Of a stretch of DNA of 64,000 nucleotides, positions 1 to 64,000 are shown one piece after another. Location: contig DYJA01000002.1 of assembly GCA_020723345.1 (NCBI GenBank), positions 137,544 to 201,543 of the forward strand, read 5' to 3'. The DNA comes from Candidatus Aquidulcis sp. GTDB lineage: Bacteria; Chloroflexota; Anaerolineae; UBA4142. Both the position numbers and the translations under genes were made by a program. Under the pieces are notes generated by a model that saw only the letters and a list, made by a program, of their open reading frames with translations, searched no databases and had not been told where the DNA came from. Numbering within the stretch: position 1 is the first letter of the stretch; each line of letters opens with the position of its first letter.

Positions 1-755
1 CGCGAGACGTCGTAATCCACGTACTCGCTGAAATTTTGTCCGATCAAAATGTTGCGCAGCAACACCGGTAACGGTTGCAGGTTTTGATCGTTCAAATAAA
101 GAATCGGCGTAAAGAATTCGTTCCAGTAGTGGACGGCGTAAAACAAACCGATGGTGAGGAGAATCGGCTTGGACAACGGCAGGACGATGCGCCACAACAC
201 TTGCAAATCGTTTGCGCCATCCATGCGCGCGGATTCTTTGATCTCTTCAGGAATGCCCTCAAAGAAACGCATCATCACGAGCACATTCGTCACGCCAACG
301 GCAGGCGGCACGATGATGGCGAGAATGTTGTTCGTCCAGCCCAGGGTTTTCGCGACGAGCAGATAGACCGGGATCAAGCCGACGTGAAACAAAAACGTAA
401 AGAGGATCAGCGCGATGATGAGACGCCGCCCCGGCAGAGTTCGCGCAGAAAGCGCGTATGCCAACGGCACTGTGAGAAACAGACTGAGCGCCGTGCCGCA
501 CAACGTGATGATGACGCTGTTCAAGGTCGCGCGCGGAAAAGTCGGATGCGTCAGCATTTGTTCATACGCGGCGAACGACCACTCCCAGGGCCACTGGAAC
601 ATCGGCGTGCCGCCGCGCATATACACGTCCAACGGCGTCAGCGAAGTCATAATGACGCGCCACAACGGAATCACAATGATCAACAGAACGATCAAGAGCA
701 ATCCGTTGACGAATAATTGAAATCCCCACTCGTCGCGATTTGTTGATCGGAACAT
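1..755 (-). CDS. Carbohydrate ABC transporter permease (MalG/LplC-like), C-terminal end cut by window edge
   Basis: Not in ORF track because no stop lies in the window. My translation of the minus strand from ATG 755-753 (GGAGG upstream) gives MFRSTNRDEWGFQLFVNGLLLIVLLIIVIPLW... with the permease EAA-type loop FFEGIPEEIKESARMDGANDLQVLWRIVLPLSKP. Lies immediately downstream of the partner permease. Confidence 0.85.
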   Translation of the reverse strand, partial: MFRSTNRDEWGFQLFVNGLLLIVLLIIVIPLWRVIMTSLTPLDVYMRGGTPMFQWPWEWSFAAYEQMLTHPTFPRATLNSVIITLCGTALSLFLTVPLAYALSARTLPGRRLIIALILFTFLFHVGLIPVYLLVAKTLGWTNNILAIIVPPAVGVTNVLVMMRFFEGIPEEIKESARMDGANDLQVLWRIVLPLSKPILLTIGLFYAVHYWNEFFTPILYLNDQNLQPLPVLLRNILIGQNFSEYVDYDVS

Positions 756-765
756 ATTTCCTCCG

Positions 766-1776
766 CTAGAACAAACTCTGTTGCGCCACGCGCTTGGCGA
801 CACTGTTCGCCACCAAAATCAGAATCAAGCCGATGACGCCTTTGAACAGACCGACTGCCGTCGCCAGACTGAATTGAAAATCGAGGACGCCGCTGCGATA
901 GACCCACGTGTCAATGATGTCGCCGACGCTGTAGACCGGCACCGAGTACAGCACCCAAATCTGCTGGAAACTCACGTCGAGAATATTGCCCAGCCGCAAG
1001 AGCGTGATCAGCACGATCACCGGAACGATGCCGGGCAGCGAGATGTGCCAAATTCGTCGCCAGCGCGACGCGCCATCTACCTCCGCGGCTTCGTACAGAT
1101 CTGGGCTAATCCCTAACAACGCGGCGAGGTAAAGGATCGTGCTCCAGCCGGTCTCTTTCCAGATATCGGATAGAACGACTACTTGGCGAAACCACGCCGT
1201 CGAAGTCAGAAACGCAATCGGTTGACCGCCCGCCGCTTTGATCATTTCGTTGATCATCCCACTGCTCGGCGAAAGCAAGCCCAGCAACAACCCAAGCATA
1301 ATTACCCATGACAAGAAATGCGGAAGGTACGTCACGGTTTGCACGAGTGAGCGGAAGAACAAAAAGCGCGATTCGTGGATCGCCAGCGCGAGAATGATCG
1401 CAATCGGCATTCCCAGGATCAGACGCGCCAAACTAAAGATCACGGTATTGACGATGAGTTCGCTAAAATAGAACGAATTGAAGAATGCTTCAAAATGTTG
1501 CAAGCCAACCCACGGACTGCCTTCTACGCCTTTGAGCGCGAAGAAATCCTTAAAGGCAATTTGCGCGTTCCAGATGGGGATGTACCGAAAGATCAGATAG
1601 TAGGTAAGCGGAGCGATCAGAAGGAGATAGTACCAACGGTGTTTCCACATTGCGCGCGCCAAGCGTTGGACGCGCATTGCGAGCGGGACGTCTGGTTTCG
1701 CCCGCGCGCGGCGCACGCGCGCGACAGCCGGAGTACCTGCATATTGACTCATAGATTCCTCACTCTCTGTTGACAA
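766..1776 (-). CDS. Carbohydrate ABC transporter permease (MalF/LplB-like)
   Basis: 336-aa ORF with multiple hydrophobic spans and EAA loop LYEAAEVDGASRWRRIWHISLPGI. True start may be the internal MSQY (1752). Confidence 0.9.
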   Translation of the reverse strand: MSTESEESMSQYAGTPAVARVRRARAKPDVPLAMRVQRLARAMWKHRWYYLLLIAPLTYYLIFRYIPIWNAQIAFKDFFALKGVEGSPWVGLQHFEAFFNSFYFSELIVNTVIFSLARLILGMPIAIILALAIHESRFLFFRSLVQTVTYLPHFLSWVIMLGLLLGLLSPSSGMINEMIKAAGGQPIAFLTSTAWFRQVVVLSDIWKETGWSTILYLAALLGISPDLYEAAEVDGASRWRRIWHISLPGIVPVIVLITLLRLGNILDVSFQQIWVLYSVPVYSVGDIIDTWVYRSGVLDFQFSLATAVGLFKGVIGLILILVANSVAKRVAQQSLF

Positions 1777-1798
1777 GCATTTGCGGCGATGCTAGAAT
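1770..1798 (+). promoter_or_regulatory. Sigma-70-type promoter candidate for the response-regulator gene
   Basis: TTGACA (1770-1775), 17-nt spacer, TAGAAT (1793-1798); about 50 nt upstream of ATG 1851. Confidence 0.5.
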
Positions 1799-1850
1799 CG
1801 GCACACTGATTATACGGATTTGGCATCGTTGCGCTTGCCAAAAATTTGCC

Positions 1851-3026
1851 ATGAATTTGCCAATGGAATTTGATACATTTCACAAACAAGTTAAAGACGC
1901 GCTGGAACACCTCCACGACGCCGCGTACCTCCAAGTCCATCCGTTGCTTTCACAGACTGCGAGCCAAGTCGCCGACAGCCAACAAACGCGCGCCCAACGA
2001 CTGCGCGCTTGGCTTAAGAATGCTATCGAGCAACTGCGTCCCGCGCAAGATTTACCGTCGAGTTCGCCGGAATGGCGCAGTTATCTCGCGTTGCGGTACC
2101 GCTATCTCCAGCGCATGAACCCGGCGAACATCGAAAGCGAATTGGGGATCAGCCAGCGCCAACTCTATCGCGAATTAAACAAGGGCTTGGACGCGCTCGC
2201 CACGTTGCTCTGGGAACAACGCGGACAAACCGAACCGCCACCAGTGCGCGCGCTCGATGCCCAAGACCTCGAAAGCGAATTGAGCCAGTGGAACTTGACG
2301 CGACAGAATTGCGACGCGCGCGCGCTCGTCGAAGAAACGCTCTTGACGCTTCGTCCGATGATGCAACCGCGCGGCGTTGCCATCGATCTTCAAATGCCCG
2401 CCGATTTGCCGCCGGTGTTTGTCGACGCGACGCTCACGCGTCAGGCGTTGTTAAACGTGTTGCGCTATGTGGCGAACCAGGCGCGCGAGGACGTCGTTGT
2501 GCGCGCGGGGGCGCAAGACAAACACACCGGCATCGTGATTGTGGCGGACGATGTGGAGGTTGACCGCGCTGCGGAAGATTGGCGCAACGCCGAATTGCTC
2601 TTCAGCGCGCAAGGGGGCATTCTCGATCAGAACGCGGCGGGACAAATCACGATCCTTTTGCCGCGCCCGACGCAGCCGCGCGTCCTCGTGATTGACGACA
2701 ATCCCGCGATCCAGCAACTCTTTGAGCGATACCTCGCGCCGCAGCAGTACCAAGTCCTGCACGCGCAATCCGGCGCGGACGCGCTGCGTCTCGCGGCAGA
2801 AGCGCGTCCCGACGTGATCACGCTTGACGTGATGATGCCAAATATGGACGGCTGGCAAGTCCTCCGCGCGCTCGCGCAAGACCCGGCGACCGCAAAAATT
2901 CCCGTCGTCGTGTGTTCGGTGCTGCGCGAGCCGGAGACCGCGCTGTCACTCGGCGCGCGCGCGTATCTCAAAAAGCCGGTGGATCGGCTGACGTTAGTCG
3001 AGACGCTGGCGCGGGTGTTGGGCTGA
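1851..3026 (+). CDS. Response regulator: N-terminal HTH-like region plus degenerate kinase-like middle region plus C-terminal receiver domain
   Basis: Receiver motifs RVLVIDDNPAIQQLF, DVITLDVMMPNMDGWQVL, PVVVCS, AYLKKP. N-terminal ISQRQLYRELNKGLDAL resembles a sigma-70 region-4-type HTH. Start placed at MNLPMEF (ORF track starts at 1770 inside the promoter). Confidence 0.8.
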   Translation: MNLPMEFDTFHKQVKDALEHLHDAAYLQVHPLLSQTASQVADSQQTRAQRLRAWLKNAIEQLRPAQDLPSSSPEWRSYLALRYRYLQRMNPANIESELGISQRQLYRELNKGLDALATLLWEQRGQTEPPPVRALDAQDLESELSQWNLTRQNCDARALVEETLLTLRPMMQPRGVAIDLQMPADLPPVFVDATLTRQALLNVLRYVANQAREDVVVRAGAQDKHTGIVIVADDVEVDRAAEDWRNAELLFSAQGGILDQNAAGQITILLPRPTQPRVLVIDDNPAIQQLFERYLAPQQYQVLHAQSGADALRLAAEARPDVITLDVMMPNMDGWQVLRALAQDPATAKIPVVVCSVLREPETALSLGARAYLKKPVDRLTLVETLARVLG

Positions 3027-5172
3027 GTTCCATTCGCACCGGCAGCGCGCCAATCATCGCTTGCGCAATGTTCAGCGTTTCCGAGAGCGAACCGCTTTCC
3101 GTGCGGACGAGTTGGATGAATAGCCCGCGCGCGGTTTGCGTCGATTCGGGATAAAGCGCGCTGATGACGATCACTGGAATTCGCGCCAACGCGGCATCTT
3201 CTTTCATCGCGCGCAAAACCGCCAGCCCATCCACTTGGGGCATCAGCAAATCGAGCAAGACCAAATCCACAGATTGAGTCCGCAATCGCTCCAGCGCGTC
3301 TTTTCCCCCGAACGCTTTGATCGGATGGTACGCGTCGTCTGCGGATTGCAACATCCGGCAGAACAAATCCACGAGTTGCGGATCATCGTCCACCACCAAC
3401 ACGTTGCGGATCGGTTGCTTGAGCGCGGCAATCGCGTTGAGCAGTTCCTCGCGCGGGACCGGCTTGAGCAGAAAATTTGCGATCCCCAATGTCTGCGCGC
3501 TGACAAAACTCCCCGGCAGCGACATCGCGATGATCGGCAAATCGCGCGGCGCGTCCGTCTGCCAATCCGCCGGATCGGACGAATCGACCAGCAGCGCGCT
3601 CGGTTGGTACTGCTTGACGAGCGCGGTGAGTTCCGCGCGTTGTTTCACTTCGATGACATCGTAGTCGCTCAAATGCCGACGCAATAGCCGCAGCAAAAGC
3701 GGATCGGGTTCGACGGCAAGGAGCGCTTTGCGGTACCGCGCGCCCGGCTCCGGATAACTGCCGACGCGTTCGATGTGCATAATTTGCGATGTGAGCGGCA
3801 GCGTGAAATAAAAAGTCGAGCCAACGCCGATGTGACTCTCCAGCCACATTTGTCCGCCATGTAATTCGACGAGGCGTTTGCTGAGCGGCACACCCAAACC
3901 GGTGCCATCGTGTTGGCGCGTCGTCGAACCATCGACTTGCGCGAAATCTTCAAACACTTTTGCCACATCTTCCGGCGCGATGCCGATTCCGGTATCGGTG
4001 ATGGCGATGCGGATCGCGTCGTTCATCCGACGCGCCGTGATCGTCACGCCGCCGATGTGCGTGAACCGACTTGCATTCGTCAGTAAATTGATCAGCACTT
4101 GGCGAATTCGCACCGCGTCGATGCGGACGCCGGGCAGGTTCGTTTCGACATCGACATGCAGATCCAAATTCTTGGCGCGATACAAATTGCCGACCAAGTT
4201 CACCGCGTCGTCAATCACAACGCGAATGTCGGTCTCCGCGACGGTCAAGCCGAGTTTGCGCGCGTCGAGCGCGGACAAATCGAGCACGTCGTCAATCAAC
4301 GCCGACAAATGGCGGCTGCTCTGGTGAATCTGTTCGATGTCGGCGACCAACTCCGGCGACCAAGTGACGCCCGCGTACGTCTCCGGCGCGTTCGCCATCG
4401 TTTCGCTAAAGCCGATGATGATGTTGATCGGCGTGCGAAGTTCGTGGCTGACGTTCGCGGCGAACTCGGCTTTGGCGCGCCGCGCGGCTTCGGCGACGCT
4501 TTGCGCTTCGATCAACGCGTAATTCATTTTTTCGATGCGGACGTACGCGTCTTCGAGCATCTTGAGCGTGCTGGCGAGCGACATGCGTTCCTCGCGGAGT
4601 TGGGTCAGCAGGTTATTCGCGCGTGTGTAACTATTCCGCATCCAATCGAGCGCGAGACGCATTTGCCGCGCGCCGATCCACGTTGCGCCCGCAGTCAACC
4701 AGATCAAAACGACCGGTGCGGTGGTGTGCGCTTCAACCCAATCTACGCCCTGCGCCAACGCGACGGCGAGCAGCGCCAGCGATGCCAGCGCGGCGACGAA
4801 AAAGACATAGACGCTCGAAACAAGCGCGCCGGACGCGACGACAATCACCGGAAAAAAATATTGCGCCGCGCTATCGGGGAACAAGATTTTCTCGTACGCC
4901 GCGGCGATCAACAATGATCCGATCAGCCAAATCAGCGCGAGACGTAGATTTTTTTCGCGCAGCCAAATGCTTGCGAGCGCGCCCCCCGCGAGGATAAACG
5001 GGACGATGATATTTTCCGGGTGACTGTACTCGGCGATCAACATTCCCCACGCGACGACAAAGACGATCATGCCGATTTCCCAAAGTGTATCGCGCTGGAG
5101 TTCGCCGAGGTCGCCCGATTCGCCCGGTTGGGTCATGCGTTGCCAAATATTTCTTGCCATCATAATGCTCAC
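2968..5172 (-). CDS. Hybrid sensor histidine kinase (membrane N-terminus, HisKA, HATPase_c, two receiver-like domains)
   Basis: 734 aa. About 5 hydrophobic helices at the N-terminus, H-box FAANVSHELRTPINIIIGFSE, N/G boxes LINLLTNASRF, DTGIGI, GTGLGVPLSKRLVELHGG, C-terminal receiver VLVVDDDPQLVDLF...VDLVLLDLLMPQVDG. The 3' end overlaps the convergent regulator gene by 59 nt. Confidence 0.9.
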   Translation of the reverse strand: MSIMMARNIWQRMTQPGESGDLGELQRDTLWEIGMIVFVVAWGMLIAEYSHPENIIVPFILAGGALASIWLREKNLRLALIWLIGSLLIAAAYEKILFPDSAAQYFFPVIVVASGALVSSVYVFFVAALASLALLAVALAQGVDWVEAHTTAPVVLIWLTAGATWIGARQMRLALDWMRNSYTRANNLLTQLREERMSLASTLKMLEDAYVRIEKMNYALIEAQSVAEAARRAKAEFAANVSHELRTPINIIIGFSETMANAPETYAGVTWSPELVADIEQIHQSSRHLSALIDDVLDLSALDARKLGLTVAETDIRVVIDDAVNLVGNLYRAKNLDLHVDVETNLPGVRIDAVRIRQVLINLLTNASRFTHIGGVTITARRMNDAIRIAITDTGIGIAPEDVAKVFEDFAQVDGSTTRQHDGTGLGVPLSKRLVELHGGQMWLESHIGVGSTFYFTLPLTSQIMHIERVGSYPEPGARYRKALLAVEPDPLLLRLLRRHLSDYDVIEVKQRAELTALVKQYQPSALLVDSSDPADWQTDAPRDLPIIAMSLPGSFVSAQTLGIANFLLKPVPREELLNAIAALKQPIRNVLVVDDDPQLVDLFCRMLQSADDAYHPIKAFGGKDALERLRTQSVDLVLLDLLMPQVDGLAVLRAMKEDAALARIPVIVISALYPESTQTARGLFIQLVRTESGSLSETLNIAQAMIGALPVRMELSPTPAPASRLTSADPPAF

Positions 5173-5210
5173 CTCATTTGCGCGCTTACACTTTATCCAA
5201 AATCACGCGA

Positions 5211-5309
5211 GATAGCAAATAGCAGATAGCGTATGGCGTACGGCAATTGACGACTTGTCATTTGCTACATGCCATTCGCTATACGCGATTTGCTATTTGC
5301 CATACGCCG
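5211..5309. repeat. Long imperfect palindrome built from short motifs (gcaaatagc / gcgtatggc units)
   Basis: Left arm gcaaatagcagatagcgtatggcgtacggcaa; right arm ttgctacatgccattcgctatacgcgatttgctatttgccatacgcc. Followed by an extended -10 TGGTAGAAT (5316-5324). Confidence 0.7.
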
Positions 5310-5340
5310 ATTTTGTGGTAGAATATTTTCAAAGACAATT

Positions 5341-6075
5341 ATGCGCATCCTCATCGTTTCCGATATTCACGCCAACCTCGTCGCTTTCGAAACTGTCTTA
5401 CGCAACGCCGGTGATTTCGACCGCATTTGGTGTTTGGGCGATATTGTCGGCTACGGTCCCGAACCGAACACGTGCGTCGAGAAACTGCGCGCGTTCGATC
5501 CGATCTGTGTGGCCGGCAACCACGATTGGGCAGTTCTCGACAAACTCGATCTGGAAGAATTCAACCCCGACGCGCGCCGCGCCGCGATCTGGACGCGCGA
5601 TCAACTCGACGTGCAAAATCTCGATTGGCTGCATTCGCTGCCCGAACAACTCCCCACTCAAGCCGAAAGATTCACGCTCACGCATGGCAGTCCGCGCTAT
5701 CCGATCTGGGAATACGTTCTGACGCCGGCGGTCGCGCGCATCAATTTCGATTTCTTCGATACACACGTTTGCTTGATTGGACACACGCACGTCCCCGTTC
5801 TCTATCGGTACCATCCCGACGATCATTCTGCGACGGCGGAAACACTGCCCGAAGATATTCCGGTCACGCTCGAATCTGACCGTATGATGATCAACCCCGG
5901 CAGTGTCGGACAGCCGCGCGACGGCGACGCGCGCGCCGCGTTCGCGATCCTCGATTTGGACGAAATGATGCTCACGCATCACCGCGTCGAGTACAATATC
6001 GTCGCGACGCAGTTGAAGATGGCGGAAGCCAAACTGCCGGCGCGTCTGATCACGCGCTTGAGTTACGGCTGGTAG
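5341..6075 (+). CDS. Metallophosphoesterase family protein (YfcE/MJ0936-like)
   Basis: MRILIVSDIHAN, GDIVGYGPEP, GNHD, GHTH motifs. Start moved to 5341 (the ORF-track start 5269 lies in the palindrome). Confidence 0.9.
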   Translation: MRILIVSDIHANLVAFETVLRNAGDFDRIWCLGDIVGYGPEPNTCVEKLRAFDPICVAGNHDWAVLDKLDLEEFNPDARRAAIWTRDQLDVQNLDWLHSLPEQLPTQAERFTLTHGSPRYPIWEYVLTPAVARINFDFFDTHVCLIGHTHVPVLYRYHPDDHSATAETLPEDIPVTLESDRMMINPGSVGQPRDGDARAAFAILDLDEMMLTHHRVEYNIVATQLKMAEAKLPARLITRLSYGW

Positions 6076-6078
6076 ATT

Positions 6079-6106
6079 TTGCTTTTGTCGCCAAGTATGT
6101 TATAAT
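6079..6106 (+). promoter_or_regulatory. Promoter candidate (extended -10)
   Basis: TTGCTT, 16-nt spacer, TGTTATAAT (6098-6106), upstream of the PhzF-like gene. Confidence 0.4.
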
Positions 6107-6284
6107 CCCGGTCAAGATGAACACTCGAAATGTTCTGGCTTGGCAAAAGTTGCACCATCACGCGCATCGTCATCACGCTGCGCCATTTTGCCGCGCCAGG
6201 GGCTAGTCGCGGTCTGTTCGATCTATGATTCTGGCGTGGCGTTGTCCACGCCGTTTTTATTTTTGTGGAGGTGTTTGTCGCGCG

Positions 6285-7082
6285 ATGAAAATCTATCAGG
6301 TAGACGCATTCACCGATCAACCATTCAAGGGCAATCCGGCGGCGGTTTGTGTGCTCGATCAAGATCGCCCGGACGCTTGGATGATGGCGCTGGCACAAGA
6401 AATGAATCTCTCCGAGACCGCGTTCGTGCGCCGACGCGAAACCGGATTCGATCTGCGCTGGTTCACGCCCAAGAAGGAAGTCAGTCTGTGCGGTCACGCG
6501 ACGCTGGCGACGGCGCACATTTTGTGGCAAGACCAATATCTCGCGCCGACGGAACAAGCCCGCTTCAACACGCAAAGCGGACTGCTGACCGCGAAAAAAG
6601 ATGGCACGTGGATCGAATTGGATTTTCCTGCGCGCTTTGTCGTCGCCGCAGAGGAAAACCTGGGTTTGAACCAAGCCCTGGGACTTGTCGCCAAAAGCAC
6701 CAACAAATCTGCCACGACGCAAGGAAATCTATATCTACTCGAAGTTGAATCCGAAGAAATTGTCAAAGCCGTGTCGCCCGATTTTGGCGCAGTGGCAGCC
6801 ACTGGCGCGCGCGGAGTTATCGTCACCAGCCGGGCGCATGCTCCAGAGTACGATTTCGTTTCCCGATATTTTGCCCCGGCGGTCGGGATAAACGAAGACC
6901 CGGTGACGGGTTCCGCGCATTGTTATCTTGCAACGTATTGGGGGAACAAATTGAACAAGCAAGCGCTGGTCGGTTTTCAGGCATCGGCGCGAATAGGCAT
7001 CATCAATTGTTGTTGGCAAGGCGAGCGCGTGCTCTTGCGCGGGCAAGCCATCACGATCTTCAAAGGCGAGTTGGTGGTTTAG
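6285..7082 (+). CDS. PhzF-family isomerase-like protein
   Basis: MKIYQVDAFTDQPFKGNPAAVCVL, NLSETAF, FTPKKEVSLCGHATLA, FAPAVGINEDPVTGSAH are typical of the PhzF/YddE family. Confidence 0.9.
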   Translation: MKIYQVDAFTDQPFKGNPAAVCVLDQDRPDAWMMALAQEMNLSETAFVRRRETGFDLRWFTPKKEVSLCGHATLATAHILWQDQYLAPTEQARFNTQSGLLTAKKDGTWIELDFPARFVVAAEENLGLNQALGLVAKSTNKSATTQGNLYLLEVESEEIVKAVSPDFGAVAATGARGVIVTSRAHAPEYDFVSRYFAPAVGINEDPVTGSAHCYLATYWGNKLNKQALVGFQASARIGIINCCWQGERVLLRGQAITIFKGELVV

Positions 7083-7098
7083 GCGAGGAGAAGATTCC

Positions 7099-8412
7099 AT
7101 GTCACCGAAAATTCAACCGCGCGTGCCGCGCGGAATGCGCGACATTCTGCCGCAAAAAATGCTCCAACGCCAGTACGTCATCGGACAAGTCGAAAAAGTG
7201 TTTCAGCGTTTCGGCTTTGAGCCGCTGCAAACGCCGGTGCTCGAACTGCGCGAGATGTTGATGGGCAAGTACGGCGAAGACGCCGAAAAATTGATCTACG
7301 ACGCGAAACATCGCGAAGGCAAAGAGGATTTGTCGCTGCGCTACGATTTGACAGTGCCGCTGACGCGCGTCGTCGCGATGTATCCCGAACTCGTCAAGCC
7401 GTTCAAGCGGTACCAGATCGCGCCGGTCTGGCGCGCCGAGCGTCCGCAAAAAGGGCGCTATCGCGAATTCTATCAATGCGACGCAGACATCGTCGGCAGC
7501 AAATCCATGCTCGCGGACGCGGAAATCGTGACGATGATCTACACGGTCTTGGAAGCGCTCGGTTTCAAATCGTTCGTCACCAAAATCAACAATCGCAAAA
7601 TCTTGACCGGCATCGGGCAGTACGCCGGAGCGCCGAACGAAATGCTCGGCGGTTTGTATCGCTCGATTGACAAGTTGGAAAAGATCGGCGTGGACGGCGT
7701 GCGCGAAGAAATGGCAAAGGCGCAGATTCCCACGAAGGTGATCGACCGAATCATGGAACTGGTCGCGTTGCCGCCGAACGCGTTCGGGGAACTCCGGGAA
7801 CTGATGGGAAATGTTCCCGCGGCGATGGATGGGCTGGACGAACTCGAACAACTCGCGACGTTCCTCGGCGATTCGGGTGTGCCGCGCGCGAACTATCAAT
7901 TCGATTTTTCGATGGTGCGCGGTCTCGCGTACTACACGGGTCCGATTTACGAGACCGTCGTCACCGAACCGAAAATCGGCTCGCTGACCGGCGGCGGGCG
8001 GTACGACGAACTGATCGGCTTGTTCATGAATCAATCCATTCCGACGACCGGCACGTCGTTCGGCATCGAGCGCATCATCGACGTGATGGACGAACTCGCG
8101 ATGTATCCGGCGAGCATCGGCAAGACGGTCACGCAGGTTTTCGTTACCGTCTTCAATCGCGATTTGATCGGCGTGTCGATGCGCGTCGCGAACGCGCTGC
8201 GCGCGGCAGGCATCAACGCCGAACTCGCGCTCGACGCGGATGGACTGGGCAAGCAGTTGAAATACGCGGCGGCAAAGGCGATTCCGTTCGCGCTCATCAT
8301 CGGTCCCGACGAAAACGCCGCGCAACAAGCGACGCTGCGCGATTTGGCGAGCGGCGAGCAGACGTTGATCGCGCAGAGTGAGTTGGCTAATGCGTGGAAA
8401 CGTGGTACGTGA
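7099..8412 (+). CDS. hisS: Histidine--tRNA ligase
   Basis: 437 aa. PRGMRDILP, RYDLTVPLTR, FKRYQIAPVWRAERPQKGRYREFYQCD, GGGRYDEL class-II HisRS motifs. Confidence 0.95.
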   Translation: MSPKIQPRVPRGMRDILPQKMLQRQYVIGQVEKVFQRFGFEPLQTPVLELREMLMGKYGEDAEKLIYDAKHREGKEDLSLRYDLTVPLTRVVAMYPELVKPFKRYQIAPVWRAERPQKGRYREFYQCDADIVGSKSMLADAEIVTMIYTVLEALGFKSFVTKINNRKILTGIGQYAGAPNEMLGGLYRSIDKLEKIGVDGVREEMAKAQIPTKVIDRIMELVALPPNAFGELRELMGNVPAAMDGLDELEQLATFLGDSGVPRANYQFDFSMVRGLAYYTGPIYETVVTEPKIGSLTGGGRYDELIGLFMNQSIPTTGTSFGIERIIDVMDELAMYPASIGKTVTQVFVTVFNRDLIGVSMRVANALRAAGINAELALDADGLGKQLKYAAAKAIPFALIIGPDENAAQQATLRDLASGEQTLIAQSELANAWKRGT

Positions 8413-8513
8413 TACGTGATGCGTGAGCGGAGTTTTTTGAATTACGAATTTCGAATTGCGAATTTTGAATTTGCGTAACCGCGCCATTCGTGCTAAAATA
8501 GCGTTTGTAAGAT

Positions 8514-8586
8514 GGTGGCCATAGCTCAATGGCAGAGCGTCTGACTGTGGATCAGAAGGCTGCGGGTTCGACACCCGTTGGCCACC
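8514..8586 (+). tRNA. tRNA-His (anticodon GTG)
   Basis: Cloverleaf folded by hand. Extra G-1 (8514) opposite discriminator C (8586), acceptor GTGGCCA/TGGCCAC, anticodon loop cTGTGga, T-arm GGGTTCGACACCC. No encoded CCA. Confidence 0.9.
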
Positions 8587-8593
8587 CTTTTCC

Positions 8594-8666
8594 AAAGGAT
8601 GAAGGCAGAAGGATGAAGGATGATCTTGATTATTTCATCCTTCCGCCTTCTGACTTCTGCCTTCGG
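8594..8666. repeat. Hairpin of tandem aaggatga/aggcaga motifs between the two tRNAs
   Basis: aaaggatgaaggcagaaggatgaaggatga ... ttcatccttccgccttctgacttctgccttcgg; the arms are reverse complements of each other. Confidence 0.75.
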
Positions 8667-8669
8667 TTT

Positions 8670-8742
8670 GCGCCTGTAGCTCAACGGATAGAGCATCAGT
8701 CTTCGGAACTGAGTGTTGGGGGTTCGAGTCCCTCCAGGCGCG
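8670..8742 (+). tRNA. tRNA-Arg (anticodon TCG)
   Basis: Acceptor GCGCCTG/CAGGCGC, D-arm tagctcaacggatagagc, anticodon stem tcagt/actga with loop cTTCGga, T-arm GGGGTTCGAGTCCC. Confidence 0.9.
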
Positions 8743-8744
8743 CT

Positions 8745-9008
8745 ATGGCACTCACGCTGAATCGCAAGCGCGCGTCCCGCGTTGCGAACATGACGACGAA
8801 AGAATTACAAACCCTGATCGAACGAACGGTGGATCGCCGTCTGGCTCACTGGGTGGGTAATTCTCGCATCGCGCGCCGCCGTCAAGAAATCGCGGCGAAC
8901 GCGGCAAAGACGCGGGCCGAGTATCGCGCAGGTAAAACCAAGCGCGGGACTAGCTTCGATTGGCTCGCCGAGGCGCGTCGCGTTCGCGCGCTCCCCTCAG
9001 ATGTCTGA
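8745..9008 (+). CDS. Small hypothetical protein (87 aa)
   Basis: Trimmed from ORF 8529-9008, whose 5' part runs across both tRNAs. Starts MALTLNRKRAS. No recognisable family. Confidence 0.4.
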   Translation: MALTLNRKRASRVANMTTKELQTLIERTVDRRLAHWVGNSRIARRRQEIAANAAKTRAEYRAGKTKRGTSFDWLAEARRVRALPSDV

Positions 9009-9116
9009 TTCCACACCGATTTTGCGCGCTCTGCGCGAAGGTTTACGGTCTTCATCAGACGACGAAGACACGCCCCTCTAAATCCGCACGTCTAATCCTG
9101 ATTTCCAGGAGGATTC

Positions 9117-9362
9117 ATGGAACTCTTGATTGTTGTGGTCGTTGCTGGCATGTTGATTGCGGTGTTATTCCTCGCGTGTGTTCTCCTGCTTTGGCTAGTG
9201 TTCACTTATCGTTCTCGCTCTCTTCAGGCGCGGAACGCATATGAAGAGCTATACCGCGCACGGTCACAAACTGCGTTTTTGTGTGACACCCGGATTCGAC
9301 GCTTTAGCGGTTTTTTTACTTGGGGGAAACCGCGTAAACGCTTGACTCCAAAAGCGCAATGA
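9117..9362 (+). CDS. Small membrane protein (81 aa, one TM helix)
   Basis: Strong RBS caggaggattcATG. MELLIVVVVAGMLIAVLFLACVLLLWLVF hydrophobic helix followed by a basic tail. Ends 7 nt before the next gene. Confidence 0.5.
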   Translation: MELLIVVVVAGMLIAVLFLACVLLLWLVFTYRSRSLQARNAYEELYRARSQTAFLCDTRIRRFSGFFTWGKPRKRLTPKAQ

Positions 9363-9368
9363 GTACCC

Positions 9369-10640
9369 GTGAGCAGTATATACGACTCGTTCAAGGACAT
9401 TATTGATCGAGACGCGGAGATTGCGAAGAGGAACCAAGAAGTCATTGAATTGCAGGCGAGACAGAGTAGTTTGCAATCCGCTTGCGATCAATCCAAGCAA
9501 ACGTTGGAAAGCCTCCAACGCGATGTTGCTCTCGCTGAAGAAAACCTTGAGCTACAATCCTTTGGTCTATACAAACCCCACTTTGATTTCGCGACTTCCG
9601 AATCTTTCAAAGTACGCCTGCAACGCGCTTGTGATGATCAGAAACGTATGGTCGCTGACGGGCGCGCCGTAATTTCTGAGAGACCATGGACGGTAAATGG
9701 TAGCGAACGCGAAGGCGAGCGGATGACGAAGCAATATGCGAAGCTCATGTTGCGCGCTTTTAATGGGGAATGCGACGCAACTGTTCTTAAAGTTCGTTGG
9801 AACAATGTCGTTGCAATGGAGGAGCGGATACGCAGAGCCTTTGAAGCCATCAACAAGTTAGGCACGACCTACTTTATCCGTATAACAAACGAATACCTCA
9901 ATTTGAAATTAGACGAACTACGACTGACGCACGAATATCAAGAGAAGTTATATCAAGAGAAGGAAGAGCAACGACGCATTCAAGAACAGATGCGGGAAGA
10001 AGAAAAGACACGGCAGGAAATTGAACGCGCTCAGCAGGAAGCAGAGGATGAAGAGCGACGTTACGCGAATGCATTGGAGCGAGCTCGCGCCGAACTGGAG
10101 AAAGCCAAAGGTGCGGAGGTCGGAAAGTTAAACGAAAAAATCACCCAATTGGAAGAACAGCTGAGATCTGCCCAGGAGATGAAGCAACGGGCAATCTCAA
10201 GAGCGCAATTGACCAAATCGGGACATGTCTACGTAATTTCTAACATCGGCTCCTTTGGCGAAAATGTCTTCAAGATTGGAATGACGCGCAGACTAGAGCC
10301 GATTGATCGGGTTCGAGAATTGGGCGACGCTTCAGTTCCATTTCCATTTGATGTTCATGCGATGATTTATTCCGAAGACGCTCCTGCACTCGAAAGTGAT
10401 TTGCAAAGTCACTTCAGGCAGTACCAAGTGAACTTGGTCAACGACCGTAAAGAGTTCTTCAATATCAATCTTGCGGAAATTGAAGAATATGCGCGCAAGC
10501 ATAGACTCAAGGTTACGATCACCCAGCTTGCCGAAGCTAAGGAGTACCGAGAATCAATGGCATTGAAGATACAAAATAAAACCAATGTTATGCCGCAACC
10601 GGCCTCGTCGTTTCAAAGTGCCATCCAATCGGTAAATTGA
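9369..10640 (+). CDS. DUF4041-type N-terminal region, coiled coil, and T5orf172/MUG113 (GIY-YIG-like) C-terminal domain protein
   Basis: LQSFGLYKPHFDF, KLMLRAFNGECD, EEQRRIQEQMREEEKTRQEIERAQQEAEDEE coiled coil, then GHVYVISNIGSFGENVFKIGMTRRLEPIDRVRELGDASVPFPFDVHAMIYSEDAPALE...NDRKEFF. GTG start. Region visibly AT-richer than its flanks. Confidence 0.8.
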   Translation: MSSIYDSFKDIIDRDAEIAKRNQEVIELQARQSSLQSACDQSKQTLESLQRDVALAEENLELQSFGLYKPHFDFATSESFKVRLQRACDDQKRMVADGRAVISERPWTVNGSEREGERMTKQYAKLMLRAFNGECDATVLKVRWNNVVAMEERIRRAFEAINKLGTTYFIRITNEYLNLKLDELRLTHEYQEKLYQEKEEQRRIQEQMREEEKTRQEIERAQQEAEDEERRYANALERARAELEKAKGAEVGKLNEKITQLEEQLRSAQEMKQRAISRAQLTKSGHVYVISNIGSFGENVFKIGMTRRLEPIDRVRELGDASVPFPFDVHAMIYSEDAPALESDLQSHFRQYQVNLVNDRKEFFNINLAEIEEYARKHRLKVTITQLAEAKEYRESMALKIQNKTNVMPQPASSFQSAIQSVN

Positions 10641-10837
10641 GAGGTGTTCCTTTGGACGCCAATTCACATGGATTTCAGATCGAAACCGAACAAGAGGATG
10701 ACAGTCGCTGGATCGCCGAAGTGATCGGAATGCCTGGAGTATTGGCGTATGGCAAGGCCGTTGAAGATGCCGTTGCGCGTGTTCAATCGCTTGCCTTACG
10801 CGTGATTGCCGATCGCAAAGAACGAGGTGAAAAGTAA
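10637..10837 (+). CDS. HicB-like (UPF0150) small protein
   Basis: FQIETEQEDDSRWIAEVIGMPGVLAYGKAVEDAVARVQSLALRVIADRKERGE resembles the HicB N-terminal fold. Overlaps the upstream stop by 4 nt. Start codon uncertain (TTG). Confidence 0.55.
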   Translation: MRGVPLDANSHGFQIETEQEDDSRWIAEVIGMPGVLAYGKAVEDAVARVQSLALRVIADRKERGEK

Positions 10838-10849
10838 CTTGCGATTTCT

Positions 10850-10882
10850 AATCCGCTCTCCTTTCGAGAGCGGATTTTTTAT
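10850..10882 (+). terminator. Rho-independent terminator
   Basis: aatccgctctc-ctttc-gagagcggatt followed by ttttttatt. Confidence 0.75.
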
Positions 10883-10963
10883 TGCGCGCGATACCACTAA
10901 ACTTGCCCCAGAATCAAAATCGCATAAACTAAACCCGGCATCACAACTTCAACCGAGGATACC

Positions 10964-12361
10964 ATGTCAACACCACGCGACTATTCCAAATTGACGAACG
11001 AACTTGCCGCCGAGTACGCGCGGCATTCCCCAAAGTCCGCCGCGCTGAACGAACGCGCGCTGCAAACGATGATCGACGGCGGCAGCCACTCACTCCGCTT
11101 GATCAAACCATTCCCGCCGCGCCTGGTCAGCGCGCGCGGCGCGTACGTGCAAGACGCCGACGGACACACGATTCTTGATTTCTGGCAGGGGCATTACGCG
11201 AACGTGCTGGGACACAATCCCGATGTGATCACCTCCGCACTTGCGCGCGCGTTTGAATCCGGCTTTGGCTTGCAGACCGGCTTTACCGACGAACTGCAAG
11301 TCCAAGTCGCCGAAATTCTCTGCAAGCAAACCGGCGCGGAACGTGTGCGCTTTACGACGAGCGGCGCGCTCGCGACGATGAACGCGATCATGCTCGCGCG
11401 CGCGTTCACCGGACGCGAACTCGTGATGAAAGTCGGCGGTGGGTGGCACGGCGCGCAACCCTGGGGCTTGATCGGCGTGAGTTTTATGAGCGGCGCGGAG
11501 CCGTGGCGCGCCGAAAGCGCGGGCTTGCCCGACGCGCTCGCGCGTGAGGTCGTCGTCACGCGCTACAACCATCCCGAAATGCTGCGCGAACATTTCAAGC
11601 AGCACGGCAATCGCCTCGCGTGCTTCATCGTCGAGCCGTTCATGGGCGCGGGCGGGTTTATGCCAGCGACCGGCGACTATCTGCAAACCGCGCGCGAGTT
11701 GTGCAATCAGTACGGCGTCGTCCTGATTCTCGACGAAGTGATCAGCGGCTTTCGTTTCCGCGCCGGTAATCTCGGCGCGCTGTACGGCGTCCAGCCGGAC
11801 TTGACGACACTCGCCAAAGTGATCGGCGGCGGAATGCCGGTCGCGGCGGTCGCGGGACGCGCGGACATTATGAAATTGTGCGGACGCGACGGCGGCAACA
11901 AGGTGCGTTTTCCCGGCGGCACGTATTCGGGACATCCGGCGTCTCTGCTCGCGGCAAAAACTCTGCTGACGTACTTGGTTGAGCACGAGAGCGAAGTGTA
12001 CCCGCGTCTCGCGCAACTCGGCGCGCAAACGCGCCAGGCGATTGAAGACGCGTTCGCGGCGGAAGGAATTTTCGCGCGCTGCACCGGGCATCCCAACGAT
12101 GCCGTGCGTGGCAGTTCGCTCGCGGTGCCGCAATTCCCGTACGACGAAAAACAAGCGCTGCTCGATCCTGACGACGTGAATGATCCCGCGAAATGCGACG
12201 TCGAACTGCGCGATCATCTTTTCCAACTCGCGCTCTTGCTCGAAGATGTCCACGTCGTTCACGGCGGCGGCGCGCTCAGCACCATGCACACGGAACAAGA
12301 CATCGCGCGATTAGGCGAGGCGTGTCGGCGCGTCGCGCGGCGCGTCAAGAAATCCATGTAG
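10964..12361 (+). CDS. Class-III aminotransferase (glutamate-1-semialdehyde aminomutase-like)
   Basis: 465 aa. FTTSGALATMNAIMLARAFTG, LILDEVISGFRF, DLTTLAKVIGGGMP (PLP lysine). Confidence 0.9.
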   Translation: MSTPRDYSKLTNELAAEYARHSPKSAALNERALQTMIDGGSHSLRLIKPFPPRLVSARGAYVQDADGHTILDFWQGHYANVLGHNPDVITSALARAFESGFGLQTGFTDELQVQVAEILCKQTGAERVRFTTSGALATMNAIMLARAFTGRELVMKVGGGWHGAQPWGLIGVSFMSGAEPWRAESAGLPDALAREVVVTRYNHPEMLREHFKQHGNRLACFIVEPFMGAGGFMPATGDYLQTARELCNQYGVVLILDEVISGFRFRAGNLGALYGVQPDLTTLAKVIGGGMPVAAVAGRADIMKLCGRDGGNKVRFPGGTYSGHPASLLAAKTLLTYLVEHESEVYPRLAQLGAQTRQAIEDAFAAEGIFARCTGHPNDAVRGSSLAVPQFPYDEKQALLDPDDVNDPAKCDVELRDHLFQLALLLEDVHVVHGGGALSTMHTEQDIARLGEACRRVARRVKKSM

Positions 12362-12384
12362 GACAATTTTCCAAATTGTCCTAC
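12358..12384. repeat. REP-like hairpin GTAGGACAATTTT-CC-AAATTGTCCTAC
   Basis: Perfect stem. The TAG of the 5' GTAG is the stop codon of the aminotransferase (12359-12361). Confidence 0.8.
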
Positions 12385-12415
12385 CCTGCGATAATTTTTC
12401 AAAGGAGAAAACAAA

Positions 12416-13408
12416 ATGGCAAAAGAAATCAGAGTGATTCAGTACGGTTTGGGTCCCATCGGTTGCATGATGGCGCGCCACGTTCTGGAACGACCGGGGC
12501 TGAAATTGGTCGGCGGCGTGGACGTTGACCCGAACAAAGTCGGCAAGGATTTGGGGCAAGTTGTCGGCGCGGAACGCGATCTGGGAATCAAGGTCGCCGC
12601 GAAGATCGCCGATCTCAAGAAAGTGAAATTCGACGTGGTTTTGCACACGACGAACTCGTACTTTGATCTGTTCAAACCGCAAATTGTTGAAATTCTCAAA
12701 GCCGGGTACGATGTCGTTTCCACGTCCGAAGAAATGTCGTTTCCCTGGCTCGCGCACGCCAAAGATGCGAAGGCGATTGATGCTGCCGCGAAACGCGCGG
12801 GTAAGACAGTGTTGGCGACCGGCGTCAACCCCGGTTTCTTGATGGACTCGCTGCCGCTCAACCTCACCGCGATTTGTCAGCGCGTTGATCGGATCGACGT
12901 GACGCGTTTGATGAACGCGTCGCAACGGCGCGGACCGTTCCAAAAGAAAATCGGCAGCGGGATGACGGTGGAAGCGTTCAACAAAGAAATGGCGAAAGGT
13001 CGCATGGGGCACGTCGGCTTGACCGAATCGGTTGGCATGGTGTTCGACACGCTCGGCAAGAAACTCGTCAAGTTCGAAACGACGGTCGAGCCGGTCGTCG
13101 CGGACAAACCCGTCAAGACCGACTATTTCGACGTGCAACCTGGATTTGTGCGCGGACTCAAGCAAGTCGCGCGCGCCAACTCGCCCGAAGGCGAATTTAT
13201 GACGCTGACCTTCATCGCCGCGCTCGACGAACCCGATCAGCACGACTTGGTCAAGATCACCGGCAAGCCGAACTTGGAAGTGCGGCTCACCGGCACCAAC
13301 GGCGACATCGCGACGATTGCGATTGCGGTCAACGCGGTCAAGCGCGTGTTCAAAGGCAAGCCGGGCTTGATGACGATGCGCGATCTGCCGATTGTGACGA
13401 TTTGGTAA
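12416..13408 (+). CDS. NAD(P)-dependent dehydrogenase, DapB-N-like / amine dehydrogenase family
   Basis: IRVIQYGLGPIGCMMARHVL Rossmann start and VLATGVNPGFLMD. Resembles 2,4-diaminopentanoate dehydrogenase-type proteins. Confidence 0.75.
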   Translation: MAKEIRVIQYGLGPIGCMMARHVLERPGLKLVGGVDVDPNKVGKDLGQVVGAERDLGIKVAAKIADLKKVKFDVVLHTTNSYFDLFKPQIVEILKAGYDVVSTSEEMSFPWLAHAKDAKAIDAAAKRAGKTVLATGVNPGFLMDSLPLNLTAICQRVDRIDVTRLMNASQRRGPFQKKIGSGMTVEAFNKEMAKGRMGHVGLTESVGMVFDTLGKKLVKFETTVEPVVADKPVKTDYFDVQPGFVRGLKQVARANSPEGEFMTLTFIAALDEPDQHDLVKITGKPNLEVRLTGTNGDIATIAIAVNAVKRVFKGKPGLMTMRDLPIVTIW

Positions 13409-13496
13409 GAAAAGACTTTTGAAGTGGCAATTGGAGCGGTGATTCACCCACCACATTGTGTACAGGGGGGAAGATGTCAAGAATGATTTTTCACGC

Positions 13497-13525
13497 TTGC
13501 ATATTCCCCCCGCGTCGTGTACAAT
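13497..13525 (+). promoter_or_regulatory. Promoter candidate
   Basis: TTGCAT, 17-nt spacer, TACAAT; 10-25 nt upstream of the candidate starts. Confidence 0.4.
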
Positions 13526-13534
13526 AGCGACGCG

Positions 13535-14215
13535 ATGACGGAGATCTTTTACGACGTCGAGACGAAAGAACTGATCGACACGAACGCGCCCGACCAAGAC
13601 GCGGCGATTCGCGCGCTGACGATGTCGGTCGGCGTGACGTTTTGCGATTGCCACGACGCGCGCACTTTTCGCGCGACCGCGCCGCTCATTCAACATTTGC
13701 TCATCCACGATCGCATCATCGGTTTCAACATCATTCATTTCGACAACACCGTGCTCGCGTGGTCGCCCGAGCGCCCGCTGCGCGATCCGCGCGATCCCGA
13801 TTCGCTGCGCGTCCCCGATTCGCCGCAAGACTTGAAAAAACTACTCGATCAGAAAAGTTTCGACTTGCTCGCGGATCTCGAAGCGCGCCTGGGACATCGC
13901 GTCGGACTTGCCGCGCTCGCGGAAGGATCGCTCGGCAGACAAAAACTCGCGACGGGTCCCCAAGCCGTCGTGTGGAATCGGCTCGCCGTCACTTTGCGCG
14001 ACAAGTGGCCCCTCGCGCTCACGAACGTTAGCGATCCCGAAGGCGCGGAGCGCGTCAACGAACTCGGCGAGTGGTTTCAAGAACGACTCGAAAAATATTG
14101 CCTGCAAGATGTTTTGCTCACCAAAAAGATTCTCGAGTACGGCATCGCGAACAAGCGCGTCGCGTACATTGATTTTGAAGGCGAGCGGCGCGTGGTGAAG
14201 GTCCAATGGAAGTGA
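13535..14215 (+). CDS. DEDDy-type 3'-5' exonuclease-like (RNase H-fold) protein
   Basis: FYDVET (Exo I), GFNIIHFDNTVL (Exo II), KYCLQDVLL (Y-x3-D, Exo III). Alternative start at 13517. Confidence 0.65.
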   Translation: MTEIFYDVETKELIDTNAPDQDAAIRALTMSVGVTFCDCHDARTFRATAPLIQHLLIHDRIIGFNIIHFDNTVLAWSPERPLRDPRDPDSLRVPDSPQDLKKLLDQKSFDLLADLEARLGHRVGLAALAEGSLGRQKLATGPQAVVWNRLAVTLRDKWPLALTNVSDPEGAERVNELGEWFQERLEKYCLQDVLLTKKILEYGIANKRVAYIDFEGERRVVKVQWK

Positions 14216-14286
14216 TTGGTCAATCGGTCAACCAGTCACCGATTGCCTGATCGCCCAATTGCCTGATCGCCTGATCGCCCGATTGA
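14214..14286. repeat. Tandem-motif element (caatcgg / gattgcctgatcgcc units)
   Basis: gattggtcaatcggtcaaccagtcaccgattgcctgatcgcccaattgcctgatcgcctgatcgcccgattg. Same motif family as 16705-16779 and 54452-54547. Confidence 0.7.
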
Positions 14287-14302
14287 ACATCTGGAGTCAA
14301 CA

Positions 14303-14902
14303 ATGACATTTGCCGAAAAACCACTCCAAACTCTCCTCGACGAACTCGCGTCCGCCGAGCCCGCGCCGGGCGGCGGGACCGTCGCGGCGTTGAGCGGCGC
14401 GCTCGGCGCGGCGCTCGTCGCGATGGTGTGCCGCTTGACGATTGGCAAGAAAGGGTACGAGGCGGTCAGCGCGGAAATGGAAACGATCCTGCCGCGCGCC
14501 GACGCGCTGCGCCGCGAACTCGCCGACTCGATGCAAGCCGACACCGATGCGTACACGCGCGTGATGGCGGCGTATGGGTTACCCAAGACGAGCGATGCCG
14601 AAAAAGCCGCGCGCGCCCGCGCGATTCAAGCCGCGCTCCAACATGCGTCTGACGTGCCGCTGCGTGTCGCGGACGCGTGCGCGCAAGTACTCGACCTCGC
14701 GCGCGTCGTCGCGGCAAAAGGGAACAAGAACGCGGCGAGCGATGGCGGCGTCGGCGCGCTGATGGCGGAGGCGGGCTTGCGCGGCGCGGCGTTCAACGTC
14801 ATGATCAATTTGAGCAGCATCAAGGACGAAGCATTTGTCCAAGATCGCCGCGCGCGCGTCGCGCGATTACTCGCTGACGTCGAAAGGGATAAGAAGGGAT
14901 AA
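14303..14902 (+). CDS. Cyclodeaminase/cyclohydrolase family protein (FTCD C-terminal-like, methenyl-THF cyclohydrolase-like)
   Basis: LLDELASAEPAPGGGTVAALSGALGAALVAMVCRLTIGKK. The last codons (DKKG-stop) lie inside the following repeat. Confidence 0.85.
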   Translation: MTFAEKPLQTLLDELASAEPAPGGGTVAALSGALGAALVAMVCRLTIGKKGYEAVSAEMETILPRADALRRELADSMQADTDAYTRVMAAYGLPKTSDAEKAARARAIQAALQHASDVPLRVADACAQVLDLARVVAAKGNKNAASDGGVGALMAEAGLRGAAFNVMINLSSIKDEAFVQDRRARVARLLADVERDKKG

Positions 14903-15007
14903 GAGGGGATAAGAAGGCAGAAGAAGGCGGGGAAGGCGGAAAAGGCGCGCGCCCTCCCAGCCCTCTTCGCCCTCTACGTCCTCTTATGCCCCCTCATCTC
15001 TTCTAAG
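14884..15007. repeat. Long imperfect palindrome of gataagaagg/gcagaaggc units
   Basis: gggataagaagggataagaggggataagaaggcagaagaaggcggggaaggcgg ... ccctcttcgccctctacgtcctcttatgccccctcatctcttc. Confidence 0.8.
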
Positions 15008-15012
15008 AAGTT

Positions 15013-16707
15013 ATGACCTCCGATCTTGAAATTGCGCAAGCAACCGAAATGAAACCGATCGCGGACATCGCGCAAGCGATGGGCTTGTCCGACGACGACG
15101 TTGATTTGTATCGCAAATACAAAGCCAAAATTTCGGCGAACGTGCTCAACAAATTCGCGGACAAACCGAACGGCAAGTACGTCGTCGTCACTTCGATCAC
15201 GCCCACGCCGCACGGCGAAGGCAAAACGACGACGACCGTTGGTTTGGCGATGGCGTTGAATCGCTTGGGTCAGCGCGCGGCAGTGTGTATGCGCCAGCCG
15301 TCGCTCGGACCCGTCTTCGGCATCAAAGGCGGCGCGACCGGCGGCGGACATTCCCAGGTTCTGCCGATGGAGGACATCAATCTCCATCTCACGGGCGATA
15401 CGCACGCGGTCACGCTCGCGCATAATTTGCTCTCCGCCTTCGTTGACAATTCACTCTTTCATGATAACTCGCTCAAGATCGATCCGTACACGATTGCGTT
15501 GCCGCGCGTCGTCGACATCAACGACCGCGCGCTGCGAAAAATTACGATTGGGCTCGGCGGGCGCGATTACGGCATCCCGCGTGAAAGTTCGTTCGACATC
15601 GCGACGACGAGCGAAGTGATGGCGATTCTCGCGCTCACGACTTCGCTGCGCGATCTGCGCGCGCGCCTCGGTCGCATCGTCATCGGCTTGACGCGCGAAC
15701 GCAAGCCCGTGACCGCCGACGATTTGCAGTGCGCGGGCGCGATGACGGTGCTGCTGAAAGAAACGCTCAAGCCGAATCTCTTGCAGACGATTGAACACAC
15801 GCCCGCGTTCATTCACACCGGCGCGTTCGCCAGCGTCTCGCTCGGCAATCATTCGATCCTCGCCGATCAAATCGCGCTCAAACTGAACGATTACGTCGTC
15901 GCGGAATCGGGTTTTGGTTCCGATCTGGGGATGGAAAAATTTTGCGACATTAAATGCCGTTACTCCGGTTTGCCGCCCGACGCGGTTGTGATCGTCGCGA
16001 CGGTGCGCGCGCTGAAAATTCATGGCGGCGTCGGGCGCGCCGTGGCAGGCAAATCCTTGCCCATCGAACTGACGCACGAGAATCTCGCGGCAGTCGAAAA
16101 GGGCTGCGCGAACTTGATCAAGCACATCGAGAACGCGCAATTGTTCGGCTTGCCCGTCGTCGTCGCGGTGAATCGGTTTGAGACAGATACCGACCGCGAG
16201 ATCGCGATCGTCGAACGCGTCGCGCGCGAGAACGGCGCGGAGGGCGCGTTCGTTTCCGACGCGTACGCGCGCGGCGGCGCGGGCGCGATTTCGCTCGCGA
16301 CGGCTGTGACGCGCGCGTGCGGCAAACCCTCGCGGTTCAAATTTCTGTATGCGACCGAATTGCCGATCAAAGATAAAATTGAACGCATCGCCGAAAAAAT
16401 TTATGGCGCGGACGGCGTGGAATATTTCCCCGAAGCGGAACAGAAAATCAAACTGTACACCGAACTCGGTTTCGACAAATTGCCGATTTGCATGGCGAAG
16501 ACACATTTGTCGCTCTCGCATGACGAAACGTTGAAGGGTCGACCGCGCAAATTCAAGATCCCGATTCGCGACTTGCGCGCGTTCGTCGGCGCAGGATTCC
16601 TCACCGCGCTCTGCGGTGATTTGCGGACGATGCCCGCGTTGCCGCGCGTGCCAGCAGGAACGCGGATTGATGTCGATGAGGGTGGGCGCATTGTTGGTCT
16701 TGTGTAG
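15013..16707 (+). CDS. fhs: Formate--tetrahydrofolate ligase
   Basis: 564 aa. VVVTSITPTPHGEGKTTTTVGL, PSLGPVFGIKGGATGGG, FDIATTSEVMAIL, CMAKTHLSLSHD. Confidence 0.95.
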   Translation: MTSDLEIAQATEMKPIADIAQAMGLSDDDVDLYRKYKAKISANVLNKFADKPNGKYVVVTSITPTPHGEGKTTTTVGLAMALNRLGQRAAVCMRQPSLGPVFGIKGGATGGGHSQVLPMEDINLHLTGDTHAVTLAHNLLSAFVDNSLFHDNSLKIDPYTIALPRVVDINDRALRKITIGLGGRDYGIPRESSFDIATTSEVMAILALTTSLRDLRARLGRIVIGLTRERKPVTADDLQCAGAMTVLLKETLKPNLLQTIEHTPAFIHTGAFASVSLGNHSILADQIALKLNDYVVAESGFGSDLGMEKFCDIKCRYSGLPPDAVVIVATVRALKIHGGVGRAVAGKSLPIELTHENLAAVEKGCANLIKHIENAQLFGLPVVVAVNRFETDTDREIAIVERVARENGAEGAFVSDAYARGGAGAISLATAVTRACGKPSRFKFLYATELPIKDKIERIAEKIYGADGVEYFPEAEQKIKLYTELGFDKLPICMAKTHLSLSHDETLKGRPRKFKIPIRDLRAFVGAGFLTALCGDLRTMPALPRVPAGTRIDVDEGGRIVGLV

Positions 16708-16779
16708 GCAATCAGTCAATCGGGCAATCGGTAACTCGTTGACCGATCCCGGATTGACCGATCGCCTGATCGCCTGATG
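16705..16779. repeat. Tandem-motif element (caatcgg / gaccgatcgcctgat units)
   Basis: Starts GTAGGCAATCAG, with its TAG serving as the fhs stop codon. Arms caatcagtcaatcgggcaatcgg / ccgattgaccgatcgcctgatcgcctgat. Confidence 0.7.
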
Positions 16780-16792
16780 GACGAGGTGACGA

Positions 16793-17770
16793 ATGAACAG
16801 CGAAAGCACACGCAAACTGATCGAGGACTTGGGCAGCGGTGACGCGCTCGCGCGCTATCGCGCGGTCGACGCGCTGAGCGCGCGGCGCGCAGAGAATTTT
16901 GACGATGTGCTTGACCTGCTCGCGCACGGCAATCCGCACCAGCGCGCGGGCGCGGCGGAAATTCTGGGGCGCTGGCGCGATCTGCGCGCGTTCGATCGTT
17001 TGGTGGCGGGAACCAAAGACGCGGATGTTTCGGTCCGCGCGCGCTGCGTCGAAGCGTTGGGGTCGCTCGACGCGCGGCGCGCGCAAAGTCCGCTGCTGCA
17101 TGCCGCGCAGGACGCGCATCCCGAAGTCCGCGCGTGGGCGGTGGATGTGCTCGCGCGCTTGAAGGGCGCGTCGGCGCGCAAGATTCTGCGCGCCGCGCTG
17201 GATGATCGCGATCCCAATGTGCGCTGGCACGCCGTCGAAGCGATTGCGCGCGGCGAAGGCAAACGCGCGGCGGCGCGGCTCGTTCCGCTGTTGAACGATT
17301 TTGACGCGGGCGTGCGCGCGCTTGTCGCCGAAATCTTGGGACGCTTGAAATTTCGCGCCGCGCAAGACGCGCTGATCGCTTTGCTGCGCGATCCCGATTA
17401 TCAAGTGCGTTGGCGCGCGGCAGATGCGCTCGTCGCGCTCGGCGATGGACGCGTCGCGGCGCACTTGATCCCGCAATTGCAAGACGCCGATGTCGGCGTG
17501 CGGTGGCGCGCGGCGTACACGCTGGGTCGGCTAAAGGCGAAGCAAGCCGCGCAGTCACTCGTCGCCGCGTTGGATGACAAAGACGCGCACGTGCGCGGAC
17601 GCGCGGCGGAGGCGCTTGGCTTGATCGGTAGTCGCGGCGCGTTGCGCGCATTGCGTGGACTTGCTGACGATAACACGCTGGCGGGCAGTCTCGGCGCGGT
17701 CGGCGAAATCGCGCAAGCGGCAATCGAAGAAATCGAAAAGAAAAATAAATCGCGTAGCAGGAAAAAGTAA
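16793..17770 (+). CDS. HEAT-repeat (PBS-lyase-type) protein
   Basis: About ten repeats of D.D..VR..A..ALG.L....A...L...L. Confidence 0.85.
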   Translation: MNSESTRKLIEDLGSGDALARYRAVDALSARRAENFDDVLDLLAHGNPHQRAGAAEILGRWRDLRAFDRLVAGTKDADVSVRARCVEALGSLDARRAQSPLLHAAQDAHPEVRAWAVDVLARLKGASARKILRAALDDRDPNVRWHAVEAIARGEGKRAAARLVPLLNDFDAGVRALVAEILGRLKFRAAQDALIALLRDPDYQVRWRAADALVALGDGRVAAHLIPQLQDADVGVRWRAAYTLGRLKAKQAAQSLVAALDDKDAHVRGRAAEALGLIGSRGALRALRGLADDNTLAGSLGAVGEIAQAAIEEIEKKNKSRSRKK

Positions 17771-17828
17771 TCAGTGACGCGTGCCGTCCCTTGTCACTTG
17801 TCCCCTGTCACATTCATGAGGCAGCCGA

Positions 17829-19169
17829 ATGAATTCACAAATCATCGTCACGCCCCCAGGACCCAAAGCGCGCGCGTTGCTCGAGCGCGACGCCAAAGTA
17901 CTTTCGCCGTCGTACGCGCGCGATTATCCGTTCGTGATGGATCACGGCAAAGGCGCGCAAGTCTGGGACGTCGACGGCAATCGGTACATTGATTTCGCGG
18001 CGGGCATCGCCGTCAATTCGACGGGACACGCGCACCCAGAAATCGTGCAAGCGATTCAATCGCAGGTCGAAAAATATATTCACATTTCGTCCGACTATTA
18101 TCACGAGTTGATGGTGCGCGTTGCGGAACGCATCGACGAAATCGCGCCGATGAAAGAAGACGTGACGGTCTTTCTCGCGAACTCGGGAACGGAATCGGTT
18201 GAAGCCGCGATCAAACTCGCGCGCTATGCGACGGGGCGGCGGCAGTTCATCGGTTTTCTCGGCGCGTTTCACGGACGTTCGATGGGATCGCTTTCGTTCA
18301 CCGCGAGTAAGGCGCGGCAGCAGGAACGTTTTTTCCCGACGATGCCCGGCGTGTGGCACGTACCGTATCCCGATCCGTATCGTCCCGTGTTTCCGATTCC
18401 GTCGAACGGCGATGAAGGCGACGCGGTCGTGAACTATATCGAAGATGTTTTGTTCCCTGAAGCGCTGCCTCCCGATGAAGTCGCCGCGATTCTGGTCGAG
18501 CCGATTCAAGGCGAAGGGGGTTACATCGTTCCGCCGCCCAACTTTTTTCCGCGCCTGCGCGAGTTGTGTACCAAGTACGGTATCTTGCTGATCGCCGACG
18601 AAGTGCAATCGGGTGTGGGACGTACCGGCAAATGGTGGGGAATTCAAAACTGGAACGTCGAGCCAGACATCGTTTGCATCGCGAAAGGAATCGCGAGCGG
18701 CGTGCCGATGGGCGCGATGGCGGCGCGCAAATCGGTCGGGGCGCAATGGAAACCGGGCGCGCACGGCAACACGTACGGCGGCAATCCGATTGCGTGCGTC
18801 TCCGCGCTCAAAACGCTCGAACTGATCGAGAAAGAGTACATGCGGAACGCCGCGGCGATGGGCGCGTTCATGCTCGACGCGGTTGCGGAAATGCAAGCGC
18901 GGCATCCGAGTATCGGACAGACGCGCGGCATCGGCTTGATGATCGGCGTCGAGTTCGTCAAAGATCGCCAGACGAAAGAACCCGCGCGCGAGATGCGCGA
19001 TCGGATCGTGCATCGCTGTTTCGAGCGCGGCTTGCTGACGCTCGGTTGCGGACGCAGCACGATTCGTTTTATGCCTGCGCTGATGATTCAAAAGGAATTG
19101 GTGGACGAGGGCTTGCAGATTTTTGAGAGCGCGGTGACGGAGACGGAGCGGCAGTTTTTGCATTCATGA
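17829..19169 (+). CDS. Class-III aminotransferase (GabT/ArgD-like)
   Basis: 446 aa. FAAGIAVNSTGHAHPEIV, LLIADEVQSGVGRTGKWW, DIVCIAKGIASGVPMGA. Confidence 0.9.
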   Translation: MNSQIIVTPPGPKARALLERDAKVLSPSYARDYPFVMDHGKGAQVWDVDGNRYIDFAAGIAVNSTGHAHPEIVQAIQSQVEKYIHISSDYYHELMVRVAERIDEIAPMKEDVTVFLANSGTESVEAAIKLARYATGRRQFIGFLGAFHGRSMGSLSFTASKARQQERFFPTMPGVWHVPYPDPYRPVFPIPSNGDEGDAVVNYIEDVLFPEALPPDEVAAILVEPIQGEGGYIVPPPNFFPRLRELCTKYGILLIADEVQSGVGRTGKWWGIQNWNVEPDIVCIAKGIASGVPMGAMAARKSVGAQWKPGAHGNTYGGNPIACVSALKTLELIEKEYMRNAAAMGAFMLDAVAEMQARHPSIGQTRGIGLMIGVEFVKDRQTKEPAREMRDRIVHRCFERGLLTLGCGRSTIRFMPALMIQKELVDEGLQIFESAVTETERQFLHS

Positions 19170-19918
19170 CGATGGCTTCGATCAATATTCTTGGCGTTCG
19201 TATCGACGATGTTACATACGCCGACGCGCTCGCGCACGTGGAGCAATTTCTCCACGAACCAGGGTTGCATCAGATCGCGACGGTCAATCCCGAATTCGTC
19301 GTGATGGCGCAAAAGGATGCGGAATTCCGGCGCGTGCTGAACGCGTGTGCGCTCAACGTGCCTGATGGAGTTGGCTTGCTGTGGGCGGCAAGGCACCTCA
19401 AGTCGCCGTTACGAGCGCGCGTGGCAGGACAAGAGTTGGTAGATCGCATCTGCGCGCTTGCGGCAGAACGCGGCGCGCGCGTTTTTTTGTTGGGCGCGCG
19501 CGAAGGCGTGGCAGCGCGCGCGGCGGAGGAATTGAAAAGGCGATATTCGAGATTAGAGATTGGAGATTGTTACGCGGGATCGCCTGCGCGCGAGGAGGAA
19601 GATGGAATTGTCGAGCGGGTCAACGCGTCGCGCGCGCGAATTTTGTTCGTCGCGTACGGACCGCCGAGGCAGGAATTGTGGATCGCGCGCAACGCGGCGC
19701 GGTTGAAAAATATCGCGGTGGCGCTGGGCGTGGGCGGCACGTTCGATACGCTCGCCGGCATCGTGCCGCGCGCGCCGCAGTGGATTCGCGACGCAGGGTT
19801 TGAGTGGACGTATCGATTGCTGCGGGAGCCATGGCGCATCAAACGCCAACTCGCGATTCCGTATTTTATGTGGTTGGTGATAAAAAAGAAACTAGCCAAG
19901 CGGACAACCAGGGATTAG
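19166..19918 (+). CDS. WecB/TagA/CpsF-family glycosyltransferase
   Basis: INILGVRIDDVT, ATVNPEFVVMAQKD, NVPDGVGLLWAAR, ILFVAYGPPRQELW. 4-nt overlap with the upstream gene. Confidence 0.9.
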   Translation: MTMASINILGVRIDDVTYADALAHVEQFLHEPGLHQIATVNPEFVVMAQKDAEFRRVLNACALNVPDGVGLLWAARHLKSPLRARVAGQELVDRICALAAERGARVFLLGAREGVAARAAEELKRRYSRLEIGDCYAGSPAREEEDGIVERVNASRARILFVAYGPPRQELWIARNAARLKNIAVALGVGGTFDTLAGIVPRAPQWIRDAGFEWTYRLLREPWRIKRQLAIPYFMWLVIKKKLAKRTTRD

Positions 19919-19969
19919 GAACTGGTTGCCCGAATGACTAGTTGTCCGATTGACTGAACACCCACGCGA

Positions 19970-20626
19970 CTATTTGTCCAGAATTTTGTACCCTTGGCCA
20001 CGCACAGTCACTAGCCGTTCTGGCTCACTCGGATCGTCTTCCACTTTTTGGCGCACCCAGCGGATGTGTACGTCGAGCGTGCGCGTGTCGCCCATGTAAT
20101 CCGTCTCCCACACTTCGCGCATCAATACTTTGCGCGTGACCAATTGTCCCGCGCGCTCCATCAAAGTCTTGAGTAAGATGAATTCCTTCGGCGTGAGTGG
20201 AAAAGTCTTGCTGCCGCGTGCCAGTTTTTGTCTTTCCAGATCGAGTGCCAGTTTGCCAATCGTCAGCAAGCGCGGCGGTTTATTTTCAATCGCGCTTTTG
20301 ACGCGCGCCGCGAGACGTTTGCCGACGGCGGGTTTCGGGACGATACCAGCCGCGTTGATCGCGCTGTCGATCTTGGCGTTTGGTTGAGCGATCAAAACCA
20401 GGGGCGCGAACGACGCGTTCTTTAATTTGCGGCAGAGGGTTTTGCAATTCAAACGCGGCGACGTCGCGTCGACGACAATCGCGTCCAGATTGTGCGATTT
20501 GGCTTCTTTGAACGCCTGGCGACCGCTGAGCGCGGTGAGGATCGCGTATTCTTTTTTGTTGAAGAGACTAGTATATGCGGCAGTCGCCGTCTTGTCGTTG
20601 GCAACGAGCAAGACCGTCATGGGCAT
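19970..20626 (-). CDS. OmpR-family winged-helix regulator with atypical receiver domain
   Basis: C-terminal LTPKEFILLKTLMERAGQLVTRKVLMREVW...RTLDVHIRWVRQKV...VRGQGYKI. The receiver has LLVANDK instead of the usual DD acidic pair. Confidence 0.85.
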   Translation of the reverse strand: MPMTVLLVANDKTATAAYTSLFNKKEYAILTALSGRQAFKEAKSHNLDAIVVDATSPRLNCKTLCRKLKNASFAPLVLIAQPNAKIDSAINAAGIVPKPAVGKRLAARVKSAIENKPPRLLTIGKLALDLERQKLARGSKTFPLTPKEFILLKTLMERAGQLVTRKVLMREVWETDYMGDTRTLDVHIRWVRQKVEDDPSEPERLVTVRGQGYKILDK

Positions 20627-20725
20627 GGCAATGACTCCAGAAAGAAATGCTGAGGGGACACGGCTATTATACTCGATCTAATGAAGATTGCAATTAGCCC
20701 TCAAGTCATGTTCCCGCTTTCTAAT

Positions 20726-20754
20726 TTGCGATTTAAGGTTGACGATGCTATAAT
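20726..20754 (+). promoter_or_regulatory. Promoter candidate for the glycosylation genes
   Basis: TTGCGA, 17-nt spacer, TATAAT; 10 nt before ATG 20765. Confidence 0.45.
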
Positions 20755-20764
20755 CGCCGCGCTG

Positions 20765-21517
20765 ATGAAAACATACATCATTCTTCCAACGTACAACGAA
20801 GCGCAAAATCTCGATCCGATGGTCAATCAATTGCGAGGACTCGCGCTCCCCGATCCGCATATCTTGATCATCGACGACAATTCCCAGGATGGCACGGGCG
20901 CAATCGCCGATAGATTGCGCGAGCAACATCCCAATTGTATTGCGGTGTTGCATCGTGCGGGCAAACTGGGTTTGGGCACCGCGTATGTGACGGGGTTTCG
21001 ATGGGCAATCGAGCAAGGCGCAGACTATATTATCCAGATGGACTGCGATTTTTCTCACTCACCCAGTTATCTCCCCCAATTCATTTCCAGAGTGAACGAG
21101 TACGATGTGGTCGTCGGCTCGCGCTACGTCCCCGGCGGCAAACTCGATCCGCGCTGGAGCGGCTGGCGCTATTTTCTCAGCAAATGGGCGAATAGCGTTT
21201 GGGTGCGATTTATTTTGGGAACCCAGGTTCAGGATGCGACCGCGGGTTTCAAATGTTGGCACCGCCGCGCGCTGGAACGCATTCCTCTCGAAAGCGTGCG
21301 TTCTAACGGTTATGTTTTCCAAGTCGAGATGGCGTACTTGTGCGAAAAACTGGGGATGCGGATTCTCGAATGGCCCATTTATTTTGAAGATCGCCGCATT
21401 GGTAAATCCAAGATGACCGTCCCTGTGAAACTCGAAGCCGCGTGGCGCGTGCTTGAGATTCGTCTGCATCACGGCGCGTTGAAACATTCGGCGCGCGTTG
21501 AGTCCCAACGTGTCTAG
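20765..21517 (+). CDS. GT2 polyprenol-phosphate sugar synthase (Dpm1/GtrB-like)
   Basis: [59 protein letters not shown]. Start moved from 20681. Confidence 0.9.
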
Positions 21518-24500
21518 ACGCGATCTTTGGATCGGGTTGTTTTTCGTCGCGCTGTCCGCGCTTTTTTTTGCGCCGGTTGTCTTTGGCGGCGCGACGCTCA
21601 TTCCATTCGATAACCTCTTTCGTTTTCCGCCGTGGCGCATGTTCGCATTCCAGTTCGGCGTGACGACGCCGTACAACGAACTCGCGAGCGATCTCCTCCT
21701 CGAAAATTACGCGTGGAAACAATTCATCGTCGAGTCGCTGCGCGCGCAAGAAATTCCGCTCTGGAATCCGTACCTCTTTGGCGGCGTGCCGTTCCTCGCG
21801 GCGGGGCAGTCTTCCGCGCTCTATCCTTTCAATATTCTATTCTACCTTCTGCCTCTTGATCGCGCGTTTGGCATTTTCGTCGCGCTGCAACTCGCGCTCG
21901 CGGCGATTGCGATGTTTGCATTTATGCGCGTGCTCGGCGTCAGCCGCTTTGCCGCGACGATCAGCGCGATCACGTACGCGTTCAGCGCGTTCTTCTTCGT
22001 CAGCACGACATTTCCGATGGTGATCGCCGCGGCGGCGTGGCTGCCCGCGATTCTCGCCTGCGCCGAGTTGGTGATTCGCTCGAAGGATTCCGCGCGGCAA
22101 ATTTTCTGCGCGCTGCTCGGCGCGATTTTTCTCGGTATTCAATTTCTCGCGGGACACGTCGAGATTTCGATGTACGTGCTGATCGTCACCGCGTTTTATT
22201 CCGCGTGGCGCGGCGTCTCACTTGTCATTGCGAGGAGCGGAGCGACGAAGCAATCCCCAACTCACGAATTGGAGATTGCTTCGCAAAGACCGCTCGCAAT
22301 GACAGCGCGCGTCGCGTGGCGCGGCTGGTTTCTCATCGCGGCGATGACCGTCGTCGGGATCGCGCTCGCCGCGGTTCAACTGGTGCCGCTGTACGAACTC
22401 GTGCAGAATAATTTTCGCAGCGGCTCGGCGTCGTATCAGGACGTGATCGGTTGGGCGTACCCTCTCAAACAAATCATCACGTTTTTCATTCCCGATTTCT
22501 TTGGCAATCCCACACATCATTCGTACTTTGATATTTTCGATTTAACGCCGCGCGCCGCGCCGACCGGCACGATTTTCTGGGGCGTCAAGAACTACGTCGA
22601 GGCAGGATCGTACGTCGGCATCTTGCCGTTGCTGCTCGCGCTGATCGCAATCATCTCACGCATCACGCATCACGCATCACGTAACACGCAGAACGCTGCG
22701 GCGAGCGTTCCCTACGCATCTCTCAACTTCCCCATTGCTCTTTTCGCAACCCTCGCGATCATTTCGCTCTTGTTCACTTTCGGCACACCGCTGTACGCGA
22801 TTCTTTTCTTCGGCGTTCCTGGGTTCGATCAACTGCACACGCCCTTTCGTTGGGTCTTTCCATACACGCTGAGCGTGGCGGCACTGGCGGGGATTGGCGC
22901 GCAAGTTCTCAGTCAACAGTCAACAGTCAACAGTCAACAGTCGAACCGCGTCATACGTTTCACGTTTCACGTCTTACCTCTGCTTGCGCTTACGATTGGT
23001 ATTGTAGTTCTCTTTGCTCTCACGGCGTCCTGGCTTTTGCGCGATCAAACGCTCGTGTTGGCGGAGCGAATCCTGCGCGCGTCCAACACCGCGCAACTCG
23101 CGTTCGATAGTGGGCGAATGTTCTACTCGTACGAGTTTCGCAACGTCGCGCTCTTTGCGATTTTTCTTATCGGCGCAGGCATTGTTCTTCACGCAACACG
23201 CATCACGCATCCTTCGACTGCGCTGCGCTCCGCTCAGGACGCGTCGCGCACCCCGTTTCCGCTTTGGCAACTCCTCGCGCTCTTCGTCCTCGTCGCCGAT
23301 TTGTTCGTTATCGGCACGCAATTCTATCCGCGCGCGGATTCGCGCCTCGCCGAGTTCGTGCCGCCTGCCGTGAAATTTTTGCAGCAAGACAAATCGCTCT
23401 ATCGCATCACGAGTTACGACGCGTCGGGCGAAAAAATGTTCAACCCGAATGTCGGAATGTTCTATCACCTTTCCGACATTCGCGGCTATGATTCGATCAT
23501 CCCGAAACAGTACGCCGAATTGATGGGCGCGCTCGCGCCGCAGGGCGAATTGCTTTACAATCGCATCGCGCCGTTCTACAATCCCGATCCGCTCGATTCG
23601 CCGATCATCAATTTGCTCAACGTCAAGTACGTTTTGACGACGCGTCCGCTGCCGAACGCGGGGTACACGCTCGTGTACGACGACGAGATCAAAATCTATC
23701 GCAACGCGCGCGTGTTGCCGCGCGCGTTCATGGCTCCGCAGGCGCGCGTCATTTCTAACCGCGCTGCGCTGCTCGCGCAAATGAAAGAATTCGATCCGAC
23801 GCGCGAGGTGTTGCTGGATCAAGACCCAGAAATCGCGAGTCCGTCGTCGTGCGCGCTCAAGCCCGTGTCCATCGAAAAGTACGGCGGCAACGAAGTGATC
23901 GTCAAGAGCAAACAGGATTGCGCGGGCTGGCTCGTCCTGACTGATTCGTACTTCCCGGGCTGGCTCGCGCAGATTGACGGCGAAGATGCCGCGCTCTATC
24001 GCGCCAATTACAATTTCCGCGCGGTCTACGTTCCCACGGGCGAGCACACGATTCGATTCAAGTACAGCCCCGTCTCGTTCCGCGCAGGCGCGATTGGATC
24101 GTTCCTCGGCGCGATGGTGTTGCTGCTGGGATTCGCGTACCTCGCGTGGCGAAGATTTTATCGCGCCGATCAAGAATCGCAAGCGATCACCGTCGCCAAG
24201 AATTCGATCTTGCCGATGGCAACGTCGCTGCTGATGAAGTTGATCGATCTCGCCATGGCGATGTTCATGTTGCGCGTTTTGGGTCCCGTTGGCACGGGTC
24301 GGTACGGTTGGGCGGTCACTGTTTGGTTGCTCGCCAACGCGATCACCGATTTCGGTTTGGGCATTCTCGTCACGCGCGAAGTTTCGCGCGACCGCGCGCA
24401 GGCGAATCGTTATTTGACGAACACCGCGATTTTGCGGTTTCTGTTGTGGGCGGCATCGTTGCTGCCCGTCGCCGCGCTTGCCGCGATTTATTTTGCGTTC

Positions 24501-25616
24501 TTCGATCTCACGCTTGACACGGCGGGCGCGCTCGCGCTCTTGATGATCGGGATGCTGCCCAGTTCGCTGTCCGCGTCGCTCGCGTTTCTGTTCAACGCGT
24601 ACGAAAAATTCGAGTACCGCATCGCGGTCGATTTCACGACGCGCTTGCTCGCGGTCGCGCTCGGCGTGGTTGTGCTGGTCGCAGGGTATGGCTACGTCGG
24701 ATTGGCGACCGTCTCCATCGTCACGAACATTTTTACGCTCGCGGCATTCTTCTATCTCGTTCGCACAACGCTCTTTACGCCGCGCTGGGAACCCGACCGC
24801 GCGCTTGTGCGTTGGATGTTCTTTGAATCGTATCCGTTGATGCTCAATAATTTATTGTCGTCACTTTTCTTCCGCATCGACATTTTGATTTTGAAACCGT
24901 TCAAAGGTGATGCCGTCGTTGGTTATTACCAGACCGCGTACAAATTCATCGATGCGCTCAATTTCATTCCCTCGAATTTTACGCTTGCGATTTTCCCCGT
25001 TCTATCACGGATGGCGGCGAACGCCAAAGACGCGATGCTGCGGGCGTACGTCCTGTCGCTGAAAATTTTGTTGTGGATCGCGCTGCCGATCACCGTCGGC
25101 ACGATGTTCATCGCGCGCGAACTGATTGTGTTTATCGGCGGCGACGCGTATTTGCCTGATTCTGCGATTGCGCTCCAAGTGCTGATTTGGTTCCTGCCGT
25201 TCAGTTTCATCAACAGTGTGACGCATTACGTTTTGATCGCGCTGGGGCAGCAGCGCTTTTTGACGAAAGCGTTTGTCATCGGCGTTACGTTCAACGTCAT
25301 CGCAAACCTGCTCGCGATTCCGCCGCTCAGTTATGTCGGCGCGTCGCTCGTCACGATTTGTTCCGAGATGGTGCTGCTGATTCCGTTCTACTACAGCGTG
25401 CGGAAAAATCTCGCGGCGGTGCCGTTCGTGTCAATCGCGTGGCGACCGGTCGTCGCGTCGGGTGTGATGGGCGTTGGTTTGTGGTGGCTCGTCGAACACG
25501 TCGGCGTGCTGTTTTCGATTCCACTCGCGGGGATTTTGTACGCAGTCATTTTGCTCGCGCTGGGCGCGCTGGGGGAAGATGAACGCGCGGTGTTGAAGAA
25601 AATTCTGCGACGGTAA
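21498..25616 (+). CDS. Fusion protein: YfhO-type GT-C membrane glycosyltransferase (about 880 aa) plus MOP/Wzx-type polysaccharide flippase (about 480 aa)
   Basis: N-terminal part: [28 protein letters not shown] and C-terminal YfhO signature [46 protein letters not shown]. It then continues without a stop into [39 protein letters not shown]... with about 12 further TM helices. Start may be GTG 21510. Confidence 0.85.
22224..22303. mobile_element. MITE-like palindromic element inserted in frame in the YfhO-flippase gene
   Basis: Termini GTCATTGCGAG ... CTCGCAATGAC, inner pair gaagcaatc/gattgcttc. Flanked by the 13-bp direct repeat cgcgtggcgcggc at 22202 and 22313 (111 nt apart). Confidence 0.8.
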
Positions 25617-25651
25617 ACAGAAACCCGTTTTCTGCAAGAAAACGGGTTTCT

Positions 25652-26137
25652 CTATAATCGCGCAAGTTCTTCTTCGATCCGCACGCGTGGCACTTGCAAA
25701 TTTACGTTTGGGACTTGGAGATTGAACGTATCGATCGCCTTGTTGAGCGCAGCCGCGCGCTCGCGATAGATGCGGCGCGTCCGTTCGCGCGCGTGCGCCA
25801 GGTGTTCGCGTTCGGCAATCTGCTTGTCGGGCGCGAGCGACGCGAGTTCCGTGGTGCGTTCGCGCTGCCAACGCGCGTGCTGTTCGAGAAATGTCGCGAG
25901 CGATTGCCGTTCGGCGCGAATTGCTTTGCCTTGTTCGATCCATTCCGGCGCGTACCCCGCGTCTTTCAGCATTTTGAACGCGAGTTGCCAATCGTCGGGG
26001 ACGTGTGAATAATCGCCGAGATTCAACGGCTTGCCTGCGCCGCGCAAATTGTCGAACTCGCCGCGTTCCATCGCCTCGCGAATTTGTTTGTCAATCGCGC
26101 TTTCCCAATCGCGCGGTGTTTTTTTCGAGTTGCTCAC
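25652..26137 (-). CDS. DUF1992 (DnaJC28-like) domain protein
   Basis: WESAIDKQIREAMERGEFDNLRGAGKPLNL ... WQLAFKMLKDAGYAPEWIE. Confidence 0.85.
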   Translation of the reverse strand: MSNSKKTPRDWESAIDKQIREAMERGEFDNLRGAGKPLNLGDYSHVPDDWQLAFKMLKDAGYAPEWIEQGKAIRAERQSLATFLEQHARWQRERTTELASLAPDKQIAEREHLAHARERTRRIYRERAAALNKAIDTFNLQVPNVNLQVPRVRIEEELARL

Positions 26138-26230
26138 GATTTTCCCCTGCGTTCTCTGTGTTCTCTGTGGCGGAAATAAGAACGAAGCATTTGCCGTATC
26201 GCAAACGCTTCGTTCCTACCGGTCCAACAT

Positions 26231-26434
26231 CTAACCTTCCTCTTGCATCTGGCGCATGCGCATCATGCGCGCGCGGCGCCGCCCCTTGCGCTCGTCCATG
26301 CGACGTTGTTCGCCTTTCGGAATGAACCAGCGGCGGCGGCGCAGATCCTTCATCACGCCGCCTTCCATCACTTCTTTGTTGAAGCGACGGAGCAGACTGT
26401 CGAAAGACTCGCCATCGCGAAGTCTGACGGTCAC
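26231..26434 (-). CDS. rpsU: 30S ribosomal protein S21
   Basis: MTVRLRDGESFDSLLRRFNKEVMEGGVMKDLRRRRWFIPKGEQRR. Confidence 0.9.
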   Translation of the reverse strand: MTVRLRDGESFDSLLRRFNKEVMEGGVMKDLRRRRWFIPKGEQRRMDERKGRRRARMMRMRQMQEEG

Positions 26435-26710
26435 GAAAAATCACCCCTATCTATTGTGGAATTTGCAAACGAATGAATCGCCCGGTCGATTGCCGAGCAA
26501 CCTTAAAGCGGAGCGCATATTACCATTTGAGCGCGGAATTGTCAAATGAGGCGCGCGCCGCGCAGTCGCTGTTCCTGGCGGGCGACCGATCGCTCTGTTC
26601 GGCGCGCTGCCGCGCAAGCCGCGCATTTGCGCCAGCGGGCGTTTGGTGTTATAATATCATTATCCGATAACGAATTACGATAATAGATTGCTCAAGCCAG
26701 CCAGAGGTGG

Positions 26711-27499
26711 TTGATGGAATACTTGGTCGTTTGTGTCGTCGCGTTGGGAGTATCCGCGCTCACACTCTTTTCAGGATTTGGACTCGGCACGGTGTTGATG
26801 CCTGCCTTTGCTCTCTTTTTCCCGGTACCCATTGCGGTTGCTGCCACCGCGATCGTGCATCTTGCGAACAACATCTTCAAAGTGGCGTTGGTCGGTCGCC
26901 AAGCCGATTGGAATGTGGTAGTTCGCTTTGCGGTGCCGGGCGCGATCGCTGCGATAATTGGCGCGGGATTGTTGGGTCTGTTCGCGACCGCCCCGCCACT
27001 TGCGACCTACGCGCTCGGCGCGCAGACACATGAAATCAGCGCGGTCAAACTGGCGGTTGGTATTCTGATCGTCGGATTTGCGCTCTTGGATTTGCTGCCG
27101 CAATTTCAGCGGCTGGCGTTCGATCGCAAGTACTTGCTGCTGGGCGGCGCGGTCTCTGGCTTTTTCGGTGGATTGTCCGGCAACCAAGGCGCGTTGCGCT
27201 CGGCGTTTCTGCTCAAGTCGGGATTGAGCAAGGAGGCATTCATCGGCACCGGCACAGTCGCGGCTGTCGTCGTGGATGTCGCGCGGCTGTTGATTTATGG
27301 ATTGAGTTTCTACGCCGCGCAATTCGCGGGGTTGCGTTCGGACATCGGTGGGCTGGTCATCGCGGCGACGCTGGCGGCTTTTGTGGGCTCGTACTTGGGC
27401 GCGCGGATGATCAAGAAGGTGACTTTGCGAACCATCCAAGTTCTCGTCGGAGTCATGCTGATCACAATCGGCATGAGCATGGCAATAGGTCTCATCTGA
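26711..27499 (+). CDS. TauE/SafE-family anion exporter
   Basis: 262 aa, 7-8 TM helices, two-fold internal repeat with G..GG..G motifs (GGAVSGFFGGLSGNQGALRSAFLL). Confidence 0.9.
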   Translation: MMEYLVVCVVALGVSALTLFSGFGLGTVLMPAFALFFPVPIAVAATAIVHLANNIFKVALVGRQADWNVVVRFAVPGAIAAIIGAGLLGLFATAPPLATYALGAQTHEISAVKLAVGILIVGFALLDLLPQFQRLAFDRKYLLLGGAVSGFFGGLSGNQGALRSAFLLKSGLSKEAFIGTGTVAAVVVDVARLLIYGLSFYAAQFAGLRSDIGGLVIAATLAAFVGSYLGARMIKKVTLRTIQVLVGVMLITIGMSMAIGLI

Positions 27500-27509
27500 G
27501 GAGCGACTG

Positions 27510-27917
27510 ATGGATTCACAAATCGGTCGGAAAACCGTCGTGTGTAATACCTGCACACTCAAACTGATTGCCGTCGCGTATCGCCGTGTCCCGCTCTTTC
27601 GGTTGATGCGCGAGCCGCTCAAATGGGGGATGCGCGCGCTGTCATGGATCTATCGGGTTAATCCAGATGTATACGCGGTTCGTACACCCAAGTGCTACGG
27701 TTGCATTCGTTTCTACAAGAGCGCACTCAAGGAAAAATCGGCGCTGTTTCGCGCGCTCAACAACATCGTCAATCCGTTCTTCGACGCTGTCTTGGAACGC
27801 ATCATCACGCCAGAAGAGTTGAAGCAAGCCAAGACCTACGCGTGGGCGGCAACGCTAGGAGAGGTGAAACCCGCCGTCGCATCCGAGTGGCTGGGCGGGC
27901 AGAAGGTTGGCTTCTAG
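27510..27917 (+). CDS. Hypothetical protein with two CxxC pairs
   Basis: VVCNTCTLK and PKCYGCIRF. 10 nt after the TauE gene. No family recognised. Confidence 0.5.
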   Translation: MDSQIGRKTVVCNTCTLKLIAVAYRRVPLFRLMREPLKWGMRALSWIYRVNPDVYAVRTPKCYGCIRFYKSALKEKSALFRALNNIVNPFFDAVLERIITPEELKQAKTYAWAATLGEVKPAVASEWLGGQKVGF

Positions 27918-27941
27918 GGCAGGTTGTCGCCGCGTGGTTTT

Positions 27942-27970
27942 TTGACAGTATGCGAATATCGGGATATAAT
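27942..27970 (+). promoter_or_regulatory. Consensus sigma-70 promoter upstream of the cytochrome gene
   Basis: TTGACA, 17-nt spacer, TATAAT. Predicts a leader of about 210 nt. Confidence 0.55.
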
Positions 27971-28186
27971 ATCGAAAGATGATAACGGCTGCGGATATTC
28001 ATGCCGGATCGCGCTCGGCGAAAGGAGGTGATGCAGACGCGCGCAGCGCTATCGCTTATGCTACCGTGATGGCTCAATAGTCTGATGAGGGGTCGGGTAC
28101 AAGCAGCGACCGGGGACTGCTCTGCGGGAGCAATTGCCGAGGACGGCTTTGTTCGATAACGCAAATTCGAAAGGAGAAAGTCCTGA

Positions 28187-29527
28187 ATGAACAGGATCGT
28201 TCTGTTGTTGGTTCTGATGTTAGGGATCGTGCTGATCGGTTGTGCTCCGACACCGACGCCAACGCCGGTCCCAACACCAGTTCCGCCTACCAAGCCGCCA
28301 GCGCCGCCAGCCATTCCGCCGCCGACCGCGCCGACCGCGGTTCCCCCCACGACCGCGCCCACGGCGGCTCCCGCCACCAAGCCGGTTGCGGCGCCCGCCG
28401 CGAACGCGCAATGCCTCGCGTGTCATGGCAGCCATAAGGACATGGTCATGGCGGTGGACAAAGAGAGTGTCCCACTTTACGTGGACGCTGCCGCGTTTGC
28501 GAAAGGCAAGCACGCCAACGTCGAATGTACGGCGTGCCACACGAATCTCAACCCAACTCCGCCGCACAACGCCAAGCGCACGTATGGCAGTTGGGCGCGC
28601 TTTAGCGTCAAGACCACCGATCCGACAAAGTCGCGGAACTTTTACACCGTGGACGGCAACGCGTGCGTCAAGTGTCACAGCGACCCCAAGTACGTCGCGT
28701 TCTTCAAGAGCGAGCATGCCACGATCAAGGACTTGAAGACGACTGCCGATGGCAAGCCGCGCGTCGAGATCAAAAAGACCGGCACCGATGGCAAGGAGTA
28801 CGTGCTCGACGAGAATTTTGCCGTAGACGATTGCCAACGCTGCCACATCGCCACCAATTGCGCGACTTGCCATTGGAAGACGGCGATCAAACAAAAGCAG
28901 ACCGGCAGCCCGCTCGATCTGTGGACCAAGTACGACGCCGCGAGCGATACCGCGAAAGGCGCGATGACCGAGTACGCGATGGACTGGACGGTGAACATCG
29001 CGTCCCATGAATTCCTGAACGCCAAAGCACTCACGTCGTCGAACGAAGTCTGCCAGGCGTGTCACATCGGTTATAACCAAGGTGACAAGTCGGTGCCCGC
29101 GCTCGGACTCACTGGCATCGGGGTTCGCCGCCATCCGCAAGTCGAAGAATTGCAACTCTCCGCGAAACGCGGCGTCCATGAGACCCAGCAGTTCTGCACC
29201 AACTGCCACAAAGACATTCACGAGATGGTCTTTAAGAATACCGAGCATGGCGCGCGCGAAGGCGGCAAGACGCAGTGCACGAACTGTCACGCCGACAAGG
29301 CGATGAAAGGTCCCGCGCACAAGACCGTCACCTGCATCGGCTGCCACGACGCGGAACTGACCGTGCATCTGGATGCAGGCAAAGTCTATCCGATGGCGCT
29401 CAAGCACAATCTGACCGAATCGTGGCCCTCGCACAACTTGGTGAAAGATGTCAAGTGCGAAAAGTGTCACGTCGCCGGCAACCCGGTCAAGGCATCGGAA
29501 AAAGTGACTCCTGCCAAGATTCACTAA
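28187..29527 (+). CDS. Decaheme c-type cytochrome lipoprotein
   Basis: Lipobox LIGC, a Pro/Thr-rich linker of about 55 aa, then ten CxxCH motifs (CLACH, CTACH, CVKCH, CQRCH, CATCH, CQACH, CTNCH, CTNCH, CIGCH, CEKCH). Confidence 0.9.
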   Translation: MNRIVLLLVLMLGIVLIGCAPTPTPTPVPTPVPPTKPPAPPAIPPPTAPTAVPPTTAPTAAPATKPVAAPAANAQCLACHGSHKDMVMAVDKESVPLYVDAAAFAKGKHANVECTACHTNLNPTPPHNAKRTYGSWARFSVKTTDPTKSRNFYTVDGNACVKCHSDPKYVAFFKSEHATIKDLKTTADGKPRVEIKKTGTDGKEYVLDENFAVDDCQRCHIATNCATCHWKTAIKQKQTGSPLDLWTKYDAASDTAKGAMTEYAMDWTVNIASHEFLNAKALTSSNEVCQACHIGYNQGDKSVPALGLTGIGVRRHPQVEELQLSAKRGVHETQQFCTNCHKDIHEMVFKNTEHGAREGGKTQCTNCHADKAMKGPAHKTVTCIGCHDAELTVHLDAGKVYPMALKHNLTESWPSHNLVKDVKCEKCHVAGNPVKASEKVTPAKIH

Positions 29528-29616
29528 AACCGTCGCCTTTTCCCGCCTTTGGCGCAAGATAGACGAGGGTCTTTCGTCAAAGGTACCTCATTGAGTGGAG
29601 CGGCAGCCCGGACAGG

Positions 29617-30282
29617 TTGCCGCTCCTGTTTCAAAAAGTGCCTCTCATGCCAACTTTCGCTTGGATCATTCTTGCTCTGATCGTCGTCTGGCTTGCCGCC
29701 GGAATTGTGTGGCGCTACGCCGCGCGTCGCCGCTCGATTCCCTGTCCACCCGGGCTCGATTTCTTTTTGGAGAATCGAATCGCGGGCGCGGAGGCGTTGA
29801 GGCAGATCGAGCGCGCGCGGCTCGCCGGAGGCATGTCCGTACTCGACGTGGGCTGCGGCACGGGACGCATTACGATTCCCGCCGCGCAGCGCGTCGGCGC
29901 AACGGGGTGTGTTGTCGCGCTGGACATTCAACCCGAAATGTTGAGCAAGGTCGCCCGCCGCGCGGCGCAAAACAACCTGACGAATGTGCAAACCGTGCGC
30001 GCCGCCATGGGGCTGAGCGAGTTTCAAGAGCGCGATCGCTTTGACCGCGCGTTCTTGACGACCGTGCTGGGCGAAATCCCGAATCGGGAAAGCGCCTTGA
30101 ACGAAATTTACGCCGCGCTCAAGCCAGGCGGAATTCTCTCCGTTACCGAGATCATGGTCGATCCGCACTATCAAAGCCGCGACACCGTTCGACGCCTTGC
30201 CACGCGGGTGGGCTTGCGCGTGGAGCAAACCTGGGGGAACGCGTTCAACTTTACGATGCATCTCGCGAAACCGGATGCTTAG
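29617..30282 (+). CDS. Class I SAM-dependent methyltransferase with N-terminal TM helix
   Basis: VLDVGCGTGRITIPAA, VVALDIQPEML, LKPGGIL. Start may be MPTFAW (29647). Confidence 0.85.
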   Translation: MPLLFQKVPLMPTFAWIILALIVVWLAAGIVWRYAARRRSIPCPPGLDFFLENRIAGAEALRQIERARLAGGMSVLDVGCGTGRITIPAAQRVGATGCVVALDIQPEMLSKVARRAAQNNLTNVQTVRAAMGLSEFQERDRFDRAFLTTVLGEIPNRESALNEIYAALKPGGILSVTEIMVDPHYQSRDTVRRLATRVGLRVEQTWGNAFNFTMHLAKPDA

Positions 30283-30343
30283 ACCCTTCGGGTTTCAGAA
30301 AACCCGAATTTTGACATTCTGCCCATATTGTAATATAAAATCC

Positions 30344-30682
30344 GTGCCGCGACACGGAGACAAAAAGGTGTTAAAGGAATTCTTCCTGGGATTTGTCAAA
30401 CTTCACATCGTGTACCACGCCTCGCACGCGCCCGTGTTCGGTTTGGAGTTGATGCAGGAACTCGCGCGGCACGGCTATCAACTTTCGCCGGGCACACTTT
30501 ATCCAACGCTAAGCAAGTTGGAACGCGACGGCTATTTGCGGTGCGAGAAAAAATTGATCAACGGCAAAATCCGCAAGTACTACACCGCGACTCCCCAAGG
30601 CAAAAAGGCGCTTAAAGAGGCGCGCGCCAAGATCGCCGAATTGGTGACTGAGGTGATCGAGGATGCGCCGCCAGACCTGTGA
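30344..30682 (+). CDS. PadR-family transcriptional regulator
   Basis: GLELMQELARHGYQLSPGTLYPTLSKLERDGYL...KYYTATPQGKKAL. GTG start chosen; the ORF-track start 30197 overlaps the previous gene. Confidence 0.85.
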   Translation: MPRHGDKKVLKEFFLGFVKLHIVYHASHAPVFGLELMQELARHGYQLSPGTLYPTLSKLERDGYLRCEKKLINGKIRKYYTATPQGKKALKEARAKIAELVTEVIEDAPPDL

Positions 30683-30718
30683 GTGCCTGCCCTGAGCTTG
30701 CGAAGGGTCTCCGAGACC

Positions 30719-32107
30719 TCACAGGTCTGCGTGCTTCGCCGCCATCTCGTCCAGCCACACCTTGTCCTCGACGCGCAAGAGGTACGGATTGAACATTTGC
30801 GCGAAGCAGAACGCGCCGAGCAGCGCGCCCAAGACTGCGATGACCGCGCCGGGATCGAACGCGCCGCCCAGCCACCCCGCGAGCGTGACGCCCAGCGGCA
30901 TCGTGAACTGCGCGATCAAACGCCGCACCGCGAACACGCGCCCTTGCAACTCGCGCGGGGTTTGCGTTTGCCAGATCGTTTGCGAATGCGCGTTCGCGAT
31001 CGGCAGCATCGCGTGAATGGCGAACGCCATCGCCGCGGTCAGGAAGAGCAGCGGCGATAATCCCAGCGCGAACATTGCGCCGCCCTCGACGAGCAACGCC
31101 ACGACGACGCCGTAGACGCGTCGTCTTTTCAATCCGCCCCACGCGCTGATGAATATTCCCCCGATTACTCCGCCGACACTTGCGATCGACGCGAGCAGCG
31201 CGAGCGCGGCTTCAAAACTATAGCCGCGCGCCGCCCAGTCGGCGGCGAGATTGAATTTGACGATGAGCGGTTGGAAAATGTCGAGCGGCCAGAGGAGAAA
31301 ATTCGCGACGGCGAAGGTGCCTAGCAGCCACAGCAGTGGGCGGCGATGCCAGATGTACAGCGCGCCTTCCTTGACGTCCGCCCAGATGCTTTTTTTCGAT
31401 CCATCCACCGCGCGCAAATCCGTGCGCGTGGGCGACGGGATGAACAAGAAGAACAGCGCGGCAGCCGCGAAGAAAAACGTGAGCGCGTCCAGCGCGATCG
31501 CCAGCGGCGCGCCATCGCGCAACTCTCCGAGCGCCGCGCCGAGAGCGCCCGCGATCAGACCCTGCCGCGCGAGCGCGGGCAGCGCGATGATCGCCGCAGC
31601 AAGCGCGGGCGAAAGGATCCCGGAGAGCGACCACAGCGTTTGCATCATCCCATTCGCGCGCGGGAGTTGTCGCTCCGGCACGAGCATCGCGTACGATGTA
31701 TCGAACGCGGAATGATGGAATGCGGCGAGAAATGAATGGACGATCGTGACGCCGATCAGCATCCACAACGTCAGCGCGCCGGTGAACATCAAGATTGCGC
31801 TGAGCGCGCTGAGCGCTCCATTGGCGAGATCCATCGCGATCATCGTGCGCTTGCGATCGTGGCGGTCCGCCCACGCCCCGGCAATCGGCGCGCCAAAGAT
31901 CGCGGGTACGCCGAACGCGAGACTGACCGCGGAGAGCGCGAACGCGAGATCGGGCTTGTCCTCCGGACGCGGATACAAGGTCTGCGTGAGCCAAATCGTC
32001 GTCGCAAAAAACGTGAGCGCGCTGCCGAACACTGAAACTGACTGCGTCGCCCATACGATCAAGAACGTGCGAAAACCATGCGTGGGTGGTTGAAAAGTCG
32101 CGGTCAT
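30719..32107 (-). CDS. MFS transporter (EntS/MFS_3-like)
   Basis: 12 TM helices, GAWADRHDRKRTM loop motif. Start set at MTATFQ (ATG 32107, GGAGGAGG upstream). Confidence 0.9.
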   Translation of the reverse strand: MTATFQPPTHGFRTFLIVWATQSVSVFGSALTFFATTIWLTQTLYPRPEDKPDLAFALSAVSLAFGVPAIFGAPIAGAWADRHDRKRTMIAMDLANGALSALSAILMFTGALTLWMLIGVTIVHSFLAAFHHSAFDTSYAMLVPERQLPRANGMMQTLWSLSGILSPALAAAIIALPALARQGLIAGALGAALGELRDGAPLAIALDALTFFFAAAALFFLFIPSPTRTDLRAVDGSKKSIWADVKEGALYIWHRRPLLWLLGTFAVANFLLWPLDIFQPLIVKFNLAADWAARGYSFEAALALLASIASVGGVIGGIFISAWGGLKRRRVYGVVVALLVEGGAMFALGLSPLLFLTAAMAFAIHAMLPIANAHSQTIWQTQTPRELQGRVFAVRRLIAQFTMPLGVTLAGWLGGAFDPGAVIAVLGALLGAFCFAQMFNPYLLRVEDKVWLDEMAAKHADL

Positions 32108-32124
32108 TCCTCCTCCAGGATAGC

Positions 32125-32151
32125 GTAGGGCAAATTGAAAATTTGCCCTAC
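32125..32151. repeat. REP-like hairpin GTAGGGCAAATT-GAAA-ATTTGCCCTAC
   Basis: Stem with one mispaired position. Same terminus family as 12358 and 46214. Confidence 0.8.
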
Positions 32152-32203
32152 CTCGCTCATTATACACCGGCATCGCGGGCTGACAAGATGACCATTTCGT
32201 CAA

Positions 32204-32232
32204 TTGACATTGCGCATGAGATACACTATAAT
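32204..32232 (+). promoter_or_regulatory. Consensus sigma-70 promoter for the glycine-riboswitch transcript
   Basis: TTGACA, 17-nt spacer, TATAAT. Confidence 0.6.
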
Positions 32233-32261
32233 GACAATAGAAGGAAATTGAATAACAAAAA

Positions 32262-32468
32262 CCGCGGGGGAGAATTCCAAGTTGGCTCAAAAAAAACTTG
32301 GATACCGAAGGGGCAAGCCAGATAGTTGCCAAACCGTTTGGCGAATCTCTCAGGTCACGGGACCCCGCAGAAATTTTCTCTGGAAAGTTGGACCCGCTGT
32401 AGCGTCCAACGCCGATGGGGCAAGCCGCGCGGATTTACGGCGAATCTCTCAGGCGATCCAACAGAGAA
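32262..32468 (+). promoter_or_regulatory. Tandem glycine riboswitch (two aptamers)
   Basis: Aptamer 1: GGGGGAGAA...ACCGAAGGGGCAA...AATCTCTCAGGtcacGGGACcccgc. Aptamer 2: CTCTGGAaAG...GCCGAtGGGGCAA...AATCTCTCAGGCgatccaACAGAG. Both match the class consensus cores and sit upstream of the glycine-cleavage genes. Confidence 0.9.
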
Positions 32469-32505
32469 TGCGCGACACGCGTTGCGCGTTCTCTGTTTAT
32501 TTTTT
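32460..32505 (+). terminator. Riboswitch expression-platform terminator
   Basis: aacagagaatgcgcg...cgcgttctctgtt followed by tatttttt. The 5' arm is shared with the P1 3' strand of aptamer 2, as expected for a glycine-ON switch. Confidence 0.75.
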
Positions 32506-32597
32506 GCGCGCACTCGGTTGAGTCGAAACGATTTTTGAGTTATACTGTGACCGGTGCGATTTTGCTGCATCAGTCAGATCAATTATGATGGGAGGCG

Positions 32598-32972
32598 GTG
32601 ATGCCGACGATGATTCCGACTTTTCTACTCAAGAAATTGTACGTCCAAGGCAGTTTCAAAAACACCGAACGCGGATTTCAACTCGCGCTGCGTAACACGC
32701 TTGCGCCCGGCACGCTCATCGGCGTCGGCGCGATTCAACTGGATGGACGCGATATTCCGCGCGACCAAATCGTGATCCAGGTTGACGAGGGCGCGCCGGT
32801 GCGCGCGAGCGATATTTCGTTCGACGCGCCGCGCCTGTTTCCGCTCAACGCGACGGTGACGTTTCGCGTCGACGATCAGCCGCTCGCGCCCGGCGCGCAT
32901 CGCGTCAACATTTCCGTGAACACGAAAGAAGCGGGTGAATTGAAAATCGACGCGGAGGATTCAATCGAATGA
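32598..32972 (+). CDS. Hypothetical 124-aa protein, first gene of the glycine-regulated operon
   Basis: GGGAGG RBS, GTG 32598 / ATG 32601. 4-nt overlap with the next gene. No family recognised. Confidence 0.6.
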   Translation: MMPTMIPTFLLKKLYVQGSFKNTERGFQLALRNTLAPGTLIGVGAIQLDGRDIPRDQIVIQVDEGAPVRASDISFDAPRLFPLNATVTFRVDDQPLAPGAHRVNISVNTKEAGELKIDAEDSIE

Positions 32973-35900
32973 ACGACGATTTTCTTTTTCGCGGCGATGT
33001 CGCGGAACTCGATCCATATCTCGCGCGCTTGATCGATTGCGAAGCAGAACGCCAAGCGCGCAAATTGATCATGATTCCGTCGGAAAGCAGCGCGCCGCTG
33101 GCGGTGCGCCAGGCGCTCGGCTCGGTCTTTCAAAATATCTACGCCGAAGGTTATCCGCCGACGCGCGCGACTTGCGAGTGCGAAGAATTACTTTCGGACG
33201 ACGCGCACCAATTGGCGTACTATCGCCGCTACTCGGATCGCCGATTTTACAAAGGCGTCGACTACGCGGATATTGTCGAATCGCTCGCGGGGCGTCGCGT
33301 CGCCGAATGTTTCGCGACGGACGTGGCCCCGGCGGACGCGATTCACGCGAACGTGCAGCCGCTCTCCGGTTCTCCGGCGAACTTGGGCATCTACGACGCG
33401 TTCATGCGCGAAGGCGATACGCTAATGGGGCTCGATCTGTTCCAGGGTGGTCATCTCACGCACGGCAGCGAGTTCAACATCTCCGGCAAACGCTATCGCG
33501 TCGTCTCGTACGGCGTTGATCCCGCGACCGAACGGCTGAACTATGATCAGATCAACGACCTCGCGTTGAAACACAAGCCGCGCGTCATCGTCGCCGGGTA
33601 CACCTCGTACTCGTGGGCACCGGACTGGAAAAAATTTCGCGCGACTGCCGATGCGGTCGGCGCGCTGCTCGTCGCCGACATCGCGCACACGGCTGGGCTG
33701 GCGATTGCCGGAATGTATCCCAACCCGGTCGGCATCGCCGACATCACCGTTTTCACGACGCACAAGACGCTCGACGGTCCGCGCGGCGCGGTCATTCTCA
33801 CAACCGACGCGGACAAAGCCGCCAAGATCGACGCGGCGATTTTTCCCGGCGCGCAAGGCGGTCCGCACGTCAACACCTTCGCGGCGATGGCAGTCGCGTT
33901 CAAACTCGCGCGGACGGAACAGTTCAAGCAATTGCAAATCCGCACGGTCGAAAACGCGCGCGCGCTGTCGGACGCGTTTCAGGCGCGCGGCTTGCGCGTC
34001 GCGTACGGCGGCACTGATACGCACATTGTCGTCTTGAATGTCAGCGCAATCGAGACCGGTAAAGCGCGCACCGGTTTTCCGCTGCGCGGCGAAGTCGCCG
34101 CGCGCATTCTCGACTTGGCGGGTATCGTCGTCAACAAAAATACAATCCCCGGCGATACCAAGACCGCGCTCGCGTCCGGCATTCGTTTCGGTACGCCGTG
34201 GATCAGTCAGCGCGGTTTGCGCCCGGCGGACATGGCGACGATTGCCGACATCGTTCACGACACCTTGGCGAATATTCATCCCTTCGCGTATTTTGGCTTG
34301 GCGGGCGAACTGCCGCGCGGCAAAATCGATCTCGACGTTCTGACTGCCGCGCAAACGCGCGTTGCCGCGCTCGCCGACAAAGCCGGCATTGATTTTGATC
34401 TGCCGCGCCAAGGCGCGCCCGCGCGCAGCGATTCGGTAGTGCTAGAGATCAAGGGATTTCGCGCGCGCGCGTTTCTGCAAGAGATCGCGACGAACAATCT
34501 TGCGACGCTGGCGCAAGGCAAAGCCGTTCGCACATTCTTGCTCGACGGCGCGGGCAAGTTAATTGCCGATGTTGCAATCACGCGGCGCGAATCCGATGAG
34601 CATGGGCGCGATTGTTTCTGGATGAGCGTCAACCGCGACGATGCCGCGCGCATTGTATCTTGGTTGCACGGTTTATCCGACGGCTATATTCTTTTCGACG
34701 ATGCCGATGTGTTCCGCAAAGTTCAAGGTCCCGTGACGATTTCCGAAGTTTGTGACGCGGATTTGTCGCGTTTCAAACCGACGGGAGCGGCAGTCGCGCA
34801 GTCCGGCGCGGCGGGCGCGACCTTGTTGCAGAAATATCCCGACCATTTCGATCTGACAAAGTCGTACTTTGTGGGTGAGTCTTCCGTCATTTCGAGCGGA
34901 GCGAGAAATGACGGAATGACAAGGTCATCGAACAAGGTCGAATGGAAATGGCGCGAGCCGACGGACGCGCCGCTAAAGCGGACCGTTTTGTACGAGACGC
35001 ACAAAGCGATGGGCGCGAAAATCGTTCCGTTCGCTGGCTGGGAAATGCCGGTGTGGTACACGAGCGTGAGCGACGAGCACGCGGCGGTGCGGCACGCGGC
35101 GGGCTTGTTCGACGTGAGCCACATGGGTTGTCTGCAAGTCGCCGGTGAAAACGCGATTGCTTTTCTCGATGCGGTGATTTCCAACTACGCGCACTGGCTC
35201 GACGATGGGCAATCGTGCTACGGCTATCTGCTCGATCCGGACGGCAAGGTGATTGACGATTTCATGATCTATCGCCGCCGCGCCGACAAGTTCCTCGTCG
35301 TCGTGAACGCGTCGAACGCGGATAAAGATTGGGACTGGCTCACCGCGGTCAACGCGCAGCGCGTCGTGATTGATCGCAAGCGACCGTGGTTGCAAGTTGC
35401 TGCGCCCGCGCTGCTTCGCAATCTCAAAGACGCGTCGGCAGGCGCGGATCAGTTGCGCGATATCGCGCTGCAAGGTCCCGCGTCCATCGCGATTTTGCAG
35501 GCGTGCGCGAACGACGCCGCGACGAAAGACCAAATCGCGCGCGTGCGCCGCACCGATCTAATCGAAATCAAATTGATGGACATTCCAGTCGTCGTCGCGC
35601 GTACCGGCTACACGGGCGAAGATGTCGGCTTTGAGATTTTCGTGCATCCCGATCGGCAGATCGCGCTCTGGAAGATGCTGCTGGAAAAAGGCAAACCGTT
35701 CGGGATCAAGCCGTGCGGCTTGGGCGCGCGCGACAGCACACGCACCGAAGCCGGGCTGCCGCTGTACGGGCACGAACTCGCCGGACATTTCGACATCAAT
35801 CCGATTGAGGCGGGGTTTCAAGGGTACGTCAAATATCACAAGCCGTTTTTCATCGGACGCGACGCGCTGATGGCGCGTGATCAAAATCGGACGCGCGCGC

Positions 35901-36229
35901 TGATTCGTTTTCGGATGAATCAAAAAGGCGTGCGCCGTCCCAACACCGGCAACCCGGTCGTGAACAAACAAGGCCAGGTGATCGGCTACGTCACCAGTTG
36001 CTCGCTCGATAGCGAGGGCTATTTACTCGGGCTGGCGATTGTCGAGATGGCGTACACGACGGAAGGCACGCCCATCGCGATCTTTGTGGTACCGGAAAGA
36101 CCCGTCGCAGAAAAACCGAAACCCGAATTGGCGGTAGGTGATAAAACCTTGTTGCCGGTTGATGCGACGGTGATACGACGATTCCCGTTGAAAAAGCCGG
36201 TGGCAATGCCGGTGGAGACACACGATTAG
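32969..36229 (+). CDS. Fusion: divergent serine hydroxymethyltransferase-like domain, partial GcvT-like domain, and full aminomethyltransferase (GcvT) domain
   Basis: N-terminal part: LIMIPSESSAP, NVQPLSGSPANL, HLTHGS, VFTTHKTLDGPRGAV (PLP Lys). C-terminal part: KRTVLYETHKAMGAKIVPFAGWEMPVWY, AAGLFDVSHMGCLQVAGENA, VARTGYTGEDGFEIF-like VARTGYTGEDVGFEIF. Confidence 0.85.
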   Translation: MNDDFLFRGDVAELDPYLARLIDCEAERQARKLIMIPSESSAPLAVRQALGSVFQNIYAEGYPPTRATCECEELLSDDAHQLAYYRRYSDRRFYKGVDYADIVESLAGRRVAECFATDVAPADAIHANVQPLSGSPANLGIYDAFMREGDTLMGLDLFQGGHLTHGSEFNISGKRYRVVSYGVDPATERLNYDQINDLALKHKPRVIVAGYTSYSWAPDWKKFRATADAVGALLVADIAHTAGLAIAGMYPNPVGIADITVFTTHKTLDGPRGAVILTTDADKAAKIDAAIFPGAQGGPHVNTFAAMAVAFKLARTEQFKQLQIRTVENARALSDAFQARGLRVAYGGTDTHIVVLNVSAIETGKARTGFPLRGEVAARILDLAGIVVNKNTIPGDTKTALASGIRFGTPWISQRGLRPADMATIADIVHDTLANIHPFAYFGLAGELPRGKIDLDVLTAAQTRVAALADKAGIDFDLPRQGAPARSDSVVLEIKGFRARAFLQEIATNNLATLAQGKAVRTFLLDGAGKLIADVAITRRESDEHGRDCFWMSVNRDDAARIVSWLHGLSDGYILFDDADVFRKVQGPVTISEVCDADLSRFKPTGAAVAQSGAAGATLLQKYPDHFDLTKSYFVGESSVISSGARNDGMTRSSNKVEWKWREPTDAPLKRTVLYETHKAMGAKIVPFAGWEMPVWYTSVSDEHAAVRHAAGLFDVSHMGCLQVAGENAIAFLDAVISNYAHWLDDGQSCYGYLLDPDGKVIDDFMIYRRRADKFLVVVNASNADKDWDWLTAVNAQRVVIDRKRPWLQVAAPALLRNLKDASAGADQLRDIALQGPASIAILQACANDAATKDQIARVRRTDLIEIKLMDIPVVVARTGYTGEDVGFEIFVHPDRQIALWKMLLEKGKPFGIKPCGLGARDSTRTEAGLPLYGHELAGHFDINPIEAGFQGYVKYHKPFFIGRDALMARDQNRTRALIRFRMNQKGVRRPNTGNPVVNKQGQVIGYVTSCSLDSEGYLLGLAIVEMAYTTEGTPIAIFVVPERPVAEKPKPELAVGDKTLLPVDATVIRRFPLKKPVAMPVETHD
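34883..34915. repeat. Short palindromic element in frame inside the SHMT-GcvT gene
   Basis: tccgtcatttc-gagcggagcga-gaaatgacgga (perfect 11-bp stem), encoding SVISSGARNDG. Confidence 0.7.
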
Positions 36230-36289
36230 AAATTGGGCGCCAACGCATGTCGCCGAGAAGGCGTGAGCACGCGCAGAGGGGAGGCGCGT

Positions 36290-36499
36290 ATGACTTGGCA
36301 ACAACAGCAACAACAACGTTTACTTGACGAGGTGAAGGATTTGCCGGAGGAGGTGTTCCCAAACCTCCTGCAAATCGTCCACCTATTCAAAGCAAGCATT
36401 CTTCAAACCCAACAAGACATGATCCAGTTGCGCGATGAATTGGCGGACTGGGATCGCTTGAGCGACCAAGCATTGCTCGACTTTGAGAGGGGGCTTTGA
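36290..36499 (+). CDS. Putative antitoxin (69 aa) of the MazF pair
   Basis: GGGAGG RBS, MTWQQQQQQRLLDEV... 4-nt overlap (ATGA-type) with the toxin gene. Confidence 0.55.
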   Translation: MTWQQQQQQRLLDEVKDLPEEVFPNLLQIVHLFKASILQTQQDMIQLRDELADWDRLSDQALLDFERGL

Positions 36500-36828
36500 T
36501 GGATGCTGGCGAAGTTTATGCCGTTGAGATTCCGCCGAGCGATGGACATGAGCAAGCCGGTACGCGTCCGGCGATCATTGTTCAGGATTCGCAATTTGAA
36601 GCGCGGCTTCCTACGGTGTTGCTTGTGCCATTGACCTCGCGGTTGAAAGCGCGGACATTTCCCGGCGTATATGTCATTCACCCTGACGATGCGAATGGGC
36701 TTTCAAGCGAATCGGTTGCGCTCGTTTTTCGATTGCGCGCGATTGACAAACGCCGCCTCAAAAACAAAATCGGCATATTGAGTGATGCCGATCTTGCGCA
36801 AGTGCGGCGACAGATCGAAATACTTTAG
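36496..36828 (+). CDS. PemK/MazF-family endoribonuclease toxin
   Basis: GEVYAVEIPPSDGHEQAGTRPAIIVQ, VLLVPLTS, SVALVFRLRAIDKRRL. Confidence 0.85.
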   Translation: MMDAGEVYAVEIPPSDGHEQAGTRPAIIVQDSQFEARLPTVLLVPLTSRLKARTFPGVYVIHPDDANGLSSESVALVFRLRAIDKRRLKNKIGILSDADLAQVRRQIEIL

Positions 36829-36849
36829 CGTTTCGCAAAGGAGAACAAA

Positions 36850-37257
36850 ATGTCTGACCAACCCATCACGTACAAAACCGACCGCAAATATCTCGAGTCG
36901 CACGAATGGGCGAAACAGGAAGGCGACTTGATTGTGATCGGCGTGTCCGATTACGCGCAGAACCAACTCGGCGATGTCGTCTTCGTCGAATTGCCAGTGG
37001 TCGGCAAAGAGGCGCAAGCCGGGAAAGCGTTCGGCGTCGTCGAGTCGGTGAAAGCCGCGAGCGATTTGAATTCGCCGGTGAGCGGTAAGATCGTCGCGAT
37101 CAACGAAAATCTTGCCAGCGATCCCGCGCTCGTCAACCAAGACGCGTTCGGCGGCGGCTGGATGATCAAAGTCAAACCGAGCAACTCGGCGGAATTGGGC
37201 AAACTGCTCGACGCCGCGACGTATCAGAAAAAGATCGAATCAGGAGAACTGCACTGA
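36850..37257 (+). CDS. gcvH: Glycine cleavage system protein H
   Basis: HEWAKQEGD, ISDYAQ-like VSDYAQNQLGDVVFVELP, lipoyl site ESVKAASDLNSPVSG. Confidence 0.95.
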   Translation: MSDQPITYKTDRKYLESHEWAKQEGDLIVIGVSDYAQNQLGDVVFVELPVVGKEAQAGKAFGVVESVKAASDLNSPVSGKIVAINENLASDPALVNQDAFGGGWMIKVKPSNSAELGKLLDAATYQKKIESGELH

Positions 37258-37261
37258 GTAT

Positions 37262-37328
37262 GGGCGAAGCATTTTTCGCGCGGTGAGCGGATCGAAGCGA
37301 AATCGAACCGCGAAAAATGCTTCGCCCC
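37262..37328. repeat. GGGCGAAGCATT...AATGCTTCGCCC inverted-repeat element
   Basis: gggcgaagcatttttcgcg ... cgcgaaaaatgcttcgccc. Same terminus family as 48945 and 53978. Confidence 0.8.
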
Positions 37329-37390
37329 TAGGAACCAAGAGGTGTTGACAACGGCGTCCACTTCTATCGATCACATAGGGAGAAAGAAAA

Positions 37391-38662
37391 GTGTACGCCA
37401 CGTCTCAAGAATTAGAACTATCGGCGATCTACGCGAGCGATCCGGAAATCGCGGCGGTGATCGAGCGCGAACGCACGCGACAAAAAGAAGGATTGGAACT
37501 GATCGCTTCCGAAAACTACGCGAGCCGCGCGGTGTTGGAAGCAGTCGGTTCGGTGCTGACGAACAAGTACGCCGAAGGTTATCCGGCGAAACGCTATTAC
37601 AACGGCTGCGGCTTCGTTGATCAAGCCGAAACGCTCGCGATTGAACGCGCCAAGCAACTGTTCGGCGCGCCGCACGCGAACGTACAGCCGCATTCCGGAT
37701 CGCAAGCGAATATGGGCGCGTACTTTGCGCTGATTCAGCCCGGCGACACCGTGCTCGCGATGAGTCTCGCGCAGGGCGGACATCTCACGCACGGCGCGCC
37801 GGTGAACTTGTCGGGACAACTTTACAACTTTGTCGGCTACGGTGTGAACAGGGAAACCGAGATGCTCGACTATGCCGAGATCGCGCGGCTCGCCGAACAA
37901 CATCGTCCGAAACTGATCGTCGCGGGCGCGACCGCGTATCCGCGCGTAATTGATTTTGCAAAACTGCGCGAGATTGCAAATCACGTCGGCGCGAAATTGA
38001 TGGCGGACATCGCGCACATCGCTGGACTGGTTGCCGCCGGAGTTCATTCCAGCCCGGTGCCGGTCGCCGATGTTGTGACAACGACCACGCACAAAACGTT
38101 GCGCGGTCCGCGCGGCGGCATGATTCTCTGCACTGTGGAATACGCCAAGGCAATCGACAAAGCAATCTTCCCAGGAATGCAAGGCGGTCCGCTCGAACAT
38201 GTGATCGCCGGGAAAGCGGTCGCGTTACGAGAAGCGCAGCAACCGTCGTTCGTCGCGTATCAAAAGCAAGTACGCGCGAACGCGCGCGCGTTGGGCGCGC
38301 AACTGCAAGCGCGCGGCTTGCGGATCGTCTCCGGCGGGACGGACAACCATTTGATCCTGGTAGACTTGACATCCAAGGGCGTGACTGGCAAAGACGCGGC
38401 GAACGCGCTGGAGAGCGTCGGGATCACGTGCAACAAGAATCTGGTGCCGTTCGATCCACTTCCGCCGAAAGTGACGAGCGGCATTCGACTGGGCACGCCG
38501 GCGTTAACGACGCGCGGCATGAACGAAAACGATTTGTGCCAGGTCGCCGATTGGATCGCCGATGTGGTTTCCGATTTGAGTGACACGGCGCGGCACGAAC
38601 GCGTGCGAAAAGCAGTTGTTCAATTCGCCACGCGCTTTCCGATGCCGGGAGTAGATTCATAG
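37391..38662 (+). CDS. glyA: Serine hydroxymethyltransferase (canonical)
   Basis: [44 protein letters not shown] start. Confidence 0.95.
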
Positions 38663-38668
38663 AATTCG

Positions 38669-38706
38669 GTATCCAGTGTTCAGTATTCAGTCTGAACACT
38701 GGATAC
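38669..38706. repeat. Hairpin gtatccagtgttcag-tattcagt-ctgaacactggatac
   Basis: Perfect 15-bp stem directly after glyA. Probably also acts as a terminator or attenuator. Confidence 0.7.
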
Positions 38707-38743
38707 TGAATATTGAAAACTGTTTTCCGAACACGAGGATTTT

Positions 38744-40105
38744 ATGACCCATCGTTTCATTCCCAACACCGATGCCGATCGCGCTGCAATGCTACAGACG
38801 ATCGGCGTTGCGTCGGCGAAAGACTTGTTCGCGGACGTGCCGCAGGACGCGCTCTATCCAAAAATCAAACTGCCGAGCGCGTTATCCGAACTTGACTTGA
38901 TGCGCGAACTGCAAACGATGTCGGCGCGCAACGCGAACGTCAACGAACGCGCGTGTTTTCTCGGCGCGGGCGCGTACAACCATTTCATTCCCGCGACGAT
39001 TCCGCATCTCGTTTTCCGCAGCGAGTTTTACACCGCGTACACGCCGTACCAAGCCGAAATCAGCCAGGGCACGCTGCAAACGATTTTCGAGTACCAGTCG
39101 ATGATCTGCGCGCTGACCGGCATGGACGCGGCGAATGCGTCGCACTATGATGGCGCGACGGCGGCGGCGGAAGCCGCGATCCTCGCGATCAATCAATTGC
39201 CCGGACGAAACAAGATTCTCGTGTGTCCGACTTTGCACCCGGAATATCGCGCGACGATTCGCACGTACCTCGCCGGGCACGATATTGAAATTGTCGGCGA
39301 CGAAGACACAAGCGCGACGTTCGAGCAAATGGTGGACAAACATCTCGACGATCGGACCGCGTGCGTGATCGTCGCAAATCCCGACTTTTTGGGACGCGTG
39401 CGCGACTTGAAGCCGTACGCGGATCGCGTGCACGCGGCAGGCGCGCTTTTCGTCGTCAGCGCGTACCCGATTTCGCTTGGCTTGTACCAAGCGCCGGGAA
39501 ATTATGGCGCGGATGTCGTCGTCGGCGAAGGACAATCGCTTGGCAATCCAATCGCGTTCGGTGGACCGTACCTGGGAATTTTCGCGACGAAAGAAAAATT
39601 CTTGCGGCGCATGGCGGGACGCTTGGTCGGACAAGCGACGGACACGAAGGGGCGGCGCGGTTTCACGCTGACGTTGCAGGCGCGCGAGCAGCACATCCGC
39701 CGCGAAAAAGCGACGTCGAATATTTGCACGAATCAGGCGCTATGCGCGCTCGCTGCGTGCGTGTATCTTTCGACGCTCGGCAAGTCGGGCTTGCGCCAAG
39801 TCGCCGAGTTGTGCTATCACAAAGCGCACTACGCCGCGAACAAGATCAATCGGCTCGTTGGCTATCGCGTGAATATGAAGCAAGAATTCTTCAACGAGTT
39901 TGTCGTCGAGTGCCCGCGCCCGGTCGCGGAGATCAACGCGGCGTTGCGCGAGCGAGGAATTATTGGCGGATACGATCTATCGAAAGATTATCCGCATCTT
40001 GGGAATGCGATGTTGGTTGCGGTAACAGAGATGAACACGCGAGAACAAATTGACGCGTTTGCAAAAGCGTTGGGAGAAGAGATAAGAAGGCGGAAGAAGG
40101 GATAA
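38744..40105 (+). CDS. gcvPA: Glycine dehydrogenase (decarboxylating) subunit 1
   Basis: 453 aa. FLGAGAYNH, YTPYQAEISQGTLQ, SHYDGATA. The final codons RRRKKG-stop lie inside the following repeat. Confidence 0.95.
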   Translation: MTHRFIPNTDADRAAMLQTIGVASAKDLFADVPQDALYPKIKLPSALSELDLMRELQTMSARNANVNERACFLGAGAYNHFIPATIPHLVFRSEFYTAYTPYQAEISQGTLQTIFEYQSMICALTGMDAANASHYDGATAAAEAAILAINQLPGRNKILVCPTLHPEYRATIRTYLAGHDIEIVGDEDTSATFEQMVDKHLDDRTACVIVANPDFLGRVRDLKPYADRVHAAGALFVVSAYPISLGLYQAPGNYGADVVVGEGQSLGNPIAFGGPYLGIFATKEKFLRRMAGRLVGQATDTKGRRGFTLTLQAREQHIRREKATSNICTNQALCALAACVYLSTLGKSGLRQVAELCYHKAHYAANKINRLVGYRVNMKQEFFNEFVVECPRPVAEINAALRERGIIGGYDLSKDYPHLGNAMLVAVTEMNTREQIDAFAKALGEEIRRRKKG

Positions 40106-40200
40106 GAAGACATAGAAGGGATAGAAGGCAGAAGAAGGCGTAGAAGGCGAAAGAAGGCGCGCTGACCTCTTGCCCTCTTCGCCCTCTTAGCCCTTCTGAG
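40081..40200. repeat. Long imperfect palindrome of gataagaagg/gcagaaggc units
   Basis: gataagaaggcggaagaagggataagaagacatagaagggatagaaggcagaagaaggcgtagaaggcgaaagaaggcg ... cctcttgccctcttcgccctcttagcccttctg. Same family as 14884 and 58596. Confidence 0.8.
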
Positions 40201-40209
40201 GAGCAGGCC

Positions 40210-41664
40210 ATGACAATCGTTGCAAATAAACCAGAACCGATCATTTACGAATTAAGTTCGCCGGGACGACAAGGCGCGGCGTTGCCGAGTTGCGACGTCC
40301 CGATTGCCCGATTGCCCGATCACCTGATGCGCGACGAACTCAAACTGCCCGAAGTTTCCGAAGTGGATGTTGTGCGACACTTCACGCGTCTCTCGCAGAA
40401 AAATTATTGCGTCGATCTCGGCATCTATCCGCTTGGTTCGTGTACGATGAAGTACAATCCCAAGATCAATGAAGAAGCGGTGAAACTGTCGGGCTTTACT
40501 GCTGTGCATCCGTACCAAAGCGCGGACGAAATTCAAGGCGCGCTGCAACTGATGTACGAGTTGCAGGAAATGCTCGGTGAGATCTGCGGCTTGCCCGGCG
40601 TCACGCTGCAACCGGCGGCGGGCGCGCAAGGCGAACTTGCGGGTATCCTCATTATTCACGCGTACCACAAAGCGCGCAAAGACACGAAACGCAAAAAAGT
40701 GATCGTGCCCGATTCCGCGCACGGCACCAATCCGGCGACTTCTTCGATGAGCGGCTACCAAGTTGTGCAGGTCAAGTCCGACGCGCGCGGCAATGTCGAT
40801 CTGGATGAGCTGCGTAAACTCGCGGACGACGAAACGGTCGGTTTGATGCTGACAAATCCGAACACGCTCGGCTTGTTCGAGGAGAATATTCGCGCGGTGT
40901 GCCAGATCATCCACGACGCGGGCGGCTTGGTGTACGGCGACGGCGCGAACTTGAACGCGATTGTCGGCGTCGCGCGACCGGGTGATTTGGGGATCGATAT
41001 TTTGCACAGCAACTTGCACAAGACGTTCAGCGTGCCACACGGTGGCGGCGGTCCCGGCGCGGGCGCGGTGATGGTACGCCAAGACCTCGCGCGATTCTTG
41101 CCGGGTCCAATTGTCGCGAAACGCGGGAAACGGTACGAATTCGCGATGCCGCGCAAATCAATCGGGCGCGTGAAATCGTTCTACGGCAATTTCCTCGCGC
41201 TCGTGCGCGCGTACGTCTACATTCGCTCGTTCGGCAAAGAGCATCTGCACGAAATCGCCGAGGACGCGGTGATCAACGCGAATTACTTGCTCGCGCGTTT
41301 GAAGGGCGTGTACGCCGCGCCGTTTGGCAACCGCGTTTGCAAGCACGAGTTCGTGTTGACCGGGACGCCGTTCGCGGAAAAGTACGGCGTGCACACGCTC
41401 GACATCGCGAAACGGATTCAGGATTACGGTTTCTATCCGCCGACGATTTACTTTCCGCTCACCGTGCCCGAGTGCATTATGATCGAGCCGACGGAAACGG
41501 AATCAAAGAAAAGTCTTGATGAATTTGCAGACGCGCTTCTAAAAATCGCAGAGGAAGCGCGCACGAATCCGCAATTGCTGCACGACGCGCCGACGACTGC
41601 GCCCGTGACGCGGCTGGACGACGTGAAAGCTGCGCGCGCGCCGGTGTTGTGTTATAAGGGCTAG
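40210..41664 (+). CDS. gcvPB: Glycine dehydrogenase (decarboxylating) subunit 2
   Basis: 484 aa. LGSCTMKYNP, PDSAHGTNPA, HSNLHKTFSVPHGGGGPG (PLP Lys). Confidence 0.95.
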   Translation: MTIVANKPEPIIYELSSPGRQGAALPSCDVPIARLPDHLMRDELKLPEVSEVDVVRHFTRLSQKNYCVDLGIYPLGSCTMKYNPKINEEAVKLSGFTAVHPYQSADEIQGALQLMYELQEMLGEICGLPGVTLQPAAGAQGELAGILIIHAYHKARKDTKRKKVIVPDSAHGTNPATSSMSGYQVVQVKSDARGNVDLDELRKLADDETVGLMLTNPNTLGLFEENIRAVCQIIHDAGGLVYGDGANLNAIVGVARPGDLGIDILHSNLHKTFSVPHGGGGPGAGAVMVRQDLARFLPGPIVAKRGKRYEFAMPRKSIGRVKSFYGNFLALVRAYVYIRSFGKEHLHEIAEDAVINANYLLARLKGVYAAPFGNRVCKHEFVLTGTPFAEKYGVHTLDIAKRIQDYGFYPPTIYFPLTVPECIMIEPTETESKKSLDEFADALLKIAEEARTNPQLLHDAPTTAPVTRLDDVKAARAPVLCYKG

Positions 41665-41685
41665 AAGTTGGAAGTTTGAAATTGG

Positions 41686-41722
41686 AGCGCCGCGATGATT
41701 TCTCATCGCGGCGCTGGTTTTC
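41686..41722. terminator. Rho-independent terminator between convergent genes
   Basis: agcgccgcgatga-tttc-tcatcgcggcgct followed by ggttttc. Confidence 0.7.
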
Positions 41723-41786
41723 TCTTCATCCAAAATCGCGAGTCTGAAAGGCAGTAGATACTCTCTGGGAGAAAGAGCTATGGGAA

Positions 41787-44000
41787 CTATCTCGTGGCGC
41801 AACGGAATCCCACGGTGGAGAGCTTGAGTTCTGGTGTACCCCAAGCGCGGTATGCACTGCGCGTGAGCAGCTTGCTAGCCTGCCACGATCCACCACGTAG
41901 AACACGACTGTCACCCGACGAAGGCCCTGTTGGGTTACTCTTTGGAGAAACAGGATAATAGTCGATGCTATACCTATCTGCGACCCATTCAAACACATTC
42001 CCAGCCATATCCATTACGCCATACGGGCTTACTCCGGTTGAGAAACTTCCCACAGCCGTAGTGTCTCCTGGTCCATTTTCGATAAAGTTCAGTTTGCTTG
42101 GATCAAAAGCATCCCCCCATGGATAGATTCTGCCATCAGATCCACGAGCAGCCTTCTCCCACTCAGCTTCGGTCGGCAAGCGTTTACCGGCCCACTCGCA
42201 AAATGACCTCGCATCGTTCCACGATACCCAGATTACCGGATAATCATCAAACTGAGTATTCCCATAATAAGAATTCCGTGTGTTCGATCTACTTAGCCAA
42301 GGGATGGAACACTTGCCACTGTCCACGCATTTCCTGTACTGCACATTTGTCACCAAGAACTTTTCTATCCAATATGCGTCTAGGTACGGTGTGTGTGGAG
42401 GCTTCTCGTTATCCCAACCGTCATTGCTTCCCATCGTAAATTCTCCGGCAGGGACGAACATCATTGGCGCATTGCCAATCACACGCTCTTCGCCAGATCT
42501 TGGCGTAGGTGGAGGCAATTCTCGAGCTGCTATAGTTCCAATTGCTTGAGCCGTTGCAAGCAAATTCAGCGTAGGAGTACCGGGTAATGGTGGACTAAAT
42601 GTTAGTCGATTTTCGGGAGAGGGCTGTGGTTTGGGAGTCGGATTTTGAGCCACCGATGTCTGATAGGCAGCACTCCATTCCACGGCATCCTGTGCCAGTC
42701 TCGTTGATTTTGCACTCACATCAAGTGCATAAATCACAAGCGCCATCACGATGAAAAAAAGTACCAAACCAGCGACAAGCCCAATTCTGGCTAACCTTCT
42801 CGAACGTGCAAAGCGCCATTCCTCATTGGATATCTGAATTGAATGGATAAATCGATCGTGTGTAAGCTCATACCAACGCGCACCCGCGCGCAATTCCGCT
42901 CGGATGAGGTGTTGGTTTTCCAATACATCCACGGCAGCATTGGGAATTCCTTCGGTTCGTTCTTTGCCACGGAACACTGTTCCACGGGTATCCGCCGGTG
43001 TAACAAGATGCCGTTCGAACCAATTGCGCAAGTCTCTCTCACCAACTCGCGTTTCTTTTGCCGTCGTTTTAACTGCACGTTCGTAAAAACCCTTCAGTGC
43101 TTCACCTACATTGCCGAAAGCTTTGAGGTGATCAATTGTAATAATCTTTGTATCCGGCGGCAGATCAATCCAGAGGTTCTGACAGATGACTTGCAATTGT
43201 ACTGGTTCGACAAACTCACCCGTCGCTTCTATTATCTCACCCCGCGCACTCTCTACTTTGATCTTTAGCAATTCCTGTACCAATTCATGGGCAACCCCTG
43301 ATGCAAACGAGCGTCCTACGCTTATTACTGGCCGTTCGACAGCTAACGTTGCTGGCTCGGCACGCAACAACTCTAGACGAAAACGGTTACGCAATTGGTC
43401 AGGCATAGCGCGGGCATATGGATCCAAGCTAGCCAGACAATCCTCACGCATTACGAACAGTACGCGCAACAATGGATCCGCCTCGAGTGCCCCAGCTACC
43501 TGATGAAAGAACCCTTCTCTTTCCCTCCAGCGCTCTGGATAGAAAGCAAATAGTTCCTCAAACTGATCAAAGATGATGACGCGCGGCAAAGGTAGCCCTT
43601 GCCGATCCGTTGGATGAGCGCGCTCTCTTAGAAAAGCTGAAATGGATAAGGAACCTAGCAAGATTGACTCCGGTCTATCCTCCAGCCAACTCATCAAAGT
43701 ATTGACGACATAGATATTCATTGTCTCGCGGACATCTGATCCTTCGCGAACGAGTCCGCGCATACGCGCCACTGGCAAGACCTCGAACCCTTCAGCTCGG
43801 AGTGCAGGAATAAGGCCGGCATTCAACAACGACGTTTTACCTGCGCCTGATTGAGCGTAGATAAGCACAACCCGATGGGCCGTGACGAGAGAGGCCAGCT
43901 CTAATATCTCGCGATCACGCCCGAAGAACAAATTCTGCTCGTTTGATTCGAATGGACGCGGACCAGGGTAGGGGATGCGGAAATTGGGTTCAGCGCTCAT
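41787..44000 (-). CDS. STAND-like P-loop NTPase, single TM helix, Pro-rich linker and FGE-sulfatase (SUMF1-fold) domain lacking the catalytic cysteines
   Basis: YPGPRPFESNEQNLFFGRDRE, Walker A YAQSGAGKTSLLNAGLIPAL, Walker B RVIIFDQFEELF, FVMREDCLASLD. TM IGLVAGLVLFFIVMALVIYAL preceded by RFARSRRLAR. C-terminal WVSWNDARSFCEWAGKRLPTEAEWEKAARG, GNVFEWVADRY, RVLRGGSWQASKLLTRSAYRAW, GFRCA. Confidence 0.85.
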   Translation of the reverse strand: MSAEPNFRIPYPGPRPFESNEQNLFFGRDREILELASLVTAHRVVLIYAQSGAGKTSLLNAGLIPALRAEGFEVLPVARMRGLVREGSDVRETMNIYVVNTLMSWLEDRPESILLGSLSISAFLRERAHPTDRQGLPLPRVIIFDQFEELFAFYPERWREREGFFHQVAGALEADPLLRVLFVMREDCLASLDPYARAMPDQLRNRFRLELLRAEPATLAVERPVISVGRSFASGVAHELVQELLKIKVESARGEIIEATGEFVEPVQLQVICQNLWIDLPPDTKIITIDHLKAFGNVGEALKGFYERAVKTTAKETRVGERDLRNWFERHLVTPADTRGTVFRGKERTEGIPNAAVDVLENQHLIRAELRAGARWYELTHDRFIHSIQISNEEWRFARSRRLARIGLVAGLVLFFIVMALVIYALDVSAKSTRLAQDAVEWSAAYQTSVAQNPTPKPQPSPENRLTFSPPLPGTPTLNLLATAQAIGTIAARELPPPTPRSGEERVIGNAPMMFVPAGEFTMGSNDGWDNEKPPHTPYLDAYWIEKFLVTNVQYRKCVDSGKCSIPWLSRSNTRNSYYGNTQFDDYPVIWVSWNDARSFCEWAGKRLPTEAEWEKAARGSDGRIYPWGDAFDPSKLNFIENGPGDTTAVGSFSTGVSPYGVMDMAGNVFEWVADRYSIDYYPVSPKSNPTGPSSGDSRVLRGGSWQASKLLTRSAYRAWGTPELKLSTVGFRCATR

Positions 44001-44878
44001 TTCCCAAGCCCTTCCCAGCGGTCAAACAACTCGGCGGTGAATTCCTTCGCAGTACCCCAATACACGCGGACATTAATCCCCCCAAAGTAATCCGTCAAGT
44101 ATTTCTGTGCGCTTTTCCCTTCTGCCACACTACTGGGCGGTAACTGAACGGCAACACTGATTCGGCGCAAGCTCGATTCCATTGATGTAACCAGACCACG
44201 GAACAGGACTCGAAAATCCCAATCAGCCAAACGATATCCGATGAAAAGCAATGAAGCTCCAGTAAGTGCCTCCTGGATGCGTGGGGGAAGTAAGTTGTGA
44301 TCCTTGGAAATACTTACTAGAAAATCGAGATAGTCATCCTCGGTGAGAACGAGAGATTCAGGAACCTCGTTGTGTCCATGCAGGTGGTAGACAACAGGAT
44401 TGGCGGGAGTAGGACGAAAACCAACGACGGAGTCGAAAACAGATGGACGACCTCTAAGGAAACTATTCCAACAACATAGCTCACGGCGAGGGTCTCTGTG
44501 CTGACTAACAAGTGCCCGAACCATAAAGTCATCGTAATTGGTTGTCATGTAGATCGGAAGCGGGAGCTTGGCAAGTATTGTATGTGGCTCGTCAGACGCA
44601 GCGAAATCAGGTAACCCGATATTCTTAAATGACCCAAGGAGTTGTTCCTTCGGGAACATTGAATCGTGGGTAGAGACAGCAAGAAACTGAGCGACACGTG
44701 CGAGATCGGAAGAATCTTCAAGGGGGTACTTGTATTGCCTGGCCCATTTTTGAGCAATCTCTGAACCAAGAGGAAGAACACCATAGGCAACACCAGCTCC
44801 CAGGAAGGGAGTGCATTTACCTTGTTGAATTCTTGCCAGCAGAATTTGCCAATCCTGTTCGCTCAAGGTTTCGGCCAT
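43997..44878 (-). CDS. SIR2-like (SIR2_2-type) protein, candidate NAD-consuming effector
   Basis: CTPFLGAGVAYG, IYMTTNYDDFMVRAL, VVYHLHGH, LVLTEDDYLDFL, SLLFIGYRLADWDFRVLFRGL. GGAGG RBS. ATGA overlap with the downstream NTPase gene. Confidence 0.85.
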   Translation of the reverse strand: MAETLSEQDWQILLARIQQGKCTPFLGAGVAYGVLPLGSEIAQKWARQYKYPLEDSSDLARVAQFLAVSTHDSMFPKEQLLGSFKNIGLPDFAASDEPHTILAKLPLPIYMTTNYDDFMVRALVSQHRDPRRELCCWNSFLRGRPSVFDSVVGFRPTPANPVVYHLHGHNEVPESLVLTEDDYLDFLVSISKDHNLLPPRIQEALTGASLLFIGYRLADWDFRVLFRGLVTSMESSLRRISVAVQLPPSSVAEGKSAQKYLTDYFGGINVRVYWGTAKEFTAELFDRWEGLGK

Positions 44879-45130
44879 CCGAATCCTCCCCGGGTTCTAG
44901 CCCTACAGAACGAGCACCTACCGCCAACGCGCGCTAGCGCGTCAAACGACAGGTGCTTTGACCTTCCGTAAAGGACTTTCGGTTTCAGGTAACAACGTCC
45001 CACGAGCAATCATCTCTTCGCCCCTCCTCCAGAGCGAATTGAGATTATTCCAATGCAGGGACAAATACGAAATCTACCGAACCAATTATACCATGAATGT
45101 CAAGAAAAATCGCGCGTTTGATGATTGCGA

Positions 45131-45424
45131 TCAGACGGCAAGCGGGGAAGCCACAATTTCGGGTCGCCACTCGACTTGTTGAATCGTGCGAACGCGTTTT
45201 TGCATTTTGACGTACACCACGGGGCTATCGGCGGGGCGGGGCGCGGCGTTAGCCATTGCGATGTTGGCGCGATTGAATTCAGGGTCGTCAGCATCCAGAA
45301 AAATCAGCATCGCCTTGTCGGGGATATGATCCAGAATCTCTGGCGCGGCGAACACATATTGATTGAATTGTTCGGTTAACTCAAAAGTCTTATCGGCGAT
45401 TTGTTGCGGCGTCAATTTTTCCAT
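45131..45424 (-). CDS. Small conserved hypothetical protein (97 aa; possibly DUF5647-like)
   Basis: MEKLTPQQIADKTFELTEQFNQYVFAAPEILDHIPDKAMLIFLDADDPEFN. Family assignment is from memory only. Confidence 0.55.
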   Translation of the reverse strand: MEKLTPQQIADKTFELTEQFNQYVFAAPEILDHIPDKAMLIFLDADDPEFNRANIAMANAAPRPADSPVVYVKMQKRVRTIQQVEWRPEIVASPLAV

Positions 45425-45481
45425 CGTAAATACCTCTCAATGTACAATTGGTGATTCAGGCGCAAGTAATTGGTGTCAGCC

Positions 45482-46222
45482 CTAATGCTCTTGAGCCCGG
45501 CGTAGATTGCTCTGCGCCGGATCGGAAAAGCGGAGGAACGTTTCAGTCGCATGCCCCAGGTCGGAATAATAGCCGCGATAGGCGGGCGGTAGCAGCGTCG
45601 CCATCTGATACATGATCTCGTCGACGATCTGTCGCCGGACTTGACGCGTCACTGTGGTTCCATTCACATTCAGATTAAACGGATTGCCCACCACGATGTG
45701 AAAATCGGTGCGGCGCAGACGCTTGAAGTTGTGCTTGAAAATTTCATATCCATAGCATGCCATCGGCAGCACCGGCGCGCCGCTGTGGAGCGCGAGCGTC
45801 ACGACGCCGGGATGCGCGCGTTGGAGTTGCCCATTTCCGCTGCGCGTGCCTTCGGGCGCGACCCCCAGGATGCAACCGGCTTGCAGCGCGTCCAAACCTT
45901 TCCGCAATGCCGCGACGTCGGCTTCGCCGCGCCGCAACGGAATCGCGTTGTAGAGCGTGAACAAAGGACCCAGGAACGGATGATCCCAGGTTTCGACTTT
46001 GCTGAACCCGGCAATCGGACGCGGCTGCAAGTGCGTAAAGACCACCGGCACATCGAGAAAGTTGACGTGATTCGCCACCAAGATTAGGGGACCGCGCTCC
46101 GGCACGCGCGCCAATTGCGCCGCGTCGACGCGGCAAAGTACGTGCGTCAGTCCCTTGACGATTTGACTGACGATCCAACCGGTTAAAGTCACGGCGTTCC
46201 CTCTCCCGAAAATGTAGGACAA
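45482..46222 (-). CDS. plsC: 1-acyl-sn-glycerol-3-phosphate acyltransferase
   Basis: LVANHVNFLDVPV (H-x4-D), GVAPEGTRSGNG. The ORF-track TTG start lies inside a REP-like hairpin, so the real start is probably a downstream GTG. Confidence 0.85.
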   Translation of the reverse strand: MSYIFGRGNAVTLTGWIVSQIVKGLTHVLCRVDAAQLARVPERGPLILVANHVNFLDVPVVFTHLQPRPIAGFSKVETWDHPFLGPLFTLYNAIPLRRGEADVAALRKGLDALQAGCILGVAPEGTRSGNGQLQRAHPGVVTLALHSGAPVLPMACYGYEIFKHNFKRLRRTDFHIVVGNPFNLNVNGTTVTRQVRRQIVDEIMYQMATLLPPAYRGYYSDLGHATETFLRFSDPAQSNLRRAQEH

Positions 46223-46241
46223 ATTTGCAAATCTGTCCTAC
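46214..46241. repeat. REP-like hairpin GTAGGACAAATTTGCAAATCTGTCCTAC
   Basis: GTAGGACA/TGTCCTAC stem. Same family as 12358 and 32125. Confidence 0.8.
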
Positions 46242-46263
46242 GTTCGCCCACGGATAAATTTCG

Positions 46264-46326
46264 TCCACGAAGGACACGAAGGGACACGAAGAATTTTTCC
46301 TTCGTGATCTTCGTGCCCTTCGTGGA
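46264..46326. repeat. Hairpin of cacgaagg units
   Basis: tccacgaaggacacgaagggacacgaag-aattttt-ccttcgtgatcttcgtgcccttcgtgga. Same unit family as 49003-49066. Confidence 0.8.
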
Positions 46327-46352
46327 TTATTTTTTGTGGGTTACGGTTCAAG

Positions 46353-47279
46353 TTACGGAGATAGAGTTACAATCTCGATCTGGCGCGGCACGAGTTCCAG
46401 CGTCAACTGTTTTGCTTCGACGCAGAGTGTCTCGCCGTCAATGTGCGCGGGCAAAACGCCGTCGAGCGCGGTGACGACGACGCGCCGCGCTTGCGCGATT
46501 TTGACGGCTGGGTCAGTCGCTTGCGTCCCTTGCAAAAATTTTGGAATGAGCGCGAGAATTTTCGCGCGGCTCACTTGCCGCGCGATCGTCAGATCGAACA
46601 AGCCGTCGTCGCTTTTGCCGCGCGGCGCCATCTTGAATCCGCCGCCCAAGCGTCTGCCGTTCATCGTCGAGACCATCAGCGCGCGCTGCGTGATCGTTTC
46701 GCCGTTGTATTCAATCTTCACGAGTGGCGCGCGATAGTACAGAAAAATCGTTTTCAACGCGGCGACGATGTATGACGGAAAGCCGCTCAGTCGTTTCATC
46801 TTGACCGCGACGAAACCAACCACCGCGTCAAAGCCGATGCCGACGCCGTTGCCAAAGTATCGTCCCGCCGGATACAAGCCGCCGGTCGCCAGACCAACGT
46901 CAATCACGCGCCGCCGATCTTGCGCGAGCACACGGCAGCCCTCCGCGAGATCGCGCGGCACATCCACGCCGAACGCGAAATCGTTGCCGCGACCGACGGA
47001 CAGCGCGCCCATCGCGACATTGGCGATGCCCGCGCGTTTCGCCAGCATCAAGCCATTCAAAACTTCGTTCGCAGTACCGTCGCCGCCGACGGCGACCACC
47101 ACATCGAAACCGCGCGCGGCGGCTTGCTGCGTCAATTCCGCCGCGTGCCAGGGACGCTCGGTGAGGACAATATCGAAATCCAAACGATGCTCGCGCAACA
47201 ATTGCTCAATCGTCGTGACGGCGCGTCCGCCTGCGCCGCGACCTGAGGTGGGATTGACGATGATCTTGTATCGGCTCAT
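46353..47279 (-). CDS. Diacylglycerol kinase-family lipid kinase (YegS/BmrU-like)
   Basis: YKIIVNPTSGRG, VVAVGGDGTANEVLNG, LSVGRGNDFA. Confidence 0.9.
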   Translation of the reverse strand: MSRYKIIVNPTSGRGAGGRAVTTIEQLLREHRLDFDIVLTERPWHAAELTQQAAARGFDVVVAVGGDGTANEVLNGLMLAKRAGIANVAMGALSVGRGNDFAFGVDVPRDLAEGCRVLAQDRRRVIDVGLATGGLYPAGRYFGNGVGIGFDAVVGFVAVKMKRLSGFPSYIVAALKTIFLYYRAPLVKIEYNGETITQRALMVSTMNGRRLGGGFKMAPRGKSDDGLFDLTIARQVSRAKILALIPKFLQGTQATDPAVKIAQARRVVVTALDGVLPAHIDGETLCVEAKQLTLELVPRQIEIVTLSP

Positions 47280-47322
47280 TCCTTTGTTGCCTCGCGAGAG
47301 TTGTGCTACAATGCCGCCGTCG

Positions 47323-47829
47323 CTATTTGACTTCTATTTGCGACGGCGTTCTTACTTCCATTTCGAGTGTGCCGCGATAACTTGCGATCTTTCCCGTGAC
47401 GCAGATCGTTTTGCCGCGGTACAAAGTTTCGGGCGCGGAGGGAAAATTCGCGCGCTGATTGCCCCAAATCAAAACGCTGAACCGCGCGGGATCGGGGTAC
47501 GCGCGTCCGAGGTCGAGATAGGTTGGTTGCCCGTTCGTGGTTTGCGCGAAGGTTGTGCGGAGGACGGGTCCGCAAACAATCTTGGTTTGATTCAAGTAGT
47601 TGCCGGCGTCACTCCAGGAAATCGTTTCAGTTCCGGGGGAAATACTCGTCGGCGCGAGGGTTGGCGCGGAGGCGATAGGTGTCGCGATGGCAGCGCGTGG
47701 GGTTTGCGCGGGCGCAACGGGCGTTGCCGTAATTACCCACGGCGTCTGCGTGGGCGGAACTGGGGTCGGGTTGGTAACACATCCGATCAGAACGATTGCC
47801 AAAATCGCTAGCGCGGTCGCGGGTTTCAT
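47323..47829 (-). CDS. Lipoprotein with Pro/Thr-rich linker and OB-fold-like C-terminal domain
   Basis: AAAGGAGGG RBS before MKPATALAILAIVLIGC (lipobox). C-terminal LYRGKTICVTGKIASYRGTLEMEV. Confidence 0.75.
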   Translation of the reverse strand: MKPATALAILAIVLIGCVTNPTPVPPTQTPWVITATPVAPAQTPRAAIATPIASAPTLAPTSISPGTETISWSDAGNYLNQTKIVCGPVLRTTFAQTTNGQPTYLDLGRAYPDPARFSVLIWGNQRANFPSAPETLYRGKTICVTGKIASYRGTLEMEVRTPSQIEVK

Positions 47830-47997
47830 CGGACTCCCTCCTTTGGGAAGATGTGTGTTCGTTTGTGTACCCGATTGGATTATACCGCAAGTTGGAGGTC
47901 GAATCAAATGACGAAACAAAGGATGAAGGACGAAGGCAGAAGGATGAAGACTGAGACGATCAATTCGTCTCGCATCTTTTCGAAGGAGAAGAAATAG

Positions 47998-48378
47998 ATG
48001 TCGCGTGAAACTTGGAGTGTAAACTTGTATTTGCTGAATTGCGCGCTTTTATTCACGCACGAAATCGATTCCGCGTTTTGGAAAGAGTGGGATTTGTTCG
48101 GTATTCCCGGCGGCATTCAGGTTTTTCTCGTTCTCAATTTCTTGCTGCTGCTCGTCGCGCTGTACGGGTTTCAGCAAGTTGTCCTGGGAACGAAAACCGC
48201 GCGTGTGTTTTCGCTGCTACTCGCCGCGGCGGGCGTGTTCGCGTTTGACGTCCACTTGTTTTTTATCGCGACAGGACATCCCGAATTTACATTGCCCGCC
48301 TCGATTGCCGTGTTGGTTGCGACGCTGATCGTGTCGCTCGCGCAAGGATTTCTCGCGTTGCGCGAAATGCGAAGGTAG
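47998..48378 (+). CDS. Small membrane protein (4 TM; DUF6713-like)
   Basis: LYLLNCALLFTHEIDSAFWKEWDLF followed by three further hydrophobic helices. Confidence 0.7.
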   Translation: MSRETWSVNLYLLNCALLFTHEIDSAFWKEWDLFGIPGGIQVFLVLNFLLLLVALYGFQQVVLGTKTARVFSLLLAAAGVFAFDVHLFFIATGHPEFTLPASIAVLVATLIVSLAQGFLALREMRR

Positions 48379-48488
48379 CGCAAGAAACGCAAGGGACACA
48401 GATGAACGCAGATGAACACAGATCAAACTAGAAATCATTGTTCTTGTTTTCTTCGTGTTCATCGCGCCTTTCGTGGACAGAGTTCTTA

Positions 48489-48947
48489 ATGGGAAATATG
48501 AAAACGCAGTACGATATCCGCCGCATCACCGCCGCCGAAACGCGCCAACTGCGCCAGCAAGTTTTGCGCCCGAAGCGGCGTCCCGAAGAGCAAGTTTACC
48601 CGAACGACGACGTGCCGGACGCGCTGCACACCGGCGCGTTTCACGACGGTAAATTGGTCGGCATCGCGACTGTGTTCCGCGACGCGCCGCCGGGCGAAAC
48701 GCAGCCGCGCGCGTGGCGTCTGCGCGGCATGGCAGTTCTGCCCGAAATGCAAGGGCAGGGCGTCGGGCGCGCGCTCGTCGAGTTTTGCGTCGCGCACATT
48801 CGCGCGCACGACGGCGATGTGCTGTGGTGCAACGGGCGCACCTCCGCGCGCGCGTTCTACGAGTCGGTTGGGTTCCGCGCGACCGGCGCGGAATTCGATG
48901 TGCCGGTAAGCGGCGCGCATTTTGTGTTCCGGCGCGATTTGTTGTAG
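48489..48947 (+). CDS. GNAT-family N-acetyltransferase
   Basis: RLRGMAVLPEMQGQGVGRALVEF (acetyl-CoA loop), NGRTSARAFYESVGF. Start set at MGNMKT. The stop TAG is part of the following element. Confidence 0.85.
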   Translation: MGNMKTQYDIRRITAAETRQLRQQVLRPKRRPEEQVYPNDDVPDALHTGAFHDGKLVGIATVFRDAPPGETQPRAWRLRGMAVLPEMQGQGVGRALVEFCVAHIRAHDGDVLWCNGRTSARAFYESVGFRATGAEFDVPVSGAHFVFRRDLL

Positions 48948-49084
48948 GGGCGAAACATTCGCCAAATCCTGTTGGTGGGCAATAGACTTGCGGGAATAAT
49001 TTGTCCACGAAGGACACGAAGGAGCACCAAGTTTTTTCTTCGTGTTTCTTCGTGCTCTTGGTGGACGAATGTTTTGCCCTTACA
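48945..49084. repeat. Composite element: GTAGGGGCGAAACATTCGCC...CGAATGTTTTGCCCTTAC with a nested cacgaagg hairpin
   Basis: Outer inverted repeat plus inner hairpin gtccacgaaggacacgaaggagcaccaag-ttttttc-ttcgtgtttcttcgtgctcttggtggac (49003-49066). Confidence 0.8.
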
Positions 49085-49085
49085 T

Positions 49086-49115
49086 TTGACAACCGCCCGC
49101 CTTCTGCAATACAAT
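49086..49115 (+). promoter_or_regulatory. Promoter candidate for the NTPase-WD40/SIR2 operon
   Basis: TTGACA, 18-nt spacer, TACAAT; about 40 nt before GTG 49158. Confidence 0.45.
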
Positions 49116-49157
49116 ACGGTCGTGCGATGACAGCCGAAACCTGGCAAGGATGGCAGC

Positions 49158-51917
49158 GTGAATGATTCCCCAAATCCGCACGTCCCAGATTGTCCCTACG
49201 TCGGCTTGCAACCATACTCCGAAGCCGAACGCGAATACTTTTTCGGTCGCGAGCAAGACACCGAAACGATTGCCGCGAACTTGCTCACCGCGCCGCTGAC
49301 GTTGCTTTACGGCGCGAGCGGCGTCGGCAAAACGTCCGTGCTTGCGGCAGGCGTTGTGCCGTACTTGCGCGCGATGCCTGATGTACTTGTTGTTTTGTTT
49401 CGGCAGTGGCAGGACAGCACGTTTCAAGATGTGCTGATGAACGACGTTGATACAACGGTCTACTACTCAAGAGCCAAACTGCTGAGTAATAGGACACCGC
49501 TTCCGTTCGACGAATTCCTCGCGCGCGCGGCGCAAGAAACCAACCGCACGCTCCTCATCATCCTTGATCAGTTTGAAGAGTATTTTCTCTATCACCCTAA
49601 CGGAAATCCGTTCGAGGAGCAACTCGCGCGTGCGATCAATAGGGGCGACGTGAACGCAAATTTCATTCTCTCCATGCGCGAGGACGCGCTCTCACAACTC
49701 GACCGCTTTGAAACACGGATTCCCAACTTGATGAGCAACTATTTGCGCTTGGAGCATTTGGACCGCGCTGGTGCAGGGCGCGCGATTCGCAAGCCGCTGG
49801 ATGTGTACAACGCGCGCCGAACTGACGCGTCCCCGATAACGATCGAAGACGCGCTGGTGGATGCGTTGATTGAGCAAGTTCGCACGGGACGCGTGACGCT
49901 GGGGCGCGCAGGGCAAGGCGAAATTGCCGTAATGCAATCCGCCGACACGCGCGATACGCGCATTGAGGCGCCCTTTCTGCAAATGGTCTTGACTCGTCTC
50001 TGGGAGGAAGAAACTCGTGCCGGCGCGCGCAACCTTAGACTTGCAACCTTGAACCTCCTTGGTGGCGCTGAAAAAATCGTGCGAACGCATCTGGACGAAG
50101 TAATGAACAGATTGCGCGCGCCGGAGCAAGAAGTTTGCTCCACCTTCTTCGACCGATTGGTCACGCCGTCGGGCACCAAGATCGCGCAGAACGCCGACGA
50201 CCTGGTGACGTATGCTGCGCGTTCCGCTGCTCAAGTCACTCCCATTCTCAAGAAACTTGCCGACGCGCGCGTCCTGCGTCCGATTGCGCCGCCGCTGAAT
50301 CAGCCCCAGGTCGCGCGCTATGAGATTTTTCACGATGTGATTGCGCCTGCGATTCTGGATTGGCGCAGACGTTTCGTTGATCGCAAGCGCGTTCGTCGCT
50401 TGGGATTGATTACGCTGGGGGCTGTTTTGCTCGTGGTGGTGTTCAGTTTGTTGTCGCTCTTTGCGTTCCAGCAAATGTTGAATGCGCAGGATGCCGAGGG
50501 GCGCGCGATTGTTCAACGCAACGCAGCGGCTACTTCGGAAGCGCGTGCGGTAACGCAGGAAGCGAGCGCATACCAGCAACGCGCCGAAGCGCAGAATCAG
50601 GCAAACGCGCGGGCTACGGCGGAAGCGCAGGCATTGGTTCAACGTGATGCGGCAGAGAAATCCAAGGGTGAAGCGCTCACTCAACAAAAGATCGCCTTTT
50701 CGCGTGAATTGGCGGGGATAGCGCTCGCGCGATTGCCTGTTGACCCAGAACAAAGTCTGCTCTTGGCTCTCCATGCCGCCGAGATTTCTCCGACTGAACA
50801 GGCAGAGGACGCCTTGCGCCAATCATTGCGCGGGTATGCTTTGCGTGCTGCATTGCGCGGGCACACTGCTAGTGTGTATGCTGGATTCAGCCCGGACGGC
50901 AAATTCATCGTCACGGCAAGTCTAGACAATACGGCGCGTGTGTGGGAGACGAGCACAGGCAAGAGTATCGTTGAACTGCGTGGGCACACCGGTCAGGTGC
51001 GAAGCGCCCAATTTAGTCCCGACGGCAAATTCATTGTCACGGCGAGTCAAGATGGAACCGCGCGGGTTTGGGAGGCGAGTACCGGTAAAAGTATCGCCGA
51101 ACTGCGTGGACATACTGCGACCGTGCGCCATGCCGTGTTCAGCCCGGATGGCAAGTTCGTCGTCACAGGAAGCAATGACTACACAGCGCGCATTTGGGAA
51201 GCCAGCACAGGCAAGAACATCCGGGAACTGCGTTGGCACGGGAGTTCTTTGAGCGGCGTGGCATACAGTCCCGACGGCAAATCTATTGTTACGGTGAGCT
51301 CAGGCGCGGGCGCGCGGATTTGGGAAGCGAGTACAGGCAGAGGTATCTCGGAACTACGCGGGCACACGAAATCCATAAATAGCGTCGCGTTTAGTCCCGA
51401 CGGCAAATTTATTGTCACCGCGAGTTCGGACAATACGGCGCGCGTGTGGGAAACAAGCACAGGCAGGAATATTGCGGAATTGCAGGGGCACACGGATGTC
51501 GTACGAAGCGCGACATTCAGTCCTGATGGCATGTTCGTCGTCACTGGCAGTTCGGATAACACAGCGCACGTGTGGGAGGCAAGCACAGGCAAGAGTATTA
51601 TGGAATTGCGCGGACATACGGGGTACGTGACTATTGCCGCATTTAGTCCGGATGGCAAGTTCATCGTGACAGTCAGTAGAGATGGAACCGCGCGGGTGTG
51701 GGAGGCAAGCACAGGGAGAGGCATCGCGGAACTACGCGGACACACCACTGAAATCAATAGTGTTGAATTCAGTCCCGATAGTAAATTCATTCTCACCGGG
51801 AGCGCTGATTTTACCGCGCGGCTATGGGAGGCGAATAGCCGCGACAGTATTATAGTATTCCTTCGCAGAAACTATCACGACCGCGAAGATTCTTGGGACA
51901 CAGATGAACACAGATAA
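49158..51917 (+). CDS. STAND-like P-loop NTPase, single TM helix, Ala/Gln-rich coiled coil and 8 WD40 repeats
   Basis: CPYVGLQPYSEAEREYFFGREQD, Walker A YGASGVGKTSVLAAGVVPYL, Walker B LLIILDQFEEYF, ILSMREDALSQLD. RRRFVDRKRVRR then TM LGLITLGAVLLVVVFSLLSLFAF. Eight LRGHT...FSPDGK...TARVWE units. The ORF terminates inside a hairpin repeat. Confidence 0.85.
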   Translation: MNDSPNPHVPDCPYVGLQPYSEAEREYFFGREQDTETIAANLLTAPLTLLYGASGVGKTSVLAAGVVPYLRAMPDVLVVLFRQWQDSTFQDVLMNDVDTTVYYSRAKLLSNRTPLPFDEFLARAAQETNRTLLIILDQFEEYFLYHPNGNPFEEQLARAINRGDVNANFILSMREDALSQLDRFETRIPNLMSNYLRLEHLDRAGAGRAIRKPLDVYNARRTDASPITIEDALVDALIEQVRTGRVTLGRAGQGEIAVMQSADTRDTRIEAPFLQMVLTRLWEEETRAGARNLRLATLNLLGGAEKIVRTHLDEVMNRLRAPEQEVCSTFFDRLVTPSGTKIAQNADDLVTYAARSAAQVTPILKKLADARVLRPIAPPLNQPQVARYEIFHDVIAPAILDWRRRFVDRKRVRRLGLITLGAVLLVVVFSLLSLFAFQQMLNAQDAEGRAIVQRNAAATSEARAVTQEASAYQQRAEAQNQANARATAEAQALVQRDAAEKSKGEALTQQKIAFSRELAGIALARLPVDPEQSLLLALHAAEISPTEQAEDALRQSLRGYALRAALRGHTASVYAGFSPDGKFIVTASLDNTARVWETSTGKSIVELRGHTGQVRSAQFSPDGKFIVTASQDGTARVWEASTGKSIAELRGHTATVRHAVFSPDGKFVVTGSNDYTARIWEASTGKNIRELRWHGSSLSGVAYSPDGKSIVTVSSGAGARIWEASTGRGISELRGHTKSINSVAFSPDGKFIVTASSDNTARVWETSTGRNIAELQGHTDVVRSATFSPDGMFVVTGSSDNTAHVWEASTGKSIMELRGHTGYVTIAAFSPDGKFIVTVSRDGTARVWEASTGRGIAELRGHTTEINSVEFSPDSKFILTGSADFTARLWEANSRDSIIVFLRRNYHDREDSWDTDEHR

Positions 51918-52850
51918 ACACAGATAGAAAAATCAGTGTTCATCAGTGTTTATCAGTGTCCAAAAGATTTGGTTGCGGCTATGCTGCGCTATGGATCTGC
52001 GCGGACATACAAGTAAGATCCGGAGCATCGTGTTCAGCCCAGATGGAAAATCTCTCGTGACCGCAAGCGAGGACAACACCGCCCGAGTATGGGAAGCAAG
52101 CACAGGCGCGAGTATCCTTGTATTGAGTGGGCATAAGGGTTTCTTGCGGAGTGTTGCCTACAGTCCCGAGGGCAAGTTCATCGTCACCGCGAGTGGAGAT
52201 TCGATAGCGCGGGTGTGGGAGGCGAGTACAGGTAAGAGTATCCTGGAACTGCGCGGACACACAAAAGATGTTCGCAGCGCCGCGTATAGCCCCGATGGCA
52301 AGTTCATCGTCACCGCAAGCATAGATGGGAGTGCGCGCGTGTGGGAGGCAGGCACAGGTAAGGGAATCATGGAATTGCGGGGGCACGGTATCCATAGCGT
52401 CCTCAACGCCGCGTTCAGTCCGGATGGCAAGCGCATCGTCACGGCGGGCTGGGATGGCATCGCGAAGGTGTGGGAGACAAGTACAGGCAAGAGCACAATC
52501 GAATTGCGCGGACATACACTAGGTTTATACAGCGCCACATTCAGTCCGGATGGCAAGTTGATTGTTACTACCAGTGTGGACGGAACTGTACGGATATGGG
52601 AAGCCAGCACAGGCAAGAGCGTCATCGAATTGCACGCGCACGCAGGTGATTCGCACAGCGCCGCATTCAGTCCTGATGGGAAATATGTCGTCACTGTAGG
52701 TTTGGACGGAAACGCGAGGGTATGGGAGACTAGCACCGGCAAACACATCGTCGAAATATCTGAGGCGACTGCCATATTCAGCGCCGTCTTCCATCCCGAA
52801 GGCAAGTTAATCGCGACTGCAAGTAGCGATGGCGTTGCGCGCATTTACGT
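50853..52850 (+). repeat. Tandem 126-bp (42-codon) WD40 coding repeats, 15-16 units across two ORFs
   Basis: Units LRGHTxxVxSxxFSPDGKFIVTASxDxTARVWEASTGKSIxE are highly similar at the DNA level. Differences cluster just after GHT and around S-x-D-x-T. Confidence 0.85.
51896..51961. repeat. Hairpin of cacagat units interrupting the WD40 array
   Basis: ggacacagatgaacacagataaacacagatag-aaaaa-tcagtgttcatcagtgtttatcagtgtcc. Near-identical core to 57152-57218. Confidence 0.85.
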
Positions 52851-53028
52851 CTGTGAGGTGTGTGCTCCATTCCAAGACCTTATCGCGCTTGCACGCACGC
52901 GCATCACGCGCGAGTTCATGTGCGAAGAGCGGCAAAGGTATTTGCACGAAAATATTGTCTGCTCAACGCCAACGCCAATCCTAACTCAAACTCCAGAGCC
53001 CCCGCAGACAATAACGCCTGGTAGGTGA
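51946..53028 (+). CDS. WD40-repeat protein (7 repeats), probably the detached C-terminal part of the preceding gene
   Basis: The first ATG lies inside the hairpin. The recognisable sequence starts DLRGHTSKIRSIVFSPDGK. No signal peptide or TM. An alternative start is ATG 51991. Confidence 0.7.
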   Translation: MFISVQKIWLRLCCAMDLRGHTSKIRSIVFSPDGKSLVTASEDNTARVWEASTGASILVLSGHKGFLRSVAYSPEGKFIVTASGDSIARVWEASTGKSILELRGHTKDVRSAAYSPDGKFIVTASIDGSARVWEAGTGKGIMELRGHGIHSVLNAAFSPDGKRIVTAGWDGIAKVWETSTGKSTIELRGHTLGLYSATFSPDGKLIVTTSVDGTVRIWEASTGKSVIELHAHAGDSHSAAFSPDGKYVVTVGLDGNARVWETSTGKHIVEISEATAIFSAVFHPEGKLIATASSDGVARIYVCEVCAPFQDLIALARTRITREFMCEERQRYLHENIVCSTPTPILTQTPEPPQTITPGR

Positions 53029-53032
53029 TCTT

Positions 53033-53980
53033 ATGCCCGAACCACCTTATGGTATCATTGTCAACCAATTGAAACAAGGGAACGTCATTCCCTTCCTCGG
53101 CGCGGGCGCGTCGTTGAGCGGACGTCCGGTGGACGCGAAATGGAACGACAAGACCGCCGCGTTTCTTCCAACCGGCAGAGAACTCGCGCACCAACTCGCC
53201 GAGGATTCCAGTTTGCCGTCCACAGAATCGTACGACCGCGATGATCTCTCCAAAGTTTCGTCGTACTACGCCGAAGTCGCCGCAAACCGCGCCGACTTGA
53301 TCGGCTGTCTGCATCAAACGCTTGACCGCGATTATCAGATCGGCGCGATCCACCGTTTTCTCGCAGACGCCGACGTGCCGCTTCTCATCGTCACGACGAA
53401 TTACGATGATCTGATCGAGCGCGCGTTTCAGGCAAAGGGTAAACCGTACCATCTCGTCGCGTATCCCACCGATCACAAAGAACTCGCGGCAGCGGTATTG
53501 TGGTGGAAGCCCGGCGCAGCCGACCCCGAAGCGCACGCGCCCAAATCGCTTCCGCTCTCGCTCAGCGATACGACCATCATCTACAAGATGCACGGCACGG
53601 TGGATCGGCAAGCGAACAAGTGGGATTCGTACGTCATCACCGAAGAAGACTATGTGGACTTTCTCGCGCGGATGACGGGGCAGACCGCGATCCCCGCGCG
53701 CTTGATGCTCGAATTTCGCAAGCGGCGTTTTCTCTTTCTCGGCTACGGTCTGCGCGATTGGAACCTGCGCGTGATGCTGCGTCACCTCAAAAGCGCACTC
53801 GCCACAACCGAAACGACCGCGCCGCTAACCGATGCGGGCGAGGATTTGCGCTCGTGGGCGATCCAGCGCAATCCATCGGAGTTGGAACGCGCGCTGTGGC
53901 TTGCGCGCAAGGTGAACATTTACGATCTGGAGATTGACGCGTTCGTCGGCAAGTTGCGCGAGAAGATGGGCATTGCGTAG
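53033..53980 (+). CDS. SIR2-like (SIR2_2-type) protein, paralogue of 43997-44878
   Basis: VIPFLGAGASLSG, LLIVTTNYDDLIERAF, IIYKMHGT, YVITEEDYVDFL, RFLFLGYGLRDWNLRVMLRHL. Starts 4 nt after the WD40 stop. Confidence 0.85.
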   Translation: MPEPPYGIIVNQLKQGNVIPFLGAGASLSGRPVDAKWNDKTAAFLPTGRELAHQLAEDSSLPSTESYDRDDLSKVSSYYAEVAANRADLIGCLHQTLDRDYQIGAIHRFLADADVPLLIVTTNYDDLIERAFQAKGKPYHLVAYPTDHKELAAAVLWWKPGAADPEAHAPKSLPLSLSDTTIIYKMHGTVDRQANKWDSYVITEEDYVDFLARMTGQTAIPARLMLEFRKRRFLFLGYGLRDWNLRVMLRHLKSALATTETTAPLTDAGEDLRSWAIQRNPSELERALWLARKVNIYDLEIDAFVGKLREKMGIA

Positions 53981-54079
53981 GGGCGAAGCATTTGCCAAAT
54001 CGTGATCGCATGCCAAGACGATTGGCATAATGCAAACAACTTGCCGACAAACCGTCTTGCGCAAATGCTTCGCCCTTAC
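53978..54079. repeat. GTAGGGGCGAAGCATTTGCC...GCAAATGCTTCGCCCTTAC element
   Basis: Same termini and same orientation as 48945-49084. Its TAG is the stop codon of the SIR2-like gene. Confidence 0.8.
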
Positions 54080-54096
54080 GCGGCACGGGGCAGCGT

Positions 54097-54125
54097 TTGA
54101 CCAATCCCCCAACCTGTGCTATAAA
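54097..54125 (+). promoter_or_regulatory. Promoter candidate for the aspS leader
   Basis: TTGACC, 17-nt spacer, TATAAA. Confidence 0.5.
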
Positions 54126-54131
54126 CCACGC

Positions 54132-54452
54132 AACGCAGTGACGGAGAAACGTAGCGCTTGACGAGATTCCAGAGAGCCGTACAATTCTGAAAAGCCGGCA
54201 TCCACGCAAGCGTGATGAACATCTCCCGAGCGTTTCGGTCCGCTCCCGTTATCGAGCGTCGAGGCGACAACCCGCCGAATGTAATTCGGCGTCTCAAAAT
54301 CTGAAAATCGGCTAGAAGCCGATTGCGCGCCAACCCGATTGATCGGGGTTCCACCTTTTGAGACGGACGATTGCATCGTCCGTTGTCGCGCAGAAAGGTG
54401 GCACACGAGTCCCCCCTCGTCCTTTCATCGGACGCGGGGGAATTTTATTTCA
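54132..54452 (+). promoter_or_regulatory. Probable T-box leader (tRNA-sensing riboswitch) of aspS
   Basis: AGAGAG bulge-like motif near the 5' end and several stem-loops. T-box-like gaaaGGTGGCACacgag (54394-54410), where gaaa/tttc and acgag/ctcgt can form an antiterminator with a UGGC-containing bulge. Competing terminator tcccccctcgtcc-tttcatc-ggacgcggggga followed by attttattt. Specifier codon not identified. Confidence 0.5.
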
Positions 54453-54547
54453 GGCGATCAGGCGACCACGTAATCCGGCGATCAGGCAATCGGGCGATCG
54501 GCAACCGATTGACCGATTGCCTGATTGACCGATCCCTGATTGCCTGC
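54452..54547. repeat. Tandem-motif palindrome (caggcgatc / gattgcctg units) between the leader terminator and the aspS start
   Basis: caggcgatcaggcgaccacgtaatccggcgatcaggcaatcgggcgatcggcaa / ccgattgaccgattgcctgattgaccgatccctgattgcctg. Confidence 0.75.
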
Positions 54548-54560
54548 CGAAGGAGCCACT

Positions 54561-55862
54561 ATGGAACGAATTCGCACAACGCAATTGCGCGAACACATCG
54601 GTCAGCGCGTCATTTTGCGCGGCTGGATGCACAACCTGCGCGCGCTCGGCAAGATCAGTTTCATTCTCGTGCGCGACGGCTACGGCATCGCGCAAGCGGT
54701 TACCCAAGACGAAAACGTGCTTGCCGCGCTCCACGGCGCGCACGACGAAAGCGTCATCGAACTCGAAGGCGCGGTCGTCGCGGAAGCGCAAGCGCCGGGC
54801 GGCGTCGAATTGCGCGACATCGCGGTGCGCGTCATCGCGCCGGTCACCGACACGCCCCCGTTTCCGCTCAACAAGCCGACCGTCAACGCGACGCTCGACG
54901 TTTTTCTCGATCATTCGACGGTCGCGCTGCGTCATCCGCGCAAGCGCGCGCTGCTGCGACTTTCCGCCGGGATCATGTCGGCGTTTCGCGAATTTCTCAA
55001 CGGCGACGGATTCACCGAAATCCAATCGCCCAAACTTGTCGCGTCGGCGACCGAAAGCGGCGCGAATGTGTTCGCGGTCGATTACTTTGGCAAAAAGGCG
55101 TTTCTCGCGCAGTCGCCGCAGTTCTACAAGCAAATTATGGTCGGCGTGTTCGAGCGCGTGTACGAAGTCGGTCCCGTCTTCCGCGCCGAGCCGCACGACA
55201 CGACGCGCCACGTCAACGAGTACGTCAGTCTCGACGTCGAATTTGGTTTCATCGAGAATCACTTTACGGTGATGGCGTTGCTCACGCGCTTGATTCGACA
55301 CATTCTCGCGCGGCTCGCGGAACAAAACGCGGCAGCGTTGCAATTGCTCGATGTGAAAATGCCGAACGCGCCTGAAACTTTCCCACACATTCACTTTCGC
55401 GACGCGCAGCAACTCATCTTTGAGAAATTCGGCGAGGATTGCCGCGGCGAACCCGATCTCGCGCCGCAGCACGAACGCTGGCTCGGACAGTGGGCGCGTG
55501 AAACGCACAACTCCGATTTTCTATTCGTGCCCGGCTATCCGATGAGCAAGCGACCGTTTTACACGCACCCCGATCCCGCGGATCCAAAATATTCGTACTC
55601 GTTCGACTTGCTGTTTCGCGGCACCGAACTTGTGACCGGCGGACAGCGGCTGCATCGGTACGAAGATTATCTTGCCGCGCTCGCGCGCGCGAAATATCCG
55701 GTCGAGCCGTTCGCGTACTATCTCGACGCGATGAAGTACGGGATGCCGCCGCACGGCGGCTTCGCCGTCGGCTTGGAACGTTTTGTGATGCAGTTGTGCG
55801 GCTTGTCGAATTTGCGCGAAGCGACCTTGTTCCCGCGCGATACGCACCGCCTCACCCCATAA
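54561..55862 (+). CDS. aspS: Aspartate--tRNA ligase, short (archaeal/type-2) form
   Basis: About 433 aa. GWMHNLRALGKISFILVRDGYG, FLAQSPQFYKQ, VGPVFRAEPHDTTRHVNEY, GGQRLHRYE, GMPPHGGFAVGLERF. AAGGAG RBS before MERIRT. Confidence 0.95.
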   Translation: MERIRTTQLREHIGQRVILRGWMHNLRALGKISFILVRDGYGIAQAVTQDENVLAALHGAHDESVIELEGAVVAEAQAPGGVELRDIAVRVIAPVTDTPPFPLNKPTVNATLDVFLDHSTVALRHPRKRALLRLSAGIMSAFREFLNGDGFTEIQSPKLVASATESGANVFAVDYFGKKAFLAQSPQFYKQIMVGVFERVYEVGPVFRAEPHDTTRHVNEYVSLDVEFGFIENHFTVMALLTRLIRHILARLAEQNAAALQLLDVKMPNAPETFPHIHFRDAQQLIFEKFGEDCRGEPDLAPQHERWLGQWARETHNSDFLFVPGYPMSKRPFYTHPDPADPKYSYSFDLLFRGTELVTGGQRLHRYEDYLAALARAKYPVEPFAYYLDAMKYGMPPHGGFAVGLERFVMQLCGLSNLREATLFPRDTHRLTP

Positions 55863-55895
55863 AAAATTAGGAGCGAGCAACTGCTCGCTCCTTTC

Positions 55896-57110
55896 TCATT
55901 CCCACTTGCGCTCGTCCACGATTGGCTTGGCGTCCGCCGCAATCGTCCCTGCTGGCGCGAATTCGATCTGGTCCACGCTCACGCGAATCAACCCGCGCAC
56001 CGCTTCGGAAAATTCCTGGCTTAATTTCGCGCGATCGGGCACGTCCTGCGCGAGTTCGACTTTGAGCGTCAAATGGTCGCGCACATTGTCCGGACGCGTG
56101 ACGATGCCCTGCACGCGCGCGATCGCCGGAAACTGCGCGAGCGCGAACTTGATCTGATTCGGATGAACGAACATCCCGCGCACTTTGACCGCGTCGCCGA
56201 CGCGCCCGACGAGCATGATGCGCTCGCGCGTCTCGTCGGTACACACTGCCATATCGCCGGTGCCGAGGCGAATGAGGGGGTACGTTTCGTTGAACGTCGT
56301 GACGACGACTTCGCCTGGCTCGCGCGCGCCGACGCGTTTGCCGGTCGCGGGGTCGACAATTTCGACGACGATGCCCTCCGCGATTTGCAGCGCGCGCTTG
56401 GTTTCATCGTCGTACGCGAGAAAGCCGAGTTCCGCCGTTGCGTATACGTTCGTCGTCTTTAATCCGTACACACCTTCGAATTGCGCGCGTAGCGAGGGCG
56501 GATATGGCTCGGCGGTGAAAAGCGTGTGGCGCAGCGCGAATTGCTTTTTGAAATCGAGGCGCATCTCCTCCGCTTTTTTGATGATCGTCATCAAAAAACT
56601 TGGCGTGCCCGCATAGCCGGTCACTTTGAGATCGAGCATCATCTTGATTTGCAATTCGGTGTTGCCGACGCCGCTGGGGATGACGGTCGCGCCGACTGCT
56701 TGCAATCCGGCGTCGAGCAGCAAGCCCGCCGGGACGAGGTGGTACGACAGCGTGTTGAGCGCGATGTCGCCGCGCGTGAAACCCGCGATGCGAAAAATGC
56801 GCGCCGCCGTTCTGACGAGCGATTTCTCCGCGCCGTGTGGTTCGTACAGCGGACCCGGCGAAAGAAAAATATGCTTGAGCCGTTTCGCCTTTTCGCTGCG
56901 AAACCCGCCGAACGGCGGCGCGGCTTTTTGCAGTTCGACGAGGCGATCCTTGCTCGTCACCGGCACGCGTTCCAAATCCGCGACGCGTCGAATGTCGCGC
57001 GGTTTCACGCCCGCGTCGTCGAAAATCCTTTTGACGGCGGGCGCGCTCGCGTACGCGTGTTTGACGAATTTGGCAAGTTCCCGATCGAGCGAGTTAGGTT
57101 GGGTGGGCAT
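55896..57110 (-). CDS. Phenylacetate-CoA ligase family (PaaK / F390-synthetase-like) adenylating enzyme
   Basis: 404 aa. VPVTSKDRLVE, YAGTPSFLM, TAELGFLAY, RLGTGD. Confidence 0.85.
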   Translation of the reverse strand: MPTQPNSLDRELAKFVKHAYASAPAVKRIFDDAGVKPRDIRRVADLERVPVTSKDRLVELQKAAPPFGGFRSEKAKRLKHIFLSPGPLYEPHGAEKSLVRTAARIFRIAGFTRGDIALNTLSYHLVPAGLLLDAGLQAVGATVIPSGVGNTELQIKMMLDLKVTGYAGTPSFLMTIIKKAEEMRLDFKKQFALRHTLFTAEPYPPSLRAQFEGVYGLKTTNVYATAELGFLAYDDETKRALQIAEGIVVEIVDPATGKRVGAREPGEVVVTTFNETYPLIRLGTGDMAVCTDETRERIMLVGRVGDAVKVRGMFVHPNQIKFALAQFPAIARVQGIVTRPDNVRDHLTLKVELAQDVPDRAKLSQEFSEAVRGLIRVSVDQIEFAPAGTIAADAKPIVDERKWE

Positions 57111-57151
57111 AGATCACTCCTTGAAGACAAGTCAAATAGAAATCGGATAAT

Positions 57152-57218
57152 GGGACACCGATGTACACAGATAAACACAGATAGAAAAATCAGTGTGCAT
57201 CAGTGTTTATCCGTGTCC
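57152..57218. repeat. Hairpin of cacagat units (second copy)
   Basis: gggacaccgatgtacacagataaacacagatag-aaaaa-tcagtgtgcatcagtgtttatccgtgtcc. Contains the stop and last 3 codons of gene 57207-57770. Confidence 0.85.
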
Positions 57219-57770
57219 TCGATTGGATTCCAACGTGATCACATAAACGCACGCTTGCCCCTGCGTCTTGAGACACTTGCCCAACGCCGGGTTGATCTCG
57301 TACTGCGCGCTGAACGCGTCGAACCAACCGGTCACGCGCGCGAAAATGCCGCACTCGTACCGCCCCGCGATGCCCCCGCGCGCCGCGTTGTCGAAGGCAA
57401 AGCAGCGGCGCACGCGCACCTGATACGCGCGATCGCTGATCTTGAATACGTCATAGTCGAGCAGATCGGGACCGAGCAAGGCGATGAATAATTCTTGCGC
57501 CAGAAGAAAATCGTCGAGCGTGCGCGGCGACAGTTTCAACGCGCGTGCGACGCGTTGCGCTTCCACCTTGCCGACCTCATGCGCGGCAATCTGATTGAGC
57601 CGATTCGCTTCCGCGATGCCGTGCGCGCTCGCGACCGCCATAAACCACCGCGCGTCGTGCGACATCCAGCATTTGATCAAAAGGGTCGCGCGCTCCGCCG
57701 CGCCGAAACGCGCGAGCAGTTCACCCGCCTTTTCCCTCAGTCGAGGTTGCAAATTCTCCGGCGCGTTCAT
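57207..57770 (-). CDS. Hypothetical protein (187 aa)
   Basis: LIKCWMSHDARWFMAVASAHG. Conserved-looking, but the family is not confidently recalled. Confidence 0.6.
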   Translation of the reverse strand: MNAPENLQPRLREKAGELLARFGAAERATLLIKCWMSHDARWFMAVASAHGIAEANRLNQIAAHEVGKVEAQRVARALKLSPRTLDDFLLAQELFIALLGPDLLDYDVFKISDRAYQVRVRRCFAFDNAARGGIAGRYECGIFARVTGWFDAFSAQYEINPALGKCLKTQGQACVYVITLESNRGHG

Positions 57771-57797
57771 CGCTCTTCATCCTTCCGCCTTCATCCT

Positions 57798-58586
57798 TTA
57801 TCCGAGCCAGCGTTTGCGGCGTTTGTAATGCTTGACCTCGCGATAACTCTTGCGTTCGCCGAGTTGGGTCAAGCCAAGATAGAATTCTTTGATGTCTTCA
57901 TTGTCGCGCAATTTCTGGGCGGGACCTTCCAGGACGATCCGCCCGGTTTCCATCACGTAGCCGTGATCGGCGATGGCGAGCGCGGCTTGCGCGATCTGTT
58001 CGACCAGGAGGATCGCGGTTTTTTCGCGCTGATTGATTTGTCGAATGACGTGGAAAATCTCGGCGACGAGGAGCGGCGCGAGACCCAGCGACGGCTCGTC
58101 GAGCAGCATCAATTTGGGATGCGCCATCAGCGCGCGCCCGATCACGACCATCTGCTGTTCGCCGCCGGAGAGATAACCGCTGACGCGTCCGCGCAAATCG
58201 CGCAGACGCGGAAAATATTGGTACACCATATCCAGATCGGCGCGGAGGTTGCCATTGCGCGCGAGCGCGCCGACGACGAGGTTCTCTTCGACGGTGAGAT
58301 GCGCGAAGAGGCGGCGCCCTTCGAGCACTTGGACGATCCCGCGCCGGACGACGGCTTCGGGACCCAAGCGATCGAGCCGCGCGCCGTCGAATTCAATCGA
58401 GCCGCGCGTGACCTGACCCAGTTCGGTGCGCAGCAGACCGGAGATCGCTTTGAGCGCGGTCGTTTTGCCCGCGCCGTTCGCGCCGAGCAGCGCGACGATT
58501 TGCCCATCGCCGACCTCGAGTGAGACGCCGCGCAGCACCAGGATCACATCGCTATAAACGACTTCGATGTTGTTGAGTTTGAGCAT
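57798..58586 (-). CDS. livF: Branched-chain amino acid-type ABC transporter ATP-binding protein (LivF-like)
   Basis: LLGANGAGKTTALKAISG, LSGGEQQMVVIGRAL, LMLLDEPSLGLAP. Confidence 0.9.
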   Translation of the reverse strand: MLKLNNIEVVYSDVILVLRGVSLEVGDGQIVALLGANGAGKTTALKAISGLLRTELGQVTRGSIEFDGARLDRLGPEAVVRRGIVQVLEGRRLFAHLTVEENLVVGALARNGNLRADLDMVYQYFPRLRDLRGRVSGYLSGGEQQMVVIGRALMAHPKLMLLDEPSLGLAPLLVAEIFHVIRQINQREKTAILLVEQIAQAALAIADHGYVMETGRIVLEGPAQKLRDNEDIKEFYLGLTQLGERKSYREVKHYKRRKRWLG

Positions 58587-58595
58587 GATAAAACC

Positions 58596-58740
58596 CAGAG
58601 GGATTAGAGGGCATAAAAAGGCAAGAGAGGGCGCAGAGGGTAATAAGGCATAGAAGGTAAGGAGGGCTGAGCCCCTCGGTTGCCTTCGGATGCCTTCTAC
58701 GCCTTCTACTCCTTCTGACGCCCTCTATCCCTTCTGCGTC
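58596..58740. repeat. Long imperfect palindrome of agagggn / agaaggn units
   Basis: cagagggattagagggcataaaaaggcaagagagggcgcagagggtaataaggcatagaaggtaaggaggg ... gccttcggatgccttctacgccttctactccttctgacgccctctatcccttctg. Confidence 0.8.
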
Positions 58741-60111
58741 TTACTTGGGTTTCAGATCCGGCGCGGTCATCCAGTCCGTCAGATAGATGAACTTGCCTTT
58801 TTGCACTTGGACGATCCGCGCTTTGCTGGGCGCGCGCTTGTCTTTGCCAAAGTCAAACGACTGGATGCCTTCCATCGGTTTGAGTTCGGGCGTTGCCTGG
58901 ATCGTTTCGTACACGGCAGCGCCGGTCAAGCCCTCAAAGCCGACGCGGTCAATCGTCTTTTCGATGTACTGCTTCATCGCATCCACGAACGTGAACGAGA
59001 GCAGATAACCGACGCTGCGTTCGGCGGGCTTGCGCTGATTCGTGGTGAATTCGCCCTGAATGATCTTGACGCCGGGATGCGTGGTATCGTCCCACCACAG
59101 GTTCGGGAAGACGCCGTAGTATCCTTCGGACGCCGCGCCTGCGAGCGCGAGCATCGAAAGATCGAGACTCCAGTTGCTGCCGGCGATCATGAATTCGTCG
59201 CGTACGCCGAGCGAGACCGCGTCTTTGAGAATTTGCGCGGGCCCGTGCGCGAGCGAGTTGGTGTAGATGACATTCGCGCCGGCTTTTTTCGCCGCGAGAA
59301 TTTGCGTGGTCACGTCCGGCGCGCCGGGCGTAAAGAGTTCTTGCCCGACGATCTTGACACCCTTCTTTTCGGCGTAGGCGCGGGTTTCGGCGGTCAACGC
59401 ATCGCGACCGTACGCGCTGTCCCAGGTGACGACCGCAATCTTGGGGGAATCAAGCGCCTGTCCCTTGGCGGGCTTGACCTTGTCCCAGTTCGGCACGAGC
59501 CAGTCGAGGAACAAACCGAATTGATCGGTGTAGATCGGCACGACCGCGAAGACATAGCCGGGCGGATACGAGCCCTTGGAACTGACGCCCGCGGTGAGGA
59601 CCGGAATCTTGTCCTCGGCGAGGCGGTCTTTCAACGCTTCGGTTTCGCCCGAGCCGTACATTTGCATGATCAGCGGTTTCTTTTCGCGGAAACGATTGTA
59701 CGCCGCGATGGCGAGTTCGACTTTGCTCGCCGTATCCGCCCATTCGACGACGATTTCCGCGCCGCGAATGCCGCCTTTGCCGTTCCAGTATTTCGCGCCG
59801 TCGTTAAAGCCGGACACCAGCGGCGTCGTGATCGCGGCGAGTGGTCCCGTCACATCCCCAAAGTGGTAGAGTGTGATTTTTTCGCCGGGATTCGCTTTGG
59901 TGCGAAGCGCCGGTTTAGGTACGTCCGTCGGTTTGGGCGCGGCGGTGGGTTGCGGCGCGGTGGTGGCGGGCGCGGTGGTGGGTTTGGGCGCGTCGGTCGG
60001 TTTGGGGGCGGGCGTGGGCGGAACCGGCGTGGGCGTCGGTGCGGGCGCGCACGCGGTCAGCGCGATGATAGCCATCATGACCAAGACGATCAGAACGACG
60101 ATCTTTTTCAT
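58741..60111 (-). CDS. ABC transporter substrate-binding lipoprotein (LivK/PBP1 family) with Pro/Thr-rich linker
   Basis: Lipobox LTAC, a PT linker of about 45 aa, and a periplasmic-binding-protein type 1 body. Confidence 0.9.
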   Translation of the reverse strand: MKKIVVLIVLVMMAIIALTACAPAPTPTPVPPTPAPKPTDAPKPTTAPATTAPQPTAAPKPTDVPKPALRTKANPGEKITLYHFGDVTGPLAAITTPLVSGFNDGAKYWNGKGGIRGAEIVVEWADTASKVELAIAAYNRFREKKPLIMQMYGSGETEALKDRLAEDKIPVLTAGVSSKGSYPPGYVFAVVPIYTDQFGLFLDWLVPNWDKVKPAKGQALDSPKIAVVTWDSAYGRDALTAETRAYAEKKGVKIVGQELFTPGAPDVTTQILAAKKAGANVIYTNSLAHGPAQILKDAVSLGVRDEFMIAGSNWSLDLSMLALAGAASEGYYGVFPNLWWDDTTHPGVKIIQGEFTTNQRKPAERSVGYLLSFTFVDAMKQYIEKTIDRVGFEGLTGAAVYETIQATPELKPMEGIQSFDFGKDKRAPSKARIVQVQKGKFIYLTDWMTAPDLKPK

Positions 60112-60204
60112 CTTCTCCTCCTTCTTCGGATTGCAGATTTCAGATTTCGGATTTCAGATTTTATTTTCTCCCCAACATCACCTCCAATCTCTATGCTCCA
60201 ACTA

Positions 60205-61260
60205 CTAATGCGCGAACGGTCTTAGCCGCCACGCGGCTTTGATCAACTCCCAGCGATGCGCGAGTCCGCGCGGTTCGAACACCAGGAATAGCATCAGTGC
60301 GATCCCGAACGTGATCGGTCCCAGCGCGGCAAGGAGTCCCGCTTCCAATTGCGGAAAGAGTTTGCTCAACACCGGCGCGAGTTGCACGGTCACCTCTTCC
60401 AACACGCGCACGAACGCCGCGCCGAGAATCGGACCGAGCGCGCTGCCCATTCCGCCGACGATCACCATGCCCAAATACCACACGGAATTCAGGAGCGAGA
60501 ATTGGTCAGGATTGATCGTGCGCGCGTACATCGCCCAGAGCGCGCCCGCCAGTCCGGCGTACAACGCGGAGAGGAAAAAGGCGCGCAGTTTGTGCGAAAA
60601 CTGCGCGATGCCGAGCACTTCGGCGGCGAGATCGTTATCGCGGATCGCGATCAGCGCGCGCCCCAGGCGCGTGCGCGCGATGTTCTTGGCGGCGATGACG
60701 CAGACGACGACGGTCAGCATGATCGGAAAGTACATCGTCGCTTGCGAGTTGAAGACAATCTCGCCGAGGCGCGGCGGCTGCATCGTCAACCCCGGCATCC
60801 CGCCAAAGATGTCGGTGCGGACGTTGCGAAAAAACCAGGGAATGATCATTTGCGCGGAGAGCGTCGCCATCGCGAGATAGAAACCTTTGATGCGGAGCGA
60901 CGGCAAGCCGAACAACAATCCGACGAGTCCCGCGACCAATCCCGAAATCGGCAGCGCGAGCCAGAAGGAAACTCCGGCTTTGACCAGCACCGCCGCGCTG
61001 TACGCGCCGACTGCCATAAACGCCGCCTGCCCCAGCGAAATCTGTCCGGTGTAGCCGAGCAAGATATTCAATCCGATCACCGCGATAATGCTGATGCCGA
61101 TCAGATTCAAAGTACCGATGACGTGTCCGTCGGCAAAGAATGGCAAAGCAAACAGCCCGATCAGAAACGCAATCGTCATGCCCCATTGTCCGCGATTGCG
61201 AATGATCGCCATGTCGTGCGCGTATGAAGTGTCAAAATCGCCGGCGAGTCGTAGTGCCAT
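60205..61260 (-). CDS. livM: Branched-chain amino acid-type ABC permease (LivM-like)
   Basis: LNILLGYTGQISLGQAAFMAVGAY. Start set at MALRLAGDF (ATG 61260). Confidence 0.9.
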   Translation of the reverse strand: MALRLAGDFDTSYAHDMAIIRNRGQWGMTIAFLIGLFALPFFADGHVIGTLNLIGISIIAVIGLNILLGYTGQISLGQAAFMAVGAYSAAVLVKAGVSFWLALPISGLVAGLVGLLFGLPSLRIKGFYLAMATLSAQMIIPWFFRNVRTDIFGGMPGLTMQPPRLGEIVFNSQATMYFPIMLTVVVCVIAAKNIARTRLGRALIAIRDNDLAAEVLGIAQFSHKLRAFFLSALYAGLAGALWAMYARTINPDQFSLLNSVWYLGMVIVGGMGSALGPILGAAFVRVLEEVTVQLAPVLSKLFPQLEAGLLAALGPITFGIALMLFLVFEPRGLAHRWELIKAAWRLRPFAH

Positions 61261-61261
61261 G

Positions 61262-61330
61262 CAACCCTCGATGCGTGTTGCGTGATGCGTGAAACGTGAA
61301 TATTCACGCATCACGTTTCACGTTTCAGAT
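61262..61330. repeat. Tandem-motif element (gcgtgat / cgtttca units)
   Basis: gcgtgttgcgtgatgcgtgaaacgtgaatattcacgcatcacgtttcacgtttcag. The same units recur at 8410-8430 and inside CDS 22657-22978. Confidence 0.7.
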
Positions 61331-62221
61331 TCTTTCAATCCTTTTCAATCCAAACAATCCATCGGGGCGGAACCACAAGACAATCAGCATAAAGATGTAC
61401 GGCGCGATGTCGCCGAGGTGCAGCGCGCGCAGCGCGGGGTCTTGCGGCAAGCCGCCGACGAGCGACTCGATGACGCCGACGGTCAAGCCGCCGACAATCG
61501 CGCCGGGCACCGATTCCAATCCGCCGAAAAGTACGGCGGGAAATGCTTTGAGCGCGATGATGGACAAGTTGAGTTCGACGCCGCTGATGTTCGCGAGCAG
61601 GACGCCGCACATCGTCGCGACCACACTCGCAATCGCCCACGCCATGCCAAAGATGCGCGGCACGCTCAGTCCAACGCTCTGCGCGAGTTGATGGTCTTCC
61701 GCCGCAGCGCGCATCGCCAGCCCGGCGCGCGTGAATCGGAAAAAGAAAACGAACACGACGAACCCGAGCATCGCCAGCGCGAACGCGAGCGCGAGATTCA
61801 ACTTGAGCCGCACGTCACCCAGGACGAGCGGCTGAATCGGAAAGAGCGCGGGCAGCGAGCGCTGATACGCGCCGAACACGATGATCGCCGCGCCTTGCAG
61901 CGTCTGCGCGAGCGCGAGCGTCATCATCACCGTCGCGAGAATCGGCTGACCGATCAGCGGGCGCAGCGCGACGCGCTCGACCAGCAAGCCGATGAGCGCA
62001 GACACTCCAATCGCGACGGCGAACGCGAGCCACACGTTCCAACCCAGGTTTTCGCTGAACCACCAAGTGGTGAACGCGCCGACCATGAGCAAATGTCCTT
62101 GCGCGAAATTAAAGACGCGCGAGGATTTGTAGATCAGCACCAAGCCAAGCGCGATCAGCGAATAGATGCCGCCGGTCAAGAGACCGGTCGCGAGAAATTG
62201 CGGGAAGAGGTCCCAGTTCAT
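61325..62221 (-). CDS. livH: Branched-chain amino acid-type ABC permease (LivH-like)
   Basis: 298 aa. GLLTGGIYSLIALGLVLIY, FNFAQGHLLMVGAF. Confidence 0.9.
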   Translation of the reverse strand: MNWDLFPQFLATGLLTGGIYSLIALGLVLIYKSSRVFNFAQGHLLMVGAFTTWWFSENLGWNVWLAFAVAIGVSALIGLLVERVALRPLIGQPILATVMMTLALAQTLQGAAIIVFGAYQRSLPALFPIQPLVLGDVRLKLNLALAFALAMLGFVVFVFFFRFTRAGLAMRAAAEDHQLAQSVGLSVPRIFGMAWAIASVVATMCGVLLANISGVELNLSIIALKAFPAVLFGGLESVPGAIVGGLTVGVIESLVGGLPQDPALRALHLGDIAPYIFMLIVLWFRPDGLFGLKRIERI

Positions 62222-62310
62222 TGCTTGTCCCTTGTGTCATTGCGAGCATCCTGAGCGGAGCGGCGTCTGCGCCGCGCAGTCGAAGGATGCGAAGCAATCC
62301 CCGAGTGACG
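62222..62310. repeat. GTCATTGCGAG...GAAGCAATCC element (intergenic copy)
   Basis: gtcattgcgagcatcctgagcggagcggcgtctgcgccgcgcagtcgaaggatgcgaagcaatcccc. Shares termini with the in-CDS copy at 22224. An inverted partial copy lies at about 23212-23250. Confidence 0.75.
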
Positions 62311-62311
62311 A

Positions 62312-64000
62312 TTACAGATTACACACCCGCACCGCCGTCTCGATAACGCCCGCGCGTCCGTCGCGATACTTGACCTGCGCGCTGACGCGCACTTCGGATT
62401 TGCCGCCGTACATCGCCTCGATCAAATCGCGATAGCGCTCTTCCATCACGTTGCGGCGCAGTTTGCGTGTGCGCGTCAGATCGCCTTCGTCGGGATCGAA
62501 TTCCTTGTGGAGCAGGACGAAACTTTTGACGCGCGCAGGCGGCGGCAGCGCTTCGTTCACGCGCGCGACATCCTGCTTGATCAGATCGTACACTTCGGTT
62601 TTCTGCGAAAGGTCGACGAAGGTGGTGTACGTCAAACGATTCTTTTCCGCCCAGCGACCCACGTTCGCAAAATCGATGTTGACGATTGCCGTGACGAACG
62701 CGCGCTCGCGCCCGCCGACGACCATCACGTCCTTGACGTACTGGCTGAACTTGAGTCGCCCTTCGATAAATTGCGGGGAGAATTTGTCGCCGGTCGCGAG
62801 GTCCAGCAAGTCCTTCACGCGATCGAGGTAAATCAAATGTCCGTCGTCGCGCAAATATCCGGCGTCGCCGGTGTGAAACCATCCGTCTTCCAATGCCTTG
62901 GCGGTCGCTTCGGGATTTTTGTAATAGCCCTGGAACACGGATTTGCTCTTGACGACGATTTCGCCTTCGGGTGTGATGCGGAGTTGCACAGCAGGCGGCG
63001 GCACGCCGACTGATTCAAATTTCACGTCGTTGCCGACATGCAAGGTGTGAATAATCGCTTCGGTGGAGCCGAAGAGGTTGCGAATGTTGACGCCGAGCGC
63101 GCGGAAAAAGCGGACGACATCCGGGCTGAGCGCCGCGCCGGAACTGTACGCCGATTTTACGCGGCTCAAGCCCAGTTTGTCGCGCAGCGCGGCAAAGATC
63201 GCGATCTCGCCGAGCCAGCCCAGGAATTGCCAGACGATTGGCACGCTGCCCTTGCCAAAGCGCAGATCGGCGACGCGATAGCCGATGGGCATGAACGTGT
63301 GGTACAGCGCGCGATTGATCCACGACGTATCCGCGATGCGCGCTTGCACCATTGAGACGAGCGATTCCCACAAGCGCGCGCTGAACAAGAGCGCGTGCGG
63401 CGAAATCTCGCGCAGATTTTCTTGCACCGTTTCGGGTTCTTCGGGAAAATTGATGACCATGCCGTCTATCACGTGGATCGCCAGTCCCAAAACATTTTCG
63501 GTGATCCACGCGGGCGGGAGAAACGAAAGATACTCGTCGGTGTCGAGGCGGCGATCTACGCTCGAGGAAATTTCCGCGCCGCCGATTAAATTCTTGTGCG
63601 CGATCATTGCGCCTTTGGGCACTCCCGTCGTGCCGGAGGTGTAACAGAAGATCGCGAGGTCGGCGCCTGTGCCTTGCGCGAGGCGTTCGTCAAAGCAAGT
63701 CGGCGCGCGCTGATCGAGTTTGTGTCCCGATGCAATCAGCGCATCAAAACTCATCAGCCATTCGCCGCCATAGTTCCACAATCCCCGGTCTTGCCAGTAG
63801 ATCGCGCGCCGAATTGCGGGAACGTTCGCGCGAATTTCGAGCATCTTGTCGCACTGTTCTTGATCTTTGGCGAAGACGAGGACGGAATCGGAGTGCTGCA
63901 CGATGTACTGAATTTCGGCAGGCGTGCTGTCGGTGAAGATACCGACCGCGATCCCGCCGCACGCCTGCACCGCGAGTTGCGCCCAGAAATATTCGGGATC
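62312..64000 (-). CDS. AMP-binding acyl-CoA ligase (long-chain-fatty-acid-CoA-ligase-like), N-terminus beyond window edge
   Basis: IFCYTSGTTGVPKGAM, GWFHTGDAGY, LDRVKDLL. The frame stays open to position 64000. Confidence 0.9.
   Translation of the reverse strand, partial: DPEYFWAQLAVQACGGIAVGIFTDSTPAEIQYIVQHSDSVLVFAKDQEQCDKMLEIRANVPAIRRAIYWQDRGLWNYGGEWLMSFDALIASGHKLDQRAPTCFDERLAQGTGADLAIFCYTSGTTGVPKGAMIAHKNLIGGAEISSSVDRRLDTDEYLSFLPPAWITENVLGLAIHVIDGMVINFPEEPETVQENLREISPHALLFSARLWESLVSMVQARIADTSWINRALYHTFMPIGYRVADLRFGKGSVPIVWQFLGWLGEIAIFAALRDKLGLSRVKSAYSSGAALSPDVVRFFRALGVNIRNLFGSTEAIIHTLHVGNDVKFESVGVPPPAVQLRITPEGEIVVKSKSVFQGYYKNPEATAKALEDGWFHTGDAGYLRDDGHLIYLDRVKDLLDLATGDKFSPQFIEGRLKFSQYVKDVMVVGGRERAFVTAIVNIDFANVGRWAEKNRLTYTTFVDLSQKTEVYDLIKQDVARVNEALPPPARVKSFVLLHKEFDPDEGDLTRTRKLRRNVMEERYRDLIEAMYGGKSEVRVSAQVKYRDGRAGVIETAVRVCNL

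What the first reader, a model, noticed from the sequence alone, without database searches (positions are those of the whole stretch)
41787..53980. Two variants of one module within 12 kb: conserved NTPase and SIR2 core, swapped C-terminal sensor domain, swapped gene order, contrasting base composition
Both loci share the NTPase core, the TM anchor and a SIR2-like partner, and differ only in the C-terminal domain (FGE-sulfatase fold versus WD40 propellers). This kind of modular sensor swapping on a constant switch-plus-effector chassis is typical of NLR/STAND immune repertoires. The orientation, gene order and apparent G+C differ: copy 1 looks AT-richer by eye, though I did not compute it. That argues against a recent local duplication and for independent acquisition or long divergence. 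The genes between the two copies (small hypothetical, plsC, lipid kinase, lipoprotein, membrane protein, GNAT) are ordinary housekeeping genes and do not look like a classical defence island.
Basis: inference. Interest (0 to 1): 0.7.

Follow-up and report, generated by a model that had tools for sequence, protein, structure and literature searches.

The report
Two membrane-spanning STAND–SIR2 sensor modules
The window carries two anciently diverged copies of a widespread but uncharacterised two-gene cassette: a membrane-spanning ATPase switch with a swappable outward-facing sensor, plus an NAD-destroying SIR2 enzyme; one copy was acquired recently and the other is split by a small insertion.

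Summary
Copy 1 (41787-44878, minus strand) is SIR2 followed by nSTAND1 NTPase, one TM helix and an FGE-sulfatase-like domain. Copy 2 (49158-53980, plus strand) is nSTAND1 NTPase, TM helix, WD40 repeats and then SIR2.

The shared parts are only 25-29% identical. Each copy belongs to a separate, large SIR2+nSTAND1 lineage. Across 88 gene pairs from other genomes, NTPase and SIR2 distances correlate (Mantel r=0.94), and every NTPase clusters with its partner's SIR2 family. This is paired inheritance, not local duplication.

Copy 1 is a compositional outlier (GC 0.50 against 0.58; GC3 0.46 against about 0.71; codon-adaptation z about -7.5). Copy 2's SIR2 is host-like and syntenic with relatives.

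- Copy 2's NTPase-WD40 gene is split by a 139-bp insertion carrying a palindromic repeat.
- The usual order in both lineages is SIR2 then NTPase, so copy 2's order is the unusual one.
- The TM helix and the positive-inside rule place the sensors outside the cell.

The most likely function is an outside-in sensor triggering SIR2 NAD+ depletion. That step is inferred. The theme is known (Kaur et al. 2021), but this split-gene, membrane-spanning variant was not found described.

The parts
43997..44878 (-). SIR2_1: 293-aa stand-alone SIR2-like protein (family 1), the first gene of copy 1
   Evidence: PF13289 at E 2e-24. PADLOC matches only the ThsA SIR2 domain, at 4e-18. PFLGAG, TNYDD, HG and TEDDY motifs are invariant in the 29-sequence alignment A2. 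Nearest solved folds are ThsA, KomC, DSR2 and Avs5. GC3 is 0.459 and the CAI-like index 0.38.
41787..44000 (-). NTPase1: 737-aa protein with nSTAND1 NTPase, TM helix, Pro/Thr-rich linker and FGE-sulfatase-like domain. Its start overlaps the SIR2_1 stop by 4 bp.
   Evidence: PF20703 at E 4e-37 and PF03781 at E 1e-58. Walker A SGAGKTS and Walker B DQFEE are present. The AF2 model of aa 1-460 has pLDDT 88.8.
42840..43973 (-). nSTAND1 NTPase core of NTPase1 (aa 10-387)
   Evidence: The model shows a P-loop domain, a helical domain and a winged helix (strands 366-371 and 374-379).
42723..42779 (-). Transmembrane helix of NTPase1 (aa 408-426), lying within a continuous predicted helix spanning aa 383-452
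   Evidence: Kyte-Doolittle 19-residue maximum is 2.95. There are 5 K/R residues on the N-side and 2 on the C-side. The long helix is seen in the model.
41796..42467 (-). FGE-sulfatase-like (C-type-lectin-fold) domain of NTPase1 (aa 512-735), predicted extracytoplasmic and non-catalytic
   Evidence: PF03781. Alignment to human FGE (PDB 8aru, 1y1e) shows that both catalytic cysteines are replaced.
49158..51917 (+). NTPase2: 919-aa ORF with nSTAND1 (aa 13-395), TM helix (aa 417-435; 50406-50462), coiled-coil linker and eight WD40 units. It is the 5' part of an interrupted gene.
   Evidence: Residues 1-900 are colinear with residues 1-901 of the intact 1239-aa orthologue in L003.
51858..51996 (+). 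139-bp insertion that shifts the frame and introduces a stop inside the WD40 array. It contains an imperfect palindromic repeat element of about 65 bp (about 51896-51961).
   Evidence: Joining NTPase2 aa 900 to WD40b aa 18 restores a seamless WD40 unit that matches L003. The element recurs at 48398 and 57157, where 0 matches are expected by chance. As RNA it folds into a hairpin with dG -31.7 and z -8.2.
51946..53028 (+). WD40b: 360-aa ORF, the 3' remainder of the interrupted NTPase-WD40 gene (about seven WD40 units plus a Cys-rich tail)
   Evidence: Residues 7-339 align with residues 889-1218 of the L003 orthologue. This exact protein is not in the 15-billion-protein collection.
53033..53980 (+). 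SIR2_2: 315-aa stand-alone SIR2-like protein (family 2), downstream of the NTPase in copy 2
   Evidence: PF13289 at E 3e-27. It is 90% identical to P0124, which lies next to intact NTPase-WD40 genes in L002 and L003. GC3 is 0.722 and the CAI-like index 0.66, both host-like.

Best explanation
The window holds two members of a widespread, self-contained two-gene cassette. One gene encodes a stand-alone SIR2-type enzyme, predicted to be an NADase. The other encodes an nSTAND1 P-loop NTPase whose winged-helix end runs through a single transmembrane helix into a variable domain outside the cytoplasm: WD40, TPR, a lectin-like FGE fold or others.

The two copies belong to two anciently separated lineages in which SIR2 and NTPase are inherited together. 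Copy 1 (SIR2 then NTPase-TM-FGE) is a recent horizontal arrival from a lower-GC donor. Copy 2 (NTPase-TM-WD40 then SIR2) is resident and syntenic with relatives. It has a derived gene order, a fast-evolving sensor, and an NTPase gene now split by a 139-bp palindromic-repeat insertion.

Proposed mechanism (inferred):
1. The outward-facing domain binds an extracytoplasmic ligand, such as a phage particle or receptor-binding protein, an envelope-damage product or a foreign cell-surface molecule.
2. The signal passes along the rigid helix across the membrane.
3. The cytoplasmic NTPase exchanges nucleotide and oligomerises.
4. The oligomer recruits and activates the partner SIR2, which depletes NAD+ and arrests or kills the cell.

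Shown here: domain content, intact catalytic motifs, membrane topology signals, pairing and co-evolution, compositional foreignness of copy 1, and disruption of copy 2. Inferred: the ligand, activation by oligomerisation, NADase activity and a defence role.
For: Domains and motifs:
- Walker A SGxGK[ST]S and Walker B DQFEE are invariant in 88 of 88 NTPases.
- The SIR2 motifs PFLGAG, TNYDD, HG and TEDDY are invariant across both families.
- SIR2_1 matches only NADase-type defence sirtuins (ThsA, KomC, DSR2, EfAvs5) by sequence and by fold.

Pairing:
- 78 of 80 genome loci found with a SIR2 alignment have an nSTAND1 ORF directly downstream on the same strand.
- 67 of 70 informative metagenome loci of family 2 do the same.
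- No third gene recurs among 114 neighbours.

Co-evolution:
- Mantel r is 0.94, 0.67 and 0.85 for all pairs, family 1 and family 2.
- Nearest-neighbour family congruence is 88 of 88. P-distance is about 0.49 within a family and 0.73-0.76 between families, for both proteins.

Topology:
- One TM helix follows the core in 66-70 of 78 complete NTPases.
- K/R residues are enriched on the NTPase side in 72 of 81.
- The AF2 model shows the winged helix continuing into one long helix that contains the TM segment.

Sensor properties:
- C-terminal domains are swapped among close NTPase relatives.
- The FGE domain lacks the catalytic cysteines.
- Against the L003 orthologue, the copy 2 sensor is 40-55% identical while the NTPase core is 80-92% and SIR2 about 90%.

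History of the two copies:
- Copy 1 looks foreign by composition and codon usage, whereas modules in other genomes match their flanks.
- Copy 2 is syntenic with L002 through the downstream class II aminoacyl-tRNA synthetase.
- The interruption of copy 2 is documented.
Against: - No experiment links this cassette to phage defence.
- The NTPases hit no PADLOC model convincingly.
- Neighbourhoods are not defence islands.
- No relative occurs in 2.9 million viral contigs.
- The SIR2_1 model is only moderate in quality (pLDDT 62.8, with the catalytic-His region below 50), so NADase as opposed to deacylase activity is not settled.
- The best fold matches of the NTPase core are ORC/Cdc6 and other AAA+ proteins at low TM-scores, not solved STAND or NLR proteins.
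- About 10% of complete family members lack a detectable TM helix.
- Topology rests on hydropathy and the positive-inside rule only.
- The Mantel correlation is partly inflated by shared organismal phylogeny.
- Copy 2 may be non-functional.
Confidence: 0.6

Rival explanations
1. The cassette is a transmembrane signalling or self/non-self recognition device rather than an antiviral system. The outside domain would sense envelope state, neighbouring cells or environmental polymers. The SIR2 would act in regulated cell death, dormancy or allorecognition within filaments or biofilms, or as a protein-modifying regulator.
For: - The flanks are housekeeping genes with no defence genes, here and in 29 other genomes.
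- There are no viral-contig relatives.
- The SIR2 is unusually conserved (55-80% identity across phyla).
- The WD40 units are highly regular, with variation concentrated at a few positions. From my own knowledge, this recalls fungal HET-type NLR repeats.
- The extracytoplasmic position of the sensor suits cell-surface cues.
Against: - The nearest solved SIR2 relatives are all antiphage NADases.
- Sensor swapping, patchy cross-phylum distribution including archaea, multiple paralogous copies per genome and horizontal transfer are hallmarks of conflict systems.
- The published interpretation of nSTAND1-FGS proteins is counter-invader sensing (PMC8195603).
Confidence: 0.25
2. Only copy 1 is a working system. 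Copy 2 is a decaying pseudogene, so the locus is not a functional two-receptor repertoire.
For: - The 139-bp insertion carries an in-frame stop and a +1 frame shift inside the WD40 array.
- Orthologues in L002 and L003 have a single ORF of 1223 or 1239 aa.
- WD40b has no TM helix or signal peptide, so it could not reach the outside on its own.
- The exact WD40b product is absent from the protein collection.
Against: - The truncated 919-aa product keeps the NTPase, the TM helix and eight WD40 units, enough for one propeller.
- SIR2_2 is intact, with all catalytic motifs and host-like codon usage.
- There are no further stops in either ORF.
- An assembly error cannot be excluded from a single sequence, although the insert is a repeat family member found at two other sites.
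Confidence: 0.4
3. The two modules arose by local duplication of one ancestral module within this genome, followed by divergence and domain replacement.
For: They lie 4.3 kb apart and share the same overall architecture.
Against: - The shared parts are 25-29% identical.
- Each copy is 60-90% identical to partners in other phyla or samples.
- Each NTPase groups with its own SIR2 family in 88 of 88 cases.
- GC3 is 0.46 for copy 1 against 0.72 for SIR2_2.
- Copy 2 is syntenic with relatives that lack copy 1 nearby.
Confidence: 0.02
4. Copy 1's FGE-like domain is a target of a diversity-generating retroelement (DGR), as described for other nSTAND1-CLec proteins, making it a hypermutating antigen receptor.
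For: nSTAND1 proteins with C-terminal FGE/CLec domains are reported DGR targets in multicellular bacteria (PMC10907252; PMC8195603). The domain is non-catalytic.
Against: No template-repeat-like copy of the 3' 714 bp of the gene exists anywhere in the 64-kb window (best off-target hit 37 bp, E 0.13). The Pfam-scanned ORFs flanking the finding (about 30-64 kb) include no reverse transcriptase. The rest of the genome could not be searched.
Confidence: 0.1

Closest known systems
nSTAND1 NTPase-FGS (FGE-sulfatase-fold) conflict systems of Kaur, Iyer, Burroughs & Aravind, eLife 2021 (PMC8195603); Pfam PF20703
   Same: Same NTPase clade: PF20703 scores 129-154 bits against a 27-bit cut-off. Copy 1 has the same NTPase-then-FGS order. 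The paper also notes several paralogous copies per genome with different partners, and an NAD+-targeting effector class.
   Different: The described systems carry an N-terminal effector or effector-associated adaptor domain (EAD) on the NTPase, and treat FGS as an intracellular sensor often linked to a DGR. Here the NTPase starts at residue about 10 with no EAD. The effector is a separate SIR2 gene with no shared adaptor. A TM helix puts the sensor outside the cell. No DGR is present in the window. In a text search that paper mentions SIR2 once, in a different system.
Avs5 / AVAST type 5 (SIR2-STAND fusion; solved EfAvs5 helical structure, PDB 9jap)
   Same: It combines a SIR2 NADase-type domain with a STAND-type NTPase switch and a C-terminal sensor. 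The SIR2_1 model matches the EfAvs5 SIR2 (E 1e-6).
   Different: Avs5 is one cytosolic polypeptide with SIR2 at the N-terminus and a helical-repeat sensor. Here there are two genes, an nSTAND1 core, a TM helix and WD40 or FGE sensors predicted to be outside the cell. No PADLOC Avs model hits either NTPase.
Thoeris ThsA (SIR2-SLOG NADase)
   Same: It is the closest SIR2 by sequence (PADLOC ThsA 4e-18 and 4e-20; PDB 7uxt at 9e-11) and by fold (8bto at E 2.5e-10). The catalytic Asn and His motifs are conserved.
   Different: There is no SLOG ligand-binding domain (the proteins are 293 and 315 aa, SIR2 only) and no ThsB/TIR gene next to either copy. Activation would come from the NTPase, not from a cyclic ADPR signal.
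DGR-diversified STAND-CLec 'antigen sensors' of multicellular bacteria (Dore et al., PNAS 2024, PMC10907252)
   Same: Both involve an nSTAND1 or NACHT NTPase with a C-terminal C-type-lectin/FGE-fold domain. That paper already notes that some targets are predicted to be periplasmic.
   Different: No template repeat was found in the window, and no reverse transcriptase among the Pfam-scanned ORFs flanking the finding. SIR2 does not occur in that paper's text.
Fungal and bacterial NLR-like STAND proteins with highly regular WD40 repeats (HET-E type; own knowledge)
   Same: An NTPase switch is followed by a long array of near-identical WD40 units whose variation is concentrated at a few positions. 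The sensor also evolves faster than the core.
   Different: Those proteins are cytosolic NACHT or NB-ARC proteins with fused effectors. Here the core is nSTAND1, the protein spans the membrane and the effector is encoded separately.

Membership tests
nSTAND1 (PF20703) STAND-type NTPase | Match to the family profile above the curated threshold | tested here: met
   129.2 and 154 bits against a 27.1-bit cut-off, covering profile positions 1-343 of 379.
nSTAND1 (PF20703) STAND-type NTPase | Intact P-loop (Walker A) and Walker B motifs | tested here: met
   SGAGKTS and SGVGKTS; DQFEE. These are invariant in 88 of 88 SIR2-linked homologues.
nSTAND1 (PF20703) STAND-type NTPase | NTPase domain followed by a helical domain and a winged helix, then a C-terminal repeat or sensor region | tested here: met
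   The AF2 model (pLDDT 88.8) shows an alpha/beta core, helical bundles and a beta-hairpin wing at aa 366-379. The C-terminus carries FGE or WD40.
nSTAND1 (PF20703) STAND-type NTPase | Structural proximity to solved STAND/NLR proteins | tested here: inconclusive
   The top Foldseek PDB hits are ORC/Cdc6 and other AAA+ ATPases (E 3.5e-8, TM 0.3-0.4). No APAF-1, NLR, Avs or MalT appears in the top 50.
SIR2_2 (PF13289) / defence-type SIR2 NADase | Profile match, plus the NAD-binding GAG loop and the catalytic Asn and His | tested here: met
   86.6 and 96.1 bits against a 24.5-bit cut-off. PFLGAG, TNYDD (N114, D116) and HG (H167) are invariant in A2.
SIR2_2 (PF13289) / defence-type SIR2 NADase | NAD+ hydrolysis rather than protein deacylation | not testable with these tools
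   Only similarity to ThsA, KomC, DSR2 and Avs5 is available.
Thoeris | ThsA with a SLOG domain, plus an adjacent ThsB TIR gene | tested here: not met
   The SIR2 proteins are 293 and 315 aa with no second domain. No TIR gene lies in 41-54 kb.
Avs5 / AVAST (antiviral STAND) | A single polypeptide with an N-terminal effector fused to the STAND core, and a match to Avs profiles | tested here: not met
   The genes are separate. The NTPases begin directly with the NTPase domain. No Avs model is hit in PADLOC.
EAD-coupled NTPase-FGS conflict system (Kaur et al. 2021) | A matching effector-associated adaptor domain on both the NTPase N-terminus and the effector | tested here: not met
   The nSTAND1 profile starts at residues 10 and 13. 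The SIR2 domain fills the whole effector protein. No shared N-terminal module was seen.
DGR target gene | A variable repeat at the 3' end of the CLec/FGE domain, with a nearby template repeat and a reverse transcriptase | tested here: not met
   No repeat of 41787-42500 occurs elsewhere in the window. The rest of the genome is not available.
Defence island resident | Neighbouring genes enriched for known defence families | tested here: not met
   The window flanks are glycine-cleavage, lipid-metabolism, GNAT, aminoacyl-tRNA synthetase and transporter genes. Among 114 neighbours in 29 genomes, no PADLOC family recurs beyond two generic kinase hits.

The most novel reading that the evidence does not exclude
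The SIR2 + nSTAND1-TM-sensor cassette is a widespread family of prokaryotic 'outside-in' innate immune receptors, with thousands of homologues in at least ten bacterial phyla and in Methanosarcina. A STAND switch would read an extracellular WD40, TPR or lectin-like sensor across the membrane and answer with NAD+ depletion. In logic this resembles a Toll-like receptor more than the cytosolic NLR-like Avs proteins. It would allow detection of phage, or of foreign cells, before genome entry.
Probability: 0.35. Interest if true: 0.8.

Novelty: new variant of a known kind. Interest (0 to 1): 0.55.

Why it matters
Known bacterial STAND and NLR-like immune sensors (Avs, bNACHT) are cytosolic and recognise phage proteins after injection. 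Here the STAND switch is separated from its sensor by a membrane helix and is paired in trans with a SIR2 enzyme. If that arrangement works as proposed, it would show that prokaryotes can couple surveillance of the extracellular or envelope space to NAD+-depletion immunity. It would also provide a compact two-gene, naturally modular chassis for studying transmembrane activation of a STAND ATPase.

The window itself gives a tidy natural comparison. It holds one freshly acquired module, and one resident module with a rapidly diverging sensor that has just been hit by a small mobile repeat.

Tried and rejected
- **Source genome and further copies.** The genome-contig scan returned 80 loci, but the best was only 71% identical, so the source genome is not among the species representatives. 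Exact-sequence look-ups gave no names and only a 6.3-kb Logan contig. HMMs of both families found no third copy in the window.
- **DGR.** No template repeat was found.
- **Mobile-element signatures around copy 1.** There is no adjacent tRNA (the only tRNAs are at 8.5-8.7 kb), no flanking repeats were seen, and no integrase occurs among the scanned ORFs.
- **Viral carriage.** None was found in IMG/VR.
- **Curated names.** NCBIfam has no model reaching its cut-off for any of the four proteins. PADLOC matches only the generic ThsA SIR2 domain.
- **SIR2 structure.** The model is of moderate quality only (pLDDT 62.8), so active-site geometry was not analysed.
- **A fused SIR2-nSTAND1 protein (P0025) as Rosetta-stone evidence.** It was not pursued, because the contig of the same length fetched through its SIR2 neighbour (L012) shows two separate genes.
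- **Literature.** Searches for this exact two-gene membrane-spanning system found nothing. The library is incomplete, so absence is not proof.

Full report
**Anatomy**

The interval 41787-53980 contains two gene sets of the same design.

Copy 1, on the minus strand:
- A 293-aa SIR2_2-domain protein at 43997-44878.
- A 737-aa protein at 41787-44000, overlapping the SIR2 stop by 4 bp. It carries an nSTAND1 NTPase (aa 10-387), one strongly hydrophobic helix (aa 408-426), a Pro/Thr-rich linker and an FGE-sulfatase-fold domain (aa 512-735).

Copy 2, on the plus strand:
- A 919-aa ORF at 49158-51917, with nSTAND1 (aa 13-395), a TM helix (aa 417-435), an Ala/Gln-rich coiled-coil linker and eight WD40 units.
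- A 360-aa WD40 ORF in another frame at 51946-53028.
- A 315-aa SIR2_2 protein at 53033-53980.

The NTPase cores are 29% identical (E 9e-23) and the SIR2s 25% (E 2e-21). HMMs built from homologues of each family find no further copy in the 64 kb.

**Composition**

- Copy 1 has GC 0.501. No window of equal size elsewhere in the sequence is as low (mean 0.578, minimum 0.514). Copy 2 has GC 0.565, which is unremarkable.
- GC3 is 0.46-0.47 in copy 1 against 0.70-0.77 in the neighbouring glycine-cleavage, lipid and GNAT genes.
- I trained a codon-adaptation index on 14 Pfam-confirmed housekeeping genes of the window. Copy 1 scores 0.37-0.38 (z about -7.5), SIR2_2 0.66 (z -0.6), NTPase2 0.52 and WD40b 0.45.
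- In ten other genomes the module's GC tracks its flanks. Copy 1 therefore looks like a recent import from a lower-GC donor.
- I found no tRNA, integrase or flanking repeat at its borders.

**Copy 2 is interrupted**

A protein 90% identical to SIR2_2 (P0124) sits directly downstream of a single NTPase-WD40 ORF of 1223 or 1239 aa in two other samples (L002, L003). The window's 919-aa ORF aligns with residues 1-901 of that protein, and the 360-aa ORF with residues 889-1218. Joining residue 900 of the first ORF to residue 18 of the second restores a seamless WD40 unit.

The intervening 139 bp (51858-51996) shift the frame and supply the stop codon. They contain an imperfect palindrome of about 65 bp. 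This element recurs in two intergenic places (48398 and 57157; none expected by chance) and folds into a long hairpin (dG -31.7, z -8.2). Copy 2 is thus either freshly inactivated or reduced to a one-propeller receptor.

Downstream synteny with L002, through the class II aminoacyl-tRNA synthetase, indicates that copy 2 is resident.

**The cassette is widespread and strictly paired**

- The NTPase1 core has more than 1400 detected homologues. The best 120 are 50-69% identical and carry WD40, TPR, FGE, LamG, Jacalin, PDZ, peptidase S24, TIR, collagen or CHASE2 C-termini.
- Each SIR2 belongs to its own large, well-conserved family: about 290-300 aa for family 1 and about 310-325 aa for family 2.
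- A genome scan with a SIR2 alignment returned 80 loci from Chloroflexota, Acidobacteriota, Planctomycetota, Desulfobacterota, Actinomycetota, Verrucomicrobiota, Thermotogota and Methanosarcina. In 78 of them an nSTAND1 ORF follows the SIR2 on the same strand, and a dozen or more have two SIR2 genes before the NTPase.
- A metagenome scan with family 2 gave the same SIR2-then-NTPase order in 67 of 70 loci that had room downstream.
- The canonical order in both families is therefore SIR2 then NTPase. The window's copy 2, together with its close relatives L002 and L003, is the exception.
- Two modules on one contig recur elsewhere (L009, L140, L170, L070, L076).

**Co-evolution**

For 88 adjacent pairs, p-distances of the NTPase cores and the SIR2 partners correlate. 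Mantel r is 0.94 overall, 0.67 within family 1 (n=69) and 0.85 within family 2 (n=19), each with p <= 0.001. Every NTPase has its nearest NTPase neighbour inside the same SIR2 family (88 of 88). Within-family and between-family distances are almost identical for the two proteins (about 0.49 and about 0.75).

Contigs that hold both families (the window and L009) pair each NTPase with the matching SIR2 family. This cannot be explained by organismal phylogeny. The two copies in the window are therefore deep paralogues of independent origin, not a local duplication.

**Biochemical signals**

- Walker A and Walker B are invariant across the 88 NTPases.
- The AF2 model of NTPase1 aa 1-460 (pLDDT 88.8) shows a P-loop domain, helical domains and a winged helix that runs directly into a 70-residue helix containing the TM segment.
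- The closest solved folds for this model are ORC/Cdc6-type AAA+ proteins at low TM-score. 'NLR-like' is therefore an architectural analogy rather than a demonstrated close relationship.
- The SIR2s keep the GAG loop, TNYDD and HG motifs. By sequence and fold they resemble only antiphage NADase sirtuins: ThsA, KomC, DSR2 and EfAvs5. The SIR2_1 model is only moderate in quality.
- The FGE-like domain has lost both catalytic cysteines of human FGE, so it is a binding module rather than an enzyme.

**Topology**

A single TM helix follows the NTPase in 66-70 of 78 complete family members. In 72 of 81 the K/R excess lies on the NTPase side (mean difference +2.7); the window proteins show 5 against 2 and 8 against 1. 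An ATP-dependent NTPase must be cytoplasmic, so the WD40, TPR and FGE domains are predicted to lie outside the membrane. Between the window and L003, the outside part is 40-55% identical whereas the core is 80-92% and SIR2 about 90%. That pattern is expected of a ligand-facing surface under diversifying pressure.

**Context**

The genes between and around the copies are housekeeping genes. Among 114 immediate neighbours in 29 other genomes, no PADLOC or Pfam family recurs. No relative is found in 2.9 million viral contigs. The cassette is self-contained and is not tied to defence islands.

**Comparison with what is known**

- nSTAND1 was named by Kaur et al. 2021 (PMC8195603). They described NTPase-FGS conflict systems with N-terminal effectors or adaptor domains, frequent DGR association, and several differing copies per genome.
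- Dore et al. 2024 (PMC10907252) showed DGR-diversified CLec domains on nSTAND1 or NACHT proteins, some of them predicted to be periplasmic.
- A 2026 preprint (PMC12803255) lists WD40 and FGE sensors among defence-associated STANDs.
- I did not find this particular arrangement described: a separate SIR2 gene without an adaptor, an nSTAND1 core, a membrane helix and an outside sensor. PADLOC and NCBIfam have no model for it.
- I therefore class it as a new variant of a known kind.

Noticed in passing
window 51896-51961; also 48394-48460 and 57152-57220: A family of imperfect palindromic repeats of about 65 bp (GGGACACAGATGAACACAGATAAACACAGAT...ATCAGTGTTCATCAGTGTTTATCAGTGTCC). They have a 10-bp internal period and form long bulged hairpins. 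Two copies are intergenic and one lies inside the 139-bp insertion that splits the copy 2 gene, so the family looks MITE- or REP-like.
   Followed up: partly
window 32257-32375 (+) and 32969-36229 (+): A glycine riboswitch aptamer (59 bits) lies upstream of a 1086-aa ORF that combines SHMT and GcvT (aminomethyltransferase) domains in one reading frame. A second, ordinary SHMT follows at 37391-38662, and then gcvPA and gcvPB.
   Followed up: no
window 9369-10640 (+), beside tRNA-His and tRNA-Arg at 8515-8743: This is the second low-GC patch of the window (GC about 0.48). It encodes a DUF4041 + T5orf172/MUG113 protein next to two tRNA genes, and may be another horizontally acquired gene.
   Followed up: partly
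L030, L032-L036, L057, L059, L066, L067, L076, L083, L085, L089: In Acidobacteriota, Planctomycetota and Verrucomicrobiota loci the cassette has two tandem, diverged SIR2 genes ahead of the NTPase (SIR2-SIR2-nSTAND1).
   Followed up: no
L009 (767-13197), L140 (5967-14804), L170, L070, L076: Two complete SIR2-nSTAND1 modules sit side by side on one contig. In L009 one module comes from each SIR2 family, mirroring the window.
   Followed up: partly
L002 11036-12271; L004, L005: In relatives of copy 2, a HicA/HicB pair and a DUF4160/DUF2442 pair lie between the SIR2 gene and the aminoacyl-tRNA synthetase gene. They are absent from the window, where that gap is only 560 bp.
   Followed up: no
window 50850-52900 (WD40 array): The 14 extracted 42-residue WD40 units are very regular (mean 58% aa identity, up to 81%; 63% at the nucleotide level). 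Variation is concentrated just after the GHT motif, around the conserved Asp of the next strand, and near the unit's end.
   Followed up: partly
window 49158-53980 compared with L003: Divergence from the orthologue is mosaic. SIR2 and the first 50 residues of the NTPase are about 90% identical, most of the core is 80-92%, and everything beyond the TM helix is 30-68% (mostly 40-55%). Codon adaptation falls in the same way, from 0.66 for SIR2_2 to 0.45-0.52 for the NTPase and WD40 ORFs. This suggests fast evolution or recombinational replacement of the sensor.
   Followed up: partly
L082, L084 (Methanosarcinaceae): These are the only two of the 80 genome loci without an adjacent nSTAND1 ORF. Their SIR2 reading frame is unusually long (about 1.6 kb), which may mean a fusion to another domain.
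   Followed up: no

Follow-up and report, generated by a model that had tools for sequence, protein, structure and literature searches.

The window analyzed here, a 64,000-nt stretch of DNA from Candidatus Aquidulcis sp., contains two loci at which a gene for an NTPase with a putative sensor region accompanies a gene for a SIR2-like protein. An earlier note described the second of these (copy 2) as an NTPase–WD40 gene, a detached WD40 ORF, and a SIR2-like gene, which raises the questions of what the encoded proteins might do together and whether the detached ORF is part of their design. The ORFs and motifs of that description are all present where it placed them, including YFFGREQD, GVGKTS, LIILDQFEEYF, MREDALSQLD, and RRRFVDRKRVRR in the 919-aa first ORF, and an independent repeat parse reproduced its counts of eight and seven WD40 repeats in the two ORFs (Table 1). 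The 315-aa SIR2-like gene does begin 4 nt past the WD40 stop, and its product belongs to SIR2_2 (PF13289). With a probability of roughly 70%, we read the region as belonging to a family of self-contained conflict (immune-type) modules of two genes each; its sensor gene is split by the insertion of a small repeat element.

Table 1. Features of the copy 2 locus, in window coordinates.
Feature	Position	Strand	Remarks
Promoter candidate, sigma-70-like, TTGACA-18-TACAAT, 11/12	49086..49115	+	consensus match only; GTG start 43 nt downstream
Sensor gene, 5' part: nSTAND1 NTPase, TM helix, A/Q-rich helix, helical linker, WD40 repeats 1-8	49158..51917	+	
nSTAND1 NTPase module, aa 13-395: Walker A GASGVGKTS, Walker B LIILDQFEE, MRED motif, winged helix	49194..50342	+	
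Single transmembrane helix, aa 417-435, preceded by RRRFVDRKRVRR	50406..50462	+	Kyte-Doolittle mean 2.77 over 19 aa
Ala/Gln-rich helical stalk, aa 436-525	50463..50732	+	sequence; AF2
WD40 repeats 1-8, exact 126-nt period	50850..51833	+	
Disrupted junction between repeats 8 and 9	51834..51996	+	163 nt vs 24 nt expected
Core palindrome GGGACACAGATGAACACAGATAAACACAGATAG...CAGTGTTTATCAGTGTCC	51895..51961	.	dispersed repeat
Sensor gene, 3' part: WD40 repeats 9-15 and ancestral C-terminal tail (…TREFMCEERQRYLHENIVC…PGR-stop)	51997..53028	+	
SIR2_2 effector gene, 315 aa: GAGAS (23-27), TTNYDD (N123), KMHG (H187)	53033..53980	+	

The N-terminal module of the first ORF matches Pfam nSTAND1 (PF20703) with 154 bits where 27.1 are required (E = 1.1e-44), and nSTAND3 (PF20720) is absent from the 25 best of the ORF's 57 Pfam matches. 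Both the Walker A (GxxxxGK[ST]) and the Walker B (hhhhD(Q)FEE) motifs are intact, and residues G52/G55/G57/K58, D137/Q138/F139/E140, and R174 are invariant across 45 homologs. The AF2 model of the domain (pLDDT 87.3) has the architecture of a nucleotide-binding domain, a helical domain, and a winged helix; a Foldseek search with it returned Orc1/Cdc6 (3e-10), SSO1545, ZAR1, Apaf-1, and NRC3, with low TM-scores throughout (0.3-0.5). The domain evolves under a dN/dS of 0.12-0.16. PADLOC holds no model for this NTPase, its sole match being a weak one to mads8 (E = 1e-4). As a STAND ATPase, the protein is predicted to undergo ligand-induced, nucleotide-dependent oligomerization.

In the SIR2 protein, Pfam detects SIR2_2 (E = 2.6e-27, 96 bits, cutoff 24.5) and no other domain in the 315 residues. 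Its catalytic GAGxS, Asn, and His motifs are intact, with G23-A24-G25, N123, and H187 invariant in 14 homologs, and a dN/dS of 0.07 indicates strong purifying selection. PADLOC reports a ThsA-type SIR2 match (3.5e-20), and a profile search of the PDB retrieves KomC (8.7e-14), ThsA (4e-12), and also DSR2. The profile alignment to KomC pairs the stretch containing H187 with KomC residues around 146, and an H146N mutant of KomC has been deposited in the PDB (9xvc). Foldseek with the structure model, which is only of moderate quality (pLDDT 72), finds KomBC (1.5e-11, TM-score 0.64/0.72), ThsA, DSR2, and EfAvs5 (9jap_A, 2.5e-08). The protein is best regarded as a SIR2_2 enzyme that stands alone and belongs to one class with ThsA, KomC, DSR2, and Avs5; it is predicted to destroy NAD+.

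The pairing of the two genes extends far beyond this genome. Relatives of the SIR2 are encoded in 339 species genomes, and at all 80 loci examined, from more than eight phyla, an nSTAND1 gene adjoins the SIR2 gene and shares its strand, the two as a rule overlapping by 4 nt or lying 0-20 nt apart; the synteny with NTPase genes expected in the earlier note thus holds without exception. SIR2 and NTPase are separate genes at every one of these loci, as in the window, and we detected no adaptor domain common to the two proteins. Pairwise distances among the SIR2s correlate with those among the NTPases (r = 0.84, a value reached by 0 of 999 Mantel permutations), and copy 2 has the same nearest locus by either protein, as does copy 1. 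The pairing is strict and co-evolving. There is no third conserved gene, the best neighbor cluster being lineage-specific and present at 14 of the 80 loci. Tandem double pairs occur at loci L014, L021, L060, L068, and L077. As a point against the immune-type reading, close relatives were found neither in a plasmid collection queried with the NTPase domain nor in a collection of viral contigs queried with the SIR2. The usual gene order is SIR2 followed by NTPase (77/80), so that copy 2 was correctly described as inverted; its order is confined to one Anaerolineae subclade, in which it is a derived rearrangement.

Aligned pairwise, as the earlier note had proposed, the two NTPases of the window are 28% identical across 460 aa (E = 9e-24) and the two SIR2s 25% identical (E = 2e-21), so both components are homologous and the same sensor-NTPase plus SIR2 logic is present at both loci. 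The word "copy" is nevertheless misleading. The two modules are old paralogs from separate subfamilies, each being most closely related to loci of its own elsewhere, and we reject a duplication within this genome as their origin. The sensor of copy 1 carries an FGE-sulfatase domain, and its composition looks foreign, with a GC3 of 0.46 against 0.70-0.76 in housekeeping neighbors. For copy 2, the host-like composition previously proposed applies to the SIR2 gene (0.72), while the NTPase–WD40 gene lies somewhat lower (0.61). Copy 2 is surrounded by housekeeping genes and is not in a defense island; next to its SIR2 gene are the WD40 gene and a gene for an Asx-tRNA synthetase, and the position beside the synthetase gene is conserved in a relative (L002).

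Several characterized systems resemble the module in part. Avs5 (SIR2-STAND, AVAST type 5; PaAvs5 and EfAvs5) likewise combines a PF13289-type SIR2, an "nSTAND" NTPase, and a repeat sensor, and its effector is activated through oligomerization or filamentation (PMC12931631, PMC11897194). However, Avs5 is a single cytosolic polypeptide with the SIR2 fused N-terminally, its NTPase is nSTAND3 (PF20720) (PMC12931631), and its sensors are of the TPR/Sel1/PPR type, whereas here the SIR2 is unfused, nSTAND1 is the family that the NTPase matches, and NTPase and sensor lie on either side of a TM helix; we therefore rejected an Avs5 identity. The closest SIR2 relatives, KomC (Kongming), ThsA (Thoeris), and DSR2, share the GAGxS motif of the Rossmann fold as well as the Asn and His of catalysis, but their partners are missing and the invariant partner here is an nSTAND1 protein. 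KomC is triggered by dITP from KomA/KomB, and neither KomA nor KomB (HAM1) is a neighbor, nor is there any conserved third gene; for ThsA the trigger is gcADPR, acting via a SLOG domain and a TIR partner (ThsB), both absent here; and DSR2 binds the phage tail tube via its own C-terminal domain, which this protein lacks. Kongming and Thoeris identities were rejected on these grounds. The nSTAND1 conflict systems, with a predicted counter-invader role (Kaur et al. 2021, eLife, PMC8195603), share the NTPase family and variable C-terminal sensors (WD40, TPR, FGE-sulfatase), and nSTAND1-FGE/CLec proteins are DGR targets (Doré et al. 2023 preprint). Effectors in the described systems (caspase, trypsin, TIR) are coupled either by domain fusion or via EAD adaptors, and in the nSTAND1 literature we found neither a stand-alone SIR2_2 partner nor a conserved NTPase-TM-sensor layout.

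Between NTPase and sensor, the hydrophobic 19-mer at aa 417-435 (LITLGAVLLVVVFSLLSLF) directly follows a basic run and in the AF2 model sits within one long predicted helix (aa 393-525), which continues through the stalk with low confidence at aa 470-510 (pLDDT 49-68). The TM helix after the NTPase is conserved in 68 of 78 homologs. Its flanks average 5.72 Lys and Arg residues on the N-terminal side vs 2.95 on the C-terminal side, and among 61 single-TM members the N-terminal count is higher in 59 and never lower (p = 1.8e-11). These family-wide positive-inside statistics back the N-in/C-out orientation predicted earlier, and they suggest that the sensor domain most probably sits outside the membrane. 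The domain that follows the TM is swapped modularly: WD40 in 34 of 73 homologs, TPR in about 12, and pYEATS in 7, besides HEAT, PASTA, FGE, and unknown domains. Individual variants carry a PASTA domain (P0232, with the same SIR2 family upstream) or an Ig-like, Pro/Thr-rich tail (P0125) C-terminal of the TM, and kinase-containing variants have the kinase N-terminal of their TM helices. Against an external sensor, WD40, TPR, and HEAT domains occur for the most part in the cytoplasm, as FHA domains normally do, and an FHA domain follows the TM in P0169, P0225, and P0235.

We infer NADase activity, activation route, topology, and a role in defense for the module, and propose the following scheme. 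The first gene would encode a sensor-switch in which a cytoplasmic nSTAND1 NTPase is joined, through a single membrane helix and a helical stalk, to a ligand-binding domain that varies, and the second a stand-alone SIR2_2 effector. Ligand binding by the sensor would relieve autoinhibition across the membrane, upon which the NTPase would oligomerize in an ATP-dependent manner, and the oligomer would assemble and activate the co-translated SIR2, whose hydrolysis of NAD+ would arrest or kill the cell. In our reading this would be an Avs5-like sensor/STAND/SIR2-NADase logic, but divided over two genes and spanning the membrane. The two-gene membrane STAND and SIR2 module is widespread in bacteria and undescribed; a literature search found no paper that describes such a pair, and none that ties a SIR2-nSTAND1 pair to phage defense or NADase activity. 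More tentatively, and at somewhat less than even odds, the family may constitute a bacterial outside-in immune receptor, with an NLR-type STAND engine in a Toll-like-receptor-type topology. If so, an extracytoplasmic, fast-diversifying sensor (WD40, TPR, pYEATS, PASTA, FGE) would detect a cell-surface cue, such as phage adsorption proteins, peptidoglycan fragments, or neighboring cells, and signal through one helix to SIR2-mediated NAD+ depletion before foreign DNA or protein reaches the cytoplasm.

This scheme has to be weighed against two alternatives. The sensor domain could itself be cytoplasmic, the hydrophobic helix serving as a mere membrane tether or as a membrane-damaging effector released on oligomerization, and the protein could then sense intracellular phage proteins in the manner of Avs proteins. 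The FHA-bearing members point in this direction, as does P0123, a protein of the same subclade with a 75% identical NTPase that has HEAT repeats without any TM, and the WD40, TPR, and HEAT sensors of characterized STANDs are cytoplasmic (PMC12803255). We consider this unlikely: a single-pass helix cannot keep both flanking domains on one side of the membrane, the NTPase and the SIR2, given their need for ATP and NAD+, must themselves reside in the cytoplasm, and the Lys/Arg bias, the PASTA and Ig-like/Pro-Thr-rich tails after the TM, and the kinase domains before it all argue for an external sensor. The module could also be a housekeeping signaling device through which, for example, the state of the envelope or peptidoglycan would control the NAD-dependent deacylation or ADP-ribosylation of proteins. 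Such a role would fit the housekeeping neighborhood with its conserved place beside the Asx-tRNA synthetase gene, the host-like codon usage and strong purifying selection of the SIR2, and the PASTA variant, which suggests muropeptide sensing; it is made decidedly improbable by the nearest SIR2 relatives in sequence and fold, all of which are defense NADases (KomC, ThsA, DSR2, Avs5), by the patchy spread across phyla and the foreign composition of copy 1, and by the tandem paralogous pairs and rampant sensor swapping that are hallmarks of conflict systems. The immune-type module remains our preferred reading.

As to the detached ORF, the two WD40 ORFs lie in different frames with an insertion between them and are therefore two halves of one interrupted gene. 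The repeat unit spans 42 aa (126 nt), and at the junction the spacing from 51825 to 52090 is 126 + 139 nt, a net gain of 139 nt with a +1 frameshift; the last 27 aa of the first ORF are an out-of-register tail encoded by the insertion. The second ORF as listed (51946-53028) starts at a GTG inside the core palindrome. In the junction, whose DNA folds with a z-score of -3.85, there is an 11-nt inverted repeat (ATAGCCGCGAC at 51835-51845, GTTGCGGCTAT at 51972-51982; 10/11 complementary), and GCGGCTATG is found at 51819 and 51975, although the arithmetic gives no clean target site duplication. Further copies of the palindrome lie at 57152-57218 and, degenerate, from 48393; an 18-mer search of the 64-kb window yielded nine matches at three places where 0.02 would be expected by chance, and the other two copies have only the core palindrome in common with the insertion. 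The element is a dispersed palindromic repeat, possibly MITE-like. Relatives with 90% identical SIR2s have a single uninterrupted sensor gene of 1223-1239 aa with the same C-terminal tail; the tail of the second ORF aligns with L007 and with the intact-gene C-termini of L002 and L003, and the N-terminus of the first (VNDSPNPHVPDCPYVGLQPY) is kept in L003 and L007.

These comparisons contradict the idea of a detached WD40 ORF as a designed component. A deliberate split, with a membrane sensor and a separate soluble WD40 partner both functional here, could draw on the earliest in-frame ATG of the second ORF (51991), which directly precedes LRGHT, on the cut falling exactly between repeats 8 and 9, and on the low dN/dS of the flanking genes, but it is very unlikely given the continuous gene of the orthologs, the frameshift, the presence within the extra DNA of a palindrome dispersed in intergenic DNA, and the complete lack of a conserved separate WD40 gene (0/80 loci). 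An assembly artefact is highly improbable. WD40 arrays and dispersed palindromes are difficult to assemble; Logan contig L001 corresponds to window positions 51966-57194 and therefore breaks at two palindrome copies, and in the relative UBA4826 what looks like a break is just a run of four Ns. A chimeric join, however, would not be expected to preserve same-type repeats in the same orientation and expected order on either side, with the ancestral tail on the right, and the separate Logan assembly has exactly the same sequence at the right junction. We conclude that the insertion cut the gene after repeat 8, truncating the sensor to the NTPase, the TM, and eight blades plus an orphan seven-blade fragment, from an original domain of about 15-16 blades. 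Since neither the SIR2 nor the NTPase shows decay, the insertion is probably recent, and because the sensor is broken in the window, copy 2 may be inactive.

No promoter-like site separates the SIR2 gene from the WD40 ORFs on the + strand. Pfam recovers WD40 in seven matched stretches of the 919-aa ORF. Identity among the WD40 repeats is higher within the array than between orthologs, and positions 6, 7, 9, 25, 27, and 41 of the repeat are hypervariable. Fungal NLRs of the HET-E/NWD type are STANDs that likewise have tandem, near-identical 42-aa WD40 repeats whose variation is focused on a few positions, but they are cytosolic, with NACHT or NB-ARC NTPases and fused effectors, and have neither a TM helix nor a SIR2 partner.

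All three open reading frames (ORFs) of the module, here called copy 2, were recovered where an earlier note, made from the sequence alone, had placed them, and their translations contain every motif quoted there. By Pfam, residues 13-395 of the 919-aa ORF1 product form an nSTAND1 NTPase domain (PF20703; E = 1.1e-44, 154 bits against a cutoff of 27.1) and its C-terminal half consists of WD40 propellers, the 360-aa ORF2 product is WD40 alone, and the 315-aa product is a SIR2_2 protein (PF13289; E = 2.6e-27). A 19-residue hydrophobic segment (residues 417-435) follows RRRFVDRKRVRR in the NTPase protein. The ThsA-type SIR2 models of PADLOC match the SIR2 protein (3.5e-20); the NTPase has essentially no match in PADLOC and no significant match among PDB sequences, and neither core protein has an NCBIfam model.

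A second module, copy 1, shares the nSTAND1-TM layout, here combined with an FGE-sulfatase tail, and has its own SIR2_2 gene (Pfam). The two NTPases align with 28% identity over 460 residues (E = 9e-24) and the two SIR2 proteins with 25% identity (E = 2e-21), bearing out the proposal that both loci share a sensor-NTPase plus SIR2 logic. Judged by these alignments, the components are homologous, but old paralogues: a recent duplication of the two modules is rejected because identity reaches only 25-28% and each module has its own nearest relatives elsewhere.

Window features of the two modules and their surroundings
Feature	Window position	GC3	Remark
Copy-2 NTPase-WD40 gene	49158-53028	0.61	ORF1 49158-51917, ORF2 51946-53028
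Copy-2 SIR2 gene	53033-53980	0.72	
Copy 1	41787-44878	0.46	minus strand
Housekeeping neighbours		0.70-0.76	
Near-perfect palindrome, 67 nt	51895-51961		inside extra DNA, nested within 11-nt inverted repeat
Palindrome copy	57152-57218		intergenic
Palindrome copy, degenerate	48393-48480		intergenic
Glycine riboswitch aptamer	32257-32375		59 bits; several kb upstream of P-protein genes (38744-41664)
Two tRNA genes	8515-8742		

The earlier note, whose interpretation is otherwise largely right, treated the second WD40 ORF as a detached, separate component, and on this point the sequence register leads to a different view. The WD40 array has an exact period of 126 nt (42 aa), and its landmark TGGGA(G/A) marks each step from 50943 and 51069 up to 51825 and resumes at 52090 and 52216. 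The sole irregular step, from 51825 to 52090, measures 126 + 139 nt. These additional 139 nt shift the frame by +1, so that ORF1 reads on through 27 codons of unrelated sequence to a stop at 51917 and ORF2 continues in a different frame. In relatives with 90% identical SIR2 proteins there is one continuous gene of 1223-1239 aa (an intact homologue spans L003 175-3894), in which nSTAND1 and a TM helix are followed by an A/Q-rich helix and some 16 WD40 repeats; its C terminus, …TRELTCEERQKYLRENIVCPTP…PGR*, is the tail of window ORF2, with the SIR2 gene 4 nt further on. The broken register and the intact orthologues led us to reject an independent WD40 gene: the two ORFs are a single gene cut after repeat 8, best annotated as one interrupted gene. 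A similar break suspected in the relative UBA4826 (locus L007) was dismissed, the apparent NTPase frameshift there being four Ns at a scaffold gap.

The interrupting DNA carries one of three copies of a ~67-nt palindromic repeat with the consensus GGGACAC[A/C]GATG.ACACAGATAAACACAGATAG…GTGTCC, the other two being intergenic; an 18-mer search of the window gave 9 matches at these three places against 0.02 expected by chance. A Rfam scan of 48-58 kb of the window at the gathering threshold returned no match, the palindromic repeat included, so that neither a ribozyme nor any other known RNA was recognised within the inserted DNA. The public Logan contig L001 (run SRR13164373) is identical to window 51966-57194, reproduces the right-hand junction and ends inside both the interrupting palindrome and the one downstream, as expected of a dispersed repeat. 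By eye, there is a weak similarity (~50% nucleotide identity) between the expected strand-d coding sequence and the initial ~36 nt of the inserted DNA, so that its boundaries are ambiguous and a clean MITE structure (TIR plus TSD) did not emerge. The insertion is probably recent, since dN/dS shows no relaxation in SIR2 (0.07) or in the NTPase domain (0.12-0.16 against two relatives), and copy 2 represents a recently damaged example of its family.

A SIR2 profile search found relatives in at least 339 of 185,579 species-representative genomes, a lower bound because the search was pattern-limited. The best 80 of the SIR2-relative loci, with NTPases identified by an HMM built from NTPase domains, come from Chloroflexota, Acidobacteriota, Verrucomicrobiota, Desulfuromonadales/Geobacter, Bacteroidota, Planctomycetota, Gemmatimonadota and others, and carriers of the family are frequent among Acidobacteriota, Chloroflexota, Verrucomicrobiota and Desulfuromonadales. 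In all 80, an nSTAND1 gene adjoins SIR2 on the same strand, typically with a gap of 0-20 nt or a 4-nt overlap. With homologous protein pairs in the window and this adjacency elsewhere, neither the lack of homology nor the lack of synteny on which the earlier note would have abandoned its reading is found. The gene order of copy 2, correctly described as opposite to that of copy 1, is the unusual one: SIR2 precedes the NTPase in 77 of the 80 loci, as in copy 1, and follows it only in three Anaerolineae loci, those nearest to the window (the latter order also occurs in L002, L003 and L093).

Distances between SIR2 proteins track those between their NTPases (79 pairs, r = 0.84, reached by none of 999 Mantel permutations). 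The nearest loci of copy 2 are the same for both proteins (L009, L010 and L011), and both proteins of copy 1 are closest to the second tandem pair of a Pyrinomonadaceae locus (L021, 12261-14943; SIR2 46%, NTPase 50%). The SIR2-nSTAND1 pair is a conserved, co-inherited two-gene module. No third conserved component emerged from all-vs-all BLAST of 1602 flanking ORFs, which revealed lineage-specific synteny only.

Several features of individual loci may be recorded here. Two pairs stand in tandem in five loci (L014, L021, L060, L068 and L077); these Acidobacteriota pairs are divergent and mirror the two window modules, which lie ~4 kb apart. A ~1300-aa protein is encoded near the module in L034 (3034-6924) and eight other Pyrinomonadaceae loci, and a neighbour protein with an N terminus that looks clostripain/C11-like by eye occurs in L046 (5531-6982) and six other loci (five Geobacter/Deltaproteobacteria, one Anaerolinea). 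In the close relative Anaerolineales UBA4826, a 219-aa protein with a signal/lipobox-like N terminus (…LPILMSSCQT) and a Pro/Thr-rich region is encoded between the WD40 and SIR2 genes (L007, 9275-9934).

Throughout the family, the SIR2 protein keeps G23-A24-G25, N123 (TTNYDD) and H187 (KMHG) without variation. Its profile matches KomC (8.7e-14), ThsA (4e-12) and DSR2 among PDB sequences, and its AlphaFold2 model (pLDDT 72) matches KomBC/KomC, ThsA, DSR2 and EfAvs5. KomC, ThsA, DSR2 and EfAvs5 are all NAD+-depleting defence enzymes. The matched KomC/KomBC, BcThsA and EfAvs5 structures are helical assemblies, and EfAvs5 is reportedly activated by filamentation (PMC11897194).

The AlphaFold2 model of the NTPase, built with 45 homologues (pLDDT 87.3), combines a P-loop NBD with a helical domain and a winged helix; beyond these runs one unbroken helix (residues 393-525), which includes the TM segment as well as the A/Q-rich stretch. 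By Foldseek, the N-terminal module groups with Orc1/Cdc6, archaeal SSO1545-type ATPases, ZAR1, Apaf-1 and NRC3. A TM helix follows the NTPase domain in 68 of 78 full-length homologues. For the 61 single-TM members, the mean number of Lys plus Arg in the 15-residue flanks is 5.72 N-terminal and 2.95 C-terminal of the helix, with N exceeding C in 59 and the reverse in none (p = 1.8e-11). This bias argues for the previously predicted N-in/C-out topology, to which we assign a probability of roughly two in three.

The domains attached to the helix bear on this topology in both directions. In two kinase-bearing variants the kinase lies N-terminal to the TM helices, a PASTA domain follows the helix in P0232 (L091, with a SIR2 of the same family upstream, HMM 4e-78), and in P0125 the helix leads into a tail that is Ig-like, Pro/Thr-rich and Cys-containing. 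The FGE-sulfatase domain of copy 1 resembles periplasmic PvdO/GldK and also cytoplasmic EgtB. Counting against an outward-facing C terminus are an FHA domain after the helix in P0169, P0225 and P0235 (L092), unexpected for an outward-facing domain, and the 75% identical relative P0123 (L093), which carries HEAT repeats and lacks the TM helix. Pairing with SIR2 is retained in each of the variants that were looked up, P0169, P0232 and P0123.

Which domain follows the helix varies widely, in a modular fashion (34 of 73 homologues have WD40, about 12 TPR and 7 pYEATS, and many have no assigned domain). In the window array (50850-52850), with its 42-aa unit, variation clusters at repeat positions 6, 7, 9, 25, 27 and 41, and repeats are more alike within the window array (0.61) and within that of L003 (0.53) than between orthologous arrays (0.48). 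These patterns suggest homogenisation, or concerted evolution, coupled with diversification at a binding face.

From the two parts, whose conservation and co-inheritance are observed directly, we infer a scheme for activation, catalysis, topology and biological role. The variable domain of the nSTAND1 protein would bind a trigger, upon which the NTPase would exchange or hydrolyse nucleotide and oligomerise beneath the membrane; SIR2, presumably expressed in close step with it, would then assemble on this oligomer and deplete NAD+. A promoter-like consensus match stands 43 nt ahead of the GTG start, whereas the SIR2 gene has no such site before it, a placement compatible with co-transcription of the sensor gene and SIR2. 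The interrupting palindrome may work as a terminator and thereby depress SIR2 expression.

To our knowledge, the bacterial STAND/NLR-like immune sensors characterised so far (Avs, bNACHT and Avs5) all reside in the cytosol and recognise phage proteins once these have entered the cell. Here, in contrast, a membrane helix is placed between the STAND switch and the sensor, and the predicted SIR2 NADase is encoded separately. If the layout is as read, the NLR engine would serve bacteria in envelope surveillance as well; such outside-in sensing is possible and is the interesting aspect of this family. The pair would also give a clean two-protein model of a STAND protein recruiting a non-fused effector. 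By analogy, the module may work like Avs5, a fused SIR2-nSTAND3-TPR protein (PMC12931631), from which it is set apart by its separate genes, different NTPase family and TM helix. nSTAND1 has been defined as a conflict-system NTPase (PMC8195603), and nSTAND1-FGE proteins have been noted as DGR targets (bioRxiv 2023.09.22.558884). In the literature, taking the 2026 STAND census (PMC12803255) without its supplementary tables, we found no account in which a stand-alone SIR2 partners a membrane-spanning nSTAND1. The family is experimentally tractable because at least one carrier is culturable, Geobacter hydrogenophilus DSM 13691 (L049, NZ_JAHCZI010000009.1, 6989-9821; P0132), whose intact SIR2 and nSTAND1-TM pair has a 165-aa tail, matching in length the pYEATS of sister Geobacter loci such as L037.

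The claim that copy 2 is host-like in composition, unlike copy 1, agrees with the GC3 values. Compared with the housekeeping neighbours, these values make copy 2 look resident and copy 1 look recently acquired, probably by horizontal transfer. No close relatives were found on plasmids or viral contigs: with the NTPase domain as query, a plasmid collection yielded only remote nSTAND1 proteins joined to caspase, trypsin or WD40 domains, and searches of viral contigs with SIR2 gave three weak, partial matches. A defence-island setting is rejected for the window, as the neighbours of copy 2 are housekeeping genes (glycine cleavage P-protein subunits, an acyltransferase, a DAG-kinase-like gene, GNAT, an Asx-tRNA synthetase and an AMP-binding enzyme). 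Synteny from SIR2 to the Asx-tRNA synthetase is common to the window and its closest relative, L002. Absent from the window interval (53980-54540), HicA/HicB and DUF4160/DUF2442 toxin-antitoxin-like pairs lie between these two genes in L002 (11036-12271).

Follow-up and report, generated by a model that had tools for sequence, protein, structure and literature searches.

A small non-autonomous mobile element has very probably split an nSTAND1 NTPase gene with 15 WD40 units

Two consecutive open reading frames, ORF1 and an ORF ending at position 53028 (ORF2), are the two pieces of one gene for a protein with an nSTAND1 NTPase, a transmembrane (TM) segment and 15 WD40 units. They lie in the 64-kb window, i.e., the whole stretch of DNA that was analysed (Table 1). 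A small mobile element of a non-autonomous type has very probably inserted into this gene, which was originally single and had a conserved C-terminal tail. That one polypeptide gene was split by a hairpin-bearing repeat had been proposed in a preliminary description of this DNA, and it is strongly supported by an orthologue in which one ORF holds as many units and ends in the same tail.

Table 1. Coordinates of the two gene pieces, the inserted element and related features of the window.
Feature	Position	Strand	Remarks
ORF1	49158..51917	+	919 aa; nSTAND1 NTPase, one TM helix, linker, WD40 units 1-8
WD40 units 1-8, native	50844..51853	+	SPDG anchors every 42 aa
Inserted mobile element	51854..51989	+	core 136 bp; consensus of other copies 138 bp
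Element left arm	51854..51894	+	41 nt, AGTATTCCTTCGCAGAAACTATCACGACCGCGAAGATTCTT; unrelated to right arm and WD40 DNA
Central hairpin	51895..51962		68 nt; three 10-nt units per arm (ACACAGATNA); 6-nt loop
Element right arm	51963..51989	+	27 nt here, 31 nt in consensus
ORF2	51991..53028	+	345 aa from first in-frame ATG; WD40 units 9-15 and conserved C-terminal tail
SIR2_2 gene	53033..53980	+	starts 4 nt past ORF2 stop; PF13289, E=2.6e-27
Hairpin-only copy	57151..57218		94% identical to 51894-51961; without element arms; intergenic, between two minus-strand genes
Degenerate hairpin-only copy	48393..48460		between DUF6713 and GNAT genes

ORF1 matches the Pfam nSTAND1 model PF20703 over aa 13-395 (E=1.1e-44, 154 bits vs. 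a curated cut-off of 27.1), and WD40 repeats (PF00400) are found in both ORF1 (E=3.4e-88) and ORF2 (E=2.4e-70). One strong hydrophobic segment is present in ORF1 (about aa 413-441), immediately preceded by eight Lys/Arg residues, and none in ORF2, in agreement with the earlier remark that ORF2 lacks a signal or anchor, whereas the ORF1 array is predicted to be extracytoplasmic. Conversely, the family C-terminal tail (...ARIY..DLIALARTRITREFMCEERQRYLHENIVC...TPGR) is present in ORF2 and absent from ORF1; a related tail ends the complete-looking family members that were examined (P0002, P0003, P0041, P0083, P0098, P0099, and P0048). WD40 units compared across the break share 57.8% identity vs. 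59.9% and 55.9% inside the two halves, and the window units are 48.3% identical to those of the orthologue. On either side of the break, WE stands after the tryptophan position in every unit (14 of 14), where the orthologue has WD in 12 of 14.

The orthologue is uninterrupted in two other assemblies, as a single ORF at 6325-9996 of L001 (1223 aa) and at 175-3894 of L002 (1239 aa), each with 15 WD40 units and the C-terminal end ...ARIY..RIEDLIAVAQTRVTRELTCEERQKYLRENIVC...TPGR. Comparison of orthologous loci, as had been proposed earlier, thus found one intact gene in both assemblies and not two separate ones. The non-repeat parts of these loci are 77-89% identical to the window at the nucleotide level, the same SIR2_2 gene as in the window directly follows the orthologue in both, and AspRS lies further downstream in the longer L001 contig. 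When 139 bp are removed, the window gene rejoins to 1243 aa with 15 WD40 units, and its SPDG anchors fall at 577...871 and 913...1165, as compared with 579...872 and 913...1165 in the orthologue. A protein search with the rejoined junction and ORF2 returned mostly generic WD40 proteins, the best at 55% identity, and gave no same-species allele, and exact-sequence look-up gave no record for ORF1 or for ORF2 read from the ATG. The closest named homologues are divided between Acidobacteriota and Chloroflexota.

The ends of the insert were fixed by other copies of the same element, which were found whole in three unrelated metagenome contexts (L128, L129/L130, and L131/L132), making four sites with the window. 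Similarity among the copies starts sharply at TATAG and stops sharply at GCTATG, and window positions 51851-51994 are 94% identical to L131/L132 and 86% identical to L129/L130. The contexts are the space between FdrA-like and AllG-domain genes, the overlap of a DUF5678/aspartyl-protease gene pair, and the space between two small genes, the second of which has a weak, sub-threshold HEPN match. The ends read TAT/AGTATTCC...CGC/TAT-G (slashes mark the boundaries), with termini AGTATTCCTCCGCAGAAAC...GGCTGGAAGCCACGC, and the flanking TATs of the window copy are at 51851-51853 and 51990-51992. The last native codons before the element are ...GAC AGT ATT, with Ile898 at 51849-51851. Once the core and one TAT (139 bp) are excised, the frames join to read ...TARLWEANSRDSIMDLRGHT... 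and WD40 unit 8 has exactly 42 aa; an empty allele would read ...GACAGTATTATGGATCTG... at the junction. A 142-bp excision is likewise in frame and yields a 41-aa unit, as in unit 8 of the orthologue; the exact ends were taken from the other copies, where 139 bp keeps the ATG of downstream genes.

These boundaries differ from those given previously, when the insert was read as 148 bp with a target-site duplication of 9 bp, GCGGCTATG, at its ends, so that a 157-bp deletion would restore ...TARLCCAMDLRGHT.... The 9-mer does occur twice (51818-51826 and 51975-51983), both ORFs read it as cgg-cta-tg, and a deletion of 157 bp does keep the frame, but as an account of the insertion this is almost certainly wrong. 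Although the 9-mer is the best match of the right flank to the WD40 array, it is no better than chance: 92 of 300 shuffles match the array as well as the right flank does, and for the 139-nt insert there are dozens of exact 9-mer matches in other parts of the window. Its second occurrence lies inside the element as delimited by the three other copies, in a degenerate version of a small right-arm hairpin, GTGGCTGGAAGCCAC, seen in those copies (consensus GTGGCT-GGA-AGCCAC, 2 nt from the right TAT). Moreover, the 157-bp deletion discards the native WEANSRDSI codons and leaves a 36-aa unit, whereas 139 bp gives 42 aa in the register of the orthologue. Beyond this native ...WEANSRDSI, the decayed WD40 repeat that had been described between the 9-mers finds no support, as the hairpin's left flank, compared with the WD40 DNA, has a score lower than the shuffle mean. 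Nor is the inserted unit the 66-bp hairpin itself: the mobile unit is larger, and the hairpin-only copies of the window (57151-57218 and 48393-48423) lack a flanking duplication.

The insert is thus a small mobile element of the non-autonomous kind, in which a central hairpin is flanked by two arms that are unrelated to each other and lack terminal inverted repeats. With a core of 136-138 bp it is too short for a transposase gene. The left arm scores 10 against the reverse-complemented right arm (shuffle mean 11.9), the termini show ungapped inverted matches at only 5-8 of 20 positions, and subterminal inverted repeats were not found either. For the hairpin, the folding energy is -35.5 kcal/mol (z = -6.8 vs. 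shuffles). Its 5' arm holds stops in three frames (TGA 51905, TAA 51915, and TAG 51925) and its 3' arm holds GTG in three frames (51936, 51946, and 51956). ORF1 ends in this 5' arm, as noted before, at TAA 51915-51917 (...WDTDEHR-TAA), after 21 element-encoded residues (IVFLRRNYHDREDSWDTDEHR) that follow WD40 unit 8; in L130 an unrelated ORF gains the identical element-encoded tail, IVFLRRNYHDREDSWDTDKHR, followed by a stop. The nominal start of ORF2 inside the hairpin, formerly given as an ATG, is GTG 51946 according to the ORF finder, the first in-frame ATG being at 51991. A role of the hairpin as intrinsic terminator at this site was rejected, with no T-run on either strand and 0 hits in a terminator scan. 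In Rfam no family reached its gathering score; the matches were generic hairpin ones to miRNA precursor models, all below threshold.

The target reads TATG at all four sites, with TAT on both ends of the element and G after the right TAT. Because TAT is identical at every copy, a target duplication is not distinguishable from element or target sequence, and transposition could have involved a target duplication, of 3 bp or of TA, or else a target-specific insertion with nothing duplicated. No parent transposon was found for the element. Searches with tblastn using IS200, IS608 and E. coli RAYT sequences gave no match in the window or in L128-L132, which is a small sample. A link to IS200 through L037, where an IS200-like gene lies ~390 nt from a hairpin, was discarded, since the hairpin is outside that insertion sequence. 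The 64-kb window contains no second full copy, and the left-arm pattern had 0 matches in viral contigs. With regard to an empty site, the native left-flank 21-mer had 0 matches in metagenome contigs, and a protein search with the last unit plus tail gave three candidates, none of which scored.

Several known groups of small elements share features with this one. Miniature elements derived from IS200/IS605 (palindrome-associated transposable elements) have asymmetric ends without inverted repeats, carry similar subterminal hairpins at both ends, and insert 3' of a fixed short motif without duplication; they are not known to have a large central hairpin. The element resembles them in its asymmetric ends without inverted repeats, in the fixed TAT that precedes its left end and in the small hairpin near its right end (GTGGCT-GGA-AGCCAC), but its folds contain no comparable left-end hairpin, and no Y1 transposase or TnpB is nearby. 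Bacterial MITEs, which can inactivate genes by insertion, were reviewed by Delihas (2011; PMC3184786). Like a MITE, the element is short (~140 bp, below about 400 bp), non-coding, without a transposase gene and multi-copy, with sharp common ends and a long hairpin; it lies mostly between genes and, here, in a coding sequence, truncating a protein and adding element-encoded residues. Unlike a MITE, it lacks terminal inverted repeats and its arms are unrelated to each other, and no related insertion sequence was found; the flanking TAT, being the same at every copy, may or may not be a target duplication. REP/REPIN elements, at least as outlined in PMC3116915 and PMC3733652, are mobilised by RAYT transposases, and the definition stated in the latter includes a GTAG or CGTC tag at one palindrome end. 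Shared with them are two inverted arms forming a hairpin, a mainly intergenic location and unit ends without terminal inverted repeats. However, inspection of both strands found no GTAG or CGTC at the hairpin or element ends, the hairpin arms consist of three 10-nt tandem units, and the mobile unit adds 41-nt and 31-nt non-palindromic arms; a RAYT was also not found in the window (64 kb of the genome) or in the element-bearing contigs, again a small sample.

An independent view of the locus is provided by Logan contig L007, which is 100% identical to window positions 51966-57194, so that the right junction is present in an independent assembly; the left junction is seen only in the window's own assembly. 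L007 stops 4 nt past the split-gene hairpin and at its other end breaks off within the 57151-57218 copy, indicating that the hairpin breaks assemblies. Both observations would fit an intact gene in which the contig was joined through the repeated hairpin, or a minority variant of a subpopulation. This is very improbable, since both arms belong to one element family that is intact elsewhere, the two flanks belong to one gene, interrupted at one codon, and are in frame once the element is excised, and a chimera requires two element copies at matching positions.

For the interrupted gene, the following course of events is proposed. The element would have landed in the part of WD40 unit 8 that encodes its last strand, at a TATG within the codons ...Ser-Ile-Met-Asp.... 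Translation from the original start would then run 21 codons into the element and end at the TAA in the hairpin 5' arm, giving an NTPase/TM/8xWD40 product without the family C-terminal tail, while the other seven units and the tail would be left to a second ORF without ribosome-binding site, signal or anchor. Production of the ORF2 protein is probably poor, and any that does form would end up on the wrong side of the membrane. It follows that the sensor is most likely no longer active.

Alternatively, the split may be tolerated or even used, with a stop at TAA 51915 and re-initiation at GTG 51946 or ATG 51991. This is an unlikely outcome, as is the set of products it implies, namely an NTPase/TM/8-blade protein and a free, tailed 7-blade propeller, with SIR2 still expressed. 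ORF2 is intact over 345 codons and is predicted by AlphaFold to form a closed 7-bladed propeller of four-stranded blades (pLDDT 83), and the ORF1 model has 32 strands forming eight four-stranded blades (pLDDT 74), the last strand being completed by the element-encoded IVF. The three-frame stops and three-frame GTGs of the two hairpin arms would also suit such a use, as would the coincidence of the right element junction with the start codon of the downstream gene in L128 and L131/L132. Nevertheless, no Shine-Dalgarno-like sequence precedes either 51946 or 51991, GTG 51946 lies hidden in the stem, a signal or anchor is lacking in ORF2 whereas the ORF1 array follows a TM helix with positive-inside charge, three-frame stops occur in only 26% of arms across other genomes, and no natural split at this point was found among the homologues examined. 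The intact ORF2 with its predicted closed propeller may mean either that the insertion is recent or that ORF2 is still used.

The hairpin also exists apart from the element. Its CACAGATNAACACAGAT motif occurs nine times in the window vs. 0.01 expected. That the element and the hairpin-only copy at 57151 have flanks in common was considered and rejected (p = 0.52 and 0.75). The exact loop pattern had 0 matches in representative genome contigs. Hairpins built in this way, with each arm made of three 10-nt units, seem to form a class that has not been described so far; members occur in many bacterial phyla and in at least one archaeon, and neither an Rfam family nor a paper was found for it. Three-frame stops are present in 26% of the hairpin arms of other genomes vs. 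3.5% in shuffles and are thus enriched but not conserved; at this frequency they were dismissed as a general property of the class. It is a speculative and rather unlikely idea that the CACAGAT-type three-decamer hairpin is a cross-phylum mobile or protein-bound module acting as a translation stop-and-restart cassette, of which the 138-bp element would be one vehicle. If true, the 10-nt period (10 = 1 mod 3) could give three-frame stops in the first arm and three-frame GTG starts in the second, and hairpin insertions would split genes or occupy start codons rather than merely destroy genes.

The split gene sits in an operon-like pair with the SIR2-like gene, the product of which matches ThsA SIR2-type models (E=3.5e-20), as in Thoeris ThsA. 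As the orthologous loci keep this adjacent pair, SIR2_2 is a likely effector partner. As in the nSTAND1 conflict systems described by Kaur et al. (2021; PMC8195603), PF20703 is followed by a repeat-array sensor; unlike these, the locus fits no PADLOC system model as a whole (mad8 matched only at E=1e-4). Judging from its domain content, the nSTAND1-WD40/SIR2 module may function in defence.

For annotation, ORF1 and ORF2 should be taken as one interrupted gene and not as two proteins. Three-decamer hairpins break assemblies and create spurious ORF extensions, e.g., MFISVQ... and ...DTDEHR. Small repeat elements are already known to disrupt genes, but the family defined by this insert, with its sharp ends, lack of inverted termini and apparent TATG target, is undescribed and does not fit the classical MITE definition. 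As a consequence of the insertion, the strain is probably without a working STAND-NTPase/SIR2 module.

Four lines of sequence evidence, namely, I) the C-terminal tail, II) the orthologous locus, III) the register of the repeat units, and IV) the history of the WD40 array, indicate that ORF1 and ORF2 (51991-53028) were formerly one gene (see the table for feature coordinates). A related tail follows the last WD40 unit in the complete-looking family members examined (P0002, P0003, P0041, P0083, P0098, P0099, and P0048), and takes the form ...ARIY/F-x4-6-DLIxLARxRxxRxLTxxExxKYL in the closest ones; it is absent from ORF1, and ORF2 ends in ...ARIYVCEVCAPFQDLIALARTRITREFMCEERQRYLHENIVC...TPGR. A SIR2_2 gene lies 4 nt downstream of ORF2, and the encoded protein has a cluster-mate at ≥90% identity, directly upstream of which a single ORF of 1223 aa (contig L001) or 1239 aa (contig L002) is found. 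AspRS follows downstream in L001, the longer-reaching contig, as it does in the window. Nucleotide identity between this locus and the window is 77-78% in the NTPase part, 86% in the tail and SIR2, and 89% in AspRS. The orthologue contains 15 WD40 units and ends in ...ARIYLTRIEDLIAVAQTRVTRELTCEERQKYLRENIVC...TPGR, and the window holds 8 + 7 = 15. Once 139 bp are excised, the anchors of the units are at residues 577...871 and 913...1165, against 579...872 and 913...1165 in the orthologue. WD40 units of ORF1 and ORF2 are 57.8% identical to each other, compared to 59.9% within ORF1 and 55.9% within ORF2, while window and orthologue units share 48.3% (49.1% when position-matched). WE, the signature of the lineage, occurs in 14/14 units on both sides of the break, and WD in 12 of 14 in the orthologue.

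Coordinates of the interrupted gene, the inserted element and other periodic-arm hairpins in the window
Feature	Location	Details
ORF1	49158-51917	919 aa; stop TAA 51915-51917
nSTAND1 NTPase domain	ORF1 aa 13-395	PF20703, 154 bits
Single strongly hydrophobic segment	ORF1 about aa 413-441	eight K/R within the 14 residues just before
Low-complexity linker	ORF1, between hydrophobic segment and WD40 units	
WD40 units	ORF1	eight, 42 aa each
Hairpin	51895-51962	arms of three 10-nt units each (ACACAGATNA); loop 6 nt
Element core	51854-51989	TAT flanks 51851-51853 and 51990-51992
Other hairpins with short-tandem-unit arms	8592-8666, 38652-38744, 46266-46315, 48995-49060, 54473-54533, 61274-61327	

The arrays (window 50844-52900; L002 1900-3700) are homogenised per lineage, with 56-60% identity within an array versus 48-49% between arrays even when position-matched. 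The number of 15 units is kept in both, and the more distant family members examined have fewer (about 2-10). Between SIR2 and AspRS, L001 10948-12691 carries HicA/HicB and DUF2442/DUF4160 cassettes; the corresponding window interval (53980-54540) is without these, its roughly 560 nt holding only a periodic hairpin.

The ORF1 product would lack seven WD40 units and the tail, and would retain the NTPase, the membrane helix, and the other eight units. Its C-terminus reads ...TARLWEANSRDSI-IVFLRRNYHDREDSWDTDEHR, and its AlphaFold model (pLDDT 74) has 32 strands forming 8 blades, the last strand being finished by the element-encoded IVF. From the charge distribution around the helix, the array is predicted to be extracytoplasmic. 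The preliminary description, otherwise accurate as to the ORFs, the hairpin, and the 9-mer GCGGCTATG at 51818 and 51975, had ORF2 start with an ATG inside the hairpin; the codon there is a GTG (51946, in the 3' arm), from which the frame is open, and the first in-frame ATG is at 51991, followed by MDLRGHTSKIRSIVFSPDGK..., seven further WD40 units, and the tail. ORF2 was modelled by AlphaFold as a closed 7-bladed propeller (pLDDT 83). No Shine-Dalgarno-like sequence was seen for ORF2, the GTG is buried in the hairpin stem, and ORF2 contains no hydrophobic segment. A scan found no terminator at the hairpin, and no T-run follows it on either strand. ORF2 is undamaged, which points to a recent insertion or, improbably, to continued use of the fragment. 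SIR2 models of the Thoeris ThsA type recognise the SIR2 protein (E=3.5e-20), and nSTAND1 proteins are defined as conflict-system NTPases (PMC8195603); judging by domains, the interruption plausibly affects a defence module.

The copies recovered from metagenomes are decisive as to what separates the two gene pieces. A scan with the loop-plus-arm 20-mer as query returned five contigs from three samples, in three genomic contexts, and these carry the whole intervening stretch, beyond the hairpin alone. Similarity to the window spans 51851 to 51993/51994, at 94% in L131/L132 and 86% in L129/L130; L128 matches the left part of the element and has a nested 32-nt insertion. In the aligned copies, identity begins at TATAGTATTCC and ends after ...CGCTATG, and because it switches on and off sharply there, the unit is delimited as TAT / AGTATTCCTCCGCAGAAACTATCACGACCGCGAAGATTCTT / hairpin / AAAGGGTTTGGTTGTGGCTGGAAGCCACGC / TAT-G. 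The hairpin folds at -35.5 kcal/mol (z = -6.8), and the window has nine occurrences of its unit motif versus 0.01 expected. Removal of the core plus one TAT (139 bp) gives ...GAC AGT ATT ATG GAT CTG..., i.e., ...TARLWEANSRDSIMDLRGHT..., whereby unit 8 comes to exactly 42 aa in a protein of 1243 aa in total. Excision of 142 bp is in frame too, and the resulting 41-aa unit resembles unit 8 of the orthologue; however, it takes away an ATG which, in L128 and L131/L132, is the earliest start codon available to the downstream gene, and 139 bp is preferred for that reason.

The gene interruption, and the repeat insertion suspected behind it in the preliminary description, are thus borne out by the four lines of evidence and by element copies elsewhere, with boundaries other than those proposed. 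The 157-bp deletion between 9-bp direct repeats does rejoin the frames, but as the true insertion it would remove the native WEANSRDSI codons and leave a 36-aa unit, and the other copies place the boundaries at TAT...TAT-G. Rather than being half of a target duplication, the second 9-mer sits in the right arm of the element, at a site occupied by a small hairpin in other copies (GTGGCT-GGA-AGCCAC) and by a degenerate GCGGCTATGCTGCGC in that of the window; exact 9-mer matches between the 139-nt insert and the rest of the window number in the dozens. Nor do the hairpin flanks resemble the decayed WD40 repeat that had been read there: the left flank (51852-51894) scores under the shuffle mean against WD40 array DNA, and the best match of the right flank (51963-51990) is the 9-mer itself, equalled or bettered in 92 of 300 shuffles. 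A second window copy of the hairpin (57151-57218, 94% identical over 68 nt) has nothing in common with the first beyond the hairpin.

In L131/L132 (L132 6479-7323), where a DUF5678 gene and a retropepsin-like gene would otherwise overlap by 8 nt, the element lies in that overlap, shortening the former by two residues and preserving the ATG of the latter at its right junction. It is placed between FdrA-like and AllG-domain genes in L128 (2960-3200), adjoining the first ATG of the AllG-domain gene. In both L128 and L132, the downstream gene has its first ATG at the right junction TAT/G. In L130 1470-2120 (= L129), it separates two small genes; the HEPN match of the downstream gene is weak and sub-threshold, and the unrelated upstream ORF enters the element in the frame of window ORF1, gaining the same 21-aa tail IVFLRRNYHDREDSWDTDKHR*. 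The hairpin itself varies: the insertion in L128 (3010-3045) has its own inverted repeats and sits inside the 3' arm, and L129/L130 (L129 about 240-250) are missing one 10-nt unit from the 5' arm. A separate 75-nt repeat, 85% identical, is shared by window 22220-22290, where it includes an inverted repeat (22246-22283), and L128 3893-3967, inside the FdrA-like ORF. On the minus strand, the left junction (window 51849-51878) shows a perfect TATAAT with GTGATA 18 nt upstream (10/12 promoter match), which would be directed antisense into ORF1; this is probably fortuitous, as the junction bases differ in other element copies.

The junction of the right arm with ORF2 is confirmed by the independent Logan contig L007, which is 100% identical to window 51966-57194. 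L007 begins 4 nt past one hairpin copy, and its far end falls within the other, as expected of repeat-induced breaks; the hairpin copies act as assembly breakpoints. Independent support covers the right junction only, the left one being known from the window's own assembly. A chimera would require that two element copies lie in the same gene at positions that match and keep the frame.

Two adjacent units were sought in 185,579 species representatives, yielding ≥120 stretches (L008-L127). Hairpins among these, like those of the window (51895-51962, 57151-57218), have arms of three 10-nt units (CACAGATNNA) that end AAC/GGA...GTT/TCC. Among the matches listed, 89 of 120 have an arm of ≥3 units at exact 10-nt spacing and 52 of 120 have paired arms, 4-149 nt apart; three units are by far the commonest (148 arms with exactly three versus 4 with four). 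Hosts among these matches are Acidobacteriota, Planctomycetota, Chloroflexota, Cyanobacteriota, Proteobacteria, Verrucomicrobiota, Gemmatimonadota, NC10, Abditibacteriota, Bacteroidota, Firmicutes, and one Methanosarcinaceae archaeon. Judging from these matches, the hairpin module is not confined to this organism. No Rfam family was found for the class, and the hairpin 17-mers were not found in the literature searched. As the 10-nt unit equals 1 mod 3, each frame of the 5' arm (51905-51927) has its own stop (TGA, TAA, or TAG) and each frame of the 3' arm (51936-51958) a GTG, which accounts for extended ORFs (e.g., MFISVQ...) in all contexts; arms closed in all three frames make up 26% of 160 from other genomes versus 3.5% of shuffles. 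The genome seems rich in periodic-arm hairpins. The other window hairpins have arm units GAAGGAT/GAAGGCA, CAGTATT, CACGAAGG, CGATCRG, and GCGTGAW; one lies between tRNA genes (8515-8586 and 8670-8742), and another immediately precedes AspRS.

The element is small, non-coding, multi-copy, and strongly structured, and in that sense behaves like a MITE or REP-type repeat. However, it falls outside the classical MITE definition of terminal inverted repeats plus target duplication (PMC3184786): its left and right arms show no relation to one another, and its ends have at most ATAG/CTAT in common. The flanking TAT is identical in 4/4 copies, and all four sites after excision read N-TAT-G. A TATG target may have undergone strict duplication of 3 bp (or of TA), or else one of the TATs may be part of the element, as in fixed-motif-adjacent insertion without duplication. 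Unlike REP superfamilies, the element is without a GTAG or CGTC tag. No Y1/RAYT transposase was found in the window or the element-bearing contigs, a small sample of each genome, and no Rfam family matched the element. Gene disruption by a small repeat element is a known kind of event (PMC3184786); the element family, with its atypical ends and apparent TATG target, is undescribed, and is new here along with the wider hairpin class.
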